Part shown: one piece after another, positions 1-56,457 of the stretch
Position numbering within the stretch: the first letter of the stretch is position 1
Layout of the letters: every line of letters begins with the position of its first letter
Source of the DNA: Candidatus Omnitrophota bacterium
GTDB lineage: Bacteria > Omnitrophota > Gorgyraeia > Tantalellales > Tantalellaceae
Assembly (NCBI GenBank): GCA_043823005.1
Contig: JBDRBG010000030.1
Coordinates: 1 to 56,457, forward strand
Direction: 5' to 3'
DNA length: 56,457 nt
Made by a program: the position numbers and the translations under genes
Notes under the pieces: generated by a model
The model's input: only the letters and a program-made list of their open reading frames with translations
What the model was told of the DNA's origin: nothing
Database searches by the model: none

Positions 1-2
1 TG

Positions 3-3000
3 GAGATAGCTGGAAGAGCGGGAGTAGTGAGCGGATCGGGGAAGAACTGGACAGCGGAATATACAATGACCGGGCAGGAAGCAGAAGGGGAGATATTATT
101 TGGGATAGAATATAAGGACATGGCAGGTAACGAAGGAGAAGGGATAACAGACATAACGGCAGGAGATAACATTATTTTTGATAATTCGGTCCCGATAGTT
201 ATGAAAGTTGTGCAGAACATAGATATTGATATGACAGGCAAAACTATTGATGTTCTTTTCGATGATTTCATAATGCGGGGTAGCGCAGAAACTTTTGACA
301 ATTATTTTATTTCCGGCAAAGAGGTTGTTGGCGCAGAACTTCAACCAGATAGAAAAAATGTCAGATTAATATTTGATGAAATTGTTTTTCCGGGAGAGGA
401 CACGATATTAGTATATGGCATTGCTGATCTTGCCGGAAATGCTATTAGCGAAGGTCAAGTCAAGGGGATAGTTTCAACAGATAACACTTCCCCTACGATT
501 ACTGTTCTTGGGACATCAGTTTCTAAGTCCGGGGATATTATCGCACTTTCTTTTGATAAAGTAATGAACATTTCTACTTTATCCGCAGACACTCTTGCCG
601 AAAGAATTGCTATAGATTTTTCGAATAACAAGGGGAATGTTAATGAGCAGCATGTTAATTTAGCAAATGCGGTTATGGAATGGGATAGTAACGGAAGAAG
701 CCTGGCTATTACTCTAAACGAGGAACTTGACCGCGAATATATTCCGGACATGAAGTATATAGGCGTAACTCCGTTACATAATATGCTGAGGGATGTTGCG
801 AATAATGCCGCAGAGGAAGTCGAAGTGTATAGCCAAAACTATGTAGAACGGGAAGAAGGAAGTCCTGAAATAAGTGATGTGATCTGTCAGTCTGTTAATA
901 ACGGGGCAGATACTATTACAATAGTTTTTGATGAAGTGGTGCAAGATTCAGCCGGAGATATAGACAATTGGACAGTTTATTCTGACGATAATAAGACCAG
1001 CGGAGGGGAAACAGAGCTTATTACGACGAATGCTTCGGCAGTTTTAAATGATGAGGGCAAAATCGTTACAATAACTTTAGATGAAAATAAAGACAGAACA
1101 TTTTTGATCAATAATACTTATATTAAAGTTGTTCCTGATTCGGCTATTGTTAAGGACCTTGCAGGTAATGCAAATGTAATGCCTGCATACGCGCAAGACG
1201 CGGTTATCGCGGAAAATATTATCCCTACTTTTACGGTAGAGGCGGCTTCTTTGCATGCACAGGGAGACCAGATCAAATTGACTTTTTCGGAACAGATGGA
1301 TATAACTACTCTTACGAATGATATCCTGGCAGAAGTTCTATTTATAGATCATTCTAATTCGGATTCCAATGCCGGACAAGAAGATATAGAACTGGCAAAT
1401 GCTGTTATGGAATGGGACCAGACCAGACAGATAGTGTCTATTGTGTTAAATGAAGAACAGGATAGGGCATATATCCCGCAATTTAAATATGTGGGTGTAA
1501 CTCCCGTAGCCTTAACAATAAAGGACTTAACAGGTAATGCGGTAGAATCAAAGGAGATTTATTTCGGCCCGGTTTTAAAAGAGAATGTTTCTCCTTTGTT
1601 AAATGTAGAAGCAGAATCTATTGATAATGCACCGGATATTATTACCATAACATCAGATGAAGTCTTAAATGATGAATTGAAAAATCCGGCAAATTGGGGT
1701 CTTTATTATGATTACGACAATATTGTCGGCGGTGAAGTTCAGATTCCTGTCTCAAATGCTGTATTTGTCGTTGATAATACAAATAAAATAATTATTTTAA
1801 CGCTTAATGAGGAAACAGATAAAGCGCGTATCCCTGCAGCTCAGAACGGAGTATATATCAAGGCTGTGGCTGATGCAGATAAGATCTCTGACCTTGCGGG
1901 AAATGCCGGAATTCAAGCGGGGTGTACGGAATCCAGAGTAAAGGCAGAAGATATTCTTCCGATTTTGACTGCCGTTGAAATTTTTTCAAATAATTCTTTT
2001 AGTACTTCAGTCGCAGAATCCGGGGATGTTGTTACTTTGCAGATAGAAACAAGTGAGTTACTGGCAGAAAATCCTACTGTTAAGATTGACGGTAAAAACG
2101 CGGATAGTGTGGAGAAAGTAACCAATAATATTTATGAAGCGAAGAGAGAGATGCAGGCAGGGGATACTATAGGAGAGGTGTCTTTTAGCGTTGATTTTAA
2201 AGACCTTGCGGGGAATGCCGGAGAACGTGTTGAATTGACTACAGACGGAAGTTCTATGATATTTGATGATACTGTTCTCAGTTTTTCTGAAGTAACAATA
2301 TATTCGGATAATGACAACACTGCTATAGCTAAATCAGGGGATATGATAATCCTTAATTTTGCCGCGACTAAAACCCTTAGCAAGGATCCGGAAGTATTTG
2401 TTGATAATGAACCGGCTGATTCGATCCTTAATATAGAAGGAAATACTTACAGAGCAACAAAGACGATCGAGAAAGATAATGTTGAAGAAAATGTAAATTT
2501 CAGGATATTGATCAGCGACCTTTTTGGTAATGATGCGGAAATAACACAGACTACAGATGAGAGTGCCGTTATCTTTGATAGTATAGCTCCTGCAATGGCA
2601 GAAGTTATTATCAGGTCAAATAATACAAATGACGCGTTATTTGCCAAGATAGATAATATAGTCACAATTACCATGACTGTGAATGAGGAGTTGTCGGGTC
2701 TCCCGAAAGTTATTATGAACGGTCGAGATGTAGAGAATGTAACGCATGAAGGCGGGAATATTTATACTGCCGCACATCTTATGGATGAATATGATGTTTC
2801 CGGTCCGATTGAGTTCAGTGTGGAGTTTAAAGATCTTGCGGGCAACGAAGGAGATAAAGTCGATAGCGCTACTGACGGGAAGTCAGTTTTGTTTGACAGG
2901 GATATTCCGGAGTTTACAGTTACGGCAGAATCACGGCATGCCGCGGATGATATTGTGGTGCTTAACTTCAGTGAGCCTATGATAACCCTCGCATTGTCCA

Positions 3001-6000
3001 ATGACAACCTGGATGACAAGGTTGAGTTGGATTATTCAAATAACAAAGGTAATGTCGCGGAGGAAGATATTCCTTTGAGTAATGCTGTTATAACCTGGAA
3101 ACAGGAAGGCACACAGGCTGTTATTACGTTGAACGAAGCTATGGACGGGGCATATATTCCGGATCTTAAGTTTGTCGGAGTTACGATAGCGGATTCTGCG
3201 CTTGAAGACCTTACGGGCAATGGTGTAATAACTTCGGAAATTTATTCGGATGATATTATTTTTGCCGAAAAAAACCCTCCGAGTATAACTATATTTGCCG
3301 AATCTATTAATAACGGGAATGATGTTATTACCATATTCTCAGACGAAGTATTAGTGGACACTGCTGAAACGATCACTAATTGGGCTATTCAGTATGATGA
3401 CAACAATTTTTCAGGCGGAGAAACTATTATGTCTACGGCTAATGCTGAGATAGTGATGGATACCGGGAAGAAGATCATAACAATCACATTGGACGAGAAT
3501 ATAGATGGGGAATATATACCTGCCGGTAAATTTATTAAGGTTGTGCCTCATCCTGTTAATATAGGCGACTTGGCTGGAAACGGCGGCAGTTCGGCTGTTT
3601 ATACGGCTGCGGTTATTTCTCCGGAAAATACACCGCCGGACTTCGGCCTGACAGCAGCATCAAATCATGGACAAGGAGACACTATTGTTCTTAATTTTTC
3701 GGAGATTATGGATATTTCCAGTTTGAGCCAGCAGAATTTAAAGGAGACTTTGACGGTTTTTCATTCAGCATATGGCGGACCGACCGGTAAAGTTGATATT
3801 AATCTTACAAATGCTCTGATGGTATGGGGCGGAGAAAAGAAAACTGTTACTATTACTTTGGACGAAGAAGTAGATAGGGCCTATATCCCGAATAATAGAT
3901 ATATCGGGATTATACCCGCAGGCGCGGCAATAAAAGATCTGGTAGGTAATACAGTCAGCACTCTGGGGCGTTATTATGGTCCTGTTTCAAAGGAGAGCGT
4001 TGCTCCTGCGATAATGATCCTCGCTCCTGAAGATTCAGCAGTAGTAAATAAGCCTAATGTCAGCTATATGCTCTCAGAAGTCGGAGGACAGGGGACAATT
4101 ACCTGGAAGAGAGTTGACGGGGGAAACGACGTTTTTGTTTATCAATTAAAAAATGAAGATTTAAGATCCGGCGAACATAATATTCTTTTGGAAAATGTAG
4201 CATTAGAACATGCCGCGGAATATGAAGTAATATTTGAAATGAAAGATCTTGCGGGAAACACGGCTGTAACAAGAAAGATACAGAACATAGTATGTGATAC
4301 GTCGGCTTTAATAATTGACCGGGATGCCTCTCCGGGCTCAAATGCCAGTGTTAATACTAATGCTGTCAGTTATGACTTTTCAGAACAAGCACAGGCAGGT
4401 TCTATTGTCTGGAGAAGGACAGGAGGAGAACAGGATCAGGAATCTCCGCATATATACGAATTGTCAGGGGCAGAACTTTCAGCGGGCAGACATGACATAA
4501 GTTCTTTGCCCGGGGTTTCCCTGGCAGATGGGGCTGTATATTCAGTAACTTTTGAAGGTACTGATAATGCGGGAAATGAAACGACTCCTGTTGTAAACAC
4601 AAATATTCTTTATGATATTACTGCTTCTCAGACAGCGCTTGTTATGACAAAAAGCTACTATACGGCTGCAAGCTGGAACGCCGCAAGTGCGATAAAAGGA
4701 ACGACTTCAGATGAAGGAGAAATCGAGAAGGTTGAAATATCTATTATGCGGAGAGAAGCAGACGGTGATCTTTGTTGGAACGGAGAGGATTGGGAAAGTT
4801 CTGTTTTCTGGGTTGAGATTCAAGGAACAACTAGCTGGACATATAACCTTTCAAAAGATGATCTGACAGCCGGCCGGACATATATCATAAGGGCAAGGGC
4901 GATTGATAAAGCCGGGAATATAACTCCGGAAAATGGATATGCGTATGCTGATTTTACTTATGAGCCTATAATAGAAATAAGCGGTATTGCTGATCCTATT
5001 GTTGCCGGAGTGCCGAGTGATATTACTGTTTCTGTTAAAGATCACCTGGGGATCATAGTTTCCGGATATGACGGAACAATACATTTTACTTCAACTGATT
5101 TGCATAGTGGAGTAATGTTGCCTCAGAATTATACGTTTAATTCAGGCGCGCATACATTTGATAATGCGTTGATATTAGTTAGCGCCGGGGAACAAAGAGT
5201 TACAGCGACTGATACTGTTTACGGCAGTTTGGCCGGAGAAAGAGAAAATATTACAGTGGGGCACGCAGAGGCGGATCATCTGGAATTCGAAGAAAAAATA
5301 GCAAGTCCGCAGACAGCCGGCAAAGAATTTCCTTTAAGCCGCCTGAAAGTGGTGGATGTATACGGAAATATATGTGATGGCTCTAATCAGACAACCAGCG
5401 CGGTGTATACCCGCAATAACGTAGATATTACATGGATATTAAGCGGAGAGTCTAATGGACCTGAAAACGGTACGGATGTAATTACTGACCCGTTATCGTT
5501 TGAAAAAGGCATATCCAACACAGCTATTACTGCAATTTTATGCCGCTCTCAGGACACCACAATAACAGCCAATATAGCGAACTTGGAAGGTCAAAACAAA
5601 TCTTCTAATGTTATCACGATTGCTCCTGCGGAAATAACAAAAATGCGTTTTATCCAACAACCTTCGACTTCCTGTGTTACGAATCAGCCGTTAAATGATC
5701 AGCCGAAAATCGCGATAGCTGACTCATACGGCAATAGCGTAACCAAGGCGGTGGCTAATATTTCGGTTGCTGCATCGCTTACGACAATGGAATATACACC
5801 TGTTATTAATGGAACTTTAGAGGCGGATTCTCTTACTGTCGCTACCAGTAACGGTGTAGCATCTTTCAGCGGCATTACTTATGATTATCCGGAAAATATA
5901 TATTTAAGGTTTATGATCGCTGAATATGGAATGGAGCCTATTTATTCTCCGATGATAGAATTTGAAACTTTTGCGGATGCGGAAATCGCAGACGGTCCCT

Positions 6001-9000
6001 TAACAGAAACAGGCAGAATATCTTCTTTGGCGACGACTATGGAGAAGAAACAAAATATGTTTGATTTTAGGATAATTGACGGCGGAGCCGATGGTTTTGC
6101 GACTAAAATAAAACAGATAACTATTACCAAGGGTGCTGATAATGAAACAGATGATTGGATGAAATATATAGGCGGGGCATATATAACAGACGGGATTATG
6201 CAGTATTCCGGAACAGTCAGGAATGATTCAATAATTTTCGGAAGCGGTCAGAGTATTATTTACCGAATAGAAGACGGAAAGAACAGCACGTATGTAATAA
6301 GTTTATACTTAAAACAGACTTTGCCGGGAGGAAGCGATAATGCGTTAATAAGTTTTTCTTTAGACGCTTCAGACAACATTCAGTTGGATGAAGTCGGTTC
6401 AAGTTTTTCGAAAGAATCAGATTCTAGGATCAATTCTTTTGGCATTGATATTAAGGCTACAGATTTTATTGTAGAAGGGAACAATATCATGGCTGCCGGA
6501 GATGAGAATGTTCTCAGCATTACGGCGATTGATGCAAACGGTAATATTGACGTTGATTTTACCGGAGATAGGCAGCTTATATTCAGCGGTGCACAGGAGG
6601 CCCCGGACGGAATACATAAACCTACTTGTACTACATTTGCAGGAACTGATGAAGCGTTCGGTATGGCTACTCCTCTTTTGTTTGACAGCGGGGTCAACTC
6701 TTCTGGTATCAAAATGAAATTATATAAAGCTGAAACTGCCGAGATAAAAGCTGAATGTGTAAATGATATGTTATATGATAATCTGATTTCTTCTGATGAA
6801 AGGGCTTTAAGTGTAAGGGTCTCGGGCGGTAATGCTTCTAAATTATCATGGGAAGAGATTCCGGTTAAAAAAATAGTAGCTAATGCGCCGTGGAAAGAGT
6901 TTTCTGTGGGAGTTACAGATCGTTATGGTAATATTTCTCCGAGTACAACAGAAGTTTCTGTCGTAGTGTCAGGCGGCAGTCTTGGCGAGGATTGTGTGAA
7001 TAAGGTAAAGGCTGAAGCCGGAGTAGCCGTATTCAGCGAATTTTGTGTTATATGCGATACTTATCCGGGGATAGTCCGCATAAAAGCAAGCGCGTCCGGT
7101 GTCGAAGAAACTTCGTTATCTGAAGAAATAACGGTTGATGCCAAGTATTCTATTATTTTAGGGGCTAAGGATTATACGACGGGGTCACATTTGACTGAAT
7201 TAATGCTTACAGTTATAAGTGACGGAAAAATAGTTGACGGTTTTCCTGAAAGCGGGAACAGTCCTTTTAAATTTACTCTTCCTTATGGAACGTATACCAT
7301 GAGTTTTTCCAAAGAAAAGTATATAGAGGAGTCACAGGAAAAGATCGCCGGAGTTGCAGCTGATGGGCTTGACGGAAAATATGACAATAATATAACGTGG
7401 AGCATGACAGTTACTTCGCTGGCTGAAGCTACCGCGGATTATCACGTGCAAAACAGTATTGTTTATCAACAGGATAAAGACGCTCTTAGTATAAGGTTAT
7501 GGCTCGAGAGAAGGGGAAAATTGATTACTAATGATGATGTAAATAAATTGGGCCCTGGTTTGGTAGAGATATATGATAATGATCAGACAATACCTATAGG
7601 CAGTATAAATATGGACGCGCCTGAAAGTTCGGATTATACGACCGGTGTTTATTATGTGGAAGTAGCTCAGATAGTCGAGCAAGGAGGAGAGCTTGACCTT
7701 GTAGCCGGCCAGTCTTATTACGCGAAATGTCAGATAAGTTACGGCGGTGCTGACGGCATGAACAGAAGTTATCAGACCGGAACGACTTTTGAAATTGATA
7801 TCAGTACAGTAGTAAAGGAAATAACCGAACAGATATCTACGGTGAGTGCTCAGATACAAGCAGAAGTAGCGGGTGTGAAAACCGATATAGAATCGAGTGA
7901 AACAGAAGTTAAAGCAACAGTGACCGAAACAGGTGAGGAGATAAAAAGCGAAATGTCCCAGCAGGGGAAACAGATCCAAAAAGCGGTTGAGGCAGAATCC
8001 GCGAAAATGCTCGCGGTTACAGGTACGGAATATCTGCCTGCTAAACTGGACTCGATCAGAGACGAAGTAATGGAGGAAATTAAACCGCATGTACAGTCTG
8101 AAATATTAACGGGAGTAACAACGATCAAGCAAGGAGAAACCGTTACTATTTCTTATCGTACAGGCGAGGGATTATTGCCCATAATAGATGTTTATGATCC
8201 TAATGGAAACACAATGATATCCAAACAAATAATGGCGGAAAGCAAAAAGGAAATAGGCTCGGGAATAGCATCCAGTATTTATGAGTACAACCTGACATTT
8301 CAGCGGGGTTGGGGTGCAGGTGACTTTACTATCGTGTGTTCCGAACCAAAACAGGGGACTGTTGATGCTTTAACGATAACAGTGTTTAAGTATGATATCG
8401 GAGATGTTGCAAGCAATGTAACGGCAGTATTAGGCATAACTTCAGGGCTTGGAAACGTAAAAGGAGCTTTTGAAGAGGTTGCTGATGAGATGAGTCTTTT
8501 AAAAACATCTCTTAGCGAAATAGCCGAATCTGCTTCAAAGACAGCTAAAGGCGCCGCGGCCGGCGCCGACGATATGGAAAAACTTCATAAAAATTTAGCG
8601 GCACTTAGTACTCAGATAGCGCAGATCAGTGTGATCAAGGATTATGGGCTCGAAAAACTATATGATGTTTCTGTAGAAAAGAAAGACGATCTGGTCTATT
8701 TAAAGAATAAGACGCAGGAACTTAAAGCCATAATGGAACTTAACCAGAAGATGATGGATAACGTGGCCAACGAACCTGTTACACAGACATGGTATGAATA
8801 CGGCAGTGTTGTATTAAAGGCTATAGTTATTAACCCGTCCAAAACACAGCAACGGGATGTTCCGTTTAAGGCGTATTTGCCTAAAGAAGTAAGGCCGGAA
8901 CACATAATGAACAAACGTGATCTTTATGTCGCGTATGATACTCAGCAGGGAAGTTATTATGTATATGCGACATTTACGCTTAAAGCGCAGGAATCAAAAG

Positions 9001-9509
9001 AAGTCGAAATAGAAATGGAAGATATCTGGATAATTGACGCTAAAGACATAGATGAGATAAGGGGTGAAGCCCGTTCAGTTGTTGATCTTTTAAATAGAAC
9101 AGAATATAGCGACAGGGCGCAGTTCCTTTTAATGGATATTGAAGCTAAACTGGACAGGATCGTAGAAAGTCAGGAAAATTCTCCGACTAATCCGGAAGTG
9201 CATATTTCTATTTACAGGGAAAACCTGAAAGTTTTTGAAACAGCCGAACAGAGTTTAGCTCTGATGAGATCTTTGTTGAGCCAGGCAAAACCGGTTTCTT
9301 TGCATTTAACCTGGAAAATAATTTCAGCGATAATAATATTTTTAGGCATACTGAGTCTTGCGTTTTATATAATCTGGCAGAAACAGGTAAACTTAAGCGA
9401 AGTGCCGTCGTTTGAGATCGAAGAAGAGATAAAAGAGAATAGCGAAGAACAAGAAAACAAAAAAGAGGACCCTTTAGAAGAAGACGATGATGAAATAACG
9501 TATCTGTAG
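3..9509 (+). CDS. Giant cell-surface protein, 5' end outside the window (at least 3168 aa visible): tandem Ig-like modules, C-terminal TM anchor and acidic tail
   Basis: The frame of ORF 27..9509 stays open back to nt 3, so the real start is upstream. At least 14 modules end in a D-[LMK]-[AT]-G-N motif (KDMAGNEG, ADLAGNAI, KDLAGNAN, KDLTGNAV, SDLAGNAG and others), as in bacterial Ig-like Big_5/SbsA-type domains. The region from about nt 4975 to 7140 looks like Big_1/invasin-type repeats (VTATD, ITVGHA, VVDVYGN). A CarboxypepD_reg-like segment lies near nt 7140-7330. A hydrophobic helix WKIISAIIIFLGILSLAFYIIW sits at about nt 9312-9377, followed by a 40-aa E/D-rich tail. The stop is TAG at 9507-9509. 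Confidence 0.85.
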   Translation, partial: EIAGRAGVVSGSGKNWTAEYTMTGQEAEGEILFGIEYKDMAGNEGEGITDITAGDNIIFDNSVPIVMKVVQNIDIDMTGKTIDVLFDDFIMRGSAETFDNYFISGKEVVGAELQPDRKNVRLIFDEIVFPGEDTILVYGIADLAGNAISEGQVKGIVSTDNTSPTITVLGTSVSKSGDIIALSFDKVMNISTLSADTLAERIAIDFSNNKGNVNEQHVNLANAVMEWDSNGRSLAITLNEELDREYIPDMKYIGVTPLHNMLRDVANNAAEEVEVYSQNYVEREEGSPEISDVICQSVNNGADTITIVFDEVVQDSAGDIDNWTVYSDDNKTSGGETELITTNASAVLNDEGKIVTITLDENKDRTFLINNTYIKVVPDSAIVKDLAGNANVMPAYAQDAVIAENIIPTFTVEAASLHAQGDQIKLTFSEQMDITTLTNDILAEVLFIDHSNSDSNAGQEDIELANAVMEWDQTRQIVSIVLNEEQDRAYIPQFKYVGVTPVALTIKDLTGNAVESKEIYFGPVLKENVSPLLNVEAESIDNAPDIITITSDEVLNDELKNPANWGLYYDYDNIVGGEVQIPVSNAVFVVDNTNKIIILTLNEETDKARIPAAQNGVYIKAVADADKISDLAGNAGIQAGCTESRVKAEDILPILTAVEIFSNNSFSTSVAESGDVVTLQIETSELLAENPTVKIDGKNADSVEKVTNNIYEAKREMQAGDTIGEVSFSVDFKDLAGNAGERVELTTDGSSMIFDDTVLSFSEVTIYSDNDNTAIAKSGDMIILNFAATKTLSKDPEVFVDNEPADSILNIEGNTYRATKTIEKDNVEENVNFRILISDLFGNDAEITQTTDESAVIFDSIAPAMAEVIIRSNNTNDALFAKIDNIVTITMTVNEELSGLPKVIMNGRDVENVTHEGGNIYTAAHLMDEYDVSGPIEFSVEFKDLAGNEGDKVDSATDGKSVLFDRDIPEFTVTAESRHAADDIVVLNFSEPMITLALSNDNLDDKVELDYSNNKGNVAEEDIPLSNAVITWKQEGTQAVITLNEAMDGAYIPDLKFVGVTIADSALEDLTGNGVITSEIYSDDIIFAEKNPPSITIFAESINNGNDVITIFSDEVLVDTAETITNWAIQYDDNNFSGGETIMSTANAEIVMDTGKKIITITLDENIDGEYIPAGKFIKVVPHPVNIGDLAGNGGSSAVYTAAVISPENTPPDFGLTAASNHGQGDTIVLNFSEIMDISSLSQQNLKETLTVFHSAYGGPTGKVDINLTNALMVWGGEKKTVTITLDEEVDRAYIPNNRYIGIIPAGAAIKDLVGNTVSTLGRYYGPVSKESVAPAIMILAPEDSAVVNKPNVSYMLSEVGGQGTITWKRVDGGNDVFVYQLKNEDLRSGEHNILLENVALEHAAEYEVIFEMKDLAGNTAVTRKIQNIVCDTSALIIDRDASPGSNASVNTNAVSYDFSEQAQAGSIVWRRTGGEQDQESPHIYELSGAELSAGRHDISSLPGVSLADGAVYSVTFEGTDNAGNETTPVVNTNILYDITASQTALVMTKSYYTAASWNAASAIKGTTSDEGEIEKVEISIMRREADGDLCWNGEDWESSVFWVEIQGTTSWTYNLSKDDLTAGRTYIIRARAIDKAGNITPENGYAYADFTYEPIIEISGIADPIVAGVPSDITVSVKDHLGIIVSGYDGTIHFTSTDLHSGVMLPQNYTFNSGAHTFDNALILVSAGEQRVTATDTVYGSLAGERENITVGHAEADHLEFEEKIASPQTAGKEFPLSRLKVVDVYGNICDGSNQTTSAVYTRNNVDITWILSGESNGPENGTDVITDPLSFEKGISNTAITAILCRSQDTTITANIANLEGQNKSSNVITIAPAEITKMRFIQQPSTSCVTNQPLNDQPKIAIADSYGNSVTKAVANISVAASLTTMEYTPVINGTLEADSLTVATSNGVASFSGITYDYPENIYLRFMIAEYGMEPIYSPMIEFETFADAEIADGPLTETGRISSLATTMEKKQNMFDFRIIDGGADGFATKIKQITITKGADNETDDWMKYIGGAYITDGIMQYSGTVRNDSIIFGSGQSIIYRIEDGKNSTYVISLYLKQTLPGGSDNALISFSLDASDNIQLDEVGSSFSKESDSRINSFGIDIKATDFIVEGNNIMAAGDENVLSITAIDANGNIDVDFTGDRQLIFSGAQEAPDGIHKPTCTTFAGTDEAFGMATPLLFDSGVNSSGIKMKLYKAETAEIKAECVNDMLYDNLISSDERALSVRVSGGNASKLSWEEIPVKKIVANAPWKEFSVGVTDRYGNISPSTTEVSVVVSGGSLGEDCVNKVKAEAGVAVFSEFCVICDTYPGIVRIKASASGVEETSLSEEITVDAKYSIILGAKDYTTGSHLTELMLTVISDGKIVDGFPESGNSPFKFTLPYGTYTMSFSKEKYIEESQEKIAGVAADGLDGKYDNNITWSMTVTSLAEATADYHVQNSIVYQQDKDALSIRLWLERRGKLITNDDVNKLGPGLVEIYDNDQTIPIGSINMDAPESSDYTTGVYYVEVAQIVEQGGELDLVAGQSYYAKCQISYGGADGMNRSYQTGTTFEIDISTVVKEITEQISTVSAQIQAEVAGVKTDIESSETEVKATVTETGEEIKSEMSQQGKQIQKAVEAESAKMLAVTGTEYLPAKLDSIRDEVMEEIKPHVQSEILTGVTTIKQGETVTISYRTGEGLLPIIDVYDPNGNTMISKQIMAESKKEIGSGIASSIYEYNLTFQRGWGAGDFTIVCSEPKQGTVDALTITVFKYDIGDVASNVTAVLGITSGLGNVKGAFEEVADEMSLLKTSLSEIAESASKTAKGAAAGADDMEKLHKNLAALSTQIAQISVIKDYGLEKLYDVSVEKKDDLVYLKNKTQELKAIMELNQKMMDNVANEPVTQTWYEYGSVVLKAIVINPSKTQQRDVPFKAYLPKEVRPEHIMNKRDLYVAYDTQQGSYYVYATFTLKAQESKEVEIEMEDIWIIDAKDIDEIRGEARSVVDLLNRTEYSDRAQFLLMDIEAKLDRIVESQENSPTNPEVHISIYRENLKVFETAEQSLALMRSLLSQAKPVSLHLTWKIISAIIIFLGILSLAFYIIWQKQVNLSEVPSFEIEEEIKENSEEQENKKEDPLEEDDDEITYL
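489..3998 (+). repeat. Protein-level module array inside the giant CDS, order A-B-A-B-C-C-C-A-B-A, each module about 100-120 aa
   Basis: The four A modules share ANAVMEWD / ANAVMEWD / SNAVITWK / TNALMVWG. They also share ITLNEELDREYIP / IVLNEEQDRAYIP / ITLNEAMDGAYIP / ITLDEEVDRAYIP. The three B modules share ITIVFDEVV / ITITSDEVL / ITIFSDEVL and ITLDENKDR / LTLNEETDK / ITLDENIDG. The three C modules (nt about 1960-2890) share a (S/D)NxxxA(K/E)SGDxV...(F)KDLAGN(A/E)G pattern. DNA identity between modules is low, so the duplications are old. Confidence 0.7.
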
Positions 9510-9527
9510 GACACAACGTGGAACTTG

Positions 9528-9603
9528 GGGACGGTTCTGAAATCAATCCCACACCCGTCCCAGTTTTAATCCCACACCTGTCCCCTAACAGTAATAGTTA
9601 GTT
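9528..9603 (+). repeat. Left copy of a ~76-bp direct repeat bracketing the hairpin element
   Basis: GGGACGGTTCTGAAATCAATCCCACACCCGTCCCAGTTTTAATCCCACACCTGTCCCCTAACAGTAATAGTTAGTT recurs at 9793-9869 with a few mismatches. It contains two CCCACACC(C/T)GTCCC boxes spaced about 21 nt apart. Confidence 0.85.
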
Positions 9604-9667
9604 GACAGTTGATGTTTGGTTTGTTGAGGGCTAACGGACAATCGATATAAAAAATTTTTGAGATTAA

Positions 9668-9784
9668 GGGGAAATGCAAAGTATTTTGCCGGAACGGTAA
9701 GCATTCCGTGCTCAAACAATTTGCCTTCACTTGGTTCAGGCAAAAACTGCGCTCAGAACGCTTACCGTTCCGGCAAAAAAGTGT
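9668..9784. repeat. 117-nt structured repeat, copy 1 (19-bp perfect outer stem plus 7-bp apical stem); candidate small RNA or MITE-like element
   Basis: TTTTGCCGGAACGGTAAGC (9684-9702) is the exact reverse complement of GCTTACCGTTCCGGCAAAA (9760-9778). There is also an inner TTTGCCT/AGGCAAA pairing. A second copy at 52507-52623 differs at 7 of 117 hand-aligned positions. Confidence 0.8.
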
Positions 9785-9792
9785 CAATATTA

Positions 9793-9869
9793 GGGACGGT
9801 TCTGAATTTGAACTTACACCTGTCCCAGTTTTAATCCCACACCTGTCCCCTAACTGGCAATAGTTAGTT
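9793..9869 (+). repeat. Right copy of the ~76-bp direct repeat
   Basis: GGGACGGTTCTGAATTTGAACTTACACCTGTCCCAGTTTTAATCCCACACCTGTCCCCTAACTGGCAATAGTTAGTT matches 9528-9603. Confidence 0.85.
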
Positions 9870-9894
9870 TTGTGGCGGGCATTTTTAAAGTGAT

Positions 9895-10746
9895 ATGAAA
9901 AAAAACAATATATATATATTAATAATAACTTTAATCCTGATCAGCTGTACTGTATCGGTTTTTGCTTCTTCTCTAGATGTTCCCGGTCTTTCCCCGGGAG
10001 AATGGGAAGAATACAAAAGCGCGCATTTTATCGTGTATTATCAATCGGATATTCCGCGGCCGTATATCAGTTCATTCGCTAATAAGTGTGAAAATTATTA
10101 CAGGGCCATAACGCATAGGCTAGGATTTAACAGGTTTGATTTTTGGCTGTGGGATGATAGAGCCAGGATCTTTATGTATAACACAAAGGAAGAATATCTC
10201 AGTATAACGGGGCGCGCGCAATGGTCCGGCGCGTCTGTTCATGTTAAAGATAAACTTATCAATACTTTTTATTTTGATGAAGATTTTTTTGATTATATTC
10301 TGCCGCATGAATTAGGCCACATTATATTAAGGGAATTTATAGGGACAAATACCGCGGTTCCGTTATGGCTTGATGAAGGAGTCGCTTGCGCTAATGAAAA
10401 AAGCAGTTCTTTGAGATATCTTTTGATAGCTAAAAAAAACATTGAAAAGGGACTGTATGTTCCGTTAACGCAAATAGGAACAGTATCTCCTGGAACGATA
10501 AAAGCTCCGAATGTTTTTTATCCAACAGCCGCTTCTGTTATTATCTTTATGTTAGAAGAATACGGGAAGAGGAGATTTGTTGACTTTTGCAAAGAGTTGA
10601 GGGACGGAAAAAATTTTGAGGAAGCTGTAAAAAAAGTTTATCGTATTGGAACTATAGCAGATTTGGAAAAGAAATTTCTTAGTTTTATGGAAGAAAAAAG
10701 TTATCAGGAAATAATCGACGCGGATAATTTTGATGCCAGGTGGTAA
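9895..10746 (+). CDS. Secreted zinc metallopeptidase-like protein (HExxH, peptidase MA-like)
   Basis: N-terminal signal peptide (KKNNIYILIITLILISCTVSVFA). The motif LPHELGHIILREF followed by LWLDEGVACANE fits an HExxH...E gluzincin arrangement. Confidence 0.6.
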   Translation: MKKNNIYILIITLILISCTVSVFASSLDVPGLSPGEWEEYKSAHFIVYYQSDIPRPYISSFANKCENYYRAITHRLGFNRFDFWLWDDRARIFMYNTKEEYLSITGRAQWSGASVHVKDKLINTFYFDEDFFDYILPHELGHIILREFIGTNTAVPLWLDEGVACANEKSSSLRYLLIAKKNIEKGLYVPLTQIGTVSPGTIKAPNVFYPTAASVIIFMLEEYGKRRFVDFCKELRDGKNFEEAVKKVYRIGTIADLEKKFLSFMEEKSYQEIIDADNFDARW

Positions 10747-10819
10747 ATTGTTAAAAAGGACTGTATAATATATAGTATAATAAATCGATTATAATAGTAT
10801 ATACAATTAAAAACACAAA

Positions 10820-11029
10820 ATGAATACTATTACTTTAATATTTATATTATTAATTAGTACGCTAGGGCCTTCTCTTGTTATTGCATTAGTGGGTTATGCG
10901 TCAGTAAAAGGGCTTTCCAGAAATCCCTCAGCAGCGCCTAAAATACTTATTACAATGATTTTGGCTTTTACTTTTGCCGAAGCAATAGCGATTATTTCGC
11001 TTTTGACTGTATATAATCTATTGAAATAG
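10820..11029 (+). CDS. atpE: F-type ATP synthase subunit c (divergent)
   Basis: 69 aa with two hydrophobic helices joined by a polar loop SRNPSAAPK (compare RQPE). There is a helix-2 carboxylate in FAEAIAI. It is the first gene of the atp cluster. Helix 1 lacks the usual GxGxGxG packing motif. Confidence 0.7.
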   Translation: MNTITLIFILLISTLGPSLVIALVGYASVKGLSRNPSAAPKILITMILAFTFAEAIAIISLLTVYNLLK

Positions 11030-11147
11030 AAACCCAAAAAGAAAAGGGATAAACCGCAAGGATGAATCAAGAAAGTGACGATTTGTTTAACACTAGAAAA
11101 GTCTCGGTGTTTTCTGTGCTTAATGAAATAGTCGGGAGGGATAAAAC

Positions 11148-11885
11148 ATGGCAGAGATTATGATATGGCCATTTATAATATTACAGATAGCGACAGTCGT
11201 CGCGATAGTCTTATTTTTACGTATGATTCTTCATAAACAGATGGAAGTAGGCCTTAATAGAATTAAAAGGATAGATAAAGGCAATATCGATAAGGAAGCT
11301 GAGCTTAATGATGGTCTTGAAAAACTAAAAAAAGAATATACGGACAAGATGAAATACGCGGAAGATCAAGCCGCACTTTTGATAAATGCGGCAAAGGAAA
11401 CAGTAAAAGAAATGAGGAGCGCGGAAAGGATTGAAGCGAAAGAAGAGGCAAAAAAAATAATCAAGGCCGCATTAGAGGAAAAAGAAAAGACCTTGAGGGA
11501 AGTGGAAAGACAGATTCATGTAAAGGCGATTGAACTTTCGGAAAAGATCCTGAAACGCGTTTTTTCCGAACAGGAACTAGCCGCTTTAAAGCGGGGCATA
11601 ATTAGAGAAGTAGTAGAGGTACTTTTTAATTCAGATACTGTATCAGCTTTTATTCAAAAGAATGAAAACATAGAAGTGATTACAGCCGAAAAGTTGACCA
11701 GGATAGATAGGGAATATATACTCAAATTAATGAAAAAACAGTCTAGGAATAAAAAAGAGCCTGTTTTTGTCGTTGACAAAGCTATCTTAGGCGGAATAGT
11801 GTTAAGATCAGGCGAAAGCAGGATTGACGGAAGTATAGTTTATCGATTGACTAAGGCTATTATGGAAGAAAAAGAAGCAAGTTAA
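11148..11885 (+). CDS. atpF: ATP synthase b-delta fusion subunit
   Basis: N-terminal TM helix IWPFIILQIATVVAIVLFL followed by a long K/E-rich coiled coil, which is b-like. The C-terminus VFVVDKAILGGIVLRSGESRIDGSIVYRL matches the conserved C-terminal motif of delta/OSCP (LIGG..V..GD..IDGS). No separate atpH gene is present. Confidence 0.7.
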   Translation: MAEIMIWPFIILQIATVVAIVLFLRMILHKQMEVGLNRIKRIDKGNIDKEAELNDGLEKLKKEYTDKMKYAEDQAALLINAAKETVKEMRSAERIEAKEEAKKIIKAALEEKEKTLREVERQIHVKAIELSEKILKRVFSEQELAALKRGIIREVVEVLFNSDTVSAFIQKNENIEVITAEKLTRIDREYILKLMKKQSRNKKEPVFVVDKAILGGIVLRSGESRIDGSIVYRLTKAIMEEKEAS

Positions 11886-11940
11886 ATAGTCGTTAGTCGT
11901 TGGTTGTTTGTCATTAGTAGGGGTTTGATTTATCAAACCC
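11886..11940 (+). repeat. Stop-rich TAGTCG repeat (family B) plus 8-bp-stem hairpin, directly after atpF
   Basis: TAAATAGTCGTTAGTCGTTGGTTGTTTGTCATTAGTAG begins with the atpF stop TAA (11883-11885). It is followed by the hairpin GGGTTTGA-TTTA-TCAAACCC at 11921-11940. Confidence 0.85.
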
Positions 11941-12087
11941 AATATACGATATGAGATAAAAAAAAGATAAAGGAAAAAGCCGGAAATAGAAAATAAAAAT
12001 GAAAGAAACAAAGGCGGGCCTTTGTGCCTGCTCTCAAAAGTTTCAAGGATAAAGGTATAAATTTTTTAATCTTCGAAAAATAGATAT

Positions 12088-13575
12088 ATGAAAAAGAAAA
12101 AAACAATTCCGATTGAAATAGTTGAATCCGGACGGATAATTGACATAAAAAGGGATGTTATGACCATAGAAGGTATCCCTAATTGTGTTTACGGAGAGAT
12201 GCTTTATCTTGAGTCAGGCGATAAGGGCTTAGTTATTGAATTTGACGAAGAAAAGATCGTCGCGCTTCTTATCGGCAGTGGAATTAATGTGAAAGCCGGG
12301 GATAAAGTATTTTCCAGGAGTGATCTTTTTAAAATACCTGTTACCGAAGATTTAATAGGCCGAATAGTTAATGGACTTATTCTTCCGCTTGACGGTAAAG
12401 GTAAACTTTCTTCAGACGAAACTGAACCGGTATTCAGGGATGCTCCGGGAATTATGTTAAGAGCGCCTATTGATGAACCTTTTCATACCGGGATTAAGCT
12501 TATTGACACAATAATTCCTTTAGGCAAAGGACAGAGAGAACTTGTATTGGGTGACAGGCAGACAGGTAAAACAACAATTGCTATTGATACCATAATTAAT
12601 CAGAAAGACAGCGGAGTTATTTGTATTTACTGCTGGGTCGGCGGTAGTTATAATTCAATGCTTAAGGTTGTTGAAACCCTTAACGCTAAAGGCGCGATGG
12701 ACTATACTGTGTTTGTTGCCGCTCCGGCATCTGTTTCATCTTCCGAACAGTATCTTGCTCCTTATACTGCATGCGCTCTTGGGGAATATTTTTTAAAAAA
12801 GGGAAAAGACGTATTTGTTGTTTTTGATAATCTTACCCGTCACGCGTGGATCTATAGACAAATAGCGCTTCTTTTGAACCGATCCCCCGGCAGGGAAGCA
12901 TATCCTGGAGATATATTTTATATTCATTCTCAGTTAATGGAACGGGCCTGCAGATTAAAACCGGAGATCGGCGGAAGTATGACTTTTATGCCGATAGCAG
13001 ATACGCTTCAAGGAGATATTTCAGGCTATATTCAGACAAATTTGATTTCTATGACAGACGGGCAGATATATACGAGTTCTTCGTTGTTTAATGAGGGATT
13101 TAAACCTGCCGTAGATATAGGATTATCTGTTTCCCGTATAGGGAGCAAAGTTCAATCTCCTGCCGTAAAAGAAATCAGTGCAGGACTAAGAAGTGAATAT
13201 ATACGATTTAAGGAATTGGAAAAACTGATACGTTTGAGGACAAGAATATCCGACAAAGCGGCTAAAAAAATAGCCAAAGGACGGGCTTTGACCCAAATTC
13301 TTACGCAAAATGCTAATGAGCCTGTTGAGGATATGGAAGTAATACTTATATTTTACGCGTTCAAAAGCGGGATATTTGAAAAGATTAGCAGTGTAGAGCT
13401 GGAGAGATTTGAAAAAAACATATTAAGCTTTTTGGAAGATTTTGATCCGGAGTGTTTGTCTTGGATAAACGAAGAAAAAAATCTTACTGAAAATGTTAAG
13501 AAAAGACTGGACAGAGTTTTCGCGGCATTTTTAAATAAAAACAAGACAGAGGAAACAAAGATTACTGATCAATAG
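12088..13575 (+). CDS. atpA: F1 ATP synthase alpha subunit
   Basis: Walker A GDRQTGKTTIAIDTIINQ. Other alpha-typical segments include LAPYTACALGEYF, DNLTRHAWIYRQIALLL and REAYPGDIFYIHSQLMERA. Confidence 0.92.
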   Translation: MKKKKTIPIEIVESGRIIDIKRDVMTIEGIPNCVYGEMLYLESGDKGLVIEFDEEKIVALLIGSGINVKAGDKVFSRSDLFKIPVTEDLIGRIVNGLILPLDGKGKLSSDETEPVFRDAPGIMLRAPIDEPFHTGIKLIDTIIPLGKGQRELVLGDRQTGKTTIAIDTIINQKDSGVICIYCWVGGSYNSMLKVVETLNAKGAMDYTVFVAAPASVSSSEQYLAPYTACALGEYFLKKGKDVFVVFDNLTRHAWIYRQIALLLNRSPGREAYPGDIFYIHSQLMERACRLKPEIGGSMTFMPIADTLQGDISGYIQTNLISMTDGQIYTSSSLFNEGFKPAVDIGLSVSRIGSKVQSPAVKEISAGLRSEYIRFKELEKLIRLRTRISDKAAKKIAKGRALTQILTQNANEPVEDMEVILIFYAFKSGIFEKISSVELERFEKNILSFLEDFDPECLSWINEEKNLTENVKKRLDRVFAAFLNKNKTEETKITDQ

Positions 13576-13620
13576 TCGTTCGCAAACAGTAGTTCGTAGT
13601 TTGGAGTTAGTCGTTTGTGG
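13572..13620 (+). repeat. Family B stop-rich repeat overlapping the atpA stop codon
   Basis: AATAGTCGTTCGCAAACAGTAGTTCGTAGTTTGGAGTTAGTCGTTTGTGG. The TAG at 13573-13575 is both the atpA stop and the first TAG of the repeat. Confidence 0.8.
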
Positions 13621-13626
13621 ATGTTT

Positions 13627-13927
13627 GAGATTGCATTGTCGTTACTTTGTTACTCCTCGCAATCAGGCTGTGTCATAACGTCTTTGCGAGCCCATGAAAT
13701 GGGCGAAGCAATCTTGAATAGCAATAAAAAAATAAATTTTATGAGTAAACTATATTATTATAGAGATTGCCGCGGTCGCTCTAGCTCCCTCGTAAAGACA
13801 AAATTTGAATTGCGACACAGCCTGAATGATGGATTAGACTTTGTCTAATGGAGGGAGAGCAACGACCGAAGCCCTTTGAACGGATCCGTTCTACCCGACT
13901 CAGGCGGGCCTTTGGCGGACAATCTCT
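13627..13927. repeat. Cluster of four family A units (GTCTTTGCGAGG...GCGGCAATCTC type) in both orientations, between atpA and atpG
   Basis: The units lie at about 13627-13664 (reverse), 13680-13714 (forward), 13763-13799 (reverse, GAGATTGCCGCGGTCGCTCTAGCTCCCTCGTAAAGAC) and 13846-13927 (forward, degenerate). The last unit carries an inserted GAACGGATCCGTTC palindrome. Confidence 0.8.
13703..13831 (+). repeat. ~130-bp composite element, copy 1 (second copy at 18761-18924)
   Basis: GCGAAGCAATCTTGAATAGCAATAAAAAAATAAATTTTATGAGTAAACTATATTATTATAGAGATTGCCGCGGTCGCT...AAAGACAAAATTTGAATTGCGACACAGCCTGA is collinear with 18761-18924. Confidence 0.8.
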
Positions 13928-13946
13928 ATAATAACGGACTAATATT

Positions 13947-14807
13947 ATGATACCGATCGCGAAATTAAAAAAAGAAATGATATATAATAAAAGTTTAAAA
14001 GACGGTATTGATGTTTTAAAGCTTTTATCCACATCGGAATTCAACAAGCTATTAGCCGATGTGCCTAAAGAAAATATAGCAGAAAAACATATTATAGATT
14101 GTTTCGCGCTATTAAGGGCAAAATTTCCGAACGCTCCATTTTTAACGTCTAATGGAAAAGAAGAAAACGCGTCACGTTTTTTTTTGCTGGTATGTTCGGA
14201 CGAAGGTTTTCTCGGAGATGTTAATGTCCGTATTATAAGCGCTTGTTTGAAGCGCAGGGCAAACGGTAAAGACAGATTTTTTGTTCTTGGCAGCAGGGGG
14301 GCAAGTTTGACAAAAGATCTGGGAGACAAACATACGGTTTTTTCTTCTATAAAAGATGAAACGGAAATTGAAGATCGTGCGTCAGAAATAACGGATGCGT
14401 TTATGAAGCTTTACCGAAAAGAAAAGTATGACTTTTTTTACGCGGCGTATATGAAGTTTTATGGGTTTGGCAACCATCAGGCAAGAGCCGAGCAAATATT
14501 GCCTTGTGAAGATTTTTCGAAAGTTTCAAAGCCGCGGGGAGATGAGGAAGACATTATCATAAAATCAACATATAAAGCAGTAACAGAATATTTGATAAAA
14601 GTATGGATTAAAAATGCGCTTTGTAGGATTTTCTGGTCGAATAAATTATCCGAATGGTCAATAAAAGTTATGCAGCTTGAACATAGCGCTGATGAGTTAA
14701 AGGACATGACAGATGAGTTGAAGTTTCGGTATTTCAAAACCTGCCATGCTTTGAATGACAAAGTAATAAGAGAAATTTTCGCGGCAAAAATGGTAAATAG
14801 TGAATAG
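13947..14807 (+). CDS. atpG: F1 ATP synthase gamma subunit (highly divergent)
   Basis: A 286-aa ORF lying between alpha and beta. The termini are weakly gamma-like: N-terminal AKLKKEMIYNKSLKDGIDVLKLLS, and C-terminal ELKFRYFKTCHALNDKVIREI (compare L.L.YNK.RQA.IT.EL.EI). The call rests mainly on position and size. Confidence 0.6.
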   Translation: MIPIAKLKKEMIYNKSLKDGIDVLKLLSTSEFNKLLADVPKENIAEKHIIDCFALLRAKFPNAPFLTSNGKEENASRFFLLVCSDEGFLGDVNVRIISACLKRRANGKDRFFVLGSRGASLTKDLGDKHTVFSSIKDETEIEDRASEITDAFMKLYRKEKYDFFYAAYMKFYGFGNHQARAEQILPCEDFSKVSKPRGDEEDIIIKSTYKAVTEYLIKVWIKNALCRIFWSNKLSEWSIKVMQLEHSADELKDMTDELKFRYFKTCHALNDKVIREIFAAKMVNSE

Positions 14808-14829
14808 TATTTAGTGGCGTGGTATAAAA

Positions 14830-14860
14830 ATAGCGGATAGCGCATAGCGGTTAGCGTATA
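14830..14860 (+). repeat. TAGCGG low-complexity stop-rich repeat
   Basis: TAGCGGATAGCGCATAGCGGTTAGCGTATAG. A related AATAGCGGATAGCGTATAG occurs at about 52452-52470. Confidence 0.7.
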
Positions 14861-14897
14861 GTATCCAGAGATTAACCACCGGCCTTTGACCTTTAAA

Positions 14898-14930
14898 AAA
14901 ATCTCTGTGATTCTAAGCCTCTGTGGTGAA
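14898..14930 (+). repeat. Family E repeat (CTCTGTG...CTCTGTGGT)
   Basis: AAAAAAATCTCTGTGATTCTAAGCCTCTGTGGTG resembles AAAAAATTCTCTGTGTTCTCTGTGGTT at 22555-22582. Confidence 0.65.
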
Positions 14931-14958
14931 AAATTCTGGGAGATAGTTAATTGATTAT

Positions 14959-15051
14959 AGATTGCCGCGCTGTTCGCCTGGCTCGCAGCTTGCAATGACA
15001 AAATCTTCTTCGTCATTGCGAAGGCCGAGGTAGACGAGGCCTGTGGCAATC
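14959..15051. repeat. Inverted pair of family A units forming a large imperfect palindrome between atpG and atpD
   Basis: AGATTGCCGCG...GCAATGAC then AAAATCTTCTTC then GTCATTGCGAAGG...GGCAATCT. The central stem GCAATGAC/GTCATTGC and the outer stem AGATTGCC/GGCAATCT are complementary. Confidence 0.75.
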
Positions 15052-15127
15052 TGTATGGAAAAGATACAACAAAAAAGTGTTAACTTTTTTAACTGCGATA
15101 CATGGTTTATTAGGTTAAAGAGACATT

Positions 15128-16540
15128 ATGAAAAAAAGAAGCATAGCAAAAAAAGTAAAAGAAAACGGAAAAGTCATTGCGGTAAGAGGCCCGGTGGTGG
15201 ATGTTTCTTTTCAGGACGCTGGAAAAGTGCCCTTTACTTATGAAATCTTAAAGGCAAAAGCTATAGACGGCAAAGAGATTATAATGGAAGTAGCGGAGCA
15301 GATGGAAAACAAAGTTGTCAGGTGCATTTGTCTTACTTTAAACGTTGGGCTCAGGCGAAATTCTGAAGTGATTTCTTCGGGGTCTGTTATCACAATGCCG
15401 GATTCAAAGCATTGTTACGGCAGGCTCATGAACTTGTTCGGTGAGCCTTTGGATGGAAAAGGCGTTATTTTAAAATCTTCGAACAGTATGCCGATAAAAA
15501 AAGATATTTCTAAAATAGAGAATGAAGTTATTCTGGGCGAAAGACGGGAATACAGGATATTAGAGACAGGGATTAAAATGGTGGATCTTTTGTTTCCTTT
15601 TGTTGTCGGGTCGAAAACCGGAATTTTAGGCGGTGCGGCTCTTGGGAAAAGTGTTTTAACGCTTGAAATAATACACAATGTAGTAAAACAGCAGGGTGCG
15701 TCTTGTGTGTTCACGGGCGCGGGAGAACGTATCAGAGAAGGGAATGAACTGTATTTAGAAATGGAAAAAACAGGCATATTGGACAGGGTCGCTTTGGTTT
15801 TTGGCCAGATGAACGAATCTCCGGGTGTGCGGTATGAAGTTGTTTTCAGCGGGATAACCATAGCGGAATCTATGAGAGAAAAAGGGGAAGATGTTATTTT
15901 CTTTTTAGATAATGTGTTTCGTTTTACACAAGCAGGCGCGGAACTTTCAGCCTTAATGGGAAGGATTCCTTCGGAAACGGGATATCAGCCGACTCTGGTG
16001 TCCGAAGTAAGCGAGTTTCATGAAAGGATACGTTCCGGTAAAGCCTCGTCTATTACTGCGGTCGAAGCGGTGTATGTGCCTGCGGATGATCTGACGGATC
16101 CCGCGGTTGTTACGATATTTTCGCATCTTGATTCGATTGTGGTTCTTTCCAGAGACCGTATGCAAAGAGGGCTTTATCCCGCGATTGATCCGGTTCTTTC
16201 ATCGTCGGTCTATTTGGATCCGGCAATTATAGGCCGGAGACATTTCAATATAGCGAATGAGACAAAAAGGGTGTTTCAAAAATTCGAGGAACTCCAGAAA
16301 CTTGTTGCTATAATAGGCGTAGAGGAATTATCGCAGGAAGAAAGAGTTTTATATGAACGGGTCGTGAAATTGCAGAATTTTTTAACACAGCCGTTTTTTG
16401 TCGCGGAACGATACACAGAAAAGCCGGGATGTTTTGTCGAATTAGATGAAACCTTAGCCGGATGTGAAGCTATTCTGACGGGCAAAGCGGATAAAGTGTC
16501 CGGAGATGAATTTTATATGATCGGTAAATGGAAAAATTGA
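15128..16540 (+). CDS. atpD: F1 ATP synthase beta subunit
   Basis: The P-loop is GGAALGKS (variant of GGAGVGKT, but it still fits GxxxxGK[ST]). Other beta-typical segments are [46 protein letters not shown] and [14 protein letters not shown]. Confidence 0.9.
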
Positions 16541-16550
16541 GCTGTAGCTT

Positions 16551-16793
16551 ATGAGAGTATTGATAATAAAAGGCAGAAAAGTGATCTATAAGGGAGAAGG
16601 ATACGAAGCAGTACTGCCCGGAGCGGACGGAGAATTTTCTGTTATGGATTTTCATCAACCGCTGCTTTATCGTTTGCGCAAAGGGATAGTAAAGATCAGA
16701 GAAGCGCAAAGTGAAAAAAAACAAAAATTTTTTCCCGTCAAAGACGGAATCGCAAAATTCAGAGGAAACAGTCTTGTTGTTCTTGGGGAATAA
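16551..16793 (+). CDS. atpC: F1 ATP synthase epsilon subunit, short form (beta-sandwich only)
   Basis: 80 aa, starting 10 nt after atpD. VLPGADGEFSVMDFHQPLLYRLRKGIV matches the epsilon N-domain. No C-terminal helical hairpin is present. Confidence 0.7.
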   Translation: MRVLIIKGRKVIYKGEGYEAVLPGADGEFSVMDFHQPLLYRLRKGIVKIREAQSEKKQKFFPVKDGIAKFRGNSLVVLGE

Positions 16794-16829
16794 ATAGTCG
16801 TTAGTCGTTGGTCGTTAGTCGTTAGTCGT
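16794..16829 (+). repeat. Family B stop-rich repeat directly after the atpC stop
   Basis: TAA (16791-16793) is followed by ATAGTCGTTAGTCGTTGGTCGTTAGTCGTTAGTCGTG. Confidence 0.85.
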
Positions 16830-16855
16830 GAGGGAAGATGCAGGAATTCAGACTT

Positions 16856-16903
16856 GTCTTTGCGAGGGAGCAAGAGCGACCGCGGCAATCTCGATAAAAA
16901 TAG
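16856..16903 (+). repeat. Family A unit (forward)
   Basis: GTCTTTGCGAGGGAGCAAGAGCGACCGCGGCAATC is identical over 35 nt to 23062-23096. The tail TCGATAAAAATAG resembles 52700-52713. Confidence 0.9.
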
Positions 16904-16929
16904 AAGAAAATAATTTTTTTTAATTTTAA

Positions 16930-16952
16930 TTAAAAATTATTTATGCGGTGTA
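16930..16952 (+). promoter_or_regulatory. Conserved upstream motif TTAAAAAT(T)TATTTATGCGG(T/G)GTA, copy 1, 41 nt upstream of pilB/gspE
   Basis: TTAAAAATTATTTATGCGGTGTA here and TTAAAAATTTATTTATGCGGGGTA at 46450-46473 (upstream of the 1141-aa ORF). Function is unknown. Confidence 0.35.
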
Positions 16953-16992
16953 TGACATGAGATATGCGAAATAATAGCAAGGAATAAAAAAT

Positions 16993-18675
16993 ATGGATAA
17001 ACTTGGGCAGATACTTTTTAAAGCGGGCGCGCTTAGCGAGAAGCAGTTAAACATGGCCTGGGCGCAGAGCCGCAAGACAGGCGAGATGTTCGGAAAAGTC
17101 TTGCTGGATATGGGCTATGTTACTGAAGAACAGCTTCTCGAAGCGTTAAGCAAACAACTGGACATGCCTTTTTATCCGACTTTAAAGGATGTCGATATTT
17201 CGGCAGATGTTATAAAAACAATACCTGTTAAATATGTATGGCACTATAAATTCATGCCGTTGGCTATTGATGGAAATGTTCTGAAATTAGCTATTTCTGA
17301 TCCTCTTGAGATCTGGGCGACGGAAGATATAAAACTTATTTTAGGATATAACACAAATATTGTTTTGGCTCCGAGCAGTGAGATACTTGAGACGATTTAT
17401 AAGTATTACGGGGTCGGCGCTGATACAGTCCGTAAGATATTAGAAAAAAAAGTTCCTGACAAGCAGGCTGAAAAAAAAGATGCTGAAAAAAAAGTAAAAG
17501 ATATAGCCGTAACAGCCGAAGAAGCCTCGGTAGTGAAACTTGTCGATCAGATTTTGATGTCAGCTATTAAATCTAACGCAACGGATGTACACCTTGAAAA
17601 ATACAGGGAGGGCGTTAAAATAAGATGCCGTGTTGACGGGATCTTGTATGATGTGGCTCTTCCCGAAGATATTAAATATTTATATCCGTCAATAATTTCC
17701 CGCATAAAGATAATATCCGGGCTGGATGTCGTGGAAAAAAGGGTGCCGCAGGACGTCAGGATAAAGATAAAGGTTCATGGTTCGGAAATAGATTTGCGTG
17801 TATCGGTTATACCTGTTTCGTACGGAGAAAATATTGTTGTAAGAATACTCCATACAGGATTAATCTATAAACTGGAACAATTGGGGTTTTTAAAAGAAGA
17901 TCTACATAAACTGAAGACTCTTATTCATCTTCCTATAGGGCTAATATTTCTTGCCGGGCCTACCGGAAGCGGTAAAACGACTACTTTATATGCTTGTCTT
18001 TCTGAAATAAAATCACCGGATACTAAAATAATTACCATAGAGGATCCTGTTGAATATGAAATGGAAGATATGATGCAAATTCAGATTGCGCCGCGTATGG
18101 GGTTATCTTTTTCCGATAGTTTGCGGAGCATATTAAGGCATGATCCGGATATTATCATGGTCGGAGAAGTGAGAGATACTGAAACCGCTAAACTCGCGAT
18201 AAGAAGCGCTCTTATCGGACATCTTATTTTTTCTACAATACACGCTAATGACGCGACAAGCGGGATTGCCCGTTTAATAGATATGGGAGTAGAACCTTTT
18301 TTGCTGGTTTCAGCGGTAAAAGGGTTTATCGCGCAAAGGCTGGTAAGGGTTATATGCACTAAATGTAAAGTTGAATATAATGCCGGCGCATTGCTGGAAA
18401 AGCAAAAAATACCTATAAAAAAATGTTATAAGGGAAAAGGATGCAAAGCATGCAGGTTTACCGGATATAGAGGTAGAACCGCTATTTATGAACTTTTTCT
18501 TATGGAAAAAGAGATGCAGGATATGGTGTTAAAGAAAGCTTCCAGTCATGATATCAGGCGCAAAGCCGCAGAAAAGGGAATGGTATCATTAAGAAAGATA
18601 GGATGGAAGAAGGTGGAAGAAGGCATTACTACGGTTGAAGAAGTATTGCGGGTAACGGAGATGGATTATAAATAG
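16993..18675 (+). CDS. gspE: Type II secretion / type IV pilus assembly ATPase (PilB/GspE family)
   Basis: N-terminal MshEN/T2SSE_N-like domain (LGQILFKAGALSEKQL...LAISDPLE). Walker A GPTGSGKTTT, Walker B DIIMVGEVRD and His box STIHANDA are present. A tetracysteine cluster reads CTKC...CKGKGCKAC. Confidence 0.92.
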   Translation: MDKLGQILFKAGALSEKQLNMAWAQSRKTGEMFGKVLLDMGYVTEEQLLEALSKQLDMPFYPTLKDVDISADVIKTIPVKYVWHYKFMPLAIDGNVLKLAISDPLEIWATEDIKLILGYNTNIVLAPSSEILETIYKYYGVGADTVRKILEKKVPDKQAEKKDAEKKVKDIAVTAEEASVVKLVDQILMSAIKSNATDVHLEKYREGVKIRCRVDGILYDVALPEDIKYLYPSIISRIKIISGLDVVEKRVPQDVRIKIKVHGSEIDLRVSVIPVSYGENIVVRILHTGLIYKLEQLGFLKEDLHKLKTLIHLPIGLIFLAGPTGSGKTTTLYACLSEIKSPDTKIITIEDPVEYEMEDMMQIQIAPRMGLSFSDSLRSILRHDPDIIMVGEVRDTETAKLAIRSALIGHLIFSTIHANDATSGIARLIDMGVEPFLLVSAVKGFIAQRLVRVICTKCKVEYNAGALLEKQKIPIKKCYKGKGCKACRFTGYRGRTAIYELFLMEKEMQDMVLKKASSHDIRRKAAEKGMVSLRKIGWKKVEEGITTVEEVLRVTEMDYK

Positions 18676-18760
18676 AGAATACAGATGCTGTCTGTTGACG
18701 GTTAGTCAGAATGTTTGCAGGAGCCGTCTCTGTGCTGTGATATGCGGATTCGGCTCTGGC

Positions 18761-18954
18761 GGAAAGCAATCTCGAAGAGCAATAAAAACATAAATTTTAT
18801 GGGTAACTTATATTATTGAGATTGCCGCGGTCGCTCCGCTCCCTCGCAAAGACGGGGGATTGCCGCGGTCGCTCTTGCTTCCGCGCAAAGACAAAATTTA
18901 AATTACGATACACCCTGATTGCGGGGAGGAACGAAGTGACGCCGCGGTATTCTC
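18761..18954. repeat. Composite element copy 2 plus extra family A units between gspE and gspF
   Basis: Collinear with 13703-13831. The reverse A unit is tandemly duplicated (18818-18853 and 18858-18892). A forward A-like unit GATTGCGGGGAGGAACGAAGTGACGCCGCGGTATTCTC lies at 18917-18954. Confidence 0.8.
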
Positions 18955-18981
18955 AATAGAAAAAATATAAGAAAGACTAAT

Positions 18982-20223
18982 ATGAAGTTCAAATATAAAG
19001 CTAAAAAAGGGCCTAAAGAGATCGTCGAAGGTTTAATCGAAGCGGCAGATGAACACAATGCTGTGGCGGAAGTGCGTAAATTAGGGTTGGTGCCTGTAAC
19101 TATCCAAAAGCGCGGAGAGAAAACGCGAAAAGATGAAAACGAGAAGCGTTCTTCACAGAAAAATTTCGCGTTATTTTCCGGAGACAACATACCACAAAAA
19201 CATATTTATAGTTTTACTAAGAAATTTAAGACTTTGATAAAAGCTCATGAGTCTGTGCTGAAAAGCCTGCAATTTTTGCAGGAAAGAGCTGAAACTAAAG
19301 CCATGGAACAAATGCTTTCGACTATAATCGAATCAGTGCGGGAGGGCCATAGTTTGTCGGAAAGTTTCTCTCTTTTTCCTCAATATTTTTCATCTTTATA
19401 TAGAGGAATAATAACGGCAGGTGAAGTCAGCGGGAGAATGGATTACGCGCTTGAGCAGATAGCGGCTTATCTTGACAAAGAAAAACAGTTGTCTCGAAAA
19501 ATAGTTTCGAGTCTGGCTTATCCCATGGTTATGATAGCTGTCGGCATATTAACACTGGTAGCTCTTATCACTTTTGTTATCCCTAAAATAAAAGTACTTT
19601 TTGAAGATTTTGTAGATAAATTGCCGTTTGTTACAAAAGTACTTTTGAATGTTTCGGAAGCTTTTTCGACTTATGCCGGAGTAATCCTGGGTTTATTTGC
19701 CGTTATTTTTTTGTCTTGTGTTTATACAAGAAATTCTTTGTGGCAGAAAAAGTTAGCGGGTATTGTAAAAAAAAGAATGCCGGTAATAAAAAAAATAATA
19801 TATAATCAGTCTTTATATCGTTTTACAAACGGGGTATCTGTGCTTTTGACAAGCGGAGTATCACTTTTGGATTCAATCAGAAGCGCGATACCGTTGGTAG
19901 ATGACGATGACGCCAAAATACAGCTGGAAAAAGCGTGTCAGCAAATAGTCGAAGGCGTTGATCTTGAGGAAAGTCTTCGAGAAAACTGTTCTTTTTTGAC
20001 AGATACTTTTGTAAGAATGATTGCGGTCGGTGAAGCCAGCGGGAAATTGGATGAAATGCTTGCTGAACTTGCGGAAAATTATGCCGAAGAAGTTGATACG
20101 GAAACGAAAATAGTTACTTCACTTATTGAACCTATAGCGGTGCTTGTCGTAGGCGGCCTTCTCAGTTTTATTGTCATAGCGATATTACTTCCTATTTTTG
20201 AAATGAGCGCGTTTGTTCGTTAA
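18982..20223 (+). CDS. gspF: Type II secretion / type IV pilus platform protein (GspF/PilC family)
   Basis: 413 aa with three TM segments. The GspF domain is duplicated, with AGEVSGRMDYALEQIAAYL and VGEASGKLDEMLAELAENY. Confidence 0.9.
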   Translation: MKFKYKAKKGPKEIVEGLIEAADEHNAVAEVRKLGLVPVTIQKRGEKTRKDENEKRSSQKNFALFSGDNIPQKHIYSFTKKFKTLIKAHESVLKSLQFLQERAETKAMEQMLSTIIESVREGHSLSESFSLFPQYFSSLYRGIITAGEVSGRMDYALEQIAAYLDKEKQLSRKIVSSLAYPMVMIAVGILTLVALITFVIPKIKVLFEDFVDKLPFVTKVLLNVSEAFSTYAGVILGLFAVIFLSCVYTRNSLWQKKLAGIVKKRMPVIKKIIYNQSLYRFTNGVSVLLTSGVSLLDSIRSAIPLVDDDDAKIQLEKACQQIVEGVDLEESLRENCSFLTDTFVRMIAVGEASGKLDEMLAELAENYAEEVDTETKIVTSLIEPIAVLVVGGLLSFIVIAILLPIFEMSAFVR

Positions 20224-20276
20224 GATGTATGTTTTATTCCGGAGCAAGGAGAAAAGGACAAAAGGATGTCTAAAAT

Positions 20277-21686
20277 ATGATAGTTTTTGAGATAAACGCT
20301 ACGAATATAAAGGCTCTTTGGGGTAGAACGATACTTAAAGAACCGCAAATAAGCGGTATTGTGGTTAAACAATTAAAGACAGATACTTTGGAAGAAATAG
20401 AAAAAACTGTTTCTTCTATTTTAGATATTAACCTTTATAAGAAATATAAGCCTCTTGCATTGTGTATGCCGCGGGATCAGGTTATCCTGAGAAATTTAAA
20501 ATTTCCGGCTAAAGGGTCTCAGGAACTGGAGGATATTATCAGTTTGCATCTTACTCAGGAAGTTCCTTATTCCAGAGAAGAGATAATTTATAATTATTCC
20601 GTTTTAGAAAAAGAACCTTCGGGGTTTAGCTATGTTCTGCTCGGAATTTTGCATCGCCAGAAACTAATAAAACAATTTTCGGTTTTTGAAAGGCTAAATT
20701 ATTATCCGGAAAATGTTTTATTAAGCACCTTTGGGGTGCTTAATTTCTTGTGTAAGGCAAAAGCAGCAAAGGAAAATGATACTCGGTTAAAGGCCTGTCT
20801 GGACATAGGCGACAGATTTTCGGATTTTTTTCTTTTTCGAGGAAATAAGGTACTTTTCAGTAAAAGTATACCTATGGAAGGGTTCCAACTTAATGATGAT
20901 AAACAGCTGAACAGGTTTATGTCGCAGATTAAGCAAGCAATGGTTGTTTCCAGGGCGGGCAGAACTGAAAACCTTTCAGTGGCGTATATATCCGGTATGG
21001 GGCCGGAAAGGCCTTATCTGGAAAGGAAAGTAAGCGATATTTTTCAAGTGCCGGTACAGGGCATAAATCCCTTAGAAATGGTACCTACTTTGAAGCCGTT
21101 TAAAAACATTGATAACATAATAGGACATACGTCTATATCAGCTATGCTTGGTATCGCGGTTTCTCCGTTATCTTCCCGGTTTAATCTGATCCTTCCGGAA
21201 GCGAAACTTAGAAAGAATATCAGGGAGACTACAAAAAACCTTTTTGTTTTGGGCGGAGTAATAATTTATATAATTGTAATAATGCTGATGACTTTTATGG
21301 GCAAAATATACAACAGGCAGAGTTATTTAAATAAATTATCCGCGGAAATAAATATAATGGAGCATGCTAATATCGATACTAAAAAGGCTCTTGATAGAAT
21401 CAAGGTTCTGCGTAAATTTACTAAATACAAAGAGTCGGTTTTGTATTATTATTATGAGCTGGCAAAGATGATACCGGAAGATATCACCATTAACAGGCTG
21501 CTTTTTGTGAAGAACAAAGAATTTTCAATGGTGGGTGAAGGCGCGGACATGGGAGAAATCTTTAAGTTTGTGAGAGAGCTTAATCATAAGGAACTATTTG
21601 GGGAGGCCGAACTGAGATATTCAAGAAAGGCCACAAAACAGGGCCGGGAATACAACGAATTTAATATTGTGTGCCATGTTAAATAG
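20277..21686 (+). CDS. PilM-PilN fusion (GspL-like) assembly protein
   Basis: The N-terminal ~310 aa are actin-like PilM-type (IVFEINATNIKAL, CLDIGDRFSDFFLFRGNKVLFSKSIPMEG). A single TM helix LFVLGGVIIYIIVIMLMTFMG follows, then a PilN-like periplasmic domain. Confidence 0.7.
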   Translation: MIVFEINATNIKALWGRTILKEPQISGIVVKQLKTDTLEEIEKTVSSILDINLYKKYKPLALCMPRDQVILRNLKFPAKGSQELEDIISLHLTQEVPYSREEIIYNYSVLEKEPSGFSYVLLGILHRQKLIKQFSVFERLNYYPENVLLSTFGVLNFLCKAKAAKENDTRLKACLDIGDRFSDFFLFRGNKVLFSKSIPMEGFQLNDDKQLNRFMSQIKQAMVVSRAGRTENLSVAYISGMGPERPYLERKVSDIFQVPVQGINPLEMVPTLKPFKNIDNIIGHTSISAMLGIAVSPLSSRFNLILPEAKLRKNIRETTKNLFVLGGVIIYIIVIMLMTFMGKIYNRQSYLNKLSAEINIMEHANIDTKKALDRIKVLRKFTKYKESVLYYYYELAKMIPEDITINRLLFVKNKEFSMVGEGADMGEIFKFVRELNHKELFGEAELRYSRKATKQGREYNEFNIVCHVK

Positions 21687-21738
21687 TCGTTAGTCGGGGG
21701 TCGTTAGTTGAGAGTCGGGGGCGGTTCGTGAACCGCCC
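21683..21738 (+). repeat. Family B repeat overlapping the pilMN stop, plus a 9-bp-stem GC hairpin
   Basis: GTTAAATAGTCGTTAGTCG is identical to the atpF copy. Here the in-frame stop is TAG at 21684-21686. The hairpin GGGCGGTTC-GT-GAACCGCCC lies at 21719-21738. Confidence 0.85.
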
Positions 21739-21783
21739 TGATAAGGATAAAGTCAGAAAGCGGAGTGAAGGGTAACTAAAAAA

Positions 21784-22323
21784 ATGACTTCTATAAAATT
21801 GAACAAACGTGAAGCAGTACTGGCGATAATAGTAAGCCTTATTGTCGCGGTTTTTATAATCGAAAGAATGGTTGTCTCTCCTTTTCTTGAGAAAGCAAAG
21901 AGCATGACAGTTGAAACAGAAGCAAAGGAAAGACAGTTAGCGAGGATTTTGCAGATAGATTCTCAGCGAGAATCTATAACCGGTAGTATGGACAAGGTTA
22001 GTTCGTATATAGAGATAAAGGAACAGGGTGAAGGCCTTTTTTCCGTAATAATGAAAAAGATTGAAGAGATGTCACAGGAGAACAGGATTGTTTTGTTAAA
22101 CATGAAACCTAAAAACATAGAAGGGAAAAAAGGTGAGAGCTATGAGATCAAGAATATAGCTCTTAACATAGAAGGCGTACACCACAATATTATTCGGTTT
22201 ATGTACCAACTGGAAAATGGAGAGTACCTTTTGCGTATAAACCGGTTGGATTTAAAGGTGAAAGATAGACCTAAAGGGATAATGTCAGCGACACTCGATG
22301 TTTATTTGATATATTTTCGGTAG
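21784..22323 (+). CDS. PilO/GspM-like inner-membrane assembly protein
   Basis: 179 aa with an N-terminal TM helix (AVLAIIVSLIVAVFII), a coiled coil, and a C-terminal ferredoxin-like segment (IALNIEGVHHNIIRFMYQLENGEYLLRINRLDL) typical of PilO. Confidence 0.6.
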   Translation: MTSIKLNKREAVLAIIVSLIVAVFIIERMVVSPFLEKAKSMTVETEAKERQLARILQIDSQRESITGSMDKVSSYIEIKEQGEGLFSVIMKKIEEMSQENRIVLLNMKPKNIEGKKGESYEIKNIALNIEGVHHNIIRFMYQLENGEYLLRINRLDLKVKDRPKGIMSATLDVYLIYFR

Positions 22324-22340
22324 AATGTTGATAAAAAACA

Positions 22341-22582
22341 AACCACAGAGAACTCTGAGGGGGAAAGAATTACTCGGTGTTCTCCAGAAAAATATTTTTT
22401 GGCAGATATCAAAGATATAATATTTTTGTATTTCAACGCAACGAAAAAGTATTTTTAGTAAATATAATGTAATGAAATGTTGGTGATTAAAAAACTTTGT
22501 TTTAAGAGGCCACAGAGATAGGCTGAAACAGAAAAAGTGCTAAAGATTGATACTGAAAAAATTCTCTGTGTTCTCTGTGGTT
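22341..22582. repeat. 242-bp segment bounded by perfect 13-bp inverted repeats, in the leader of the pseudopilin operon
   Basis: AACCACAGAGAAC (22341-22353) and GTTCTCTGTGGTT (22570-22582). There is also a local hairpin GAGAACTCTGAG...CTCGGTGTTCTC at about 22347-22385. Confidence 0.75.
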
Positions 22583-22623
22583 AAATTCCGAAAAGGTCAA
22601 ATTGGTGAAAAGGAGAGGTATAT

Positions 22624-23034
22624 ATGGATAAGAAGGGCACAAAAGGGTTTACGCTTATTGAGATATTATTGGTTATTACTATTATAGGAGTATTGGCCGC
22701 AATGGTCATTCCTAGATTTGCAGGCAGGACTCAGCAGACAAAAGTAGCTGTTGCGCAGACAGATGTTGACGTAAACATTCCGCTTGCTTTGGATTTATAC
22801 GAACTTGATATGGGAGAGTTCCCCAAAGGGCTTAATGTTCTAATGGAAAATATAGACAGCAGTGACAGTTGGAAAGGGCCATATTTGAAAAAAATACCGA
22901 AAGATCCATGGGGAACTCAATATTATTATCAATATCCCGGGGAATATAATCAATACAGTTATGATTTGTATTCTGCCGGCGCTGACGGCCAGGCTGAAAC
23001 AAATGATGATATTGCTAATTGGGAGAAGAAATAA
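22624..23034 (+). CDS. gspG: Major pseudopilin GspG
   Basis: Prepilin leader MDKKGTKG then FTLIEILLVITIIGVLAAMVIPRF, with E at +5. The GspG-type C-terminus is DPWGTQYYYQYPGEYNQYSYDLYSAGADGQAETNDDIANW. A strong RBS AAGGAGAGG precedes the start. Confidence 0.9.
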   Translation: MDKKGTKGFTLIEILLVITIIGVLAAMVIPRFAGRTQQTKVAVAQTDVDVNIPLALDLYELDMGEFPKGLNVLMENIDSSDSWKGPYLKKIPKDPWGTQYYYQYPGEYNQYSYDLYSAGADGQAETNDDIANWEKK

Positions 23035-23061
23035 AGTATGGATTAACAGTCAACCAAACAC

Positions 23062-23096
23062 GTCTTTGCGAGGGAGCAAGAGCGACCGCGGCAATC
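23062..23096 (+). repeat. Family A unit (forward) between gspG and the next pseudopilin gene
   Basis: Identical 35-mer to 16856-16890. Confidence 0.9.
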
Positions 23097-23121
23097 CCCA
23101 AAAAGTGTATAAACGGATTAT

Positions 23122-23613
23122 ATGCTACATACAAAAATAAATATGCAAAAAGATTCTAACAAAGGCTTTAGTATGGTGGAAATGATGATAGCCGTCATTA
23201 TTGTCGGGGTTTGTATGGTGGCATCATTAAGGGTATTTTTTGTGTGCACGCTTGCTGTTTCCGGAGCAAAGAACAGTATTTCCGCGTTAGAAGCGATACG
23301 CGATAAAATGGATGCGTTGAAGATTAATGTTGTCGAGAATGGAGGTGTGGACCTTGCTTCTCAGATAGAAGAAGATATATTGCTGGCTGATGGTAATAAA
23401 TTGGCCATGCATAGCGAAATTTTGGAATGGAAGGCTCCGGTTGCGGAAGAGGATGCAGCGGAATCTGTGTCAGAGCAGGAAGAACAATTTAGCGGTTTAT
23501 GTGAGGTTTTTTGGCAGTTTGTTTGGGGAGACGCAAGGGGCGATACTACTGTAAAGATGAAGAATATTTTGCCGTTTAAAGGATATAGACAACAGTTTTA
23601 TGGAAAACAATAA
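23122..23613 (+). CDS. Minor pseudopilin (GspH/I-like); the start may instead be the ATG at 23143
   Basis: Prepilin-type N-terminus ...SNKG then FSMVEMMIAVIIVGV. Confidence 0.65.
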   Translation: MLHTKINMQKDSNKGFSMVEMMIAVIIVGVCMVASLRVFFVCTLAVSGAKNSISALEAIRDKMDALKINVVENGGVDLASQIEEDILLADGNKLAMHSEILEWKAPVAEEDAAESVSEQEEQFSGLCEVFWQFVWGDARGDTTVKMKNILPFKGYRQQFYGKQ

Positions 23614-24214
23614 AACGAAAAATTCAAAAGAAAGAAAAAACTCCTATATGCGGGGAAAGAGCAGTAAATTAACTAAAGGGTTTACTTTAGTTGAAATATT
23701 TCTGGTAGCATCGCTTTTAGGCGGATTAATGCTTACTATTTTTTCCGTATATGCTTCGGGAATAAAAATATGGCGGACAATAAAAGATATTGAATTGATC
23801 AAAGACCGAAAATTTATAATTTCTTTTGAGAAAATAAAAAGAGAATTGAGCGGATACATAAGAAATTATTCGCAAATTGAATTTGAAGGAAGTAGTGATA
23901 AAATAGTGTTCCCGTATGTTCGGGGAAAGGATATTTTAAAAATTACCTATGAATTTGATAAAAATGACAGAGTTTTAAAGAGAAAAACAGTTAAACTTAC
24001 AGGGGCCTTAAAAGATGAAATGGATGAAGAAACGGCTGATCTTTTGGACGCTGATGATGTTGAGATTTCTTATTTTTATTATGATGATCTTGAAAAAACA
24101 GGAAGTTGGATCGGGACTTTTTATGAAAGCGAGAATGGCTCTCCTGAAATAATAAAATTCAATTTTTCAAGGGGCGAAAAAAAGTTTGACAGGTTTGTGT
24201 TTATTCCGAGATAG
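23600..24214 (+). CDS. Minor pseudopilin (GspJ-like); the start may instead be the ATG at 23648
   Basis: Prepilin-type N-terminus ...LTKG then FTLVEIFLVASLLGGLML. Confidence 0.65.
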   Translation: MENNKTKNSKERKNSYMRGKSSKLTKGFTLVEIFLVASLLGGLMLTIFSVYASGIKIWRTIKDIELIKDRKFIISFEKIKRELSGYIRNYSQIEFEGSSDKIVFPYVRGKDILKITYEFDKNDRVLKRKTVKLTGALKDEMDEETADLLDADDVEISYFYYDDLEKTGSWIGTFYESENGSPEIIKFNFSRGEKKFDRFVFIPR

Positions 24215-24268
24215 ATAGGGCTGATATTGGAGGGTGATGGTTGAGAACGATAAAAGGGAAAATGAAAC

Positions 24269-24405
24269 GAGATTGTCCGCCAGAGGCGGATCCGCCTCTG
24301 GCGGACCGCGCTCCTCTACGCTCCCTCGCAAAGACAGAAGGATGTCATCGCGAGGAGGAACGAACTTTTTTTGTCATTGCGAGCGACTAACGGGAGCGTG
24401 GCAAG
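24269..24405. repeat. Family A units, one carrying a perfect 32-nt palindrome
   Basis: GAGATTGTCCGCCAGAGGCGGATCCGCCTCTGGCGGACCGCGCTCC...CTCGCAAAGAC (reverse unit). The palindrome GTCCGCCAGAGGCGGATCCGCCTCTGGCGGAC lies at 24275-24306. Two forward units follow: GTCATCGCGAGGAGGAACGAAC and GTCATTGCGAGCGACTAACGGGAGCGTGGCAAG. Confidence 0.8.
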
Positions 24406-24433
24406 TTGAATTCAAAAGATACGTATAAAAATC

Positions 24434-25294
24434 ATGAGACTCAAGGTTGCTAAAACAAAAAACGGTATGGTGCTTATAATGGTTGTCTGGCTTATTTCGA
24501 TCCTTGCTGTTTTTGGTATAGGATTGGCAAGGTTTTCATGGTCAGCGTATCATTTTGCGCAATGGCAAATAAATAATTTTCTAGCCGGTCCTGCTATGGA
24601 AAATGTGCTTTTGATATCTAAATTTGACAGGATGAATGATAGTACGCCTGCATATGACACATTATTCGAATTCACGAACGCCGGAAAATATGATGCCGGT
24701 ATGCTTACGGTCGAATACTCAATTATCGATGAAGAGAGATGGATAAATATAAATAAAACTCCCAGCTTGATTTTGAAAGATCTGCCTGAAATGGATATGG
24801 ATAAAGCTGTAGCTGTTGTTAATTCGGAATATAAACCTTATTATCCGAAAGAAGAACTTATGTATGTTGAAGAGATTACTGAAACAGAATACGAAGGGCT
24901 AAAAGATTTCATAACAATATACGGTTTGGGCAAGATTAACTTCAATACATGCGGTGAGGATGTTTTGGCCTTCCTGGGCCTGGATCAGGATCTTATCGAG
25001 GATATTGTGTTTTATCGAAAAGGGGAGGATGGAGATTTCGGAACAGAAGATGACGGCATTTTTACTTCTACCGGGAGCATAGTAAATACAATTATGTCTA
25101 ATTCTAGTATAACATCTTCAGAGAAAACAAAATTGGAGACACTGATATCAAAGGGAATGCTGGGAGTATCTTCGGATAATTACAGGATAGAAGCCGGAGT
25201 ATATTTTAAAACAAAAAAAATAGCCGGATATTCTGTGATTTTCGGTCCAGGCAAAACTCTCGGTACATACGCAGTTAAGGAATGGAGGGAATAA
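24434..25294 (+). CDS. gspK: Minor pseudopilin GspK-like
   Basis: N-terminal hydrophobic NGMVLIMVVWLISILAV without the +5 Glu. Two helix-hairpin-helix-like segments, ININKTPSLILKDLP and INFNTCGEDVLAFLGL, are characteristic of GspK. Confidence 0.65.
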   Translation: MRLKVAKTKNGMVLIMVVWLISILAVFGIGLARFSWSAYHFAQWQINNFLAGPAMENVLLISKFDRMNDSTPAYDTLFEFTNAGKYDAGMLTVEYSIIDEERWININKTPSLILKDLPEMDMDKAVAVVNSEYKPYYPKEELMYVEEITETEYEGLKDFITIYGLGKINFNTCGEDVLAFLGLDQDLIEDIVFYRKGEDGDFGTEDDGIFTSTGSIVNTIMSNSSITSSEKTKLETLISKGMLGVSSDNYRIEAGVYFKTKKIAGYSVIFGPGKTLGTYAVKEWRE

Positions 25295-25335
25295 GTGTCT
25301 TAGAAGTCGAACGCAAGCAGACTATACCTTTTTTT

Positions 25336-25360
25336 GAGATTGCCGCGGTTGTTACGTTCC
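25336..25360 (-). repeat. Partial family A unit in the convergent gap
   Basis: GAGATTGCCGCGGTTGTTACGTTCC. Confidence 0.6.
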
Positions 25361-25383
25361 TGCCGGTAGGCTATATGTGCTGT

Positions 25384-26043
25384 TTACTTCTCCTGACTGG
25401 TTGTGTTTAAGACGGCAAAGGCTTGTTTGTAGATTTTATAGGCTTGTTCGAAATCCATTTCTTTGTAATATTTGTTTCCCTCTTTCATTAGTTCTTCCGC
25501 TTTTTCTATTCTTTGAGTTTCTTGTTCGGGACTCAATAACGGCTGTAAATCTTCTTTTGCCTTCGGGAGTTCGGATTTTACTTCTGTTTTTTTCTCGAAA
25601 AGTTTTTCAAAGGGTTTGCTGATTTTTTCTTTTTGTTCGGTTTCGATCCGGAAAATTCGGGTTTCCAGTTCTTTTAATAATCGAATTTCATTTTCTATTT
25701 TTTCCCTACGAGCAAGCTTTGTTTCCGGCCGGTAATCTTTTTTTTGTTCCAATGCTTTGGGTCCGCACAGACTTAAATATTCGCGAGCCTCTTTATTCTC
25801 GGGGTCTTTGCGTAAAGCTTCTTCAAACTTTTTTTGGGCATTCAAATAATCCTTTTTAGAATAAAAAACCTTTCCTTCTTCTACTAACGCGCAGGCAAGA
25901 AAAATACCGGTGGCCAGTTCAGTGAGGTCTTTGGGTGAAATGTCTGTTCGGTTTGTCTCCTCATGAGAGTCCCCGTAAATAGACGCGGAGGATACTGTCA
26001 GGAATAGAAAAAGCGGAAAAATTTTTTTTAAAATAACATTCAT
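25384..26043 (-). CDS. Secreted TPR-like / K-E-rich coiled-coil protein
   Basis: Signal peptide KKIFPLFLFLTVSSASIYG. Single TPR-like motifs (YSKKDYLNAQKKFEEALRKDPENKEAREYL; GNKYYKEMDFEQAYKIYKQA) are separated by charged helices. A 4-nt overlap with the upstream gene suggests an operon. Confidence 0.6.
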   Translation of the reverse strand: MNVILKKIFPLFLFLTVSSASIYGDSHEETNRTDISPKDLTELATGIFLACALVEEGKVFYSKKDYLNAQKKFEEALRKDPENKEAREYLSLCGPKALEQKKDYRPETKLARREKIENEIRLLKELETRIFRIETEQKEKISKPFEKLFEKKTEVKSELPKAKEDLQPLLSPEQETQRIEKAEELMKEGNKYYKEMDFEQAYKIYKQAFAVLNTTSQEK

Positions 26044-26552
26044 GTGATTTTCTGTTCCCCTTGTTTACTTTTTAAACGGTTTAATTCAGATTCAATTTTC
26101 CGCAGGAGTTGATAAGCCTGCTCTTTTTTAGTTTTTTTCAGTTCCCCCAATTTTTTCTTTAATTTCGAAGAAACTTTTTTTTGTTCTTTGCCAGCCTGCT
26201 CTTGAAGTGTCTTGTTTTTTTTGTCTATGTAATCCTGTAATTCTGAATTTTTTTTGCTGATTTCCAGGATTTTCTCGTAACATTGCGCGGCTTGTTCGTA
26301 TCTTTCAAGTTTTTCCAGTTTTTCGGCTAAAAAAAAGAATTCTTCAAGTTCTTTTTTGATAAATTGCAGGTGTTTCACATGCCGTTCTTCTTCTATTTTT
26401 TTCTGAATATCCTGATATGAAACCAGCGAGCTGTTGTATAAACGCCGGATTTCATTTTTTTGCGCGTCAATAGATTGAGCCGGGGATATGTCAGCGCGTA
26501 ACGCGATTATTATAACTGTTATAGTATTTATGGCAACAATAATTTTATTCAT
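26040..26552 (-). CDS. Secreted coiled-coil protein
   Basis: Signal/anchor NKIIVAINTITVIIIALRA followed by K/E-rich heptad-like sequence. Start and stop overlap the neighbouring genes. Confidence 0.55.
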   Translation of the reverse strand: MNKIIVAINTITVIIIALRADISPAQSIDAQKNEIRRLYNSSLVSYQDIQKKIEEERHVKHLQFIKKELEEFFFLAEKLEKLERYEQAAQCYEKILEISKKNSELQDYIDKKNKTLQEQAGKEQKKVSSKLKKKLGELKKTKKEQAYQLLRKIESELNRLKSKQGEQKIT

Positions 26553-26929
26553 TAGTAATTTTTTTCGTAAGTAAGCTTGTCTTCTCTTCTTGAAAAAGGC
26601 GAAAGTCTTTTTATAGTAACAAATTCCGGTTTTATTATAGGCGCGTAATCGTTGGAGCCCGCAAAGGGAAAAGTCAGTGTTTCATAAAGCCCTATGGTTG
26701 TTCTGATGCCTGCTTTTACCAATCCCAGAGGGATTCCGGCGATAAAGCCTATGGGAGATTCGCATTTTTTCATAGTCGCATGCGATGCTAAAAAAACTTC
26801 CAGCCAGCCTGTTGCTATATTAGCAATGCCGCGTCCGAATTTTTGAGCGGGTCCGCCGGCACAAGAAGCGGTACGCGCTGAAAAAATTATTATTAGCAGA
26901 ATTGAAAAAACAATAAATATTTTTTTCAT
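26552..26929 (-). CDS. Small secreted protein resembling the exosortase-associated TIGR04073 family
   Basis: 125 aa with a signal peptide. KFGRGIANIATGWLEV and RTTIGLYETLTFPF...PIIKPEF match my recollection of the TIGR04073 signature (RG..N...GW.E ... G..E..TFP ... PE). No HMM was run. Confidence 0.45.
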   Translation of the reverse strand: MKKIFIVFSILLIIIFSARTASCAGGPAQKFGRGIANIATGWLEVFLASHATMKKCESPIGFIAGIPLGLVKAGIRTTIGLYETLTFPFAGSNDYAPIIKPEFVTIKRLSPFSRREDKLTYEKNY

Positions 26930-26968
26930 ATTGGTTGCTTTTCTTGTTCAAAAAGAAACGTTTAAGTT

Positions 26969-28183
26969 CTAGTATTTAAGTTTATCCAGATTTATTTCAA
27001 ACTTTTGATCTTTTAAATATTTCGTTTCGCTGCCTACTCTTTCAAGCGAATTCACGCGCATTTTTATTTCGTACAGGTCTTCGGCGTCGGGATTAAGCGC
27101 GAGATAGTGATTGTAATGTTTTACGGCTTTTATTTTATCTTTTTTCGCGTGTTCATATAACATGGCAAGATTATAATGAGCATCAGCATTGTCATTGTCA
27201 AGTTCTAAGAATTTGAGAAAACTCTGGATCGCTTCATTGAACATGCCGGCTCGCGCGTAAAGAAAAGCAATATCATAGACATAATTTTTTTCTTTTGCCA
27301 GATATTCGTTGTCTACAGCGGTAAGTTCGGTGTTTAATTCTTTTACCTTGTTTTCCATGTTTTTCAGAGAAACCACCAGTTTTTCTTTGTGTTCTTTTTC
27401 GGATGAATAGGCGTCATAATACTTTATGCGTTTGGTAGCCAGGCCTTTGACTTCATCGGCATAGCCTTTTATTTTTGTCTGAAATTCAAAGAACTTATCT
27501 TTTGTTTTTGAAAGTTCCGACGTGAGTTCGTCGTTTTGTTTTTTGAGATTATCGGACAGATCCTTTACGGAAGTTAATTCGTTTTTTATTTTTGCCAATT
27601 GCTCATTTAAGGGTTTGTATTTTTCCACGAGCCTTTCCTTTTCACCCACCATTTTTTTTGCTATTTCGGCATTTGAAACAGCTTTAGTTTTTATTTCTTT
27701 TATGCTGTGCTGTAGTGAAAGATTCCACATTATAGAGGTGTATGTTATCGCTCCGAGCAAGACAAACAGGCTGATACAGCCCCATCGAATTAATTTCGTA
27801 TTTAACGGTACTGTTTTTTTAGTATCTTTCGAAAGATTTTCATGAAGTTGTTTATTTTCGGTTTTTTTGTTTTTTTTCGGAGGATCAGGATGTATCTTTC
27901 CGTTTTCTATATGATCCAGCGCCATGCGGGCTTCTTCCCATTCTTTTTTAGGATGCGCGCTGTTATTTTCAGGCTTTTTTTCTTTTTCTTCATGGACATT
28001 TTCAGGGGTCAGTTCTTCGCCGGAATTTTTTTCTTTTTTGAACGGATGTATTATACCTTCCAGATTGATGAATTTTTCCAGTTTTTGATTTTCTTCATCA
28101 GCGGAAGCGTGTTTTTTTTTCGCGCGCGCTTCATTGGATGAAGCCGGTATTTCAAATTTTTTATTGTGGTTTTTTTCTTCCAA
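26969..28183 (-). CDS. Membrane-anchored coiled-coil plus C-terminal TPR protein (possible secretin-assembly accessory)
   Basis: K/E-rich N-terminal region, a TM helix WGCISLFVLLGAITYTSIMW, a long coiled coil, then TPRs (IAFLYARAGMFNEAIQSFLKFLELDNDNADAHYNLAMLYEHAKKDKIKAVKHYNHYLALNP). It lies immediately downstream of the secretin gene. Confidence 0.6.
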   Translation of the reverse strand: MEEKNHNKKFEIPASSNEARAKKKHASADEENQKLEKFINLEGIIHPFKKEKNSGEELTPENVHEEKEKKPENNSAHPKKEWEEARMALDHIENGKIHPDPPKKNKKTENKQLHENLSKDTKKTVPLNTKLIRWGCISLFVLLGAITYTSIMWNLSLQHSIKEIKTKAVSNAEIAKKMVGEKERLVEKYKPLNEQLAKIKNELTSVKDLSDNLKKQNDELTSELSKTKDKFFEFQTKIKGYADEVKGLATKRIKYYDAYSSEKEHKEKLVVSLKNMENKVKELNTELTAVDNEYLAKEKNYVYDIAFLYARAGMFNEAIQSFLKFLELDNDNADAHYNLAMLYEHAKKDKIKAVKHYNHYLALNPDAEDLYEIKMRVNSLERVGSETKYLKDQKFEINLDKLKY

Positions 28184-28185
28184 AG

Positions 28186-29940
28186 CTACCTCCCGGATTT
28201 TTTAAGATTACGCAACGAATTTATATCAAATTTGGGTTCAAAAAGATCGCGATTTTCAGGCCGGAGTTCTACCGGATATTCTTTGAATTTTTCACGGTCC
28301 CAGCCCATCATCTCATCGCCTCTAATGATATGCGGTGTTAAGAAGATTATTATTTCTGTTTCTTCCTGGGAACTGTCATTGTTGCTGAAAAGAGACCCCA
28401 GGATAGGAATATCGCATAAAAAAGGAGCGCCGTCTATATTGCTTCGGGTGTCGTTTTCTCTTAAGCCGGCTATCATTATCATTGCTCCATCCTTGACTTT
28501 AACCGTTGTTTCAGCCTCGGATGTGGAGATTATCGGTATTATGCTTCGCGGTTCAGTGGCTGATCCTGTTCTCACTTCATCTATCGCTGTACTGACTTCC
28601 GGTTTAATCTTGATTGTGACATAACCATCGCGGTTTATGGTAGGGACGACGACCAGTTTTACCCCGACGTCTACAAATTCAACACTGTCTGATGTTATCG
28701 TCGATTCTCCGCTTTGGCTAAGCGTACCCGTAACAATAGCTTCGCGCCTGCCGACATGTATTACGGCTTCTTCGTTGTTTGTTACGGCGATCTTGGGACT
28801 TGAGAGCACTTTCACGTCTCCTATGGATTTAAGTACATTTATTGCCGCGCTGAAATTATGTTCGGTTGTAGACCCTGTGTTGATATTCTGGTAGCCGGAG
28901 GTCATGCCGGAACCGGGAAACGCTCCTGTAAGTACCGTGCCCCAAAGAGAAGGATTGCTTAATATTTTTTGCCATTCTATGCCGTAATTAAATTCGTCAG
29001 ACAGGGTTATTTGCAATATTTCCGCTTCAATAAAAACCTGTTTGGTTTCCTGATCCATCATCTTGACGGTTTGTTTGATTTTATGCATATTTCCCGGAAG
29101 ATCGGTAACTACGATAGTATTCGTGCGTTCATCGGCCAGTAAGCTTCCGCTTCCTTCCGTTATCAGGGAAGAAAGAGAGTTTTCCATGTCAGCGGCTTTT
29201 GCGTATTGAAGTTCAAAAACTTCTGTTACGCGCGGAATATCGAGGCTGACAAAGATTTCCCTCATATCTTTAAGTTTTTCAGGGGTATCAATAACAATGA
29301 TAGTGCCGGTCAGCTCATCTACCACAACATTTCCTACACTGCTTTTTAAATTGCTTAATGCCGTGAATATCATTTCCGGACTGGCATATCGAGCTTTTAA
29401 GGTTATCAGTTCTCTTTTCTCGTTGAATTTTTTTCCATACACAGCTTCGTATTCGGCTTCGGTCATTACGATGATGACGTTTTCAGCTTTTTCTTCATAA
29501 GCCAATCCCTGGCTCAGCATTATTATGTCAAGAATATCAGCATAATTTACGTTATTAAGAAAAAGATTTATCCGGCCCGTTACATTTTTACTCGGAATGA
29601 TATTTTTATCTAGCTTTTTGGATAGCAGTTTAAAAAATTCATTAATAGCTACTCCTCTGAGATCCAGACTTATAGTTTCTTTTTCCGGATGGGTTTTGGA
29701 GGAGAGCGTCTGCGCGTTGTGTTCTATGTCATAATCGTATGATGGATCGGCGGGAGTATTTGCTGAGGCGGAAGCGGCTGAAAACAATTTTACCGGCACG
29801 TTTTTCTGAACACTGCTTTGCGATAAAACAGAGTCGTCAGGTTCCTGTGATACTGACACAGGTCCTGTCAGTAAAAAAGATAACATTAAAAATAATGTTA
29901 TTTCCGTTATTAAGTTTTTATTTGAGTATTTTTTTACCAT
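28186..29940 (-). CDS. gspD: Secretin (GspD/PilQ family)
   Basis: Signal peptide, N-domains, and the secretin core VLSSPKIAVTNNEEAVIHVG ... IMIAGLRENDTRSNIDGAPFLCDIPILGSLFSNN ... TEIIIFLTPHII. Confidence 0.9.
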   Translation of the reverse strand: MVKKYSNKNLITEITLFLMLSFLLTGPVSVSQEPDDSVLSQSSVQKNVPVKLFSAASASANTPADPSYDYDIEHNAQTLSSKTHPEKETISLDLRGVAINEFFKLLSKKLDKNIIPSKNVTGRINLFLNNVNYADILDIIMLSQGLAYEEKAENVIIVMTEAEYEAVYGKKFNEKRELITLKARYASPEMIFTALSNLKSSVGNVVVDELTGTIIVIDTPEKLKDMREIFVSLDIPRVTEVFELQYAKAADMENSLSSLITEGSGSLLADERTNTIVVTDLPGNMHKIKQTVKMMDQETKQVFIEAEILQITLSDEFNYGIEWQKILSNPSLWGTVLTGAFPGSGMTSGYQNINTGSTTEHNFSAAINVLKSIGDVKVLSSPKIAVTNNEEAVIHVGRREAIVTGTLSQSGESTITSDSVEFVDVGVKLVVVPTINRDGYVTIKIKPEVSTAIDEVRTGSATEPRSIIPIISTSEAETTVKVKDGAMIMIAGLRENDTRSNIDGAPFLCDIPILGSLFSNNDSSQEETEIIIFLTPHIIRGDEMMGWDREKFKEYPVELRPENRDLFEPKFDINSLRNLKKSGR

Positions 29941-30547
29941 TTTGTGATTTCAATATAACTTCGGTTTGTGTTATTTCTGTAATAGTATAGACATCGATTG
30001 TGTCTCCCGCGGAAACAACATAAGTATTGCCCGATATGCCGTCTTCTATGATTGCCTGGGATTCGTCCGACCAGAGAATGCCTACAAGCTGTAGTTCCAT
30101 TTTTTCTTCGGCATATTCCTGGACCGCTGGGGTGTCTTCCGTGTAAGGAATCATATGAAACGGATTATTTTCTTTTGTGCTTTCGTAAAAAGTGGATTGA
30201 TCCGGCATTCCTTTTTGTTTTATATCGATATCCATAAACTCTGTCTTAATTTCACCGGCTTGAAGAGAACGGATCTTTTCGCGTACTATGTCATTATCTT
30301 TTGTGAGGTAGACTGCTACGATGATTGTGGCGATAATGCTTATTGAGATCAATAGTTTAACTGCTGTACGCAAGGATAAATTTTTTAAGGAATATAAGTG
30401 AAAAGGTGATTTGCCGGAGAAAAAAAGGAAAGATCCGGTTTTAGCGGAAACCTTTTTTTTATTATATAATTTGTTATATTCCTGTGATCCTTCGATAAGG
30501 TGAAGGAGCTTTTCTTCGGGAGTTATTTTTTCTAAAGGCGCGGCCAT
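29918..30547 (-). CDS. GspC/PilP-like secretin-interacting protein
   Basis: TM helix LLISISIIATIIVAVYL and a C-terminal HR-like domain LQLVGILWSDESQAIIEDGISGNTYVVSAGDTIDVYTITEITQTEVILKSQNGKKIL. Confidence 0.55.
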   Translation of the reverse strand: MAAPLEKITPEEKLLHLIEGSQEYNKLYNKKKVSAKTGSFLFFSGKSPFHLYSLKNLSLRTAVKLLISISIIATIIVAVYLTKDNDIVREKIRSLQAGEIKTEFMDIDIKQKGMPDQSTFYESTKENNPFHMIPYTEDTPAVQEYAEEKMELQLVGILWSDESQAIIEDGISGNTYVVSAGDTIDVYTITEITQTEVILKSQNGKKILK

Positions 30548-30591
30548 ATTTTATCTTTCTTGTGTCCGTTTTATTTGATTTTTTTTGTGTT

Positions 30592-31416
30592 TTAAATCAA
30601 CACTTCTTTGGATACCAGATGATGTATGGTTTCTTTGGATACTATAGGCTGTTCGGTCATGACCAATTCTCTCAGAGCGTTATGGCACAGCATTCCGACC
30701 CGGCGAGGATAACCCTGTGTATTTTTATAGATCTCTTCAATTGCTTCGTCATCGAAGAGAGGCTGATGTGAATTGTATCCGGCCATTTTCAGTCTAAAGT
30801 CCAGCATTTCTTTTACTTCTTCCAGGCCCAGCGGATTTAATATGTATTTCAGACTTATCCTGTCCGTAAAGTTTTTAAGTTCTTTTATCTGTGCAAGAAG
30901 TTCCATTTGGCCTACCAGTACAAGCTGAAGCAGTTTAAAGTCGTTGGTTTCATAATTTAACAGCATGCGCAGTACTTCAAGGGATTCAGCGTTAAGTTTT
31001 TGCGCTTCATCGATTAAAAGGACTATTGTTTTATTTTGTTCAACTCCTTTTTTGAAAAGGAAATTCTTAAGTTCTTGTTTGTAATCAAGGATGTTTGCGG
31101 TCTCTCGATTGATATTAATCCCAAAAGTATTTATAAGCGCTTCCATAAAAAGATCTTCATTTTTAAATGTGGGGTCAAGGATTATATGGAGTTCAAGGTT
31201 GGATCTTTCTTTTGACATCTGCATTAGTTTTCTGCAGAGAGTAGTTTTGCCGGTTCCGACGTCTCCCAGAATTACGGATAAACCTCTTTTAAGACGGATT
31301 TCAATAAGTATTCGCATCAGGGCCGCTTTATGTTCTTTTGAGAAGAAAAAGAAATGAGGGTCCGGACTTGTAGAAAACGGTTCTTTCTCCATACCTAAAA
31401 CTTCATAATGATACAT
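30592..31416 (-). CDS. gspA: ExeA/GspA (MshM)-type AAA ATPase
   Basis: EKEPFSTSPDPHFFFFSKEHKAALMRI, Walker A GDVGTGKTTLCRKL and Walker B VLLIDEAQ. The size and layout match ExeA-family proteins. Confidence 0.8.
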   Translation of the reverse strand: MYHYEVLGMEKEPFSTSPDPHFFFFSKEHKAALMRILIEIRLKRGLSVILGDVGTGKTTLCRKLMQMSKERSNLELHIILDPTFKNEDLFMEALINTFGININRETANILDYKQELKNFLFKKGVEQNKTIVLLIDEAQKLNAESLEVLRMLLNYETNDFKLLQLVLVGQMELLAQIKELKNFTDRISLKYILNPLGLEEVKEMLDFRLKMAGYNSHQPLFDDEAIEEIYKNTQGYPRRVGMLCHNALRELVMTEQPIVSKETIHHLVSKEVLI

Positions 31417-31747
31417 AGTTTTTATCCTATTATAATAAATAAAAAAATATACTACTATATAAACTAAAAATGTTTCTATAACGATACTATATTGTAATTA
31501 TAAAAACACCTAATGTTTTCATAACAATTATATCCCTTCACAAAATTGTTGTCAAGAACACAGATGTCTTGTCTTGGTAAAGGGTTAGGAAGCGGTTTTG
31601 CTCGAAGCATAGACTTCTTTGAAACGTGGCGTTTAGAGTATTTAAATAAAACAAATTTTTTTGAAAGAAAATACTGAAAAATATACTCTTATATAGTGAG
31701 AGGGCAAAATCAGGGACCCATGTAAAAAACCGGAAAAAGGAGGATTT

Positions 31748-32086
31748 ATGTTTTGTGATTCGTCAAAACCCGGCGGGATTATTTCACGAAAGGGGATTAA
31801 TACATTTATAGAAAAAATATTTTTTTTATTAAACAATTATGAAAGTAAAAATAAAGCATTAGCAGAATTATTAGCAAGAAATATATGCGGGATACATTTT
31901 TTGTCTGTCAGGGGTCAAAAAGAGAAAAGACATTTGTTAGTTATGCGAAAATTGTTTCTAAACTGTTTATTCTTGCTGATGTTATGGAAACGTGCGGGAA
32001 ATATGGGTGGCATGGCATATGCCGCGTTAAAATCCGAATGTGAAGGATTTTTGAGGGAGATTGAAGCAGCAATAAATAGTCGTTAG
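31748..32086 (+). CDS. Hypothetical protein (112 aa)
   Basis: Strong RBS AAGGAGG 5 nt upstream of the ATG. No recognisable motifs. The ORF terminates inside a family B repeat. Confidence 0.35.
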   Translation: MFCDSSKPGGIISRKGINTFIEKIFFLLNNYESKNKALAELLARNICGIHFLSVRGQKEKRHLLVMRKLFLNCLFLLMLWKRAGNMGGMAYAALKSECEGFLREIEAAINSR

Positions 32087-32120
32087 TCGGGAGTCGTTAG
32101 TAAAGAGTAGGGGCGGGCCT
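32076..32120 (+). repeat. Family B stop-rich repeat
   Basis: TAAATAGTCGTTAGTCGGGAGTCGTTAGTAAAGAGTAGGGGCGGGCC. The upstream ORF uses the third TAG (32084-32086). Confidence 0.8.
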
Positions 32121-32124
32121 TGGA

Positions 32125-32396
32125 TTAATAGGGACGTCACCTATTTATAAAAAAGCAAAAAGGAGGGTCCCTCTTATGTTCGGAGCTATCCGATTTGAAT
32201 CCTGGGGATGAAGCTCAATCTGGCACTGGCAAGGATGTAGTAATATAGTATAAAATAGTGGATTTTCCAGAAAAATACTAAGAGAGTTTTGCGGGGAATA
32301 TTGTGAAAATTTTCGGGAAAGCTTTTTTAGTAGATTCTAATGACGTAATAGTCGAGCTTTCTTTTTGTCTAAATAAATGGGTGACGTCCCTATTAA
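32125..32396. mobile_element. MITE-like 272-bp element with 24-bp terminal inverted repeats
   Basis: TTAATAGGGACGTCACCTATTTAT (32125-32148) versus ATAAATGGGTGACGTCCCTATTAA (32373-32396), 23/24 complementary. The outermost TTAA on each side could be a TTAA target duplication or part of the IR. There is no internal ORF. Confidence 0.55.
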
Positions 32397-32473
32397 CTAC
32401 GAACGCGCTCTAGAATCACTTATAAGGGCATAACACAGAATAAAAAAACAGGACAGGCATTTTGTCTGATTTG

Positions 32474-32495
32474 CTGGTAGCCCCAAGGGGATTCG
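32474..32495. repeat. attL (displaced tRNA-Glu 3' fragment)
   Basis: CTGGTAGCCCCAAGGGGATTCG is identical to 44752-44773. Flanking bases differ on both sides. Confidence 0.85.
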
Positions 32496-32627
32496 CTACT
32501 GCCGGGTTTATATAACTACAATGATCGCCTTGTTTTGTATGTAACCACCGATAAATAAGGGGTTTATTATCGTTATGTTTCGTGCTTTATCGTGATATCC
32601 CGGATCCTGAAAATACCGGTTTTAGCT

Positions 32628-32654
32628 GTTACCGATGGGAAAACCGATGGGAAA
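32628..32654 (+). repeat. 27-nt island-internal direct repeat, left copy (candidate integrase arm-type site)
   Basis: GTTACCGATGGGAAAACCGATGGGAAA versus GTTACCGATGGGAAAACTGATGGGAAA at 44687-44713 (26/27). Each copy is itself a tandem of (C/T)GATGGGAAA. Confidence 0.7.
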
Positions 32655-32892
32655 TTTTCTCAGCGAAAAGAGGTTTCAATATATTATTGACGACATGATT
32701 GTCACTGTCAAGTCGGTATCTGATAGAATTACCGGTGGATTCGGGAATCAATATTCCTTAGGGTCACAAGGAAAACCAAAAAGAAAGAACCCCCTAAAAC
32801 TTCTGCTAATTTTTTCAATAAAACCAGAACACCAGCCTACGCCAGGAGGTAACAGTGCAAAGGAGTTAAGCAGGAAAAAGCATGCTTACTTT

Positions 32893-32923
32893 TTGTGAAA
32901 TTAACCAGTAGGCGTGTTATAAT
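32893..32923 (+). promoter_or_regulatory. Candidate extended -10 promoter for the two-gene cargo operon
   Basis: TGTTATAAT (TGn plus TATAAT at 32918-32923). A weak -35 TTGTGA lies at 32893-32898 with a 19-nt spacer. The element is 37 nt upstream of the ATG at 32960. In AT-rich DNA this could be a chance match. Confidence 0.35.
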
Positions 32924-32959
32924 GTTATGTGAAAATTAAACTTAATTTGATGGAAAAAC

Positions 32960-35900
32960 ATGAAAAACCCTATAAATAAAAGAAAAATATGCCTAAAAGT
33001 TACTATTTTGACGGTAGTATGTCTTTTATATTTGCATACTATCGTTGGTGCATTGGCCCCGGAGGTGCGATCCGGTACTTTTAACTTCAAGACACGTTTC
33101 TTGAATGAAGCCAATTCTCGCCATTCTTTATCCCCGATCGTAGATACTGTTAGCGGAAGAAAAGATTCATCGATTGTAGCAAATTATAATGCATGGGATG
33201 GAATGATTATTTTTCAGGCAGATAAAGTATCTATTTTTCAGGAAAACGCATCTAAATTTTGCCCTGAGGACCCCGGAGCATTTATTTCAGCGTTGAGACA
33301 ATTTGTAAATACCGGAAAATTATCCCCAATGAGGGTTGATATAGATATTACAAATATTTGTAATAACAAATGTACGATGTGTTTTTCTGCGGATTTTCAA
33401 AAGAAACATCCAGTAATAATTCCAAAAAATAAAATGATAAAGATACTAGAAGATTTAAAGACAATCGGGGTTAAAAGTCTAAGGTTAACAGGTGGCGGAG
33501 ACCCCTTAACTCATCCAGACTTTATATGTTTCGTTGAAAATGCATATAAGCGAGGGTTTAAATTAACCTTAGAAACAAACGGAGATGGTTTGAACAATGG
33601 GATAATAGAAACCATAAGCCGATGCTTTACTCATGTAAGAGTAAGTGTAGATTCAGCTGTTGATAGCACTAGGCAACTAGTACATCAGCCCAAAAGAAAA
33701 GGTGCTACCTATGCAAGATTATTAGAAAACTTAAATAAAATAAAGGCTGAAAAAGAAAGAATAGGACGGCATAATGAATTGCTAATAGGTGCGACATTTT
33801 TGATCTTACCCGAAAATTATAGTGAAGTATATGCTTTCGCGGATGAAATGAAAAATGCAGGTGTGGATTGGATTGCTGTTAGAAAAACATTTAAGGAGGA
33901 TTACTATGACGAACATCCAGAGCATTTAGAGGAGGCGCTAACACAGATCAAAGAAGCCAGGGTTGTTCTTGAAAGTCCTGATTTCAAAATAGTTGGTCCT
34001 TATGGAGTTAGTCGCACCCCAAAAGAAGATTTCAAGGAATGTTTAATAGCAGGAACCAGGCTTGTGATTGTAGCAAATTCGCATATTTCGTTATGCTGTC
34101 TTTTGAGAAGCGGCGTTAATGTGGATGCGATCGATCTAGGGGAAATCGGGGAAGAAAACACACCTGTAATTAAATTGCTTGATGAGAAAAAAGAACAAAT
34201 AGGAGACTTTTTTAATAAAGCTCCCGCTTTTTGCAATGTATGCATTGATGTGGATTTCAATCACTTTTTAAACAGGATCAAGGATTTTCTGGAAGAATCC
34301 CAGGAGAATCTTTTTAGGAGAATGCAGGTATTCCCGCATAGTGGAAGTGAGATCTTAGTAGGAGAAAAAGGTTCGGAAGATGATATTGTTCCTGTATTTG
34401 TGCCCTATGAGCATTTTCGAAAATTCAATGATGGGGAAACGATTTCGTTCAATATGGACGAGATTGTCAGAACATCTAAAAAAATAGATCCGTTTTTAGC
34501 AAGAATAGCAAGGTTTTATCATTTGGAACGAATCTTAATAAGACAACAATCAGTTTCAAAAGAAGCAACACAATCAAAAAAAATATCAGAGCAGTATTCG
34601 GATCTGGACTTTTCTATTTTGAAAAGATTGAGCGAACAATATTTAAAGCCTACAACGCAAATATTAGTAAGCGGAAGCGTGGCTCGAAGACAATCTAACT
34701 TTTATTCTGATTTTGATCTATTTATTGTTGAGGAGACAAGTAATGATCCTGGGATAGGCCCTTTTTTGAGTGCGTTAAAGACTGTTACAGGAAAAGAAAT
34801 TCAAGATTATCATGCATTAAAAGAACAAATGCGGCATCTATATTTTAATTATCCATATGATCGTATGATGATAAATGATACAAGACCGCTTGATAGCACG
34901 AAGAGCTTGTCCGGAATACTCGGAATATCCAGAGAAGAGATTGAAACTAAAGATGCAGAGATTGCATTGTTTTTTTTAATAGGAAACGTTGTAGCGGAAA
35001 AGAAAAGTAAAGGAAAAAGGGATGAAGATATTGATATTAAGCACGATGCAGGGTTGTTTAAATATTTTTCTTTTTTTCTTGCCTCTTTGAACTACTTGTC
35101 AATTCCCCTTAAAAATGAAGACGAACAGTTTATAGAAGAACATTACAGGATTGTTTTGTCTTTCAGAGAAAAGGTGCAGCGTTTTTACGGGAAAGAGACC
35201 AGGATTGTGGGTGAGAAGTTTTTGGAAAATTCGGAAGATAAATTTATTGAGGAATTAAAAGCTTGCATGGAGAGCACGGTAAAATTAGTGAATTCATATG
35301 TGCCGCTAATATTTCAAAAATTGCAACAGAAGCTCCCTGGTCTTGCGGGAGAAGACCTTATGCAGATTTTAAACATAATTAAGGAAGGAAAAGAAGTAGA
35401 GTTTTCGGAAAATACGCCAGAAGCTGTATTAAGTATGTTGGCAGCGTTTTCAGAAAATGAGCTAATACAAATCAGATTGTATCAAATAGCAAGAAAGAAG
35501 TCATCTTGGTCGACATTATATTTTCTTGCACGCAATGAGAAGTGTCCATATGAAATAGTAGTCAAATTGGCTCAAATGGATGGTTATGTAAACAGGGATA
35601 TACGATATGAAGCAGCTAAAAATCCGAATGCGGATGAAAATGTCTGGAAAAAATTAATGACGGATATACATTTGCCGATAGCTAAATATTGCCGCAAAAA
35701 ACTCGGACGAGAGTTACCCCTTGTTAAAAGAAAAACTCTAGTGGTAGAAAGAGATAAGCCGGATCATTGGCAGCGGGAGATAATGAAAACATACAACATT
35801 GTTTTTAATATTATCGGGAAGGAATCAACAAATGAAACTATCCGGTCACAATTTGAAAAGGCTAAGATGAGGTTTGATGAATTTTGGGAGTCAAGCTCGG

Positions 35901-38551
35901 TGCACGAGTACAACGACGTTATGACTCGACTTTTTAGGATAACAAGCGAAATCGTAGAAGATCCATTTGTCGCGGCCAGGGAGCAATTAAATCAAATTGC
36001 AATTGAAATATATGAAAAAAATATCAAGAGTTTTAGCTATATGTCTTTACAGGAATTATTAGAAGCAAGCAGTTCGTTTAATCGCTTAGATGCATTCCTG
36101 AAAGATGATAAATCCGGCTTGAAAGATGCAGATGTGAGGGATTTGCTTGAAACTCAGATAGGCGCAGAGAGTGTTCCCGCGGCTGTAAAGATGCTGGAAG
36201 ATAGTGGAAGTATTGGAATCGTCTTGGATAATTATGGTGAACTTTTAATAGATTTAATGTTAACCGGCCAATTGCTCGCAAAAGGGAAGAATGTTAAGTT
36301 GTTCACTCGCAGTAGACCATTTATGATATCAGATGTAACATCATATGGGCTTTTGGGTTTTCTGGGAAGGATGGACAGAATCCTCGGGATGGAAAAGGTC
36401 TTATCGATCTTAAGGAAAAGTCATAAAAATGGAAAACTAAAGATCATCGCTACTGATGCCTTTTCAGATGGAGAGGAATTGTATTCTGAGGATAAAATGT
36501 CGGTGTTAAGGGAATTCGAAGATCTAGATGTAACGATAATAAAAGGAGATTGGAATTATAAAAGTGCCATTGGAATGAAAAATTGGCAGAGTGAAGATCC
36601 ACTGGAAGAGACAGATCTAAAATATTTTCCAACAGATGTAATAGTACTTAGAGTTGTGAAATCTCCGATTATAGTCGGAGAAAATACACCTAAAGATCCT
36701 GCTGAGTTATTTGGAAAATCTGAAATCAAGGTTTACTCGCAAAAGACCATAGAAGACAAGATCAGGTATATGCAGGAAAACAAAAGCGTTGAAAAAATGC
36801 TTAATGGTACTTTTGTTGTTAAAGATCATCATATTCATTTGGCTCCGACACGAGTTGAAACTTTCATGGAATTAGCTGAAAAAAATAGAAATATTATATT
36901 ATGGAATGATATTGAAAAAGAATGTGGTGTTGATATGAAAGATATCATTGATAGGGGAGATGTTGGCGAGTTAGAAACTGTATTACAAGTATCGAAAAAT
37001 AACGATCTTAAAGATTATCGAACAAAATATTCTATAGTGCAAAGAGCAATGGTAACAATGGACGATGTTGAGAGGGTGGCTTTTGAGATAGGGCAAGATT
37101 GCTACAGTAGCGGAGGGCAATATTGTGAAATCAGATTTGCAGCAGAAGATCCTAAAGTTATGATAGAGAAGATCCTTGCAAGTTATAATGGGCTCATGAA
37201 AGTGTCGGAGATGTACCCGAACTTTGAGTTTGGATTTTTGATAACACTTGAAAAGAGCTTAGATGAGGAAGATGCCGTAGCCATGATAGCTGAACTGGTC
37301 AGGTTTAAAATGGATACTAGCGTTTCTGAGGATATTCGTCGCCGCGTGGTGGGTGTAGATGCCGCAGGAAAAGAAAAGGGATTTAATGCGATGAAATTTA
37401 AGGGAGCTTTTGAAGCTGCCGGGAAATCGGGGCTTTTCGATGTTATCACTTCTCATGCAGGAGAGTCTTTCGGAAGCCTTGAGGAGGGGATACTTGCCAT
37501 AGAAGAGGCCATCGAGGTGTTGGGGGTTAATAGAATAGGGCATAGTATTGCCGCCGGAATTGACCCGGGAATCTTTTTGGGAAAAACAGATGAGTATGGT
37601 GAAGAATATGATGAAGAAAGGGTTATTAAATTATGGAAGATGCAGAATGGACTATTAAAAAAGATAAAGGAACGTGGAATATCTATCGAAATAAATATAT
37701 CAAGCAATCTTAAGACTGGAGCAGTATCAGATATTTCGGAACATCCAATTTCTGCTTTTCTTAAGGAAGGTATCTTGGTGTTAATGGGAACAGATGCACC
37801 CTTGGTGGCAAATATAGATATTTCCAAAGAAATTGATAAACTGCTCACCAGCATTAACTCTAATAGTAGATTAGAAGAAGTGGTATTTGCTAATGGAGAT
37901 GAAATAGAAGAGGCAACAAAAGAGGTAGTCCAAAGCGCTGCAGAAGTAAGGCATTATTTGTCTTTTCAGGAAATTGATCTATTGAACAATTCTCCACTTG
38001 TTGTTATAAAAAAAGATTTTATAGATCGACTATATAAGGAGACCCCTCTGGGAATATTGATGAATGATGGTTATAAAAAAACATTGCAAAAATTGAGAAA
38101 AATGCTGGGTCCGGACAACTTTATTGTTGCAGATGAAGATTTCAAGTTAGATGCGTTTATTGAGAAATCTGTCGCAGGAGGGCGAAAAATAATTATTTTA
38201 GATGATGGTGCTTTAAGTGAACGATATGCAAATACGGGAATAAAAGGAGAGCCGGGGAAGGATTATGTTTTCATGGTTCCCGGGACATCCCTTGATATTA
38301 GAAAAGATGCTGTGGAGTTTGTAGACATTACGGCTCTGGTATTGCTGGGGATCGGCATAATGGACGAAGATGACATGCTGTGTAGGATCGCATATAAAAA
38401 GTTTACAGGAGAAGAGATCACTAAAGAACTGCTATTATCTATACTGACAGGCAAATTAGAAACTATAAATATTTTGCCCAGGATTATAGCCATAAGCTCT
38501 GATGTTGATTGTAGTAGAAGTATGATGAGATTATTTGAGATAGCAGCTTAA
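32960..38551 (+). CDS. 1863-aa multi-enzyme fusion: signal/anchor, radical SAM, nucleotidyltransferase, helical repeats, DUF89 (ARMT1-like phosphatase), adenosine-deaminase-like amidohydrolase, and a C-terminal alpha/beta module
   Basis: N-terminal hydrophobic segment KVTILTVVCLLYLHTIVGALA. Radical SAM CxxxCxxC (CNNKCTMC, nt 33359-33382) with GGGDPL (33491-33508) and a downstream Cys-rich region (CC...C..C, to about 34280). Pol-beta NTase motif GS-x10-DFD (34673-34717). LRV/HEAT-like repeats at aa about 800-920. DUF89 motifs IVLDNYGELLIDL (DN at 36227), RPFMISDVT and KGDWNY (36542-36559). Amidohydrolase motifs HHIH (36827-36838), SHAGES (37451-37468), RIGHS (37532-) and TDAP (37790-37801). 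The C-terminal ~170 aa are unassigned. Confidence 0.8.
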   Translation: MKNPINKRKICLKVTILTVVCLLYLHTIVGALAPEVRSGTFNFKTRFLNEANSRHSLSPIVDTVSGRKDSSIVANYNAWDGMIIFQADKVSIFQENASKFCPEDPGAFISALRQFVNTGKLSPMRVDIDITNICNNKCTMCFSADFQKKHPVIIPKNKMIKILEDLKTIGVKSLRLTGGGDPLTHPDFICFVENAYKRGFKLTLETNGDGLNNGIIETISRCFTHVRVSVDSAVDSTRQLVHQPKRKGATYARLLENLNKIKAEKERIGRHNELLIGATFLILPENYSEVYAFADEMKNAGVDWIAVRKTFKEDYYDEHPEHLEEALTQIKEARVVLESPDFKIVGPYGVSRTPKEDFKECLIAGTRLVIVANSHISLCCLLRSGVNVDAIDLGEIGEENTPVIKLLDEKKEQIGDFFNKAPAFCNVCIDVDFNHFLNRIKDFLEESQENLFRRMQVFPHSGSEILVGEKGSEDDIVPVFVPYEHFRKFNDGETISFNMDEIVRTSKKIDPFLARIARFYHLERILIRQQSVSKEATQSKKISEQYSDLDFSILKRLSEQYLKPTTQILVSGSVARRQSNFYSDFDLFIVEETSNDPGIGPFLSALKTVTGKEIQDYHALKEQMRHLYFNYPYDRMMINDTRPLDSTKSLSGILGISREEIETKDAEIALFFLIGNVVAEKKSKGKRDEDIDIKHDAGLFKYFSFFLASLNYLSIPLKNEDEQFIEEHYRIVLSFREKVQRFYGKETRIVGEKFLENSEDKFIEELKACMESTVKLVNSYVPLIFQKLQQKLPGLAGEDLMQILNIIKEGKEVEFSENTPEAVLSMLAAFSENELIQIRLYQIARKKSSWSTLYFLARNEKCPYEIVVKLAQMDGYVNRDIRYEAAKNPNADENVWKKLMTDIHLPIAKYCRKKLGRELPLVKRKTLVVERDKPDHWQREIMKTYNIVFNIIGKESTNETIRSQFEKAKMRFDEFWESSSVHEYNDVMTRLFRITSEIVEDPFVAAREQLNQIAIEIYEKNIKSFSYMSLQELLEASSSFNRLDAFLKDDKSGLKDADVRDLLETQIGAESVPAAVKMLEDSGSIGIVLDNYGELLIDLMLTGQLLAKGKNVKLFTRSRPFMISDVTSYGLLGFLGRMDRILGMEKVLSILRKSHKNGKLKIIATDAFSDGEELYSEDKMSVLREFEDLDVTIIKGDWNYKSAIGMKNWQSEDPLEETDLKYFPTDVIVLRVVKSPIIVGENTPKDPAELFGKSEIKVYSQKTIEDKIRYMQENKSVEKMLNGTFVVKDHHIHLAPTRVETFMELAEKNRNIILWNDIEKECGVDMKDIIDRGDVGELETVLQVSKNNDLKDYRTKYSIVQRAMVTMDDVERVAFEIGQDCYSSGGQYCEIRFAAEDPKVMIEKILASYNGLMKVSEMYPNFEFGFLITLEKSLDEEDAVAMIAELVRFKMDTSVSEDIRRRVVGVDAAGKEKGFNAMKFKGAFEAAGKSGLFDVITSHAGESFGSLEEGILAIEEAIEVLGVNRIGHSIAAGIDPGIFLGKTDEYGEEYDEERVIKLWKMQNGLLKKIKERGISIEINISSNLKTGAVSDISEHPISAFLKEGILVLMGTDAPLVANIDISKEIDKLLTSINSNSRLEEVVFANGDEIEEATKEVVQSAAEVRHYLSFQEIDLLNNSPLVVIKKDFIDRLYKETPLGILMNDGYKKTLQKLRKMLGPDNFIVADEDFKLDAFIEKSVAGGRKIIILDDGALSERYANTGIKGEPGKDYVFMVPGTSLDIRKDAVEFVDITALVLLGIGIMDEDDMLCRIAYKKFTGEEITKELLLSILTGKLETINILPRIIAISSDVDCSRSMMRLFEIAA

Positions 38552-38574
38552 TAAAAATGAGAAACTGATCGATA

Positions 38575-41500
38575 ATGAAGAATTGGAAAAAATTTGGACT
38601 TTTGACGAAAAGTATAGCTATAAGCGTTATATGCTTATTGCTTTTTAATGATGCATTGATTGCAGAGGGCTTCAGGAAAGGCAAAAAAACTCTGCAGCCG
38701 CCTACTATTTTTACTGTACCGGATGAAAAGGACACATTTTTTATTGCGATAAGTGGATATTTAGGATTTTATCTTGTTGATATCGAGAATGAACCTGAAA
38801 ACTGCAATGTGTTACGGATGAGAAATAGGGTAAGAGCGGCGGTAAAAGATATACAGGCAGTAAAAGGCATACCGGACAAAGTGAAAAACAAAATCCCCAA
38901 AATATCATATGATCAAGATGGATTCGTACTAGTGATCGATTTCGATGAGTTTACGGTGCGATATTTTAATCACAATCTTGCAGATTCAGAGATCTTTTGG
39001 GAACCCGGGCAAGAAGCGAATTATTATGTATCAGAAACGTGTAAAGGGAAATACCTGACAAGACAGATTATTACCCAAAGATCTTTGCTTTCATCGGGAA
39101 AACCAGTAGGTGAAACAGGAAAAGGATCTTCAGCATTAGGAGCAACCTCGATAGCCGGGGATGAAGCTTCAGAGGTATTGAATCTCTCTAGCCTGACTCA
39201 AGGATTGTTTGAATTTGATCTTCGCGCTGTGGAGATCGCGTTGAGTTATTTTAAACCCAATGTTGATATCGATCAGCTTGAAAATCAATTGATGAAGGTT
39301 GAAGGGGTTAGCCTTATACGATGGGTAGATAATGTCTTAACAATTGTCGGAAATAGTGAAATTGTTAAGTTTCATTTAAAAAGTGATGAGATCAATGAGC
39401 GGCTTGGATTAAAGGACAGATTATACATTATGGACGCAGACTTGGAGCAGGATATAACAGTCAAGATATATGCCAGGGATGAGCGTGATGATAAAAGGGG
39501 TATTGGGCCCGTATATATTCTCGGAGTAGTGCGCACTAGCCATGATTCGGGAGCTGTTTTGATAAAAGATGGTGTTGTAATAGGTGCGATTGAAGAAGAA
39601 AGATTGGATATGAATAAACATACACGTGCATATTTTCCAATCTTGGCGACAAGGTATTTATTGGAGGAACAAGGTGTAAAATGGGAACAAGTAAATCATA
39701 TCGCGACCACGTATGATTATAACTGGTTTAGAGATACCCCACACAGTAGAGCTCCTCGTGATCATTTTCACGAAAGATTTGGCTTGCCGGAACTTGCAGA
39801 TGACAAGAAATTATATAATACTGATACGTTGCAAACATTTTTGGAAAGATTAGCTGAGACTTATGGATCTGAATATGTACCCCCGGTTACATTTGTAAAA
39901 CATCACAAAACACATGCTGCAGCCGCGTGGCATACCAGTGGTTTTCCTGAACCTACACTTGCGGTTACTATTGACGGACGTGGCGAAGATGAAGCGACTA
40001 CTGTGTGGCTATGTGCTGAAGGAAAGATGAAAAAAATAAGCTCTGAATCATATATACACTCTCTAGGACATCTTTATTACATAGTTACAAAATATATCGG
40101 ATATAGGAGCCATGATGAGGGGAAAGTAATGGGCTTTGCGCCGTATGGCGCCGCGCGAAATTATGAAGAGGAAGAAAGGGTAGATAAGCTAAGGTTATTA
40201 ATGGATGAGGCTGTTAGCTTTGATACAACAACAGGTCATATACAGCTCGATCAGGATTGTTTTAACTTTTTTACTTTAGAAAACTTCCCTGGAATGGACT
40301 TTTCAGATGGATTTTTAAAAAGGCTTGAAGCGGTTGTGCCGAAGTATCCCAAAAGCATGGCGGGAACAGAACTCGATCCTGATAGAGAAGAACATCGTCC
40401 GTATGCGAATCTTGCGTACGTTCTTCAAGAAAAAGTCGAGGAAAGCATGATCCGTATGCTCGAATATTATTTACAGGAATACCCTGAAACCAAAGGGGTT
40501 AAGCATGTAGTTATGGGAGGCGGATTATCCTTAAATATTGCAGCAAATGGAAAGGTCATTGAATCGGGTGTTGTTGATGCCGATAAGTTCTTTGTCCCGG
40601 CTTTCCCTGCTGATGACGGCACAGCAGTCGGTGCAGCTTTGTCAGTAGCAGAGGAAGAATATGACCTAAATGCCAGAAATATTGTTGCTAAAATATCTCT
40701 AGGGAAGACTTATTCCGATGAGGAGATAAGTTTAACATTGGATAGATATGGTTTGGTTGAAGGAGAAGATTATTTCGCTATGCGGGATGATGTCGCGCTT
40801 GTTGAAACCGTAGCTGAAACTTTAGAAAATAATAGAACAGTAGCCTGGTATCAGGGGGGTGCTGAATTGGGACCCAGAGCTTTAGGAAATAGAAGTATTT
40901 TACACAGATTAGATGATCCTGAAGGGAACCTTAAAGTTAATGAAATAAAGAATCGCGAATACTGGAGGCCATCAGCTTTGTCAATTCAGCAGGAAAGAGC
41001 ATCTGAGTTTCTTGAAGGAATTGCAGTCTCACCATTTATGACTATAGGCTTTAAAGTTAAAGATGAAAAGAGAGACATCATAAGGGCCGGTGTACATTCA
41101 GCCGATGGGACAACTCGTCCACAAACTGTATTCCGTGAAGCAAATCCTATCTATTGGGCCTTGTTGGGGGAAATGGATAAAAGAACCGGTATTCCAGGAG
41201 TTTTAAATACATCTTTTAATAGAAGGGGGCCAATTATAGAAACGCCTGAAGATGCTCTTAACACTCTATATTATGGTCATGGAATCGATCAATTAGCGAT
41301 CGGACATTTTATTGTGAATAGGACCCAGCGCTTGCAGCCGAGTATCTTGAATTTGCAAGATGAACCGACTTTAAGAAAACAATATAAAGATATCATGGAT
41401 GATAATTATGATGTAAGCAAATGGCAACAATTTTCAAGAGATCTAAATCATCTGGTTGAATCACGAGGAGCAGCTCACCAGCATTTTCTGACTGTAAGTT

Positions 41501-42567
41501 CACTTGGTTCAGCCGGTAAAATAGATGTATTAAAAATTCCACTTTGTAAAGAAATGTTCCAAAGAGGCTCGCGTGAAAAAATGATTCCGGAGATGGCTGC
41601 ATACATTCATGAGAGAATAGGTCGCAAAACAAATGCAAATATTGTGATAAGTTCAACTTCTCACGAATATGAGGATGTGGTCATTAGCTTGTTTGAACGA
41701 TTTACTCCACTGGAAATTGTCAGGAATTGGCGAATCATGAAGGGTGATCCAAATGGAGACCTGTCTTGGGGAAATAGGGGAAGAGCACATGGAACCGACA
41801 AGGGAAAATTGTTGATAGTAGCAGGTCTTGATCCTGAAACCCAAAGAGTACAGCCGGAGATAATGATAATCGACAATGCTGAAGTGAAGACATTGTGGGG
41901 AAAAGATAGAATTATTAAAAACGCACAAGAAAAGATAATTCCTCAGCTCGTGCAGACTTTGATCGCTGCTTCGGAAAATATCGCGAAAAAAACACCAAAC
42001 CAAAAAGCTGCAATTTTGATTGACACTGAACTAGCTGAAGTTGGTTTTAGGGATGTTAAAAAAGAAATTGAGAAAATGATTAAACTTCTTGCAAATATTG
42101 AAGGGAATAATGAATATCTTCGTAGTTTCTTGAAAAACCTTGAGATCGTAGTTGGAAAGGGGAAGGATCTTATAAAGAAAAAAGGTAAGGTTAAAGATGA
42201 AAATGTAATAGTTGTAACAACAAAAGAAAATATGCAATATTTTGATGAAGCTTTATACGGAAAAGCCGTAATAGCGGCGATTGACAGAAAAGATTTTCCC
42301 AAAACCGCATATTTACCTTTATTAGAGGTGACATTATTTGCGATCGGAAAATATTTAGGGTGGAATGAGAATAAGATCAAACAACATTACATGAATATTC
42401 CAAATACCATTCCTCTTGAAATGATGGAAAGCGCAAATATTAATGATTTATTCGATGCTAACAAAAGAACTTTTATTATAAAACTGATTCCGAATGCAAT
42501 TGCCTTTGAGAAAAATGAATTAGTTGAGATGATGATGAATATAAGAAAAAGTCTAAGAAATGCATGA
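38575..42567 (+). CDS. 1330-aa NodU/CmcH/TobZ-family carbamoyltransferase flanked by large unknown N- and C-terminal regions
   Basis: Signal-like N-terminus SIAISVICLLLFNDALIA. The carbamoyltransferase core spans aa about 313-917 (nt about 39511-41325). Its motifs are YILGVVRTSHDSGAVLIKDGVVIGAIEEERLDMNKHT, HHKTHAAAA (39901-), VVMGGGLSLNIAANG, FPADDGTAVGAALS, GPRALGNRSIL (40870-), HSADGTTRPQTV and VLNTSFNRRGPIIETPEDAL. It starts 23 nt after the previous stop, on the same strand. Confidence 0.85.
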   Translation: MKNWKKFGLLTKSIAISVICLLLFNDALIAEGFRKGKKTLQPPTIFTVPDEKDTFFIAISGYLGFYLVDIENEPENCNVLRMRNRVRAAVKDIQAVKGIPDKVKNKIPKISYDQDGFVLVIDFDEFTVRYFNHNLADSEIFWEPGQEANYYVSETCKGKYLTRQIITQRSLLSSGKPVGETGKGSSALGATSIAGDEASEVLNLSSLTQGLFEFDLRAVEIALSYFKPNVDIDQLENQLMKVEGVSLIRWVDNVLTIVGNSEIVKFHLKSDEINERLGLKDRLYIMDADLEQDITVKIYARDERDDKRGIGPVYILGVVRTSHDSGAVLIKDGVVIGAIEEERLDMNKHTRAYFPILATRYLLEEQGVKWEQVNHIATTYDYNWFRDTPHSRAPRDHFHERFGLPELADDKKLYNTDTLQTFLERLAETYGSEYVPPVTFVKHHKTHAAAAWHTSGFPEPTLAVTIDGRGEDEATTVWLCAEGKMKKISSESYIHSLGHLYYIVTKYIGYRSHDEGKVMGFAPYGAARNYEEEERVDKLRLLMDEAVSFDTTTGHIQLDQDCFNFFTLENFPGMDFSDGFLKRLEAVVPKYPKSMAGTELDPDREEHRPYANLAYVLQEKVEESMIRMLEYYLQEYPETKGVKHVVMGGGLSLNIAANGKVIESGVVDADKFFVPAFPADDGTAVGAALSVAEEEYDLNARNIVAKISLGKTYSDEEISLTLDRYGLVEGEDYFAMRDDVALVETVAETLENNRTVAWYQGGAELGPRALGNRSILHRLDDPEGNLKVNEIKNREYWRPSALSIQQERASEFLEGIAVSPFMTIGFKVKDEKRDIIRAGVHSADGTTRPQTVFREANPIYWALLGEMDKRTGIPGVLNTSFNRRGPIIETPEDALNTLYYGHGIDQLAIGHFIVNRTQRLQPSILNLQDEPTLRKQYKDIMDDNYDVSKWQQFSRDLNHLVESRGAAHQHFLTVSSLGSAGKIDVLKIPLCKEMFQRGSREKMIPEMAAYIHERIGRKTNANIVISSTSHEYEDVVISLFERFTPLEIVRNWRIMKGDPNGDLSWGNRGRAHGTDKGKLLIVAGLDPETQRVQPEIMIIDNAEVKTLWGKDRIIKNAQEKIIPQLVQTLIAASENIAKKTPNQKAAILIDTELAEVGFRDVKKEIEKMIKLLANIEGNNEYLRSFLKNLEIVVGKGKDLIKKKGKVKDENVIVVTTKENMQYFDEALYGKAVIAAIDRKDFPKTAYLPLLEVTLFAIGKYLGWNENKIKQHYMNIPNTIPLEMMESANINDLFDANKRTFIIKLIPNAIAFEKNELVEMMMNIRKSLRNA

Positions 42568-42724
42568 TCATTAACTTTTGTTCCGTTTGGTTTATTGAAC
42601 TTGTCGAAGAATGACTATGATACACTAAGCGACATCCATAACATTTTATGAATACATGCTTTATGAATCAATTATGCAAATATGTTTGGGGGCATACCAC
42701 ATGGTAGGGATTATCCACCGGACA

Positions 42725-42750
42725 GAATATAGCAGGACAGGGCTATATTC
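42725..42750. terminator. 9-bp-stem hairpin between the convergent carbamoyltransferase and XRE genes
   Basis: GAATATAGC-AGGACAGG-GCTATATTC. There is no clear U-tract on either strand, so terminator function is uncertain. Confidence 0.3.
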
Positions 42751-42754
42751 CCAT

Positions 42755-43234
42755 TCAATTTTTATGATCTGTTTCTAGAACCAGGTAGCGTAATTTCGAA
42801 TAAGTCTTAATGAACTCTTTAAGGAGTTTTTTTACTTCACTAATATATCTGGCATTGGGAATTTCTTTAGAATTGTTTAATTCCTTGATTAGCTTTCCGG
42901 CGAAAGCGTTCGTGATCGCCGGTTTTTTAAGTATTACATTTTCAAATAGTTTTAATTCTTTGCTATTGAGATCGGAGTCCTTGCCGGGAGCGCTTAATGA
43001 ACTATAGTCGGAAAGATTGAGCTTGTGCAGCTTTTCGGCAAAGTACTTCGTTTTTAGTTCTATCTGCAGCGCATGTTCTATTCGTTCGATTATGGCGGGG
43101 GAGGGGAGCTTGCCGTGTTTTTCTATCTGTGTGATATAGACAGGGTTCACTTCGACTTTTTGAGCGAGTTCGTAGACCTTAAGCCCTAATGCCAATCTTT
43201 TATCCCTAATTATCTGTCCCAGGTTTTTTGCCAT
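42755..43234 (-). CDS. XRE-family HTH regulator with a ~100-aa C-terminal extension
   Basis: MAKNLGQIIRDKRLALGLKVYELAQKVEVNPVYITQIEKHGKLPS is a classic HTH_3 domain. I prefer the ATG at 43234 over the TTG at 43264 used by the ORF track. The gene is divergent from xis-int. Confidence 0.8.
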   Translation of the reverse strand: MAKNLGQIIRDKRLALGLKVYELAQKVEVNPVYITQIEKHGKLPSPAIIERIEHALQIELKTKYFAEKLHKLNLSDYSSLSAPGKDSDLNSKELKLFENVILKKPAITNAFAGKLIKELNNSKEIPNARYISEVKKLLKEFIKTYSKLRYLVLETDHKN

Positions 43235-43282
43235 ACCAGAAGTATACTCTAAAAAAACAAACAAATCAATTAGTTTTAAGTG

Positions 43283-43311
43283 TTGACATTTGTGGTTTCT
43301 TGATATATAAT
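43283..43311 (+). promoter_or_regulatory. Perfect-consensus sigma70 promoter driving xis-int
   Basis: TTGACA (43283-43288), an exact 17-nt spacer, then TATAAT (43306-43311). It lies in the 160-bp divergent region between XRE and xis. TTAGTT(T)TAA repeats at 43270 and 43329 flank it. Confidence 0.7.
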
Positions 43312-43394
43312 ACTAACAAGATAGTTAGTTAGTTTAATGTAGCGGTTTGAGCCAAGAAATTTTAAAGAGACGAATAAAAAGAGGAGGGTTTTCG

Positions 43395-43580
43395 ATGGTT
43401 AAAGAAGACTTCATATGGTCGGATGAGATGTGTGAGTTGTGTGGGATCGCCAAGAAAACATTGCAGGATCCCCGGTGGCGGAAGGGTGTGAGGATCCCGG
43501 TAAAGAAATTCGGGAGGTCTCTTGTAGCGGCAAGAGGTGAATTTGCTGAGTGGTTCAACGGTCGGTTAAAAAATGCCTAA
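43395..43580 (+). CDS. xis: Excisionase/AlpA-like small HTH protein
   Basis: 61 aa from the ATG at 43395, with RBS GGAGG 7 nt upstream. The ORF-track start at 43347 is a TTG. MCELCGIAKKTLQDPRWRKGVRIPVKKFGRSLV fits the MerR/excisionase-type HTH. The stop overlaps the int start (ATGCCTAA). Confidence 0.6.
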   Translation: MVKEDFIWSDEMCELCGIAKKTLQDPRWRKGVRIPVKKFGRSLVAARGEFAEWFNGRLKNA

Positions 43581-44676
43581 GAGTAAACGTAAATACATTA
43601 AGACCAGATACCAGGGCGTTCGAAGGTATGTAGGAGATGACTGCCTGTTTGAGATATATTACAGGCCGTACCGTGGCGCTAAGCCGAAATATGTGACCAT
43701 AACGGCAAGCTCCGCCGAAGAAGCAAGGAAAGAGCGTGTGCGTCTGCAAAATGAAGATATGAACCTTACAGGTATCAGCCGGAGAGGGGAGCCTATGAAT
43801 TTTGAGGGGTACAAAAGCCTGTTGATAGAAAAATGTAAAACTGAGGATGTCGATAAAACTATCAGGAATTATCTTGCAGTTTTCACAAGGTTTTATACAT
43901 GGCTTTCAGGGGCTCCGGCGAATATTGAAGATCTGAGCAGGATCAATTCTGTAGTTATGGAGCTTTATCACCTATATGTTGTAAATGAGCTGAAGCTGGA
44001 CTGGCGAAATGAGCTGACCAAAATACGCGCGATAATCAAAAAGTTTGTGGATATCGGTAAACGTGACGAGAAAGTTTATACGGATGTTCTGAGGAAGATC
44101 AAGAAACCACCCAGAAAAGAAAAGGCATATGTGGATATATCTCCTGAGGATAAGAAGATCTTCCTGGAATATACCAGGGAAAAGAGGCCTGACTATTACG
44201 GGATATTATACCTTAATATGCGTTTTGGCTGGCGGAGAGAGCAGGTTATTTTACTCAGGAAATCCGACGTTAGCATTGAGCTGGGTAGACCCGTTGCGAT
44301 AACATTCAGGCCGGAAACCACTAAAACGAAGGTCCCGTATGTTTTTAGGGATATTGATGAGCAGCTTGCCGCGGTGTTGAATGAGTACCGGCTTAAAGCT
44401 CTAGGGTCTGAGTATCTTTTCCCGAATAAGTCAGGTGGTAAACATCATTCCAACCATTACACCTCCTGGGTGACAAAGAACAGCTTAAAAGTCCTGGGGA
44501 AGAAGATCCGGCCGCACGACTTCAGGCATGCTTTTTGTACAAAGATGCTGCAGAAGGGTTATTCTAAAAAAGATATTATGGCTGTTACCGGGCATAGGAG
44601 CGAGGGATGTTTCGATATGTATGTTCACGCGACAAGCGAGGGTACCAGGCGGGTTATAGAAAGTTCGGCTCTTTGA
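43573..44676 (+). CDS. int: Tyrosine recombinase / phage-type integrase
   Basis: C-terminal catalytic signature R...HDFRHAFCT...GH...Y (IRPHDFRHAFCTKMLQKG, VTGHRSEGCFDMYVH). It lies adjacent to the tRNA 3' end. Confidence 0.9.
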   Translation: MPKSKRKYIKTRYQGVRRYVGDDCLFEIYYRPYRGAKPKYVTITASSAEEARKERVRLQNEDMNLTGISRRGEPMNFEGYKSLLIEKCKTEDVDKTIRNYLAVFTRFYTWLSGAPANIEDLSRINSVVMELYHLYVVNELKLDWRNELTKIRAIIKKFVDIGKRDEKVYTDVLRKIKKPPRKEKAYVDISPEDKKIFLEYTREKRPDYYGILYLNMRFGWRREQVILLRKSDVSIELGRPVAITFRPETTKTKVPYVFRDIDEQLAAVLNEYRLKALGSEYLFPNKSGGKHHSNHYTSWVTKNSLKVLGKKIRPHDFRHAFCTKMLQKGYSKKDIMAVTGHRSEGCFDMYVHATSEGTRRVIESSAL

Positions 44677-44686
44677 TCAAAAATCA

Positions 44687-44713
44687 GTTACCGATGGGAA
44701 AACTGATGGGAAA
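44687..44713 (+). repeat. 27-nt island-internal direct repeat, right copy
   Basis: See 32628-32654. It lies 38 nt inside attR. Confidence 0.7.
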
Positions 44714-44716
44714 AAC

Positions 44717-44747
44717 AAAAAACCCAGTTCATTGAACTGGGTTTTTA
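44717..44747. terminator. Bidirectional rho-independent terminator
   Basis: AAAAAACCCAGTTC-ATT-GAACTGGGTTTTTA. The 8-bp GC-containing stem is flanked by an A-run and a T-run. It could stop int (+) and the tRNA transcript (-). Confidence 0.7.
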
Positions 44748-44751
44748 TATT

Positions 44752-44829
<78 letters not shown>

Positions 44830-44858
44830 GCCGTAAAAGTTAAATAATATATGATAGA

Positions 44859-44887
44859 ATATTAACACAACCCTTTTTTTTTGTCAA
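44859..44887 (-). promoter_or_regulatory. Candidate sigma70 promoter for tRNA-Glu
   Basis: On the minus strand: TTGACA (44887-44882), a 17-nt spacer, then TAATAT (44864-44859). It lies about 30 nt upstream of the mature tRNA 5' end. Confidence 0.5.
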
Positions 44888-44967
44888 CAAGTCGACTTTA
44901 GTCCGAATTGACTCACATTAAATGTTACCGAAGCAACAAAAAATTTGAATCGTCAAGTCAACTTTAA

Positions 44968-46023
44968 TCATACGCTGAATTTTATTGAGAGAATATCGCC
45001 GTCTTTGACTATATAGTCTTTACCTTCAAGCCGAAAAAGCCCGGCATTTTTAACTTCTCGTTCATTGCCTTTTCTTTTTATGTTTTCAAAGGAAAAAACC
45101 TCCGCGCGAATAAATCCCCGTTCAAGGTCCGAATGTATTTTACCCGCGGCTATAGGAGCGGGCGTGTCCTCGGGTATTGTCCATGCGCGAACTTCGTCTT
45201 TGCCTACGGTAAAAAAGGAGATAAGGCCTAGAGTCTGGTAAGCTTTAAATATGAATGAATTTAATGAAAGTTCTGCTATGCCCAGATCCTCCATAAAATC
45301 TTTTCGATCGTTTTCGTCAAGCCGCTGAAGTTCCATTTCAATGTTAGCGCACATAGCCATAGAGTTTGGAACTTTAGATACAAGATGCAGGGTCGTTTCA
45401 GAGCGCAATGAATCATCAGAGACATTTAGCAAACAAAGATAAGGTTTAAGTGTTAAGAATTGAAAAGAGCGGATGGCCTTTTCTTCCTGTTTTGTAAGCC
45501 CTGTTTCTGAAGCCGGTTTTTCATTCTCGAAAGTTTTCATTATTTTTAAAAGCACTAAAAGTTCCAGCTTCTCTTCATCTGTAACAACTCCTTTGTTTGC
45601 GGCTTTTTGGAGACGCTCTATGCGTTTTTCCGCAATAGACATGTCAGCTACGATTAATCCGATTTTTATTCTGTCAAAATCTTTTAAAGGGTCGATGTTT
45701 CCCAGAGGATGTAAAACATTGGGGTTTTCAAAAGCGCGTATTACAAAAACAAAAGCATCTGCTTCACGGCTGGCAGCTATTATTTTCGGGTCAGAAGAAT
45801 CATTGATACTGCCCGGGATGTCTACAAATTCTATATCAGCGTAAATTGTTTTTTTTGGTTTATAAAGGGTTGAAAGCCAATCAACTCTTTCGTCGGGCAC
45901 CTTGATCATTGCTATATTAGCCTCTATTTTTCCGAAAGTTCCGACTTGTTTATCTGCTCCGGTCAATGCGTTAAAGACCGTGGTTTTGCCGGATTGTTCC
46001 AGTCCAAGTATTCCTAATTTCAT
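44968..46023 (-). CDS. ychF: Ribosome-binding ATPase YchF (Obg-like GTPase family)
   Basis: G1 motif GILGLEQSGKTTVFNALTG, DIPGS, and the C-terminal TGS-like segment IHSDLERGFIRAEV ... EGKDYIVKDGDIL. Confidence 0.9.
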   Translation of the reverse strand: MKLGILGLEQSGKTTVFNALTGADKQVGTFGKIEANIAMIKVPDERVDWLSTLYKPKKTIYADIEFVDIPGSINDSSDPKIIAASREADAFVFVIRAFENPNVLHPLGNIDPLKDFDRIKIGLIVADMSIAEKRIERLQKAANKGVVTDEEKLELLVLLKIMKTFENEKPASETGLTKQEEKAIRSFQFLTLKPYLCLLNVSDDSLRSETTLHLVSKVPNSMAMCANIEMELQRLDENDRKDFMEDLGIAELSLNSFIFKAYQTLGLISFFTVGKDEVRAWTIPEDTPAPIAAGKIHSDLERGFIRAEVFSFENIKRKGNEREVKNAGLFRLEGKDYIVKDGDILSIKFSV

Positions 46024-46449
46024 TACAAGTACCTTTCTCTTTTATTTGGTTAGATTTTTGGCCCGGTTAGATTTTCCCAAGTTGAGATAATATAGCATAT
46101 CATGGAGTTTATTACAAATTTTATTACGTTAAATAAGAGAAGAAGGCGGCCTAAAACAACAATCTAAAGACCCTAAAAAATTAGCATTTCCGTTGTTGGT
46201 GGGGAGCGCATTATGCATAAACTTACCATTCCTAAGGATAAAGTGGAGGGCGATGCCTGAAATCTGATTTATTTTAGCAATAAGAGTCAAATTCCGCTTT
46301 TGTTAGTGTTTAAAAAAGTTTGACAGCTTGGCTTGATTTTTTTCTTTTTTTGATACATAATTATATGTTATTTATTATATATGCGAAGAGTTTTTATTAT
46401 ATAGAAATTAATAATAAAAACTAAAGCACAGAGTGTATTTGAATTGATG

Positions 46450-46473
46450 TTAAAAATTTATTTATGCGGGGTA
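46450..46473 (+). promoter_or_regulatory. Conserved upstream motif, copy 2
   Basis: TTAAAAATTTATTTATGCGGGGTA, 8 nt upstream of the ATG at 46481. See 16930-16952. Confidence 0.35.
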
Positions 46474-46480
46474 AGCGTTA

Positions 46481-49400
46481 ATGCGGAAAAATATAGAAAT
46501 CATGTTTTTTATAAAACAAACATACAAACAAATAAAAAAGAGAATTCGTAGAATCCTTGTTTTTATTTTTATAGGGATTCTTGCAATGGCAGGCGTGCCT
46601 TTGCCTGTTGCTCATTCTGGTGGGTATGAGCCGCTTGGAGTTTATCAGGATCTTTTTTTTGAGGTTCAGGATAATCTTTTTACCTTACCGGAATCTTTAG
46701 GATATGTGCAGGATGTTTTTCTGGGAACAAAAGACAGGTTTGTGATACATATTCAGGATGCGCATAGTAATTATTATGCGCAAAAAACCATAACTGAGAT
46801 TATCCGGTATTTTAAGGAAAAATACGGAGTCAGTTTGATTTGTCTGGAAGGAGGAAGCGGAGAATATGACCTGGAGCCTTTTGAAAATATACAGGATGAT
46901 GCGATACGATCTATTGCGGCGGATTTTTTTCTGAACCAGGGCAGATTAAACGCCGCTGAATTCATGAAAATAAAAGAGCCCAAAGGCTTTGTTCTGGCAG
47001 GCATTGAGGACGCGGCACTTTATAAAGAGAACTTAAATATTTATAAAGAAAATATAAAACACAAACATAGTGTCAATTCTTTTCTGGAGAACACATCCCG
47101 CGTTATGACAAGTCTTAAAAAGCAGATTTATTCAAGCAATCTTGTGGAGATGGACAAACAATATATGATGTATAAAAATGGAGAGATATCCTTTAAAACA
47201 TATCTTTCTTATCTGATAGAACAAGCCGGATTCAAGGGGCTAAACATCAAAAATCTTTCTAATCTATATTTAATTCAGCAAATATTTGACGTGGAAAACC
47301 AAATTGATTTTAAAAAAGCAAATAAAGAAAGAGACGCGTTTATAGAAAGACTCAGACAAAATCTGGCACGCAATAAAATACAGGAACTTGTTCAAAAAAT
47401 AACGGAGTATAAAACGGGCATAATAAAGCAGGGAAAATTTTATGATTATCTTCTTGAAACCGGAGAAAAATCAGGAATTGCTATTTCAAAATATCCGATT
47501 TTTCAAAAATATATCATATATGTATCGTTATATTCCGCGATAGATAAGTCTCGAGTTTTCAAGGAATTGAACCAGTTAGAGGATCTTATCCGGGAAGAGC
47601 TCTGTTCCGGTGAGATTCAACGAAAACTTATGGTTTTCAGTAAAAGGTTTACTTTAATTGAAAAGGCCTTTGATTTTACTCTGACAAAAGATGATTACGA
47701 TCATCTTTTGTTACAATGTTTCGATAGTTTTCCGATAACTGAAATGACATCTTTTTTAGCAAAACAAGCTTCTTTTTATGGTACAAGAAGCGGCTTGCCG
47801 AAAAATAGCTTTGAGCTGGATGAGAGACTAAAACAAATAAGCGGGTTTTATGTCTGTTCTTTCAGGCGAGATGAAATTTTTACGCGCAATACCCTCGAGC
47901 AAATAAAAACAACGGGATTTAATGACGCAATACTTATTACCGGCGGATTTCATTCTGAAAACCTTACGCGTTTGATGAGAGAAAAAGATGTTTCTTACAT
48001 TTCTATAATGCCGCAGTTTAAAAATGCGGCCGGATATACATGCCCTTATTTTGATCTTCTTAGCGGCAGAGATTCATTTATGGAAAAATTTATATTGGAT
48101 ACAGTTGCTTCTTCCGGCCTTCAGATCGCCAGCATATGGAACCGGCTGGGGATGGAACTCGCGGGAGAAAAAGAAAAAAATCTGGCGATGATACAGCTTG
48201 AAATAGTTAAAACTCTTGAAACGGAACCGGAAGCTTTTCTTGCGATAAAAGGATCGGAAATTGCCATAAGTTTTCATAAGGACCCGGCCGGAAATATTGA
48301 TTATAAGCTGGTACGGGCACAAGAAGATAAAATAGCCGATGTTTTGATAACAAACGCTGATGATCTTAGCTATGACGATCATGAGAAAATAATAGATGAA
48401 CAGATCGTTATGGCAAGAGATAGAGGAGATGTTAACTTGTTTGATCCGGAAAAAGAAATTGGACAAAAAATGGTTTCTTTTCTTAAGGCAGTAGAGGAAA
48501 GGGGCGGTTTTAGCGGGATAGCTGAAGCTGTTGAAAACAAAAAAATAAATATTTATGAAGTGAAAGGGGCGAAAGGTTTCAGAGGACATGCCAGCTGGCG
48601 GGGTATCTACATAAACGCGGAGATCCCTGCTAAAGAACAGACTGCTGTTCTTGTTCATGAAATCGGTGCTTATTATAGACAAACGCATAAACAAAATATA
48701 GAACTTGAAAAACTGTATAAGAAGTACGATCTATCTGAGGCTGTTCTCGAAACTGCTGACATTACAAAGTTTGGCGCATTGAAAGAACAGAACGAATTAA
48801 AAGGACCGGGATATGTTCCCGGACGGGATTATGCTAACGCTGATATAGAATATGGGGAGCGAAACTTAAATGTAGATTTTTTGTCCAAGAGAGAAGCAGA
48901 AGGCACTGGCAAAAAATGGCTAAATGTGATTTCTTCTCAATCGGGAAAAATAGGGAACAAGATGATCCGTATTATTCAAAAGAGAAGCCGGAATATACCC
49001 TTTTTTAATGCGGAAGCATTTGGGGCATTTATCGAGAGCTGGGATATCCTGACCATAGAGGATAATTTTTATACTGCCGGGTTTGTTGACGCTGAGCAAG
49101 ACGAGTACGGAAGGAGAAAACTTTATTTGACAGAGACTCTGCATAATGCGTTAACCCTGGTTCCCGAGGCCGTTCCTTTTATTATTCTTAGTGAAGTTTC
49201 TCGTTCAGAAAGAGAGAACAAGCATACTCAAGCCATTCTTAAACAACTGATAAGCGGTACGGACATAACAAGCCCCGGTATTTTTATGCGCGGATTATCA
49301 GGGATAAAAAAACAGGCCATAAAACAAGCTTTTGAACAAACAGGCGCGGATTTAACCAAATTGATCAATCTGGCAGAGAAGATAGGCAAAGAAAAGTTTT

Positions 49401-49906
49401 CAGAACAGGAAAAAAAGCTTATCCGGATTAACCAAAATAACCTTAGGGTAGGTGATGAGCCCGCCAGTGCTGTGATATTAGGATATGGACTTATTAATCA
49501 GCTTTTTGCCGGATATGATGATATCGGATTGATGAATGTAATGCGGAATATGGACGGTTCACATCAATCTAAAACGGAAATTGCGGAAGCTATGTTAAAA
49601 ATAAAACCGCGTTTATGGGTATGTTTTGCCGATGTTATGGCAGGCCGCGCCAGAGAAAAATCTATGGGAAGTAAGATCATGGATATTCTTTCTCCTGAGG
49701 CTACTGATATGGCAGTAAATTTTGCCAGAGAACGCGGCATTTTTGCTTATGGTTTTGAAAAAGATGAGCATGCTTTTGTGTTTCCTGATTATTACATAGC
49801 GGATGATATTAAACAGTTTTTTCTGGACATGGCAGAAGAAATGGAAAAAGGGTCAGCGTATGAACTGTATGCGCTGGGAAAAGGATCAAAAGAAAATGCC
49901 GGATGA
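46481..49906 (+). CDS. 1141-aa protein of unknown function with an N-terminal signal/anchor
   Basis: Hydrophobic ILVFIFIGILAMAGVPLPVAHS. The N-terminal ~520 aa carry VIHIQDAHSNYYAQ...SLICLEGG and AILITGGFHSENL. These weakly recall the paired GxxH/E motifs of the TIKI/TraB/ChaN/erythromycin-esterase superfamily, which I have not verified. The rest has no motif I recognise. Confidence 0.6.
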   Translation: MRKNIEIMFFIKQTYKQIKKRIRRILVFIFIGILAMAGVPLPVAHSGGYEPLGVYQDLFFEVQDNLFTLPESLGYVQDVFLGTKDRFVIHIQDAHSNYYAQKTITEIIRYFKEKYGVSLICLEGGSGEYDLEPFENIQDDAIRSIAADFFLNQGRLNAAEFMKIKEPKGFVLAGIEDAALYKENLNIYKENIKHKHSVNSFLENTSRVMTSLKKQIYSSNLVEMDKQYMMYKNGEISFKTYLSYLIEQAGFKGLNIKNLSNLYLIQQIFDVENQIDFKKANKERDAFIERLRQNLARNKIQELVQKITEYKTGIIKQGKFYDYLLETGEKSGIAISKYPIFQKYIIYVSLYSAIDKSRVFKELNQLEDLIREELCSGEIQRKLMVFSKRFTLIEKAFDFTLTKDDYDHLLLQCFDSFPITEMTSFLAKQASFYGTRSGLPKNSFELDERLKQISGFYVCSFRRDEIFTRNTLEQIKTTGFNDAILITGGFHSENLTRLMREKDVSYISIMPQFKNAAGYTCPYFDLLSGRDSFMEKFILDTVASSGLQIASIWNRLGMELAGEKEKNLAMIQLEIVKTLETEPEAFLAIKGSEIAISFHKDPAGNIDYKLVRAQEDKIADVLITNADDLSYDDHEKIIDEQIVMARDRGDVNLFDPEKEIGQKMVSFLKAVEERGGFSGIAEAVENKKINIYEVKGAKGFRGHASWRGIYINAEIPAKEQTAVLVHEIGAYYRQTHKQNIELEKLYKKYDLSEAVLETADITKFGALKEQNELKGPGYVPGRDYANADIEYGERNLNVDFLSKREAEGTGKKWLNVISSQSGKIGNKMIRIIQKRSRNIPFFNAEAFGAFIESWDILTIEDNFYTAGFVDAEQDEYGRRKLYLTETLHNALTLVPEAVPFIILSEVSRSERENKHTQAILKQLISGTDITSPGIFMRGLSGIKKQAIKQAFEQTGADLTKLINLAEKIGKEKFSEQEKKLIRINQNNLRVGDEPASAVILGYGLINQLFAGYDDIGLMNVMRNMDGSHQSKTEIAEAMLKIKPRLWVCFADVMAGRAREKSMGSKIMDILSPEATDMAVNFARERGIFAYGFEKDEHAFVFPDYYIADDIKQFFLDMAEEMEKGSAYELYALGKGSKENAG

Positions 49907-52193
49907 AATATCGGATGAAATTCGAAAAGAATCGGATTCAGGGTTGAAGTTTGCGGCAGAACAAAAACATATTTTGATTCCCGTGAAATACACAGGAAGC
50001 CTGAGAGCAGTTCTTGAAAAATATAGTCCGATAAAAAAAGATATAAGCCCCTTTTTCTTGCCTGCCGGAGGGGTAAGGCAGATAAAGGATATACCTGTCG
50101 GATTCGCGTATATGCTAAGAGAAGCGGAGAAAAGAGCCGGCCAGAAATGGAGAGAAAGAGAAATAAGATGGATATCAGAAAATGATCCCGCTAAAGAGCA
50201 AAAGATATGGGGAGGTTTTACTGATAAGCAGAAAAGAATAATCAAACAATCTGCATGGGAAAAGCTTAGCATCGAGGAACAGTGTGACTATGTTACCGCG
50301 GATAATATTTCTGAGGGAAAAGCTTTTTTGCTCGGAATGCCGGGACTGAATAAAAATATAGTTATGCTGGAAGAGATAAGTCCTGATAAGGTTTCAGTTG
50401 TAGCAAGTCCGGTCAGAGTAAATGTTCTTAAATATGAAGGTTCGTTTGAAGAAACGCAAACACAAAATAGCAATAAAATTCGAGCAAACATAGAGCGGTT
50501 TTTCAAGAGAAGCTTAAAGGGAAAAAGGAAAATATATACACAGGAGATACGCGATGATTATACAGTTTATAATTTTTATATATTTGAGGATCTTTTAAAA
50601 GAGATATTTTCTCTTATTCCGGAAGAAATAAAGATCCTTTCCCCGGAACAAAGGGTCTTTATGATCCGCGGGCCGCCTACTGATTTTTATATAGTAATTG
50701 TAAATGAGGATGCTACGGTAAAAATATTGAATATTGACAGTATGTTTCATGCTGAAAATTTGCCGCAGGAGTTAAGGGAAAAAGTAAGGACAGAGTTGAA
50801 GGAAGGGCTGGGAGGGCGGGATACGGATTATATTGTATTTAACATGAAAGACAAAAGCAAACTAAAGAAATTAATCAAACTTGATCCTACGGAAAATGAA
50901 CTAAGCAAAATTTTACGCGAAAAAGGAGCAAGGGTATTTCCTTTTAAAGCAGGCAATTCATATGCCGCGCATGATATTGTTGATAACTATATTCTTGCGG
51001 CCAGCATAGAAATATACAAAGCTTTTCTGGATGAGGCCAAAAAATCAAGCGGCATAGATGCTGAAGGTATAAAAAGAGCAGTTAGAACAGCAGGAGAAAA
51101 GATCAACAGTGCTATAGATGAACAAAAATTCAAAAAAGTAACTGTTTCCCGGGAAAACCCGAATGGTAAAGAACCGATCGCTGTTATGCTGCAGGCGCAT
51201 GTTGTCAGTCAAAAAATTGATAATATAAGAGACGCGGAAAACAAAGCTGCGCAAAGTATAAGATCTCTTGAAGCTATGAGCTCGGTGCGAAGTTCGCTGG
51301 TAATATTGGCTGACGGAGAGATAGTAGGAGATTACGCGGGTTGTGTCAGGACATATATTCCGGAAAACGGAGAGCAATATAAAAAGGCGTATTCTGCGAT
51401 GGAGGGATATGCGAGGTTAGCCAGCGAAACAGAACTAGAAATAAAGAACGGTTTATTTAAAGAAGAAGCCCTGAAATTAAGATCCGAATTAAAAAATAAA
51501 AAAGCTCAAAAAAAGGTTGAGGAAATATACTCGTTGTCAGGCGGGGTAATAAGTAATCTTGCTAACGCGCAATCTCCGCTTGTTGTAGCGCTTCCGTGTT
51601 CGTTTACAGCGCTTGACGATAAGGCTTATATAGCGCAAAAAGTACGGCGCCAATTAGAGGAGAAATACGGTACCAAAAATATACATGTTATTTCCTATGA
51701 AAACAAAGATGATCTGGCAAAGAAAAAAAGTCAGATACAAAATATCCTGAATCTTAATGAAAAAGCGGCCGCGGTTATTTTTTGTGATTCAAGATCCGGG
51801 ATTCATCCTGAAGGTAATATGCAAAAGGATATATTTAAAGATTTGTGTGCGCCTGATACGGGCGAAGCCAAGGTCTATTATGTAAACGAAGATTATAAAG
51901 AGAGCCGGAGTGTGGAGCCTTTGATAGGTCCGCATGTGGCCCTTGCTATGGGAATAAAACAGGTAAAAGCAGGGCAAGGAAATCCGGAACTGATTGCCGC
52001 TATGTCAAGATTGATCGTGGAGCTTAGCGGGAATGACAGTAATATAATAGATAAGTTAAGTACGGTTCAGGGGTTTAACGATTTTCTTAAAGCTCTGCTT
52101 AACGGACAAATGCTTCTTCCGATTCAAAGAATAGACCTGGACGAGATAAGGGATAGGATAAGAGCCGAGGAAAAAGCTCTTATATCGTTATAA
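49896..52193 (+). CDS. 765-aa protein of unknown function, translationally coupled to the previous gene
   Basis: The in-frame ATG at 49896 is preceded by AAGGA and overlaps the upstream TGA (ATGCCGGATGA). The ORF-track start at 49803 would create a 104-nt overlap. The last ~200 aa resemble the C-termini of both island enzymes. Confidence 0.6.
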   Translation: MPDEISDEIRKESDSGLKFAAEQKHILIPVKYTGSLRAVLEKYSPIKKDISPFFLPAGGVRQIKDIPVGFAYMLREAEKRAGQKWREREIRWISENDPAKEQKIWGGFTDKQKRIIKQSAWEKLSIEEQCDYVTADNISEGKAFLLGMPGLNKNIVMLEEISPDKVSVVASPVRVNVLKYEGSFEETQTQNSNKIRANIERFFKRSLKGKRKIYTQEIRDDYTVYNFYIFEDLLKEIFSLIPEEIKILSPEQRVFMIRGPPTDFYIVIVNEDATVKILNIDSMFHAENLPQELREKVRTELKEGLGGRDTDYIVFNMKDKSKLKKLIKLDPTENELSKILREKGARVFPFKAGNSYAAHDIVDNYILAASIEIYKAFLDEAKKSSGIDAEGIKRAVRTAGEKINSAIDEQKFKKVTVSRENPNGKEPIAVMLQAHVVSQKIDNIRDAENKAAQSIRSLEAMSSVRSSLVILADGEIVGDYAGCVRTYIPENGEQYKKAYSAMEGYARLASETELEIKNGLFKEEALKLRSELKNKKAQKKVEEIYSLSGGVISNLANAQSPLVVALPCSFTALDDKAYIAQKVRRQLEEKYGTKNIHVISYENKDDLAKKKSQIQNILNLNEKAAAVIFCDSRSGIHPEGNMQKDIFKDLCAPDTGEAKVYYVNEDYKESRSVEPLIGPHVALAMGIKQVKAGQGNPELIAAMSRLIVELSGNDSNIIDKLSTVQGFNDFLKALLNGQMLLPIQRIDLDEIRDRIRAEEKALISL

Positions 52194-52298
52194 TCACTAT
52201 ACCACAATATACCCTTTCCTGAAAATTGACCTATAATTATTGCTATTATTATTAATTATTTATAGTTAAGAGTTTGTTGGCTGTTTCAATTGTTATTC

Positions 52299-52390
52299 GG
52301 TTGACAGTTGACGGTTAGTTAGTTGATGGTTAAGGGGAAAGGTTCTTGATGGGGAAACAGTCAACGAACCAACGATCAACCGTCAACAAA
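52299..52390. repeat. GT-rich / AC-rich inverted low-complexity pair
   Basis: GGTTGACAGTTGACGGTTAGTTAGTTGATGGTT (52299-52332) faces AACAGTCAACGAACCAACGATCAACCGTCAAC (52357-52390). Similar GTTGAC(A/G)GTT tracts occur at 9598-9630, 18690-18710 and, reversed, 23047-23061. Confidence 0.6.
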
Positions 52391-52410
52391 CGGGTGATTT
52401 GATAGTGAAT

Positions 52411-52431
52411 AAAAAGTGTCAACTTTTTCAG
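52411..52431 (+). repeat. Family F repeat AAAAAGTGTCAACTTTTTCAG, left copy
   Basis: Identical 21-mer at 52718-52738. Related copies lie at 15072-15090 (AAAAAGTGTTAACTTTTTT) and 9775-9790 (partial). AAAAAG/CTTTTT can pair around TGTCAA. Confidence 0.8.
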
Positions 52432-52506
52432 GACGATACATTGTCCTGGAAAATAGCGGATAGCGTATAGAAAAAACTAAACGCTAAATGCTGAAAAAAG
52501 CTTGGA

Positions 52507-52623
52507 GGGGAAATGCAAAGTATTTTGCCGGAATGGCAAGCATTCCGTGCTCAAACAGTTTGCCTTCACTTGGTTCAGGCAAAAACTGCGCTCAGAACGC
52601 TCGCCTTTCCGGCAAAATAGTGG
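52507..52623. repeat. 117-nt structured repeat, copy 2
   Basis: 110/117 identical to 9668-9784 by hand alignment. The outer stem retains 17 of 19 pairs, including one compensatory T-A to C-G change. Confidence 0.8.
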
Positions 52624-52661
52624 TTGGTTGTTGAATAGGGAAAAGAGAAAACATCCCATCT

Positions 52662-52702
52662 GTCTTTGCGAGGAGGAACGAAGTGACGACGCGGCAATCT
52701 CG
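52662..52702 (+). repeat. Family A unit (forward)
   Basis: GTCTTTGCGAGGAGGAACGAAGTGACGACGCGGCAATCTCG followed by GATAAAAATAG. Confidence 0.85.
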
Positions 52703-52717
52703 GATAAAAATAGCTAA

Positions 52718-52738
52718 AAAAAGTGTCAACTTTTTCAG
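52718..52738 (+). repeat. Family F repeat, right copy
   Basis: AAAAAGTGTCAACTTTTTCAG. Similarity to the left copy continues for about 11 more nt (GACGATACATT versus AACGAGACAAT). Confidence 0.8.
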
Positions 52739-52828
52739 AACGAGACAATCAAACCATGAAATATGACCAGCTAAGTGCTCCTTATATTATTAATTTGATA
52801 ATACCTATAAGATTTATAAAACAAACGA

Positions 52829-52857
52829 TTGACAATTTTTTTAATATTTGTTATATT
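52829..52857 (+). promoter_or_regulatory. Candidate sigma70 promoter upstream of the ROK gene
   Basis: TTGACA (52829-52834), a 17-nt spacer, then TATATT (52852-52857). The context is AT-rich, so a chance match is possible. Confidence 0.45.
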
Positions 52858-52935
52858 AAATTTAATTAAAAAGTTAGTTCAGGTCAAAAAAAATTAAAAA
52901 CTAAGTTTTTGTATTTTTCGCTAAGGAGTAGCAAG

Positions 52936-54072
52936 ATGCCCCAGCAAAAAAAAGATGTAAGACCCATTGAGGGCTATCCTACGAATGATCGAGCGTTGAC
53001 CAGCCTTAATATTTATCATATTTTAAAAACTGAAACAATATCTTCAGTTCCTGCGATAAGCAAAAAAACAGGACTTTCGGAAGATGTCGTAGCGGAATAT
53101 GTGAACCTGTATATAAAAAAAGATCTTGTGGTAATAGACGGGAAAAGAAGTTCAAAGAATATATTAAAATTTAATAAAGATAATAAAAAGTTTCTAGGCA
53201 TAGGGTTTTCCTCTAAAGCATGTTATTTAACTGTTATTGACTTGGCCGGGGACATTGTTTCGCGGGAAAGAATCAAGATTCCGTCTCTTTGTGATATGAA
53301 AGGCAGAGTCAGGGATGTTAAGCGGATCATTGATGAGATAGAGAACGAGACAAAATTAAAAGGGAAGAAATTTTTTTATGCGGGGTCAGCTCTGGCGGAA
53401 AGGATGAAAACTTGGAACGTTAAGAACGCGGAGATGTTGACAAGAAACATTAGCCGAATGTTTGGGTGTAATGTGATGACTGTGAAAGAGGCTACGGCCG
53501 CGGCTTATGGGGAAAGGGAATTCGGGGATAAGGCACGGGGAAAAGATATTTTGTATATGCATATGGATGTTGGGACAGGTGTTGTGATTAAGAATGAAAC
53601 AATATTCGAAGCTCCGGAAAATGCCGCAGGAGATAATGATATTAGTTATTTAAGACCATGGACACAGTTCAATATAGTGGAAATTGCTAAGCATTTAGTG
53701 AATAAAGGGGTAGGGACAAATATGGTGAATATGGTAAACGGGGAAGTTGATGATATTACCTTAGATATAGTATTACAGGCGGCAGAGAACAAAGATGAAG
53801 TTGCTGAGGATTTAGTCAGAAGAGCAGGATTGGCTCTTGGGCTGAGGGCGGCTTACTTGTCGAATATGTTTACACCGGAAATACTGGTTTTAGGGGGGGG
53901 TACAGAAAGACAAGAAGGAGGGTTTGTTGGATTCGCGGAAGAAAGCGCGAAACGGTTTTTTATGAAGAAACAGAAAAGCAGGGTTAAGATAATTCCTGCG
54001 GTACTGGGGAAAGAGTCTTTTTCAATAGGTGCGGCAGCTTTATGCCGACGAGAACTATTCAGGGAGGTCTAA
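52936..54072 (+). CDS. ROK-family protein (wHTH plus sugar-kinase-like ASKHA fold)
   Basis: I prefer the ATG at 52936 (RBS AAGGAG 8 nt upstream) over the TTG at 52909. The N-terminal wHTH is LNIYHILKTETISSVPAISKKTGLSEDVVAEYV. ROK-like segments are FLGIGFSSKACYLTVIDLAGDIV and ILVLGGGTE. Confidence 0.65.
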   Translation: MPQQKKDVRPIEGYPTNDRALTSLNIYHILKTETISSVPAISKKTGLSEDVVAEYVNLYIKKDLVVIDGKRSSKNILKFNKDNKKFLGIGFSSKACYLTVIDLAGDIVSRERIKIPSLCDMKGRVRDVKRIIDEIENETKLKGKKFFYAGSALAERMKTWNVKNAEMLTRNISRMFGCNVMTVKEATAAAYGEREFGDKARGKDILYMHMDVGTGVVIKNETIFEAPENAAGDNDISYLRPWTQFNIVEIAKHLVNKGVGTNMVNMVNGEVDDITLDIVLQAAENKDEVAEDLVRRAGLALGLRAAYLSNMFTPEILVLGGGTERQEGGFVGFAEESAKRFFMKKQKSRVKIIPAVLGKESFSIGAAALCRRELFREV

Positions 54073-54074
54073 CT

Positions 54075-54443
54075 ATGGAAACTAATATGGGGAAAGAACG
54101 AATATGCATGATGTGTGGGAAACATTTTATTCCCAACAAGTACAGGCCCAATCAGGAAGTCTGTTCCAGTCTGGAATGTCAATACCAGCGTCAGCTTTCT
54201 AACATGAAGGTATGGCGCGAGGCTAATCCTAATTATTTCAAATACAAGGAATCTCAGGACAAATCCTGGAAACAGGCTTGCAGGGAAAGATCCTTGGATT
54301 GGAGACGAAAACACAAAGAATATCTCCAGCTTTATCGGGAGGCTAACAAGGAAAGACATCGGGAGTATATGCGAGATTACATGAGAAAATACCGTCAAAG
54401 AAAAAAAGAACATCAGGAGCAAGTAGAACCCAGCGGACAGTAA
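54075..54443 (+). CDS. Small Zn-ribbon plus Arg/Lys-rich protein, unknown function
   Basis: ATG at 54075 with RBS GGGAGG upstream. CMMCGKHF...VCSSLECQYQ is a CxxC...CxxxC arrangement, followed by a basic helical tail (WRRKHKEY, YMRKYRQRKKE). Confidence 0.5.
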   Translation: METNMGKERICMMCGKHFIPNKYRPNQEVCSSLECQYQRQLSNMKVWREANPNYFKYKESQDKSWKQACRERSLDWRRKHKEYLQLYREANKERHREYMRDYMRKYRQRKKEHQEQVEPSGQ

Positions 54444-54533
54444 ATTGAAAATTTTGAGGATACAAACACAAATTTACTTTGGAACGGGTATTTTTTCATT
54501 TGTAAAAAGTAAATACCAAAAGGGATAAAAAGT

Positions 54534-56457
54534 ATGGCAAAAGACATAAGACAGGAAAAGTGTATGCGGTTTTTTGCGATAGTTTTTTCAGTTTTGTCCT
54601 TTCTTTTAGTTGTCGACACTCATATTAATGGCAGACTTTTGGCGCAGGAGAAAAGCTCCGGTCGAAGCGATGAGGCTTTCGATCTTTTGAAACACGCGGC
54701 AGAATGCGTAGAACACGGTGATTACGCGTCAATTGAGAAAGAGCTTGAAAATCTTGACAAAAAGTTTCCTTTGGACAGCGAACTAAAATCTTTAGCTATT
54801 CGCATTAAAGATATCCGCAAACAGGAGAATGCTTTTCGGTCTGACAGAGAAGAACAGCTGGAACAAGAGGTTTCAGGATATCTTTTAGACGCGGAAACAA
54901 GTCTTAAAGACGATGATTTTGAGCGGGCTCGAAAACATGTTGAAAAAGCGCGCAAGATAAAAGAAAAACTGCAAAAAGAAATTGATACTGCGGTCGATAA
55001 ATTCAGAGAAAAGGAAGCCAGGAATCTTTTTCGGAAGTTCAAAAAGAAATATGTATATGATAAAGAACGAAAAGAAAAAGACGAGGAGAAAGAGTATTTT
55101 GACGAAAAAAACGCTAAAATAAAGCAGGAAGAGGAAGTTCTTGAGCGCGCTGAAAAAATAGCGAACTATCTGGAAAAAGCGAAAAAGTTTCTTGATGAAG
55201 ACAATTTGGATAAGGCGCAGGATTATTCGATGCAAGCCATGCGGATCGAAGAGAATAATCCGGTAGTTCTTTCTTTTCTTAAAAAATTAAATGAACAAAA
55301 AAAAGAACATGAAATTTTCCGGCAAAGAAGAAGAGAGGAAATAGAAAAACAAAGAAAAAAAGAAGAAGAGGCAGAGCAAAGGGCAAAGGAAGAAGCTGTT
55401 TTTCGTGAGAAGGCGGACCGAATTGAAAAATACTTAGGAGAAGCTAAGCTTTTTCTTGAACAAAAACGGTTTTACCATGCGCGAAGTTACGCGGCAAGAG
55501 TGCTTGAAATAGACGCGGCGAATGACGAAGCAAAGGCTTTTCTTTTAAAGGTAGATGACTCGGAAGAAGCGGGTGAGGATGAAAAAGCAAAATTGGAGCA
55601 GGAGAAACAATCGAGAATCAAAAAGGAAATAGAGGCAGTAGACCAAGCGCAAGAAAAGGTTGAAGAACGAGACCGCTTGCGAAAAATAGAAGAATATCTT
55701 ATGAAGGCCAGAAAGGCATTAAACAAGAACAGTTTCTATGAAGCCGGAGATTATGTTGATAAAGCTTTGTCGGTTGACGCGAAAAATAAAAAAATCATTG
55801 ATTTTATAGCGGAAAAAGAGAAGGCTCAAAAAATATATGAACAAGAAAGGGAACAGCTGAGGTTGGAGCGGAGATCAAAGGAACAAGCAGGGATAGCCGC
55901 TGAGCAAAAAGTGAAAGAGGAAGAAGTCCTGCGGAAACAGGCAGGAAAAATAGCGGAATATTTAAAACAAGCGAGTAAAGAATTAGACGCGGGGAATTTT
56001 TACGCAAGCCGAAATTACGCCAGAAGAGTATTCAGCCTGGAAGAAGGGAATGTGGAAGCAAAAAGTTTTCTTGAAAAAACAGATAAAGCGGAAAAAGCAT
56101 ATGAAGCTGAACAGGAAGCGATTCGGCGCGCTAATCGGATAGGCGAACTTTTAGAGAAAGGAGAAGAAGAATTAAACGCTAATAAATTCGATAATGCCCG
56201 GAATTATGCTTTAGAAGCACAGGGGATAGAGGAAACAAACTTGGCAGTAAAAGCATTTATAGCGAAGATAGAGGAACGAAAAGAAGCGGAGGAATCCGAG
56301 AGAATTAGCGCGCAAAAGGAAAAGAAGGAACAAGCGGCCAGGGAAAGAGCAATAAAGATAGCGGGATATTTGTCCGAAGCCAGACGGGAATTAGACGCAA
56401 AAGCGTTTTACAGGGCAAAAAGCTATGCGATGAAAGCTTTGGGAATCGAAGCGGACA
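54534..56457 (+). CDS. Secreted TPR-like / K-E-rich coiled-coil repeat protein, 3' end outside the window (not in the supplied ORF track)
   Basis: The frame is open from the ATG at 54534 (alternative 54564) to the window edge, by hand translation with no stops. The signal peptide is MRFFAIVFSVLSFLLVVDTHING. At least 6 repeats follow the pattern (K/R)I(A/E/G)xYLxxAxxxLdxxxFyxAxxYAxxxlxi(e/d)xxNxEAKxFl, starting near 55151, 55415, 55681, 55945, 56130 and 56350. Confidence 0.75.
   Translation, partial: MAKDIRQEKCMRFFAIVFSVLSFLLVVDTHINGRLLAQEKSSGRSDEAFDLLKHAAECVEHGDYASIEKELENLDKKFPLDSELKSLAIRIKDIRKQENAFRSDREEQLEQEVSGYLLDAETSLKDDDFERARKHVEKARKIKEKLQKEIDTAVDKFREKEARNLFRKFKKKYVYDKERKEKDEEKEYFDEKNAKIKQEEEVLERAEKIANYLEKAKKFLDEDNLDKAQDYSMQAMRIEENNPVVLSFLKKLNEQKKEHEIFRQRRREEIEKQRKKEEEAEQRAKEEAVFREKADRIEKYLGEAKLFLEQKRFYHARSYAARVLEIDAANDEAKAFLLKVDDSEEAGEDEKAKLEQEKQSRIKKEIEAVDQAQEKVEERDRLRKIEEYLMKARKALNKNSFYEAGDYVDKALSVDAKNKKIIDFIAEKEKAQKIYEQEREQLRLERRSKEQAGIAAEQKVKEEEVLRKQAGKIAEYLKQASKELDAGNFYASRNYARRVFSLEEGNVEAKSFLEKTDKAEKAYEAEQEAIRRANRIGELLEKGEEELNANKFDNARNYALEAQGIEETNLAVKAFIAKIEERKEAEESERISAQKEKKEQAARERAIKIAGYLSEARRELDAKAFYRAKSYAMKALGIEAD

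What the first reader, a model, noticed from the sequence alone, without database searches (positions are those of the whole stretch)
32960..38551. Island-borne 1863-aa fusion of radical SAM, nucleotidyltransferase, DUF89 phosphatase and adenosine-deaminase domains: candidate core of an undescribed nucleotide-modifying system
**Seen in sequence.** One polypeptide carries the catalytic signatures of four enzyme families, and all look intact:
- Radical SAM: CNNKCTMC plus GGGDPL.
- Pol-beta nucleotidyltransferase: GS-x10-DFD.
- DUF89/ARMT1-type metal-dependent phosphatase: LDNYGE, SDVT, KGDWNY.
- Adenosine/AMP-deaminase-type amidohydrolase: HHIH, SHAGES, RIGHS, TDAP.

**Established knowledge.** Radical SAM enzymes (viperins) and adenosine deaminases (RADAR RdrB) are each used on their own in nucleotide-targeting antiphage defence. 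Nucleotidyltransferases are a recurring defence and signalling module. DUF89 enzymes hydrolyse phosphorylated metabolites.

**Inference.** I know of no described system that combines these four. Here the combination sits as half of the cargo of a tRNA-integrated island next to a carbamoyltransferase. That suggests either a multi-step nucleotide/nucleoside conversion for defence by nucleotide depletion or chain-terminator synthesis, or synthesis of a nucleoside antimetabolite.
Basis: partly seen in the sequence, partly recalled or inferred. Interest (0 to 1): 0.9.

Follow-up and report, generated by a model that had tools for sequence, protein, structure and literature searches.

The report
Island-borne four-enzyme fusion protein in Omnitrophota
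A mobile island in an Omnitrophota bacterium carries a real 1863-residue protein that fuses a rare radical-SAM enzyme to an adenylyltransferase-like, a phosphatase and an adenosine-deaminase domain; it probably remodels a nucleotide in several steps, but its chemistry and its biological role are untested.

Summary
ORF 32960-38551 is intact and carries every quoted motif. Pfam supports the radical SAM, ARMT1/DUF89 and adenosine-deaminase domains above their cut-offs. The nucleotidyltransferase is invisible to sequence profiles, but an AlphaFold model (pLDDT 82) matches only pol-beta adenylyltransferases (ANT, DrrA, GlnE).

The gene lies in a 12.3-kb island bounded by an exact 22-bp tRNA-Glu repeat, with an integrase.

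- **Rarity.** Only three other proteins share the radical-SAM module in large fusions. All come from Omnitrophota-type contigs, their domains are shuffled, and none carries the deaminase.
- **Pairing.** None of them sits next to a carbamoyltransferase.
- **Context.** One orthologue lies in the core chromosome.
- **Export-like N-terminus.** All have a signal- or anchor-like N-terminus, like the long multi-enzyme proteins already described in this phylum.
- **Support for a nucleotide role.** Stand-alone relatives of the radical-SAM module elsewhere sit in conflict-type operons with ThsA-like SIR2, HD and Nudix proteins. One orthologue carries a guanylate kinase.

Best reading: a multi-step nucleotide-to-nucleoside tailoring enzyme. 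Whether it serves defence, attack on prey or a secreted metabolite is unresolved.

The parts
32474..32495 (.). Distal att-like core: an exact 22-bp copy of the 3' end of tRNA-Glu. It marks the left border of the island.
   Evidence: identical to 44752-44773
32628..32654 (.). Tandem ACCGATGGGAAA repeat, also present at the other island end (44687-44713). Possible integrase arm-type site; this is inference.
   Evidence: (26 of 27 bases identical)
32895..32923 (+). Promoter-like site (GTGAAA-17-TATAAT with an extended TG), 37 nt upstream of the ATG.
   Evidence: This is a consensus match only.
32960..38551 (+). 1863-aa multi-enzyme ORF (W1863).
32999..33055 (+). N-terminal hydrophobic segment, aa 14-32. 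The N-flank has net charge +6. It looks like a signal peptide or signal anchor.
   Evidence: Kyte-Doolittle 2.22. No dedicated predictor was available.
33143..34474 (+). Radical-SAM module, aa 62-505. It comprises an N-extension (NAWDGM, NASKFCPEDP), the CxxxCxxC core, GGGDP, and a twitch/SPASM-like extension with Cys361, Cys379, Cys425 and Cys428.
34562..35914 (+). Adenylyltransferase-like pol-beta NTase (GS-x10-DFD, aa 572-586) followed by a helical bundle and a HEAT-like alpha-solenoid, aa ~535-985.
35921..36685 (+). ARMT1/DUF89 metal-dependent phosphatase domain, aa 988-1242.
   Evidence: (S. pombe damage-control phosphatase 7t7k, E 1.4e-10)
36812..37849 (+). Adenosine-deaminase-type amidohydrolase domain, aa ~1285-1630. 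It carries HHIH, SHAGES, RIGHS and TDAP.
37880..38551 (+). C-terminal region of unknown fold, aa ~1641-1863. It ends in the motif shared with the neighbour gene and the orthologues (ILP-x23-...EIAA).
   Evidence: The similarity is at motif level only and is not statistically significant.
38575..42567 (+). 1330-aa neighbour gene, 23 nt downstream, so probably in the same operon. It has an N-terminal hydrophobic segment, a TobZ-like O-carbamoyltransferase at aa 317-917 (nt 39523-41325), and a 410-aa C-terminal region.
42755..43264 (-). HTH_3 (Xre-type) regulator of the island.
43573..44676 (+). Tyrosine integrase (Phage_integrase family).
   Evidence: A perfect sigma-70 consensus lies upstream at 43283-43311.
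44687..44713 (.). Second copy of the ACCGATGGGAAA tandem repeat.
44753..44829 (-). tRNA-Glu(CTC), the integration target. Its 3' end (44752-44773) forms the proximal att core.

Best explanation
W1863 is a genuine single-polypeptide multi-enzyme of an Omnitrophota bacterium. It is carried on a 12.3-kb integrase/tRNA-Glu island together with a TobZ-like carbamoyltransferase multi-enzyme.

**Core.** The conserved core is an uncharacterised radical-SAM module with a fully ligated auxiliary (twitch-type) cluster.

**Proposed mechanism (inferred).**
1. The radical-SAM module carries out a radical transformation of a nucleotide or nucleotide-linked substrate, probably a purine nucleotide.
2. The fused domains process the substrate or product.
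   - The ANT/GlnE/DrrA-like domain transfers a nucleotidyl group (AMP) to or from a hydroxyl.
   - The DUF89 domain removes a phosphate.
   - The Add-like deaminase converts an adenine moiety to hypoxanthine. Its target could be the product itself or the radical-SAM by-product 5'-deoxyadenosine.
3. The co-transcribed carbamoyltransferase could O-carbamoylate the resulting nucleoside or sugar.

**What is shown.** Gene integrity, domain identities, island structure, rarity, the modular shuffling among orthologues, and the genomic company kept by the module's relatives.

**What is inferred.** The substrate class, the order of steps, the involvement of the neighbour gene, and the cellular location.
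For: **Domains.**

**The rSAM module is the conserved unit.**
- It is 44-55% identical across four Omnitrophota-type fusion proteins.
- It also exists as stand-alone proteins of about 330-450 aa that keep the N-extension and the four auxiliary cysteines.

**Closest solved relatives act on nucleotide-linked substrates.** DesII (TDP-sugar), MoaA (GTP), viperin-like enzymes (NTP) and BlsE (a nucleoside).

**Fusion and neighbour partners of the module handle nucleotides or phosphoesters.**
- ARMT1 in three proteins.
- Guanylate kinase in P0002.
- A Nudix fusion in P0022.
- Nudix neighbours in L078, L079/L080 and L084.
- An EEP phosphoesterase neighbour in L077.

**NTase-like unit.** The stand-alone homologue P0024 lies in a PHP phosphoesterase-rSAM-P0024 operon in a Margulisiibacteriota MAG.

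**Operon.** A 23-nt gap separates W1863 from the TobZ-like gene, which matches TobZ at 7e-59.
Against: - No biochemical evidence exists for any member.
- rSAM similarities to characterised enzymes are weak (E about 1e-5). They cover mainly the generic half-barrel; the pVip models match only positions 6-139 of 262.
- The rSAM in the Margulisiibacteriota operon is only distantly related to this module (24% identity).
- The deaminase is present only in the window protein, so it is accessory.
- The carbamoyltransferase pairing is unique to this island.
- The N-terminal segment follows the positive-inside rule for export. Export would put SAM-, ATP- and Fe-S-dependent enzymes outside the cytoplasm, which the model does not explain.
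Confidence: 0.45

Rival explanations
1. Antiphage defence. The fusion would deplete or poison the cell's own nucleotide pool during infection, either viperin-like (chain terminator) or RADAR-like (adenine deamination).
For: - Island-borne.
- Stand-alone relatives of the rSAM module lie in operons with ThsA-like SIR2 (ThsA model, 1.7e-27), HD-TPR and PDC-S07-like Nudix proteins. Their neighbours include Abi_C, AbiEii and a type I RM S subunit.
- Partial pVip match (70 bits), plus CARF_ADA (1.5e-11) and RdrB (1.7e-3) matches.
Against: - No PADLOC system model is met.
- The viperin equivalog scores 58 bits against a cut-off of 180.
- The ADA domain is closer to housekeeping Add (100 bits) than to RdrB (14.5 bits).
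- Orthologue P0002 sits between ftsA and proC in the core genome.
- The export-like N-terminus is absent from the stand-alone relatives and present in all Omnitrophota versions.
- No sensor or regulator other than an Xre HTH.
Confidence: 0.2
2. Sugar, aminocyclitol or glycan tailoring. The protein would be one of the Omnitrophota 'sugar-metabolism' multi-enzymes and would modify an NDP-sugar or aminoglycoside-like compound for the cell envelope or for a secreted metabolite. The NTase would act like an aminoglycoside O-nucleotidyltransferase, and the neighbour like TobZ.
For: - The best PDB sequence hit for the rSAM is DesII.
- The best fold hits for the NTase are ANT(4'), AAD(9) and AadA.
- The neighbour matches TobZ, NovN and GdmN.
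- The carbamoyltransferase module is elsewhere fused to PfkB kinase, RPE and a methyltransferase.
- P0018 lies between giant proteins carrying DHQ-synthase, ROK, epimerase and B12-rSAM domains.
- In the published domain modules for Omnitrophota long proteins, radical SAM groups with sugar enzymes.
Against: - The adenosine deaminase, the guanylate kinase and the repeated Nudix links point to nucleotides rather than free sugars.
- The similarities to aminoglycoside enzymes are at fold level only (10-15% identity).
Confidence: 0.2
3. Metabolite housekeeping. The deaminase, and perhaps the DUF89 'damage-control' phosphatase, would not act on the pathway product. They would clear inhibitory radical-SAM by-products (5'-deoxyadenosine to 5'-deoxyinosine, deoxyribose phosphates). 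The precedent is DadD of methanogens, cited from general knowledge.
For: - The deaminase is an optional add-on found only in this protein.
- DUF89 proteins are damage-control phosphatases (molecule names).
- The TDAP variant suggests an atypical adenine-nucleoside substrate.
Against: - DUF89 is conserved in three of four orthologues together with the NTase, which suggests a pathway role.
- No direct evidence.
Confidence: 0.1
4. Assembly chimera or decaying pseudogene.
For: The ARMT1-ADA and ADA-C-terminus junctions are unique to this contig. No reads were available.
Against: - Intact 5.6-kb ORF in 37% GC DNA.
- All catalytic motifs are retained.
- Codon usage is homogeneous (cosine 0.94-0.96 per domain).
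- Orthologues are collinear across 1190 aa.
- The family's C-terminal end motif is retained after the ADA insertion.
Confidence: 0.03

Closest known systems
Long multi-enzyme proteins of Omnitrophota (West-Roberts et al. 2023, bioRxiv 10.1101/2023.11.21.568195; 2026 preprint 10.64898/2026.06.07.730766)
   Same: - Phylum: the best orthologue is from Ca. Tantalella remota.
- An N-terminal signal/TM-like segment.
- A mosaic of normally cytoplasmic enzyme domains, including radical SAM.
- T2SS/T4P genes nearby (secretin, pseudopilins).
- Carriage on mobile DNA.
   Different: - Far smaller: 1.9 kaa against more than 10 kaa.
- Only one hydrophobic segment.
- This domain set (rSAM, ANT-like NTase, DUF89, ADA) is not reported in the passages of either paper that I read.
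Prokaryotic viperins (pVip) and the vertebrate viperin-CMPK2 pair
   Same: - A radical-SAM enzyme linked to nucleotide-handling partners; orthologue P0002 carries an NMP (guanylate) kinase.
- Relatives lie in defence-like loci.
- Partial HMM match.
   Different: - Only the generic N-terminal half of the viperin models matches.
- It scores far below the viperin equivalog cut-off.
- It has an auxiliary-cluster Cys extension and an N-extension that, from general knowledge, viperins lack.
- It is not a member.
Oxetanocin-A pathway OxsB/OxsA and the futalosine pathway MqnE plus aminofutalosine deaminase (from general knowledge)
   Same: - A radical-SAM enzyme working with a phosphohydrolase on an adenine nucleotide to make a nucleoside analogue (OxsB/OxsA).
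- A radical-SAM step followed by an adenosine-deaminase-type enzyme acting on an adenosyl-containing product (MqnE/deaminase).
   Different: - No sequence relationship was shown here.
- OxsB is B12-dependent, OxsA is an HD-domain protein, and those enzymes are separate cytoplasmic proteins.
RADAR RdrB and CRISPR-associated Cad1 (CARF-ADA)
   Same: An ADA-fold deaminase used in a conflict context. Weak HMM and PDB hits.
   Different: - The domain is closer to housekeeping Add.
- There is no RdrA ATPase and no CARF domain.
- It is not a member.
TobZ/NovN/GdmN O-carbamoyltransferases (for the neighbour gene)
   Same: Full-length match to both the Kae1-like and the YrdC-like halves: TobZ 3ven at E 7e-59 over aa 317-917.
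   Different: It is embedded in a 1330-aa protein with a 316-aa N-terminal region, a 410-aa C-terminal region and an N-terminal hydrophobic segment.

Membership tests
Radical SAM superfamily (twitch/SPASM-type) | CxxxCxxC cluster motif, a GGE-like SAM motif, and a Pfam score above the gathering threshold. | tested here: met
   C134/C138/C141 and GGGDP at 178-182. PF04055 scores 63 bits against 29.5.
Radical SAM superfamily (twitch/SPASM-type) | A C-terminal Cys-rich extension able to bind an auxiliary Fe-S cluster. | tested here: inconclusive
   Four conserved Cys (361, 379, 425, 428) are invariant or nearly invariant in 11 family members. The SPASM Pfam hits in relatives are weak, E 0.04-0.09.
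Viperin / pVip | Full-length match to the viperin models above the curated cut-off. | tested here: not met
   NF038283 scores 58 bits against a cut-off of 180. The PADLOC pVip models match only positions 6-139 of 262.
Pol-beta-superfamily nucleotidyltransferase (ANT/GlnE/DrrA-type adenylyltransferases) | hG[GS]-x9-13-DhD motif on the alpha-beta-alpha-beta-alpha-beta core fold. | tested here: met
   - The GS-x10-DFD motif is invariant in 4 homologues.
- The AF2 model has pLDDT 81.9 and the expected topology.
- Foldseek top hits are 6nmk (ANT(4'), E 8e-4), 6yx5_B (DrrA, TMq 0.54) and 3k7d (GlnE).
Pol-beta-superfamily nucleotidyltransferase (ANT/GlnE/DrrA-type adenylyltransferases) | A significant sequence-profile match. 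| tested here: not met
   - PF01909: E 0.0085-0.046, below the cut-off.
- No PDB sequence hit.
- The family is an orphan with 4 members.
DUF89 / ARMT1 damage-control phosphatases | Pfam match above threshold, with the DNxGxE and KGDxNY metal and substrate motifs. | tested here: met
   PF01937 scores 92 bits against 25. LDNYGE and KGDWNY are present. PDB 7t7k matches at E 1.4e-10.
Adenosine deaminase (Add) family | HxH, HAGE, the catalytic His (RIGH) and the zinc-binding Asp. | tested here: met
   HHIH, SHAGES, RIGHS and T-D-AP are present. PF00962 scores 111 bits against 27.
Adenosine deaminase (Add) family | An equivalog-level score, and the second Asp of TDDP (the purine N7 contact, from general knowledge). 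| tested here: not met
   The best NCBIfam equivalog scores 100.6 bits against a cut-off of 412. The motif reads TDAP.
RADAR (RdrA/RdrB) | An RdrB-type deaminase together with the RdrA ATPase. | tested here: not met
   The RdrB model gives E 1.7e-3 and 14.5 bits. There is no RdrA-like gene in the island.
tRNA-integrated genomic island | A tyrosine integrase next to a tRNA gene, plus a direct repeat of the tRNA 3' end at the far border. | tested here: met
   (22 of 22 bp identical, 12.3 kb apart).
Omnitrophota long multi-enzyme proteins | Omnitrophota origin, an N-terminal SP/TM segment, and a mosaic of enzyme domains. | tested here: met
   The organism of the window itself is inferred from its best homologues and gene neighbourhood.
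Omnitrophota long multi-enzyme proteins | Experimentally shown or predictor-supported export topology. | not testable with these tools
   Only a hydropathy and charge heuristic could be applied. No SignalP or DeepTMHMM was available.

The most novel reading that the evidence does not exclude
W1863 and its carbamoyltransferase neighbour are exported effectors of an epibiotic or predatory Omnitrophota cell. They would be delivered into a prey cell, where SAM, ATP and Fe-S assembly are available. There they would convert the prey's purine nucleotides into a toxic carbamoylated nucleoside analogue, or drain them. In that case a conflict-system radical-SAM module (rSAM + SIR2/HD + Nudix in other bacteria) has been repurposed as an offensive, mobile, multi-enzyme toxin.
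Probability: 0.1. Interest if true: 0.9.

Novelty: new variant of a known kind. Interest (0 to 1): 0.6.

Why it matters
**An uncharacterised enzyme family.** If the chemistry is as inferred, this rare fusion acts as a natural 'Rosetta stone'. It links an uncharacterised radical-SAM family to nucleotide processing through an adenylyltransferase, a phosphatase, a deaminase, a kinase and Nudix.

**A possible new defence system.** The same family appears in operons with ThsA-like SIR2, HD and Nudix proteins that look like an undescribed antiphage system. Working out the reaction could reveal a new nucleotide-derived antimetabolite or signal.

**An open question in Omnitrophota biology.** Why are cofactor-dependent cytoplasmic enzymes in this phylum fitted with export-like N-termini and carried on mobile islands? 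This 1.9-kaa protein is far more tractable than the phylum's giants of more than 10 kaa.

Tried and rejected
- **More orthologues.** Scans of 185,579 species genomes and of the JGI metagenomes with family peptide patterns found only Ca. Tantalella remota. The other hits were unrelated small rSAM genes, including arrays in Elusimicrobia.
- **NTase by sequence.** A 3-sequence PDB profile found nothing. A 4-sequence profile against 5.8 billion proteins found only P0024.
- **First AF2 model of the whole NTase-helical region.** The NTase core had pLDDT below 50, and Foldseek gave only generic alpha-solenoid noise. A trimmed construct worked.
- **Shared C-terminal domain.** Pairwise BLASTP among the C-terminal 260 aa is not significant except between P0002 and P0003. 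Only a ~30-aa terminal motif is shared, and a strict regex misses the window protein itself. I kept this as a note, not a claim.
- **rSAM-carbamoyltransferase 'Rosetta stone' (P0016).** Its rSAM is of the B12-binding class B type and unrelated. Rejected.
- **The 447-aa neighbour of P0022 as an NTase homologue.** No similarity.
- **Rfam.** Only the tRNA; no riboswitch upstream.
- **Phage and plasmid collections.** Only generic rSAM relatives at 24-30% identity.
- **Literature.** Searches for rSAM+SIR2+Nudix and for DUF89+rSAM+ADA fusions found nothing relevant.
Full report

Yes. Window 32960-38551 (+) is one uninterrupted 1863-codon ORF. All ten quoted motifs are present at the stated order and spacing.

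Pfam places three domains well above their gathering scores:
- Radical_SAM, aa 130-290, 63 bits.
- ARMT1-like, aa 988-1242, 92 bits.
- A_deaminase, aa 1334-1626, 111 bits.

The fourth domain, a pol-beta nucleotidyltransferase, is not supported by sequence profiles:
- PF01909 gives E 0.046 on the whole protein and 0.0085 on the excised segment.
- A PDB profile search finds nothing.

A first AlphaFold model of the whole 420-aa region failed in the NTase core. A trimmed 250-aa construct with four homologues gave pLDDT 81.9 and the canonical alpha-beta-alpha-beta-alpha-beta-beta core followed by a helical bundle. Foldseek against the PDB then returned only pol-beta NTases in the top 35: aminoglycoside adenylyltransferases ANT(4'), AAD(9) and AadA; the DrrA/SidM AMPylation domain (TMq 0.54); the GlnE adenylylation domain (TMq 0.44); and MNT antitoxins. 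All four assignments therefore stand, the NTase at fold level.

Codon usage is uniform across the domains. Orthologues are collinear over 1190 residues. I see no sign of a chimera, although read support could not be checked.

**2. The island**

- tRNA-Glu(CTC) lies at 44753-44829 (-).
- A tyrosine integrase (43573-44676) and an Xre-type HTH gene (42755-43264) lie next to it.
- The last 22 bp of the tRNA are repeated exactly at 32474-32495.
- A second repeat, a tandem ACCGATGGGAAA, lies just inside both ends.

The element is 12.3 kb. Its cargo is W1863 and, 23 nt downstream, a 1330-aa protein whose residues 317-917 match TobZ end to end (E 7e-59). G+C content does not differ from the flanks, and both cargo proteins have their best relatives in Omnitrophota, so the island circulates within the phylum.

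Upstream lie a T2SS/T4P-like cluster (secretin, pseudopilins, AAA ATPase) and a truncated ORF of more than 3160 aa. This is the neighbourhood described for Omnitrophota giant genes.

**3. Relatives**

The family is extremely rare.
- A word-indexed search of 5.8 billion proteins found three relatives:
  - P0002: 2710 aa, from Ca. Tantalella remota (Omnitrophota). It has rSAM, NTase-like and ARMT1 domains plus an inserted guanylate kinase and further domains.
  - P0003: 1643 aa, with rSAM, NTase-like and ARMT1 domains.
  - P0004: 1225 aa, with HATPase_c and rSAM domains.
- An exhaustive HMMER pass over 1.84 billion cluster representatives added no further fusion.
- Scans of 185,579 species genomes and of the JGI metagenomes found only the Tantalella locus.
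- The deaminase domain occurs only in the window protein.

The architecture is therefore a shuffled mosaic around one constant piece: the rSAM module, aa 62-505. It is 44-55% identical between the four proteins. It has its own N-extension (NAWDGM...NASKFCPEDP) and a Cys-rich extension.

**4. What the constant piece is**

The exhaustive search showed that the whole module also exists as stand-alone proteins of about 330-450 aa in other phyla. They keep the N-extension and four auxiliary cysteines, which points to a twitch-type auxiliary cluster.

Its nearest solved relatives are weak (E about 1e-5) but telling: DesII, SkfB, MoaA, viperin-like enzymes and BlsE. Four of the five act on nucleotide-linked substrates. 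It is not a viperin: the score is 58 bits against a cut-off of 180, and only half of the model is matched.

The genomic company of the stand-alone relatives is consistent:

| Protein / locus | Context |
|---|---|
| P0022 (gammaproteobacterial MAG) | rSAM-Nudix fusion downstream of smpB, among Abi_C, DUF4238 and Bro-N genes |
| L078 | rSAM, then ThsA-like SIR2-TPR, then Nudix |
| L085 | SIR2, then rSAM, beside a type I RM S subunit |
| L084 | HAD/Nudix, then HD-TPR, then rSAM |
| L079 / L080 | rSAM, then an 86-aa gene, then Nudix |
| L077 | an EEP phosphoesterase immediately upstream |

All the Nudix partners hit the PADLOC candidate model PDC-S07. I found no paper describing such a system.

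The NTase-like region is an orphan family of four proteins. Its only stand-alone member, P0024, lies in a PHP phosphoesterase-rSAM-P0024 operon in a Margulisiibacteriota MAG. That rSAM is only distantly related to this module.

**5. What this means for function**

Every recurrent partner of the module handles nucleotides or phosphoesters: DUF89, Nudix, EEP, guanylate kinase, an AMP-transferase-like domain and an adenosine deaminase.

The most economical reading is a multi-step conversion of a nucleotide, probably a purine nucleotide. The rSAM would do the radical chemistry. The fused domains would add or remove nucleotidyl and phosphate groups and deaminate an adenine ring. The co-transcribed TobZ-like enzyme could carbamoylate a hydroxyl. 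The steps and their order are inference.

The deaminase has every catalytic residue, but the second Asp of TDDP is Ala. It is closer to housekeeping Add than to RdrB or Cad1. It may act on an atypical adenine nucleoside, possibly the rSAM by-product 5'-deoxyadenosine.

**6.

- **No conserved pairing.** Neither orthologue locus has a carbamoyltransferase. The carbamoyltransferase module's own dozen relatives are Omnitrophota-type multi-enzymes fused to PfkB kinase, a methyltransferase, ribulose-phosphate epimerase or an unrelated class-B rSAM.
- **Context of orthologues.** Neither orthologue whose locus was read lies in a defence island. P0002 lies between ftsA and proC.
- **Export-like N-terminus.** W1863, W1330, the neighbouring 1141-aa ORF, P0003 and P0004 (among the rSAM orthologues) and two of the carbamoyltransferase relatives tested (P0006, P0017) begin with a 19-residue hydrophobic segment preceded by a positively charged N-terminus; P0002 and P0018 fall just below the hydropathy cut-off but look similar by eye. 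None of the stand-alone relatives from other phyla has one. By the positive-inside rule the segment should export the protein, yet the domains need SAM, ATP, carbamoyl phosphate and an Fe-S cluster. Two preprints report the same paradox for Omnitrophota long proteins: 94% carry a signal peptide or TM segment, radical SAM domains recur, and the genes are flanked by T2SS/T4P genes and mobile elements.

The protein is therefore best filed as a small, unusually legible member of that phylum-specific class. It is built around a module whose relatives elsewhere look like conflict-system enzymes.

**7. Rival readings**

The rivals, with my confidence in each, are:
- antiphage defence (0.2);
- sugar or aminocyclitol tailoring (0.2), suggested by the DesII, ANT, TobZ, PfkB and DHQ-synthase themes;
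- by-product housekeeping by the ADA and DUF89 domains (0.1);
- artefact (0.03).

The most novel reading not excluded is a prey-directed, exported multi-enzyme toxin (about 0.1).

**8. Verdict**

The architecture is unreported and nearly unique, but it is a new variant within a described phenomenon, and its chemistry is untested. Interest 0.6.

Noticed in passing
L078:8001-11588; L085:3183-7281; L084:3051-7302; L079:8001-9688; L074:8001-9731: Stand-alone relatives of the radical-SAM module form operons with ThsA-like SIR2(-TPR), HD-TPR and PDC-S07-like Nudix proteins, or are fused to Nudix. They lie beside Abi and restriction-modification genes. This looks like an undescribed candidate antiphage system. 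No paper was found.
   Followed up: partly
L075:5688-9230: A Margulisiibacteriota MAG has the operon PHP phosphoesterase, radical SAM (446 aa), then P0024. P0024 is the only stand-alone homologue of the NTase-like region. The operon mirrors the fused rSAM-NTase-phosphatase order.
   Followed up: partly
window 46481-49906 and 49803-52193: Two large overlapping ORFs (1141 and 796 aa) have no Pfam domain. The first starts with a strong N-terminal hydrophobic segment. The second ends in the same terminal motif (...KALISL) as the island proteins. They may be one gene split by a frameshift or a sequencing error.
   Followed up: no
window 38450-38548, 42470-42564, 52090-52190; C-termini of P0002, P0003, P0004: These proteins share an extreme C-terminal motif: hydrophobic strand, then [LI]P, then about 23 residues of amphipathic helix, ending A[LM]x[SA]A-COOH. 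The Pro lies 24-25 residues from the end in six proteins. P0018 and P0009 share only the end. The motif is not significant by BLASTP. It could be a sorting or degradation tag.
   Followed up: partly
window 38575-42567 and proteins P0006-P0017: The TobZ-like carbamoyltransferase module, with its own conserved pre- and post-domains, recurs in about a dozen Omnitrophota-type proteins of 845-2259 aa. There it is fused combinatorially to PfkB kinase, a methyltransferase, ribulose-phosphate epimerase, PRTase-like domains and class-B radical SAM domains.
   Followed up: partly
window 32628-32654 and 44687-44713: A tandem ACCGATGGGAAA repeat lies just inside both island ends (26 of 27 bases identical). 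These may be integrase arm-type binding sites.
   Followed up: no
window 43283-43311: A perfect sigma-70 consensus (TTGACA-17-TATAAT) lies upstream of the integrase gene, between the divergent HTH and integrase genes.
   Followed up: no
window 27-9509 and 16993-31416: An ORF of more than 3160 aa runs off the window start and has a C-terminal membrane anchor. It is followed by a T2SS/T4P-like cluster: pseudopilins at 22624-23613, a secretin at 28186-29940, an AAA_22 ATPase at 30592-31416, and TPR proteins. This is the neighbourhood reported for Omnitrophota giant genes.
   Followed up: partly

What the first reader, a model, noticed from the sequence alone, without database searches (positions are those of the whole stretch)
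38045..38548. Shared ~170-200-aa C-terminal alpha/beta module on three otherwise unrelated giant proteins (two on the island, one off it)
Hand alignment of three C-termini shows the same order of elements. The three are the rSAM fusion (nt 38045-38548), the carbamoyltransferase (nt about 42007-42564) and the 765-aa unknown protein (nt about 51570-52190).

| Element | rSAM fusion | Carbamoyltransferase | 765-aa protein |
|---|---|---|---|
| Strand 1 | GILMND | AILIDT | VVALPC |
| Basic helix | KKTLQKLRKMLG | VKKEIEKMIKLL | IAQKVRRQLEEKYG |
| Strand 2 | NFIVAD | LEIVVGK | NIHVISY |
| Strand 3 | KIIILDD | NVIVVTT | AAVIFCD |
| Strand 4 | YVFMVPG | AVIAAID | KVYYVNE |
| Next segment | VEFVDITALVLLGIGI | YLPLLEVTLFAIGKYL | VEPLIGPHVALAMGIK |
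| Near-terminal hhP.I motif | INILPRIIAIS | IKLIPNAIAFE | MLLPIQRIDLD |

A final amphipathic helix follows in each. A common module on different catalytic bodies could be a docking, oligomerisation, regulatory or export-recognition domain. It would link the island enzymes functionally to the 46481-52193 gene pair.
Basis: inference. Interest (0 to 1): 0.7.

Follow-up and report, generated by a model that had tools for sequence, protein, structure and literature searches.

The report
Portable C-terminal end-domain on Omnitrophota enzymes
Three large proteins in this window each end in an uncatalogued ~200-residue alpha/beta domain that also ends many other enzyme fusions and giant proteins, all Omnitrophota where a source is named, usually with a matching N-terminal leader, so it looks like an address or assembly tag, not a by-eye artefact.

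Summary
The hand alignment itself is not above chance (BLASTP, shuffled Smith-Waterman, direct hhalign), and one element is mis-assigned.

The underlying idea holds at family level. An exhaustive HMMER search gave each tail its own family: R 46, C 89 and P 15 of the 150 listed hits. In almost every hit the protein ends exactly where the window tail ends. Host proteins range from about 80 to 4986 aa. All 8 named members are Omnitrophota.

Bodies carrying the tails include PFK, enolase, GDH, GcvT/P, FBPase+transaldolase+aldolase, amylase, kinases and GNATs.

- **Leaders:** each tail type pairs with its own N-terminal leader after a signal-peptide-like segment (81 matched, 0 mismatched).
- **R and C:** homologous through bridge sequences. 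One tail hits R at E 9e-23 and C at 3.6e-6, in register.
- **P:** linked only weakly by sequence (P 0.002). Its AlphaFold2 model (pLDDT 89) has the same element order as the R model (pLDDT 88).
- **Databases:** no Pfam, NCBIfam or PDB match for the tails.
- **Gene pair:** the "765-aa protein" is the C-terminal half of a split P-type gene.

Function is inferred to be a sorting, docking or assembly module.

The parts
37904..38548 (+). R-type tail: last 215 aa of the 1863-aa radical-SAM / ARMT1-like / adenosine-deaminase fusion. It is a linker helix plus an alpha/beta core and ends ...MRLFEIAA.
   Evidence: 46 homologous tails, all ending at the protein C-terminus. AlphaFold2 pLDDT 88.4, pTM 0.87. 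No Pfam or NCBIfam hit. No PDB sequence or fold match.
41920..42564 (+). C-type tail: last 215 aa of the 1330-aa carbamoyltransferase protein, ending ...IRKSLRNA.
   Evidence: 89 homologous tails, about 85 of them ending at the same position. Family consensus. No Pfam or NCBIfam hit. No structure model was obtained; a crude secondary-structure estimate gives the same element order.
51486..52190 (+).
   Evidence: 15 homologous tails, 14 ending at the same position. 43% identity to the L001 orthologue against 32% for the whole protein. AlphaFold2 pLDDT 89.4, pTM 0.90. No PDB match.
38575..39096 (+). N-terminal hydrophobic signal-like segment (aa 1-32) plus C-type leader of the carbamoyltransferase protein (TLQPPTIF ... 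IENEPENCN ... VRYFNHN).
   Evidence: A leave-one-out C-leader HMM hits residues 35-176 at E 5e-39. Consensus.
46481..47032 (+). N-terminal hydrophobic signal-like segment plus P-type leader of the 1141-aa ORF (LPESLGYVQD ... VIHIQDAHSNYYAQK ... LICLEGG).
   Evidence: A leave-one-out P-leader HMM hits residues 54-186 at E 7e-59. The tail of the same type sits on the next ORF.
32960..33058 (+). N-terminal hydrophobic signal-like segment of the rSAM fusion. There is no canonical R-type leader behind it.
   Evidence: Hydropathy maximum 2.27 within the first 60 residues. The leave-one-out R-leader HMM gives no hit on this protein.
49803..49906 (+). Overlap and frame change between the 1141-aa and 796-aa ORFs. 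Together they equal one P-type gene.
   Evidence: One 2094-aa ORF in L001, and 1700-2200 aa in most P-family members. A-runs lie at the junction.
32960..42567 (+). The two adjacent tail-bearing genes: the R-type rSAM fusion (32960-38551) and the C-type carbamoyltransferase (38575-42567).
   Evidence: ORFs, Pfam bodies. Tandem arrays of tail-bearing genes recur in other contigs.

Best explanation
**What it is.** Each of the three proteins ends in a member of an uncatalogued superfamily of ~190-215-residue alpha/beta domains that must sit at the very C-terminus. All members with a named source are Omnitrophota. The window holds three sequence types:
- R on the radical-SAM fusion;
- C on the carbamoyltransferase;
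- P on the split 46481-52193 gene.

**Shown.**
- Every type occurs on many unrelated bodies.
- Every type ends with its own conserved last residues.
- Every type pairs only with its own N-terminal leader, which follows a hydrophobic signal-peptide-like segment. The window's rSAM fusion is an exception: it lacks the R leader.
- R and C are homologous.

**Probable.** P belongs to the same superfamily. The evidence is the same predicted element order as R and a weak in-register profile link.

**Inferred mechanism.** The hydrophobic N-terminus takes the protein to or through the cytoplasmic membrane. The folded tail, together with its matching leader, then acts as an address or docking/assembly module. 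It would route or fix very different cargo (single enzymes, multi-enzyme fusions, giant proteins) to a common destination, with the free C-terminus part of what is recognised. It is most likely not a catalytic domain.
For: **Families and position.** Exhaustive phmmer against 1.84 billion cluster representatives gave 185 hits at E <= 1e-3. The 150 listed split into 46 R, 89 C and 15 P. The offset between the protein end and the query end is 0 in 46/46 R, about 85/89 C and 14/15 P hits. Conserved ends are LFxVAA, IRxxLxKA and AEExALxSL.

**Bodies.**
- R: PFK, AlaDH, GDH, Fe-ADH, GDH+GcvT+GcvP, HAD, GNAT, FBPase+transaldolase+aldolase.
- C: enolase, amylase, methyltransferase, GNAT+LMW-PTP, kinase, TPR.
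- P: metallophosphatase, and (by eye) kinase-like bodies. A divergent P-type tail also sits on a 3476-aa cNMP-binding giant in L092.
- Sources.

**Leaders.** Leader and tail types pair as C/C 49, R/R 20 and P/P 12, with none mismatched. Leave-one-out HMMs confirm the C and P leaders in the window.

**R-C homology.**
- The tail of L091:18635-22957 hits the R profile at E 9e-23 and the C profile at E 3.6e-6, over 41-214 against 36-215. Its score of 41.6 compares with 16.3 +/- 3.0 in block-shuffles.
- Bridge B2 hits R at 5.9e-5 and C at 1.1e-3.

**P link.**
- The B1 profile is C-related (E 2.9e-8) and hits P at P 0.002, in register, above all 40 shuffles.
- The AlphaFold2 models of R and P are both confident and share one element order.
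- Their DSSP states agree at 70% of 172 columns of a sequence-only alignment. The shifted null is 0.35 +/- 0.06.

**Databases and taxonomy.** No Pfam, NCBIfam or PDB relative. All 8 members with an organism name are Omnitrophota.

**Gene arrangement.** Tail-bearing genes often lie in tandem.
Against: - Direct R-P and C-P profile comparisons are at chance: 9 and 8 of 40 shuffles reach the observed score.
- No 3-D superposition of the models was possible, and no model of the C tail was obtained.
- A beta-alpha-beta element order is common among alpha/beta domains.
- The window's R-type protein lacks the R leader, and 35 of the 116 family members of at least 450 aa have no recognised leader. Several of these are visibly N-terminally truncated.
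- Signal peptides were judged by hydropathy and by eye only.
- The cargo is cytoplasm-type. It includes a radical SAM enzyme with an intact CxxxCxxC motif and ATP-dependent enzymes, which fits export poorly.
- Each type conserves polar residues at strand ends (VLDDG, IDD, FCD..IHP). These could mark a ligand site.
- Neighbourhoods show no recurrent partner gene.
- Function was not tested at all.
Confidence: 0.45

Rival explanations
1. The P-type tail (and in the strict version all three) is an unrelated alpha/beta domain. The resemblance is then the generic beta-alpha-beta pattern of three-layer sandwiches, plus composition, in a low-GC genome.
For: No pairwise similarity. Direct hhalign for C-P and R-P is at chance. 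Iterated HMM searches on the sequences at hand never merge the families. Foldseek finds only generic alpha/beta folds for both models at TM <= 0.39.
Against: For R-C this is excluded by a bridge tail significant against both profiles, in register. For P:
- the same 13-element order and spacing as R, with 70% state agreement against a 35% null;
- an in-register hit to the C-related B1 profile, above all shuffles;
- the same strict C-terminal position;
- the same leader-cargo-tail architecture in Omnitrophota proteins;
- tandem placement next to a C-type gene in L092.
Confidence: 0.2
2. The tails are oligomerisation or scaffold domains. They would hold membrane-tethered enzymes together as a metabolon on the cytoplasmic face, with the N-terminal hydrophobic segment an uncleaved anchor rather than an export signal.
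For: The cargo is overwhelmingly cytoplasm-type central metabolism, often several pathway steps in one protein or in tandem genes. Radical SAM chemistry and ATP-dependent enzymes need cytoplasmic conditions (established knowledge). A 2026 preprint finds TM-only, cytoplasm-facing topologies for about half of the long Omnitrophota proteins (10.64898/2026.06.07.730766).
Against: - By eye, N-termini show K/R-rich starts, one hydrophobic stretch and AxA-like sites such as VVWA|NP and TFA|E. That predicts N-in/C-out or cleavage (the positive-inside rule is established knowledge).
- It does not explain why the exact C-terminal residues are conserved.
- It does not explain why leader type and tail type never mix.
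Confidence: 0.2
3. The tail is a ligand-binding regulatory or catalytic alpha/beta domain, such as a nucleotide or metabolite sensor, that controls the attached enzymes.
For: Family-specific conserved polar residues sit at the C-terminal ends of strands, where Rossmann-like and flavodoxin-like folds bind ligands: R VLDDG, GExYC, NLNAM; C LALD, IDD, IPN; P FCD..IHP, YYVNE, GPH.
Against: - The conserved polar residues differ between the types, so there is no shared site.
- The same tail sits on functionally unrelated bodies, including TPR proteins and 4-5 kaa giants without a detectable enzyme domain.
- A regulatory domain need not be strictly C-terminal or pair with an N-terminal leader.
- No match to any known ligand-binding family.
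Confidence: 0.12

Closest known systems
Type IX secretion C-terminal domain (CTD) cargo architecture of Bacteroidota
   Same: An N-terminal signal-like segment plus a conserved folded domain at the extreme C-terminus. It sits on very diverse cargo, including giant proteins, and comes in more than one CTD type.
   Different: The T9SS CTD is a ~70-100-residue Ig-like beta-sandwich (PMC11285876, abstract listed). Here the domain is a ~190-215-residue alpha/beta fold. There is no Pfam hit on any of the four window proteins and no type-matched N-terminal leader in T9SS cargo. The phylum differs, and no T9SS genes appear among the larger window ORFs scanned with Pfam.
Dockerin modules of cellulosomal enzymes
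   Same: A portable terminal module that docks many different enzymes, each with an N-terminal signal peptide, onto a common scaffold. Dockerin-like repeats are reported in Omnitrophota giants (10.1101/2023.11.21.568195).
   Different: By established knowledge, dockerins are ~70-residue duplicated Ca-binding loop-helix motifs. There is no Pfam dockerin hit, the predicted fold is alpha/beta, no cohesin-like partner was identified, and the cargo is central metabolism rather than CAZymes.
Paired N- and C-terminal sorting signals of Gram-positive surface proteins (YSIRK-type signal peptide with LPXTG sorting signal)
   Same: Both ends of the protein are constant while the middle varies freely.
   Different: LPXTG signals are short motifs followed by a TM helix and are cut by sortase (established knowledge). 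Here the C-terminal element is a soluble folded domain with no TM segment, and the leader is a 100-150-residue region.
Flavodoxin-like / Rossmann-like three-layer alpha/beta sandwiches (for example lumazine synthase and the 2-oxoacid dehydrogenase E1 ThDP-binding domains)
   Same: These are the best, though non-significant, Foldseek neighbours of both models. Both have a parallel beta-alpha-beta order.
   Different: Best E is 0.02-0.04 and TM <= 0.39. There are three helices and a strand or hairpin after strand 4, and no sequence relation.

Membership tests
T9SS C-terminal domain (Por_Secre_tail type) | Located at the extreme C-terminus of cargo that carries an N-terminal signal peptide | tested here: met
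   End offset 0 in nearly all hits. Hydrophobic signal-like N-termini in most full-length members (judged by hydropathy and by eye).
T9SS C-terminal domain (Por_Secre_tail type) | Compact Ig-like beta-sandwich of about 70-100 residues | tested here: not met
   The AlphaFold2 models are alpha/beta with 7-8 helices and span 215 and 235 modelled residues. No Pfam hit on the tails.
T9SS C-terminal domain (Por_Secre_tail type) | Host genome encodes the T9SS core (PorK/L/M/N, Sov) | not testable with these tools
   Only a 56-kb contig is available. It encodes a T2SS/T4P-like cluster instead.
Dockerin | Duplicated Ca-binding loop-helix motif (Pfam Dockerin_1) | tested here: not met
   No Pfam hit at E <= 0.1 on the window proteins. 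The predicted fold is alpha/beta.
Known alpha/beta fold families in the PDB (flavodoxin-like, periplasmic-binding-protein-like, lumazine synthase, ThDP-binding) | Significant structural match (Foldseek E < 1e-3 or TM > 0.5) | tested here: not met
   R model: best E 0.036, TM <= 0.38. P model: best E 0.02, TM <= 0.39.
   Direct comparison gives only P 0.01, though 0 of 40 shuffles reach it. The bridge tail L091:18635-22957 hits R at 9e-23 and C at 3.6e-6 in register, with z about 8 against shuffles. Bridge B2 hits R at 5.9e-5 and C at 1.1e-3.
   Direct comparisons are at chance. The best indirect link is the B1 profile (C-related, E 2.9e-8) against P at P 0.002, in register, above 40/40 shuffles.
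   The R and P models share element order and 70% of DSSP states over a sequence-only alignment. No coordinates could be superposed and there is no model of C. The crude estimate for C has Q3 of about 0.63 on the two known cases.
Leader-cargo-tail architecture seen in the Omnitrophota family members (defined here) | Tail of type X pairs with leader of type X behind a hydrophobic N-terminus | tested here: met
   Met for the carbamoyltransferase (C leader, E 5e-39) and for the 1141-aa + 796-aa pair (P leader, E 7e-59). Not met for the rSAM fusion, which has the hydrophobic N-terminus and R tail but no R leader. Family-wide: 81 matched, 0 mismatched.

The most novel reading that the evidence does not exclude
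Leader and tail of one type are a lock-and-key pair. After export, the short conserved stretch right after the signal-like segment (TLQPxTlF in C, DTLAPYs in R) or the leader domain binds the tail of the same type. That tail may belong to another molecule, giving head-to-tail chains or arrays, or the pair may engage a type-specific receptor of the neighbouring T2SS/T4P-like machine.

This would give Omnitrophota a phylum-wide protein-sorting code. The code would place glycolytic, amino-acid-catabolic and radical-SAM enzymes outside the cytoplasm, on the cell surface or in prey or host cells.
Probability: 0.15. Interest if true: 0.9.

Novelty: new variant of a known kind. Interest (0 to 1): 0.7.

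Why it matters
Omnitrophota are uncultured, ultra-small, probably host- or prey-dependent bacteria known for giant multi-enzyme proteins. Where those proteins go, and how they are exported, is an open question (10.1101/2023.11.21.568195; 10.64898/2026.06.07.730766).

A recognisable, type-coded pair of end modules would give a handle on that question. The pair occurs on at least 185 protein clusters, from about 80-aa contig fragments and 500-aa single enzymes to 5000-aa giants.
- It defines a cargo set that can be counted per genome.
- It predicts binding partners.
- It sharpens the puzzle of why cytoplasm-type enzymes such as PFK, enolase, glycine-cleavage proteins and radical SAM enzymes carry export-like N-termini.

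It also adds at least three domain families, and several more types seen in neighbouring genes, with confident predicted folds and no relative in Pfam, NCBIfam or the PDB.

Tried and rejected
**Searches that found nothing useful**
- Word-indexed homologue searches: the rSAM tail gave no hit, the 796-aa protein found only itself, and the alignment A1 gave no hit.
- Genome and metagenome scans with the carbamoyltransferase C-terminal 414 aa gave none.
- A viral-contig scan with the rSAM tail gave none.
The scan with a narrower alignment gave only 2 short loci.
- Sequence searches of the PDB with the single tail and with profiles gave nothing below E 0.05.

**Attempts to model the C tail**
- I tried to fold the C and P tails in one AlphaFold2 job.
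- MAFFT always laid the P rows onto the C block, even with extended rows or 12 copies of the query.
- So the C tail has no model.

**Analyses that added nothing**
- hhalign secondary-structure scoring had no effect.
- Adding single bridge sequences to family profiles barely changed the direct scores.
- Iterated hmmsearch on the local sequence set did not merge families.
- The giant ORF at 27-9509 was checked for a tail and has none. It ends in a TM helix and an acidic tail.
- The L009 protein has a P-type leader, but its C-terminus matches none of the types.

**Literature**
- Four Omnitrophota papers were searched for such a module and none mentions one.


Full report
**1. What is at the coordinates**

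The window is a whole 56,457-bp contig. Three ORFs are concerned.
- A 1863-aa protein at 32960-38551. It has Radical_SAM at residues 130-290 with CNNKCTMC, ARMT1-like at 988-1242 and adenosine deaminase at 1334-1626.
- A 1330-aa protein at 38575-42567, with carbamoyltransferase N and C domains at 315-916.
- A 796-aa ORF at 49803-52193 with no Pfam hit.

In each, the last ~200 residues have no Pfam or NCBIfam match.

**2. Is the hand alignment more than chance? No.**

- BLASTP and phmmer find no similarity between the tails.
- Local and global alignment scores lie within 500 shuffles, apart from a marginal C-P global z of 2.55.

Judged by the evidence in sections 3 and 5, two details are wrong.
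- 'Strand 1' of the rSAM protein (GILMND) lies in a helix. The real first strand is SPLVVIKK, which resembles SPLVVALP in the third protein.
- The near-terminal proline is not conserved in the third protein's family.

**3. Each tail is nevertheless a real, portable, strictly C-terminal domain**

I ran one exhaustive phmmer job with the three tails joined, against 1.84 billion cluster representatives. It returned 185 proteins at E <= 1e-3. No hit matches more than one tail.

The 150 listed hits split as follows.

| Type | Window protein | Listed hits | Hits ending exactly where the window tail ends |
|---|---|---|---|
| R | rSAM fusion | 46 | 46 of 46 |
| C | carbamoyltransferase | 89 | about 85 of 89 |
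| P | 796-aa ORF | 15 | 14 of 15 |

Host proteins range from about 80 to 4986 aa. The last residues are conserved per type..LFxVAA..IRxxLxKA and ..AEExALxSL.

The bodies in front of the tails are unrelated to each other.
- R: phosphofructokinase (twice), alanine dehydrogenase, glutamate dehydrogenase, Fe-ADH, GDH+GcvT+GcvP in one 2750-aa protein, FBPase+transaldolase+aldolase in one 2877-aa protein, HAD, GNAT.
- C: enolase, alpha-amylase, methyltransferase, GNAT+LMW-phosphatase+HATPase, protein kinase, TPR.
- P: metallophosphatase. By eye, three members also carry a kinase-like body. A divergent P-type tail sits on a 3476-aa cNMP-binding giant in L092 (section 4).

All 8 members that carry an organism name are Candidatus Omnitrophota. 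The closest genome by YchF (74% identity) is filed as 'uncultured Planctomycetia'.

**4. Are the three types related to each other?**

Direct profile-profile comparison is not significant. hhalign gives R-C 4.1% (P 0.01), C-P 0.6% and R-P 0.5%. Against 40 block-shuffled profiles, R-C exceeds all of them. C-P and R-P are reached by 8 and 9 shuffles.

With a permissive threshold they run in register to the C-terminus.

Neighbouring genes on other contigs supplied bridge sequences.
- The tail of a 1431-aa GDH protein (L091:18635-22957) matches the R profile at E 9e-23 and the C profile at E 3.6e-6, over 41-214 against 36-215. Its score of 41.6 compares with 16.3 +/- 3.0 for shuffles.
- The tail of an 1811-aa protein (B2, L083:4331-9793) matches R at 5.9e-5 and C at 1.1e-3.
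- A further type, B1, sits on two PGM-containing giants. It matches C at E 2.9e-8, P at P 0.002 (133-215 against 125-215, above 40/40 shuffles) and R at P 0.0015.
- A divergent P-type tail (E 7e-10) ends a 3476-aa cNMP-binding giant that lies next to a C-type gene.

I conclude that R and C are homologous. P is linked by sequence only weakly.

**5. Structure**

| Model | Alignment depth | pLDDT | pTM |
|---|---|---|---|
| R tail | 24 sequences | 88.4 | 0.87 |
| P tail | 14 sequences | 89.4 | 0.90 |

Both models show the same order of elements: a long linker helix, b1, a1 (~20 residues), b2, a2, b3, a short a3, b4, three helices, a strand or hairpin, and a terminal helix. The R model has one extra short strand after b4.

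Over the sequence-only hhalign alignment, 70% of 172 columns have the same DSSP state. The null from shifted alignments is 0.35 +/- 0.06, with a maximum of 0.50.

Neither model has a significant PDB neighbour. The best E values are 0.02-0.04 and TM <= 0.39. Both lists contain 2-oxoacid dehydrogenase E1 domains and lumazine synthase, which are generic three-layer alpha/beta folds.

I could not superpose the two models, and I have no model of the C tail. A crude propensity estimate, with Q3 of 0.63-0.64 on R and P, gives the same order for C.

**6. A second constant element: type-matched leaders**

Most full-length family members start with a K/R-rich stretch, one hydrophobic segment and, by eye, an AxA-like site. 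A conserved region specific to the tail type follows.
- R: ..DTLAPYs..QLi.E..
- C: ..vvWA.Pd....TLQp.TlFt....kiE.dp.N.N....IRYFNP..
- P: ..FeLPe.LGyVQD...VIHIQDAHCDYYAQK...LiCLEGG..

Among hits of at least 450 aa the pairing is C/C 49, R/R 20, P/P 12 and mismatched 0. A further 35 have no recognised leader, and several of these are visibly N-terminally truncated.

Leave-one-out HMMs find the C leader in the window's carbamoyltransferase (E 5e-39) and the P leader in the 1141-aa ORF at 46481-49906 (E 7e-59). They do not find an R leader in the rSAM fusion.

The 1141-aa and 796-aa ORFs are therefore the two halves of one P-type gene. They form a single 2094-aa ORF in L001 and 1700-2200-aa proteins in most of the family. 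In the window they overlap in different frames at an A-rich junction.

**7. Context**

Tail-bearing genes often stand in tandem.
- Window: R then C.
- L083: B1, B2, R.
- L091: B1, R, R/C bridge.
- L092: P-like, C.
- L088: R, R.
- L084: C, C.

Otherwise the neighbours are housekeeping genes and no partner gene recurs. In the window a T2SS/T4P-like cluster lies just upstream of the two genes. An HTH gene, an integrase and tRNA-Glu lie just downstream.

**8. How it most likely works (inference)**

Four properties point to an address, docking or assembly module rather than an enzyme.
- A folded domain that must be last in the chain.
- Type-specific conserved terminal residues.
- Freedom to sit on any cargo.
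- Strict pairing with a leader of the same type behind an export-like N-terminus.

The nearest analogies are T9SS C-terminal domains, dockerins and the paired YSIRK/LPXTG signals. The fold, size and paired leader differ from all of them, so membership in those families fails.

The main difficulty is the cargo. Radical SAM enzymes, ATP-dependent kinases and glycolytic enzymes are not expected outside the cytoplasm. The same puzzle is noted for Omnitrophota giant proteins in a 2026 preprint. This keeps two rivals open: a cytoplasmic membrane-tethered scaffold and a regulatory domain.

**9. Novelty**

Four Omnitrophota papers do not describe such a module. Pfam, NCBIfam and the PDB have no model or relative.

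I file it as a new variant of a known kind, a conserved terminal module on diverse cargo. There is a smaller chance that it is a new leader-tail sorting or polymerisation code.

**10. Verdict**

The by-eye alignment was not statistically valid, but it pointed at a real and interesting feature.

Noticed in passing
window 49803-49906 (ORFs 46481-49906 and 49803-52193): The two ORFs overlap by about 100 nt in different frames. They correspond to one continuous 1700-2200-aa gene in relatives. The junction lies in A-runs (gggaaaaggatcaaaagaaaatg). It could be an indel error, a genuine frameshift, or a real split with an ATG at about 49896 overlapping the TGA at 49904.
   Followed up: partly
window 32960-42567; L081, L083, L084, L088, L091: Cytoplasm-type enzymes carry Sec-like hydrophobic N-termini. 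Examples are a radical SAM enzyme with intact CxxxCxxC, PFK, enolase, PGK+PGM, GcvT/P, GDH and FBPase+transaldolase+aldolase. Several pathway steps are fused in one protein or encoded in tandem giant genes. Where these enzymes work is unexplained.
   Followed up: partly
L083:2-4327, L083:4331-9793, L091:2-9835: Two further C-terminal tail types (B1, B2) sit on giant proteins next to R-type genes. They are not captured by the R, C or P models at normal thresholds, so the superfamily probably has more types than the three in this window.
   Followed up: partly
window 46634-47032; L009:1286-9892: The P-type leader holds a near-invariant VIHIQDAHCDYYAQK...LICLEGG motif with no Pfam or NCBIfam model. 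It also heads a 2869-aa protein in a MAG labelled Elusimicrobiota, whose C-terminus matches none of the tail types.
   Followed up: partly
window 27-9509: A giant ORF of at least 3160 aa reaches to within 26 nt of the contig start. Its only hits are a Big_5 domain and an apolipoprotein-like stretch. It ends in a TM helix and an acidic tail, not in an R, C or P tail.
   Followed up: partly
window 16993-31416: A T2SS/T4P-like cluster lies directly upstream of the two tail-bearing genes. It holds a GspE/PilB ATPase, a GspF/PilC platform protein, a PilM-PilN fusion, TPR proteins, a secretin and an ExeA-like AAA protein. Such clusters are reported next to Omnitrophota giant genes (10.1101/2023.11.21.568195).
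   Followed up: no
window 42755-44829: An HTH_3 regulator (minus strand), a tyrosine integrase and tRNA-Glu(CTC) follow the carbamoyltransferase gene, which is consistent with an integrated element. L001 and L002 share only the ROK and YchF genes with the window (L001 also the P-type gene), so the element's borders could not be set.
   Followed up: partly
window 11148-16540: F-type ATP synthase genes (a b/delta-like fusion, alpha, gamma, beta) sit between a Peptidase_MA gene and the secretion cluster. The 245-aa ORF matches both ATP-synt_B and OSCP models.
   Followed up: no

What the first reader, a model, noticed from the sequence alone, without database searches (positions are those of the whole stretch)
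38575..42567. Giant carbamoyltransferase (TobZ/NodU/CmcH-like) with ~310-aa N-terminal and ~410-aa C-terminal unknown regions, operonic with the radical-SAM fusion
The central 600 aa carry every motif I associate with the Kae1-like plus YrdC-like carbamoyltransferase family (HHKTHAAAA, GGGLSLN, DDGTAVGAA, GPRALGNRSIL, DGTTRPQTV, NTSFN..GPI). Known members carbamoylate antibiotics or Nod factors through carbamoyl-adenylate. The related Kae1/YrdC chemistry makes the t6A nucleoside. More than half of this protein is unassigned. The gene starts 23 nt after the fusion enzyme, which implies co-expression. A carbamoyl/adenylate-forming enzyme beside deaminase, NTase, phosphatase and rSAM domains strengthens the idea of a dedicated nucleoside-modification pathway.
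Basis: partly seen in the sequence, partly recalled or inferred. Interest (0 to 1): 0.75.

Follow-up and report, generated by a model that had tools for sequence, protein, structure and literature searches.

The report
Exported carbamoyltransferase between Omnitrophota bookend domains
The gene encodes a genuine antibiotic-type carbamoyl-transfer enzyme, but its two large "unknown" ends are a signal peptide plus two domains that over a hundred Omnitrophota protein clusters use to frame unrelated enzymes, and the gene rides with its radical-SAM neighbour on a small mobile island.

Summary
ORF 38575-42567 (1330 aa) has a complete TobZ/NodU/CmcH-type carbamoyltransferase core, and every TobZ catalytic residue I could map is conserved. 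It starts 23 nt after the 1863-aa radical-SAM/DUF89/adenosine-deaminase fusion.

The unknown regions resolve into layers:
- **Subfamily layer (aa 205-1056).** A ~110-aa pre-domain and a ~140-aa post-domain flank the core. They occur only in a very rare carbamoyltransferase subfamily of about 16 clusters.
- **Lineage layer.** A Sec-type signal peptide (aa 1-30) is followed by an N-terminal "bookend" domain (aa 31-180), and a C-terminal "bookend" closes the protein (aa 1103-1330). About 105 protein clusters carry the C-bookend at their extreme C-terminus. Every named one is Omnitrophota.
- **What the bookends frame.** At least 33 unrelated cores, including phosphoglycerate kinase, CofD, methyltransferases and kinases. 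The ends are therefore not carbamoylation-specific.

Both giant genes, an HTH gene and an integrase form a 12.3-kb island in tRNA-Glu, bounded by an exact 22-bp repeat.

Homologues of the upstream gene do not sit beside carbamoyltransferases. Subfamily members do recurrently pair or fuse with non-orthologous radical-SAM enzymes, phosphatases and purine/pentose enzymes. A nucleoside- or sugar-like acceptor is plausible but unproven.

The function of the bookends is unknown. Export or targeting is my inference.

The parts
32474..32495 (.). Left island boundary: an exact 22-nt copy of the 3' end of tRNA-Glu (att-like direct repeat)
   Evidence: CTGGTAGCCCCAAGGGGATTCG occurs only at 32474 and 44752 in the window; about 9e-5 such repeats are expected by chance
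32628..32654 (+). Arm-type repeat just inside the left end, holding two tandem CCGATGGGAAA units; its partner is at 44687-44713
   Evidence: 27-nt direct repeat, 96% identical; unit positions
32960..38551 (+). Upstream cargo gene, 1863 aa: signal-peptide-like N-terminus, radical SAM (CxxxCxxC at aa 134), weak NTase-like motif, ARMT1/DUF89 phosphatase, adenosine-deaminase domain with intact motifs
   Evidence: Pfam and NCBIfam; motifs DHHIHL 1289, SHAGE 1498, GHS 1527, TDAP 1611; signal-peptide-like N-terminus
38575..42567 (+). The carbamoyltransferase gene (1330 aa plus stop)
38575..38664 (+). aa 1-30: Sec-type signal peptide (n-region MKNWKKFGLLTK, h-region SIAISVICLLLF, c-region NDALIA|EG)
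   Evidence: Same pattern in 45 family members: mean net charge +3.3 before a 12-residue hydrophobic core, then ..VWA|(N/D/S)PD. This is a heuristic; no SignalP run
38665..39114 (+). aa 31-180: N-terminal 'bookend' domain (motifs LQPxTxF, ExDPxNxN, IRYFNP, GxYLxRQ)
   Evidence: Found at the extreme N-terminus of 53 of the 109 representative hits listed besides the query and the previously fetched homologues, nearly all of them C-bookend proteins; family HMM matches the query at aa 10-180, E 3e-56; no Pfam family
39187..39516 (+). aa 205-314: pre-domain specific to the subfamily (EINERxGLKDRxY..VKIYxRDxRD)
   Evidence: Conserved in all 12 homologues; AF2 pLDDT about 90, alpha/beta; no PDB fold match; absent from TobZ, whose alignment begins at aa 317
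39517..40641 (+). aa 315-689: Kae1/ASKHA-like transfer domain with H323, H443, H447, D467, D680
   Evidence: Pfam PF02543; residue-by-residue alignment to TobZ 3VEN; invariant in the subfamily alignment
40813..41322 (+). aa 747-916: YrdC-like domain that would form carbamoyl-AMP (GPRALGNRS 766-774, K792, RPQTV, S880 in NTSFN)
   Evidence: Pfam PF16861; TobZ alignment; invariants
41323..41742 (+). aa 917-1056: post-domain specific to the subfamily
   Evidence: Matched only by subfamily members in the exhaustive search: P0003, 4, 6, 8, 9, P0073, P0094, P0104, P0125; alignments
41881..42564 (+). aa 1103-1330: C-terminal 'bookend' domain, ending ..L-x-(K/R)-A-COOH
   Evidence: About 105 representative clusters carry it, nearly always within a few residues of the C-terminus. 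The last residue is Ala in 101 of 104. AF2 pLDDT 85.6, pTM 0.82, alpha/beta. No PDB or BFVD match with E below 0.02. No Pfam family
42755..43264 (-). HTH_3 (Xre-type) regulator within the island
   Evidence: Pfam E 2e-8
43573..44676 (+). Tyrosine recombinase/integrase of the island
   Evidence: Phage_integrase E 1e-13; NCBIfam Xer-like hits below their cut-offs
44753..44829 (-). tRNA-Glu(CTC), the integration target; its 3' 21 nt lie within the right copy of the 22-nt repeat (44752-44773)
   Evidence: ARAGORN; repeat

Best explanation
The 1330-aa protein is a chimera with three layers.

Layer 1, shown. An ATP- and carbamoyl-phosphate-dependent carbamoyltransferase of the NodU/CmcH/TobZ family. 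By analogy with TobZ, the YrdC-like domain (aa 747-916) makes carbamoyl-AMP. The Kae1-like domain (aa 315-689; metal site H443/H447/D467/D680, base H323) passes the carbamoyl group to an acceptor hydroxyl.

Layer 2, shown. A pre-domain (aa 205-314) and a post-domain (aa 917-1056) define a very rare, patchily distributed subfamily. Its members are fused or adjacent to radical-SAM enzymes, phosphatases, purine PRTase-like, PfkB-kinase, NUDIX, pentose-phosphate and methyltransferase domains.

Layer 3, shown. A Sec-type signal peptide plus N- and C-terminal 'bookend' domains that about 105 Omnitrophota protein clusters use to flank at least 33 unrelated cores.

Inferred. The bookends are a generic export, targeting or assembly scaffold of this lineage. 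They do not belong to the chemistry. The acceptor is a pentose- or purine-nucleoside-like small molecule made or processed by the co-transcribed radical-SAM/DUF89/adenosine-deaminase protein. The two genes act as one unit, because they are the only non-mobility, non-regulatory cargo of a 12.3-kb tRNA-Glu integrative island.
For: Carbamoyltransferase identity:
- Pfam domains score far above their cut-offs.
- TobZ aligns at E 7e-59 over aa 317-917, with H14/H114/H118/D137/D338/K443/S530 mapping to H323/H443/H447/D467/D680/K792/S880. All are invariant in 13 subfamily sequences.

Subfamily:
- 12 homologous clusters at 43-58% identity cover aa ~205-1056.
- None of the 80 best of at least 600 pattern matches kept from the 185,579 GTDB species genomes exceeds 35% identity or covers the pre- and post-domains.
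- Only 3 loci turned up in 241 million metagenome records.

Partner domains.

Bookends:
- C-bookend domain in 105 clusters, terminal in nearly all of them.
- N-bookend domain in 53 of 109.
- Cores include PGK (P0064), CofD plus methyltransferase (P0045), HD, protein kinase and deaminase. There are 33 distinct core types among 53, and the carbamoyltransferase core is unique among them.
- Every named member is Omnitrophota.

Signal peptide.

Island: tRNA-Glu, integrase and an exact 22-nt repeat 12.3 kb apart, plus arm-type repeats.
Against: - A carbamoyltransferase needs ATP and carbamoyl phosphate. A radical-SAM enzyme needs a cytoplasmically assembled Fe-S cluster and a reductant. Both requirements sit badly with Sec export.
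- The signal-peptide call is heuristic.
- No structure or function is known for either bookend domain. The N-bookend model was low-confidence because I supplied no alignment for it.
- The radical-SAM partners in different contexts are not orthologous to each other or to the window's.
- Homologues of the upstream gene lack carbamoyltransferase neighbours.
- The acceptor is pure inference from domain company.
- There is no expression evidence, and consensus promoter and terminator counts are at chance level.
Confidence: 0.5

Rival explanations
1. A cytoplasmic, dedicated nucleoside-modification pathway in which the long N- and C-terminal regions of this protein are pathway-specific domains for substrate or partner binding. 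It would work hand in hand with the deaminase/NTase/phosphatase/radical-SAM fusion.
For: 23-nt spacing and shared island. The adenosine-deaminase motifs are intact. Purine PRTase-like, PfkB, NUDIX and phosphatase domains accompany the subfamily elsewhere.
Against: aa 1-180 and 1103-1330 are shared with about 105 clusters whose cores are unrelated. Other subfamily members lack them. Both proteins begin with signal-peptide-like sequences. Homologues of the upstream gene never sit beside a carbamoyltransferase in the contexts available.
Confidence: 0.15
2. Carbamoylation of the envelope or of a prey glycan. Like NodU/NolO acting on chitin-oligosaccharide Nod factors, the enzyme would O-carbamoylate a sugar of a surface polysaccharide, of peptidoglycan, or of a prey cell-wall polymer. 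The bookends and signal peptide would place it at the cell surface, near the type II secretion/pilus-like locus.
For: The best NCBIfam hit is NodU, though partial. Signal peptide. A T2SS-like locus lies 2.5-15 kb upstream. Such loci are reported beside Omnitrophota giant, putatively cell-wall-targeting proteins (10.1101/2023.11.21.568195). Sugar kinase and epimerase fusions occur in homologues.
Against: There is no ATP or carbamoyl phosphate outside the cytoplasm. Purine-type partners (adenosine deaminase, PRTase-like) do not fit a glycan route. No glycosyltransferase or polysaccharide-export genes are in the island.
Confidence: 0.15
3. An anti-phage or anti-competitor island. The two genes would make a toxic or chain-terminating modified nucleotide or nucleoside, in the manner of prokaryotic viperins or the oxetanocin OxsA/OxsB pair. 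Carbamoylation would be a tailoring or self-protection step.
For: A mobile island with an integrase and an Xre-type HTH. The radical-SAM domain gives partial hits to the pVip models (PADLOC E 4e-20; NCBIfam viperin 58 bits) and the deaminase gives weak hits to CARF-ADA and RdrB models. Other subfamily loci lie next to recombinases or toxin-antitoxin genes.
Against: The pVip hits cover only the generic N-terminal half of the radical-SAM core and are far below the cut-off (58 against 180 bits). Other radical-SAM models score higher. PADLOC has no hit for the carbamoyltransferase. There are no relatives on viral contigs. The signal peptides are unexplained by an intracellular defence role.
Confidence: 0.12
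4. The adjacency carries no functional meaning, and/or the carbamoyltransferase module is a decaying passenger captured by a domain-shuffling protein family.
For: The specific gene pair is not conserved elsewhere. The bookend family clearly shuffles cores.
Against: The 3990-nt ORF is intact and every mapped catalytic residue is retained. The module shares 52-64% identity with its nearest relatives over about 850 aa. The two genes have the same orientation, a 23-nt gap, and are the only non-mobility, non-regulatory cargo of the island.
Confidence: 0.05

Closest known systems
TobZ (nebramycin/tobramycin 6''-O-carbamoyltransferase, PDB 3VEN) and relatives NovN, GdmN, CmcH, NodU/NolO
   Same: The same two-domain architecture, YrdC-like plus Kae1-like. 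E 7e-59 to TobZ over aa 317-917. All the residues I mapped are conserved: H14, H114, H118, D137, D338, K443, S530. Their catalytic roles are from my memory of the TobZ literature. The expected chemistry is therefore the same: carbamoyl phosphate plus ATP gives carbamoyl-AMP, then O-carbamoylation.
   Different: Only about 30-35% identical to any characterised or GTDB-representative member. It has an extra pre-domain and post-domain that TobZ lacks. It carries a signal peptide and bookend domains. It scores 125 bits against the 1000-bit cut-off of the NodU equivalog. The acceptor is unknown.
HypF and TsaD/Kae1-YrdC (t6A) systems
   Same: They share the YrdC-like and Kae1/ASKHA-like folds and acyl-adenylate logic.
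   Different: Sequence scores are at noise level: HypF 15 bits against 466, TsaD 16-18 bits against 25 and 208. No Pfam or NCBIfam hit to an acylphosphatase or HypF zinc-finger domain was listed. No HypF chain appeared in the PDB sequence search at E up to 0.01. It is not a member of either family.
Small radical-SAM plus phosphohydrolase cassettes that make nucleoside analogues (oxetanocin OxsB/OxsA; prokaryotic viperins). Named from memory, as leads only
   Same: A compact mobile cassette combining a radical-SAM enzyme, a phosphatase and purine-nucleotide-handling domains. Subfamily members elsewhere pair with B12-radical-SAM or double-radical-SAM enzymes and with His_Phos/NUDIX.
   Different: No orthology to OxsB or to viperin was shown; only generic radical-SAM core hits below the cut-offs. 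To my knowledge, none of those systems includes a carbamoyltransferase, a signal peptide or giant fusions.
Omnitrophota giant, multi-enzyme, signal-peptide/TM-bearing proteins (bioRxiv 10.1101/2023.11.21.568195; 10.64898/2026.06.07.730766)
   Same: The same phylum. Long polypeptides tile cytoplasmic-type enzyme domains behind a signal peptide or TM segment. A T2SS/pilus-like locus lies nearby. The preprint discusses the same paradox of 'metabolic' domains predicted to lie outside the cytoplasm.
   Different: Those papers treat proteins of 10,000 aa or more and classify them by Pfam content and topology. In the passages returned by my term searches I found no description of the shared ~150-aa N-terminal and ~225-aa C-terminal domains reported here, or of a carbamoyltransferase member. 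I searched the papers by term only and did not read them in full.

Membership tests
NodU/CmcH/TobZ-type carbamoyltransferase (Pfam PF02543 + PF16861) | Both Pfam domains, in order, above their gathering scores | tested here: met
   129 bits (cut-off 24) at aa 315-689 and 169 bits (cut-off 27) at aa 747-916
NodU/CmcH/TobZ-type carbamoyltransferase (Pfam PF02543 + PF16861) | Metal site of the Kae1-like domain (HxxxH, Asp, Asp) and the His base | tested here: met
   H443/H447/D467/D680 and H323 align with TobZ H114/H118/D137/D338 and H14. They are invariant in 13 subfamily sequences. The residue roles are from my memory of the TobZ literature
NodU/CmcH/TobZ-type carbamoyltransferase (Pfam PF02543 + PF16861) | Carbamoyl-phosphate/ATP-site motifs of the YrdC-like domain (GPRALGxRS, K..R..WRP, RPQTV, NTSFN) | tested here: met
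   aa 766-774, 792-799, 848-852, 878-882
NodU/CmcH/TobZ-type carbamoyltransferase (Pfam PF02543 + PF16861) | Carbamoyl-AMP formation and transfer activity | not testable with these tools
   Needs an enzyme assay
NodU equivalog (NCBIfam NF041651) | Full-length score at or above the curated cut-off | tested here: not met
   125 bits against 1000; only profile positions 281-526 matched
HypF carbamoyltransferase (TIGR00143) | Score at or above the cut-off; acylphosphatase and zinc-finger domains | tested here: not met
   15 bits against 466; no Pfam or NCBIfam hit to such domains was listed
TsaD/Kae1 t6A transferase | Score at or above the cut-off for PF00814 / TIGR00329 | tested here: not met
   17.6 bits against 24.8, and 15.7 against 207.8
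Known anti-phage defence proteins (PADLOC-DB v2) | Any model hit for the carbamoyltransferase | tested here: not met
   0 families for the carbamoyltransferase. The upstream protein has only partial pVip and weak CARF-ADA/RdrB hits
tRNA-integrated genomic island | Tyrosine integrase next to a tRNA gene, and a direct repeat of the tRNA 3' end at the far boundary | tested here: met
   Integrase 43573-44676; tRNA-Glu 44753-44829; exact 22-nt repeat at 32474 and 44752, with about 9e-5 expected by chance
tRNA-integrated genomic island | An empty site in related genomes, or evidence of excision | not tested
Sec (type I) signal peptide | Positive n-region, h-region of 7-15 residues, small residues at -3/-1 | tested here: met
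   Query: +4 before a 12-residue core, then ALIA|E. Family median h-region is 12, with ..VWA|. This is a heuristic count; SignalP/DeepTMHMM were not available
Known C-terminal sorting or anchor domains that have Pfam/NCBIfam models (for example T9SS CTD, PEP-CTERM, LPXTG) | A model hit in the C-terminal 230 aa | tested here: not met
   No Pfam hit at E up to 1 except noise; no NCBIfam hit; the fold is alpha/beta with no PDB match

The most novel reading that the evidence does not exclude
The signal peptide plus N/C 'bookend' architecture marks a previously undescribed, Omnitrophota-wide family of polymorphic exported proteins. A constant pair of terminal domains would carry interchangeable cytoplasmic-type enzymes (phosphoglycerate kinase, CofD, kinases, methyltransferases, deaminases, and here a carbamoyltransferase) out of the cell. 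They might pass through the neighbouring T2SS-like machine and into or onto a host or prey cell, where ATP, SAM and carbamoyl phosphate are available. Under this reading the tRNA-Glu island is a mobile two-gene effector cassette that rewrites host purine or pentose metabolites.
Probability: 0.15. Interest if true: 0.85.

Novelty: new variant of a known kind. Interest (0 to 1): 0.62.

Why it matters
For the enzyme, the finding defines a rare carbamoyltransferase subfamily with its own pre- and post-domains. Its recurring company is radical-SAM enzymes, phosphatases and purine/pentose enzymes. That points to an undiscovered carbamoylated nucleoside- or sugar-type metabolite and gives a compact two-gene island to express.

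For Omnitrophota biology, it gives a concrete sequence handle: two terminal domains plus a VWA|xPD signal-peptide junction. The open question is why this host-dependent phylum puts cytoplasmic-type enzymes behind export signals. Bookend proteins can now be counted per genome, sought in secretomes, and tested for whether the two ends fold together.

It is also a caution for annotation. 'Unknown extensions' of a giant enzyme can be lineage-wide scaffolding that has nothing to do with the pathway.

Tried and rejected
1. By eye, the C-terminus of the upstream 1863-aa protein looked like the carbamoyltransferase C-terminus. Rejected: no BLAST hit, no HMM hit, hhalign probability 0.9%. The upstream protein also lacks the N-bookend.
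2. The word-indexed homologue search with aa 30-315 returned nothing, not even known relatives. I treat this as uninformative.
That test remains undone.
4. Foldseek gave no match with E below 0.3 in the PDB for the pre-domain model. For the C-bookend model, the best were weak PRTase-like Rossmann hits in the PDB at E 0.02 and TM 0.2-0.26, and nothing in BFVD with E below 0.05.
5. I asked whether the typical ~900-aa cores of other bookend proteins are cryptic carbamoyltransferases. No: the subfamily HMM hits only the query.
6. Single-linkage clustering of cores lumped 39 of 53 together through short shared modules. I replaced it with a reciprocal 50%-coverage criterion, which gives 33 types.
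7. PADLOC has no hit for the carbamoyltransferase. The viral-contig scan with the pre-domain found none, and the scan with the C-bookend alignment could not be run.
8. A PDB sequence search of upstream aa 301-987 found nothing.
9. The radical-SAM neighbours of the homologues were tested for orthology with the window's radical-SAM domain. None was found at BLAST E below 1e-3.
10. Consensus promoter and terminator scans were at chance level and are not used as evidence, beyond the absence of a terminator-like site in the 23-nt gap.

Full report
**1. Observation**

The window has an uninterrupted ORF at 38575-42567 on the + strand (1330 aa, ATG start). Pfam places Carbam_trans_N at aa 315-689 (129 bits, cut-off 24) and Carbam_trans_C at aa 747-916 (169 bits, cut-off 27). 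It assigns nothing to aa 1-314 or 917-1330.

The upstream ORF 32960-38551 (1863 aa) ends 23 nt before the ATG. It contains Radical_SAM (aa 130-290, CxxxCxxC at 134), ARMT1/DUF89 (aa 988-1242) and A_deaminase (aa 1334-1626). The deaminase motifs DHHIHL, SHAGE, GHS and TDAP are intact. The 'NTase' is weak: NTP_transf_2 at E 0.007 plus a GS..DxD motif at aa 572.

**2. The enzyme core**

A sequence search of the PDB puts TobZ first (3VEN, E 7e-59, query 317-917 against chain 14-573). NovN, an unnamed carbamoyltransferase (7XB6) and GdmN follow. No HypF chain appears.

I read the printed alignment with the chain's +6 offset. TobZ residues H14, H114, H118, D137, D338, K443 and S530 align with H323, H443, H447, D467, D680, K792 and S880. 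Their roles as base, metal ligands and carbamoyl-phosphate/ATP-site residues are from my memory of the TobZ literature. All are invariant across the 13 subfamily sequences.

HypF and TsaD models score at noise level, and the NodU equivalog reaches 125 of the required 1000 bits. So this is a member of the O-carbamoyltransferase family, with every tested catalytic feature in place. It is not an orthologue of any named member.

**3. The subfamily layer**

The word-indexed search of 5.8 billion proteins returned only 12 other clusters, at 43-58% identity. Their shared region is not just the Pfam core. It runs from about aa 205 to 1056, so it includes a ~110-aa pre-domain and a ~140-aa post-domain.

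- The pre-domain carries the motifs EINERxGLKDRxY and VKIYxRDxRD. AF2 models it at pLDDT about 90 as an alpha/beta unit with no PDB fold match.
- The exhaustive HMMER search matched the post-domain only in subfamily members. It added four more clusters: P0073, P0094, P0104 and P0125.
- A pre-domain pattern found 3 loci in 241 million metagenome records and none on viral contigs.

The subfamily is real, very rare and patchy. Named members come from Omnitrophota and Dysgonamonadaceae MAGs.

**4. What the subfamily keeps company with**

Fusions:
- PfkB kinase plus methyltransferase: P0002-5 and the L091 protein.
- About 950 aa containing an adenine/hypoxanthine-PRTase-like domain: P0007, P0009, P0010, and the separate 1008-aa protein of L002.
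- B12-binding domain plus radical SAM: P0012.
- Ribulose-phosphate 3-epimerase: P0013.

Neighbours:
- L002: carbamoyltransferase, then the PRTase-like protein, then a double radical-SAM protein.
- L003/L004: AP_endonuc_2, NUDIX, AP_endonuc_2, carbamoyltransferase, then a B12-radical-SAM enzyme.
- L005-7: carbamoyltransferase-PRTase fusion, then His_Phos_1 plus a double radical-SAM protein.

In 5 of 7 independent contexts a radical-SAM enzyme is adjacent or fused. These radical-SAM enzymes belong to different classes, and none is detectably orthologous to the window's.

Conversely, the upstream gene has only three homologous clusters: P0015 from Ca. Tantalella remota, P0016 and P0017. The two with readable context have no carbamoyltransferase nearby.

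The same functional set does recur, assembled from different parts: carbamoyltransferase, radical SAM, phosphatase, and a purine or pentose-phosphate enzyme. That is the only evidence for a nucleoside- or sugar-like acceptor, and it is circumstantial.

**5. The outer layer, the main new result**

I searched aa 917-1330 against 1.84 billion representatives and got 115 hits. Ten are the query itself and subfamily post-domains. The other ~105 match only aa ~1105-1330, and in nearly all the match ends within a few residues of the protein's C-terminus. These proteins range from 70 to 5734 aa. The last residue is Ala in 101 of 104, and the tail reads I-R-x-(I/F)-L-x-(K/R)-A.

Aligning 34 of them revealed a second shared region at the N-terminus. 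It matches the query's aa ~10-180 through the motifs LQPxTxF, ExDPxNxN, IRYFNP and GxYLxRQ. An iterated search found it at the extreme N-terminus of 53 of 109 hits. Most of the remainder are short fragments.

Between the two 'bookends' lie very different cores:
- Phosphoglycerate kinase: P0064, aa 1212-1593, E 2e-52.
- CofD plus methyltransferase: P0045.
- TPR plus methyltransferase, HD, UPF0489, protein kinase, enolase, cytidine deaminase, alpha-amylase, GNAT.
- Many cores with no Pfam match.

By reciprocal 50% coverage there are 33 core types among 53 proteins. The carbamoyltransferase core is unique among them. Every member that carries a name comes from Candidatus Omnitrophota or Ca. Tantalella remota.

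Within the window only this protein has bookends. The upstream protein and the other carbamoyltransferase-subfamily members do not. P0017, a relative of the upstream gene, has a weak C-bookend. Neither bookend has a Pfam or NCBIfam model.

The C-bookend models confidently (pLDDT 85.6, pTM 0.82) as an alpha/beta domain with no significant match in the PDB or BFVD. The N-bookend could not be modelled well, because the alignment I supplied did not cover it.

**6. Signal peptide**

The query and 45 family members start with the same pattern:
- a positively charged n-region (mean net +3.3);
- a hydrophobic core with a median of 12 residues, too short for a transmembrane helix;
- a c-region ending ..VWA, followed by (N/D/S)-P-D. 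In the query this reads NDALIA|EG.

The upstream protein shows the same pattern (..GALA|PEV). So do the Omnitrophota-type fusions P0002, P0004, P0005, P0013 and P0015-17. The non-Omnitrophota subfamily members do not. The public gene call P0001 starts at codon 22 and misses this region.

This is a heuristic reading, not a SignalP result. Taken at face value it predicts export of enzymes that need ATP, carbamoyl phosphate, SAM or Fe-S clusters. A 2026 preprint discusses the same paradox for Omnitrophota long proteins, 94% of which carry a signal peptide or TM segments (10.64898/2026.06.07.730766). In the passages that my term searches of that preprint and of West-Roberts et al. 2023 returned, I found no description of the bookend domains.

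**7. Genomic setting**

The window is chromosomal. It holds ATP synthase genes and a T2SS/type IV pilus-like locus: T2SSE, T2SSF, PilM/N, three pseudopilin-like ORFs, a secretin and an AAA_22 ATPase. It also holds YchF.

A tRNA-Glu(CTC) lies at 44753-44829 on the - strand, beside a tyrosine integrase at 43573-44676. The 22-nt string CTGGTAGCCCCAAGGGGATTCG covers the tRNA's 3' end. It recurs exactly once, at 32474, where about 9e-5 such repeats are expected by chance. A second 27-nt repeat with tandem CCGATGGGAAA units sits just inside each end. It looks like an arm-type site.

The 12.3-kb island therefore contains only the two giant genes, an Xre-type HTH gene and the integrase. A promoter-like site (10 of 12 matches, with a TG extension) lies 37 nt upstream of the first gene. 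No terminator-like site separates the two genes, but such scans are at chance level overall.

Another subfamily member (P0005) sits next to a large serine recombinase. L003 carries an integrase fragment and a Fic/MazE pair. This again suggests mobile, accessory loci.

**8. Mechanism, with shown and inferred steps marked**

- Shown: an intact carbamoyltransferase active-site architecture; two subfamily-specific flanking domains; a signal-peptide-like N-terminus; two lineage-wide terminal domains that are independent of the enzyme carried; joint island carriage with the radical-SAM/DUF89/deaminase fusion.
- Inferred from family knowledge: carbamoyl-AMP forms in the YrdC-like domain, and the metal-dependent Kae1-like domain transfers the carbamoyl group to a hydroxyl.
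- Inferred from context, with low confidence: the acceptor is a purine-nucleoside- or pentose-like small molecule handled by the upstream protein.
- Inferred: the bookends serve export, targeting or assembly, not catalysis.

Each is weighed in its own section.

**9. Verdict**

The carbamoyltransferase call is right and the gene pair is probably one unit. The 'giant' size, however, comes mostly from an Omnitrophota-specific scaffold and not from extra pathway chemistry.

The enzyme is a new variant of a known kind. The bookend architecture appears undescribed and is the more interesting lead.

Noticed in passing
window 16993-31416: A T2SS/type IV pilus-like locus: T2SSE 16993-18675, T2SSF 18982-20223, PilM/PilN fusion 20277-21686, three small ORFs sharing a pseudopilin-like N-terminus (22624-24214), TPR proteins, secretin 28186-29940 (-) and AAA_22 ATPase 30592-31416 (-). 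It resembles the secretion locus that West-Roberts et al. report next to Omnitrophota giant genes. It lies about 1 kb from the left end of the island.
   Followed up: partly
window 27-9509 (+): An ORF of at least 3160 aa, starting 26 nt from the window edge so possibly extending beyond it. It has no bookend match and I did not otherwise analyse it. It is another Omnitrophota-style giant gene.
   Followed up: no
window 46481-52193 (+): Two large ORFs (1141 aa and 796 aa) that overlap by about 100 nt, with no Pfam or PADLOC hit. The first begins with a hydrophobic N-terminal segment.
   Followed up: no
window 44721-44748: A hairpin plus T-run (AACCCAGTTCATTGAACTGGGTTTTTAT) between the integrase stop and the right att repeat. 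It is probably the integrase terminator, sitting just inside the island boundary.
   Followed up: no
window 11148-16540: ATP synthase genes with a b/delta (OSCP) fusion ORF. The beta-like subunit hits a V/A-type C-terminal domain model.
   Followed up: no
P0017 (1225 aa; homologue of the upstream gene): A HATPase_c plus radical-SAM protein whose extreme C-terminus gives a weak match to the C-bookend HMM (E 4e-7, aa 1072-1224). So radical-SAM enzymes related to the window's upstream gene can also sit in the bookend framework.
   Followed up: partly
L001 8093-9820 (-): An uncalled 575-aa ORF directly upstream of the PfkB-carbamoyltransferase-methyltransferase giant P0005. By reading its translation, I judge it a large serine recombinase, which suggests that locus is also on a mobile element.
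   Followed up: partly
L003 1965-7382: Upstream of the carbamoyltransferase/B12-radical-SAM cluster of P0011 lies a conserved block: a 451-aa protein with no Pfam hit, an HSP70/MreB-like protein, an AAA ATPase and an FGE-sulfatase-domain protein. Fic and MazE genes and an integrase fragment also lie upstream of the cluster in L003. The AAA/FGE part of the block recurs in three contigs.
   Followed up: no
P0003 and P0008, about 80-110 aa after the post-domain: A P-loop segment (for example PVLIGIAGPTASGR) that resembles uridine-kinase/phosphoribulokinase-type kinases follows the carbamoyltransferase module. I noted this by eye only.
   Followed up: no
L010 1-9641: The bookend protein P0022 lies directly downstream of a 3476-aa cNMP-binding giant protein. 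No conserved partner gene for bookend proteins was evident from this single context.
   Followed up: partly
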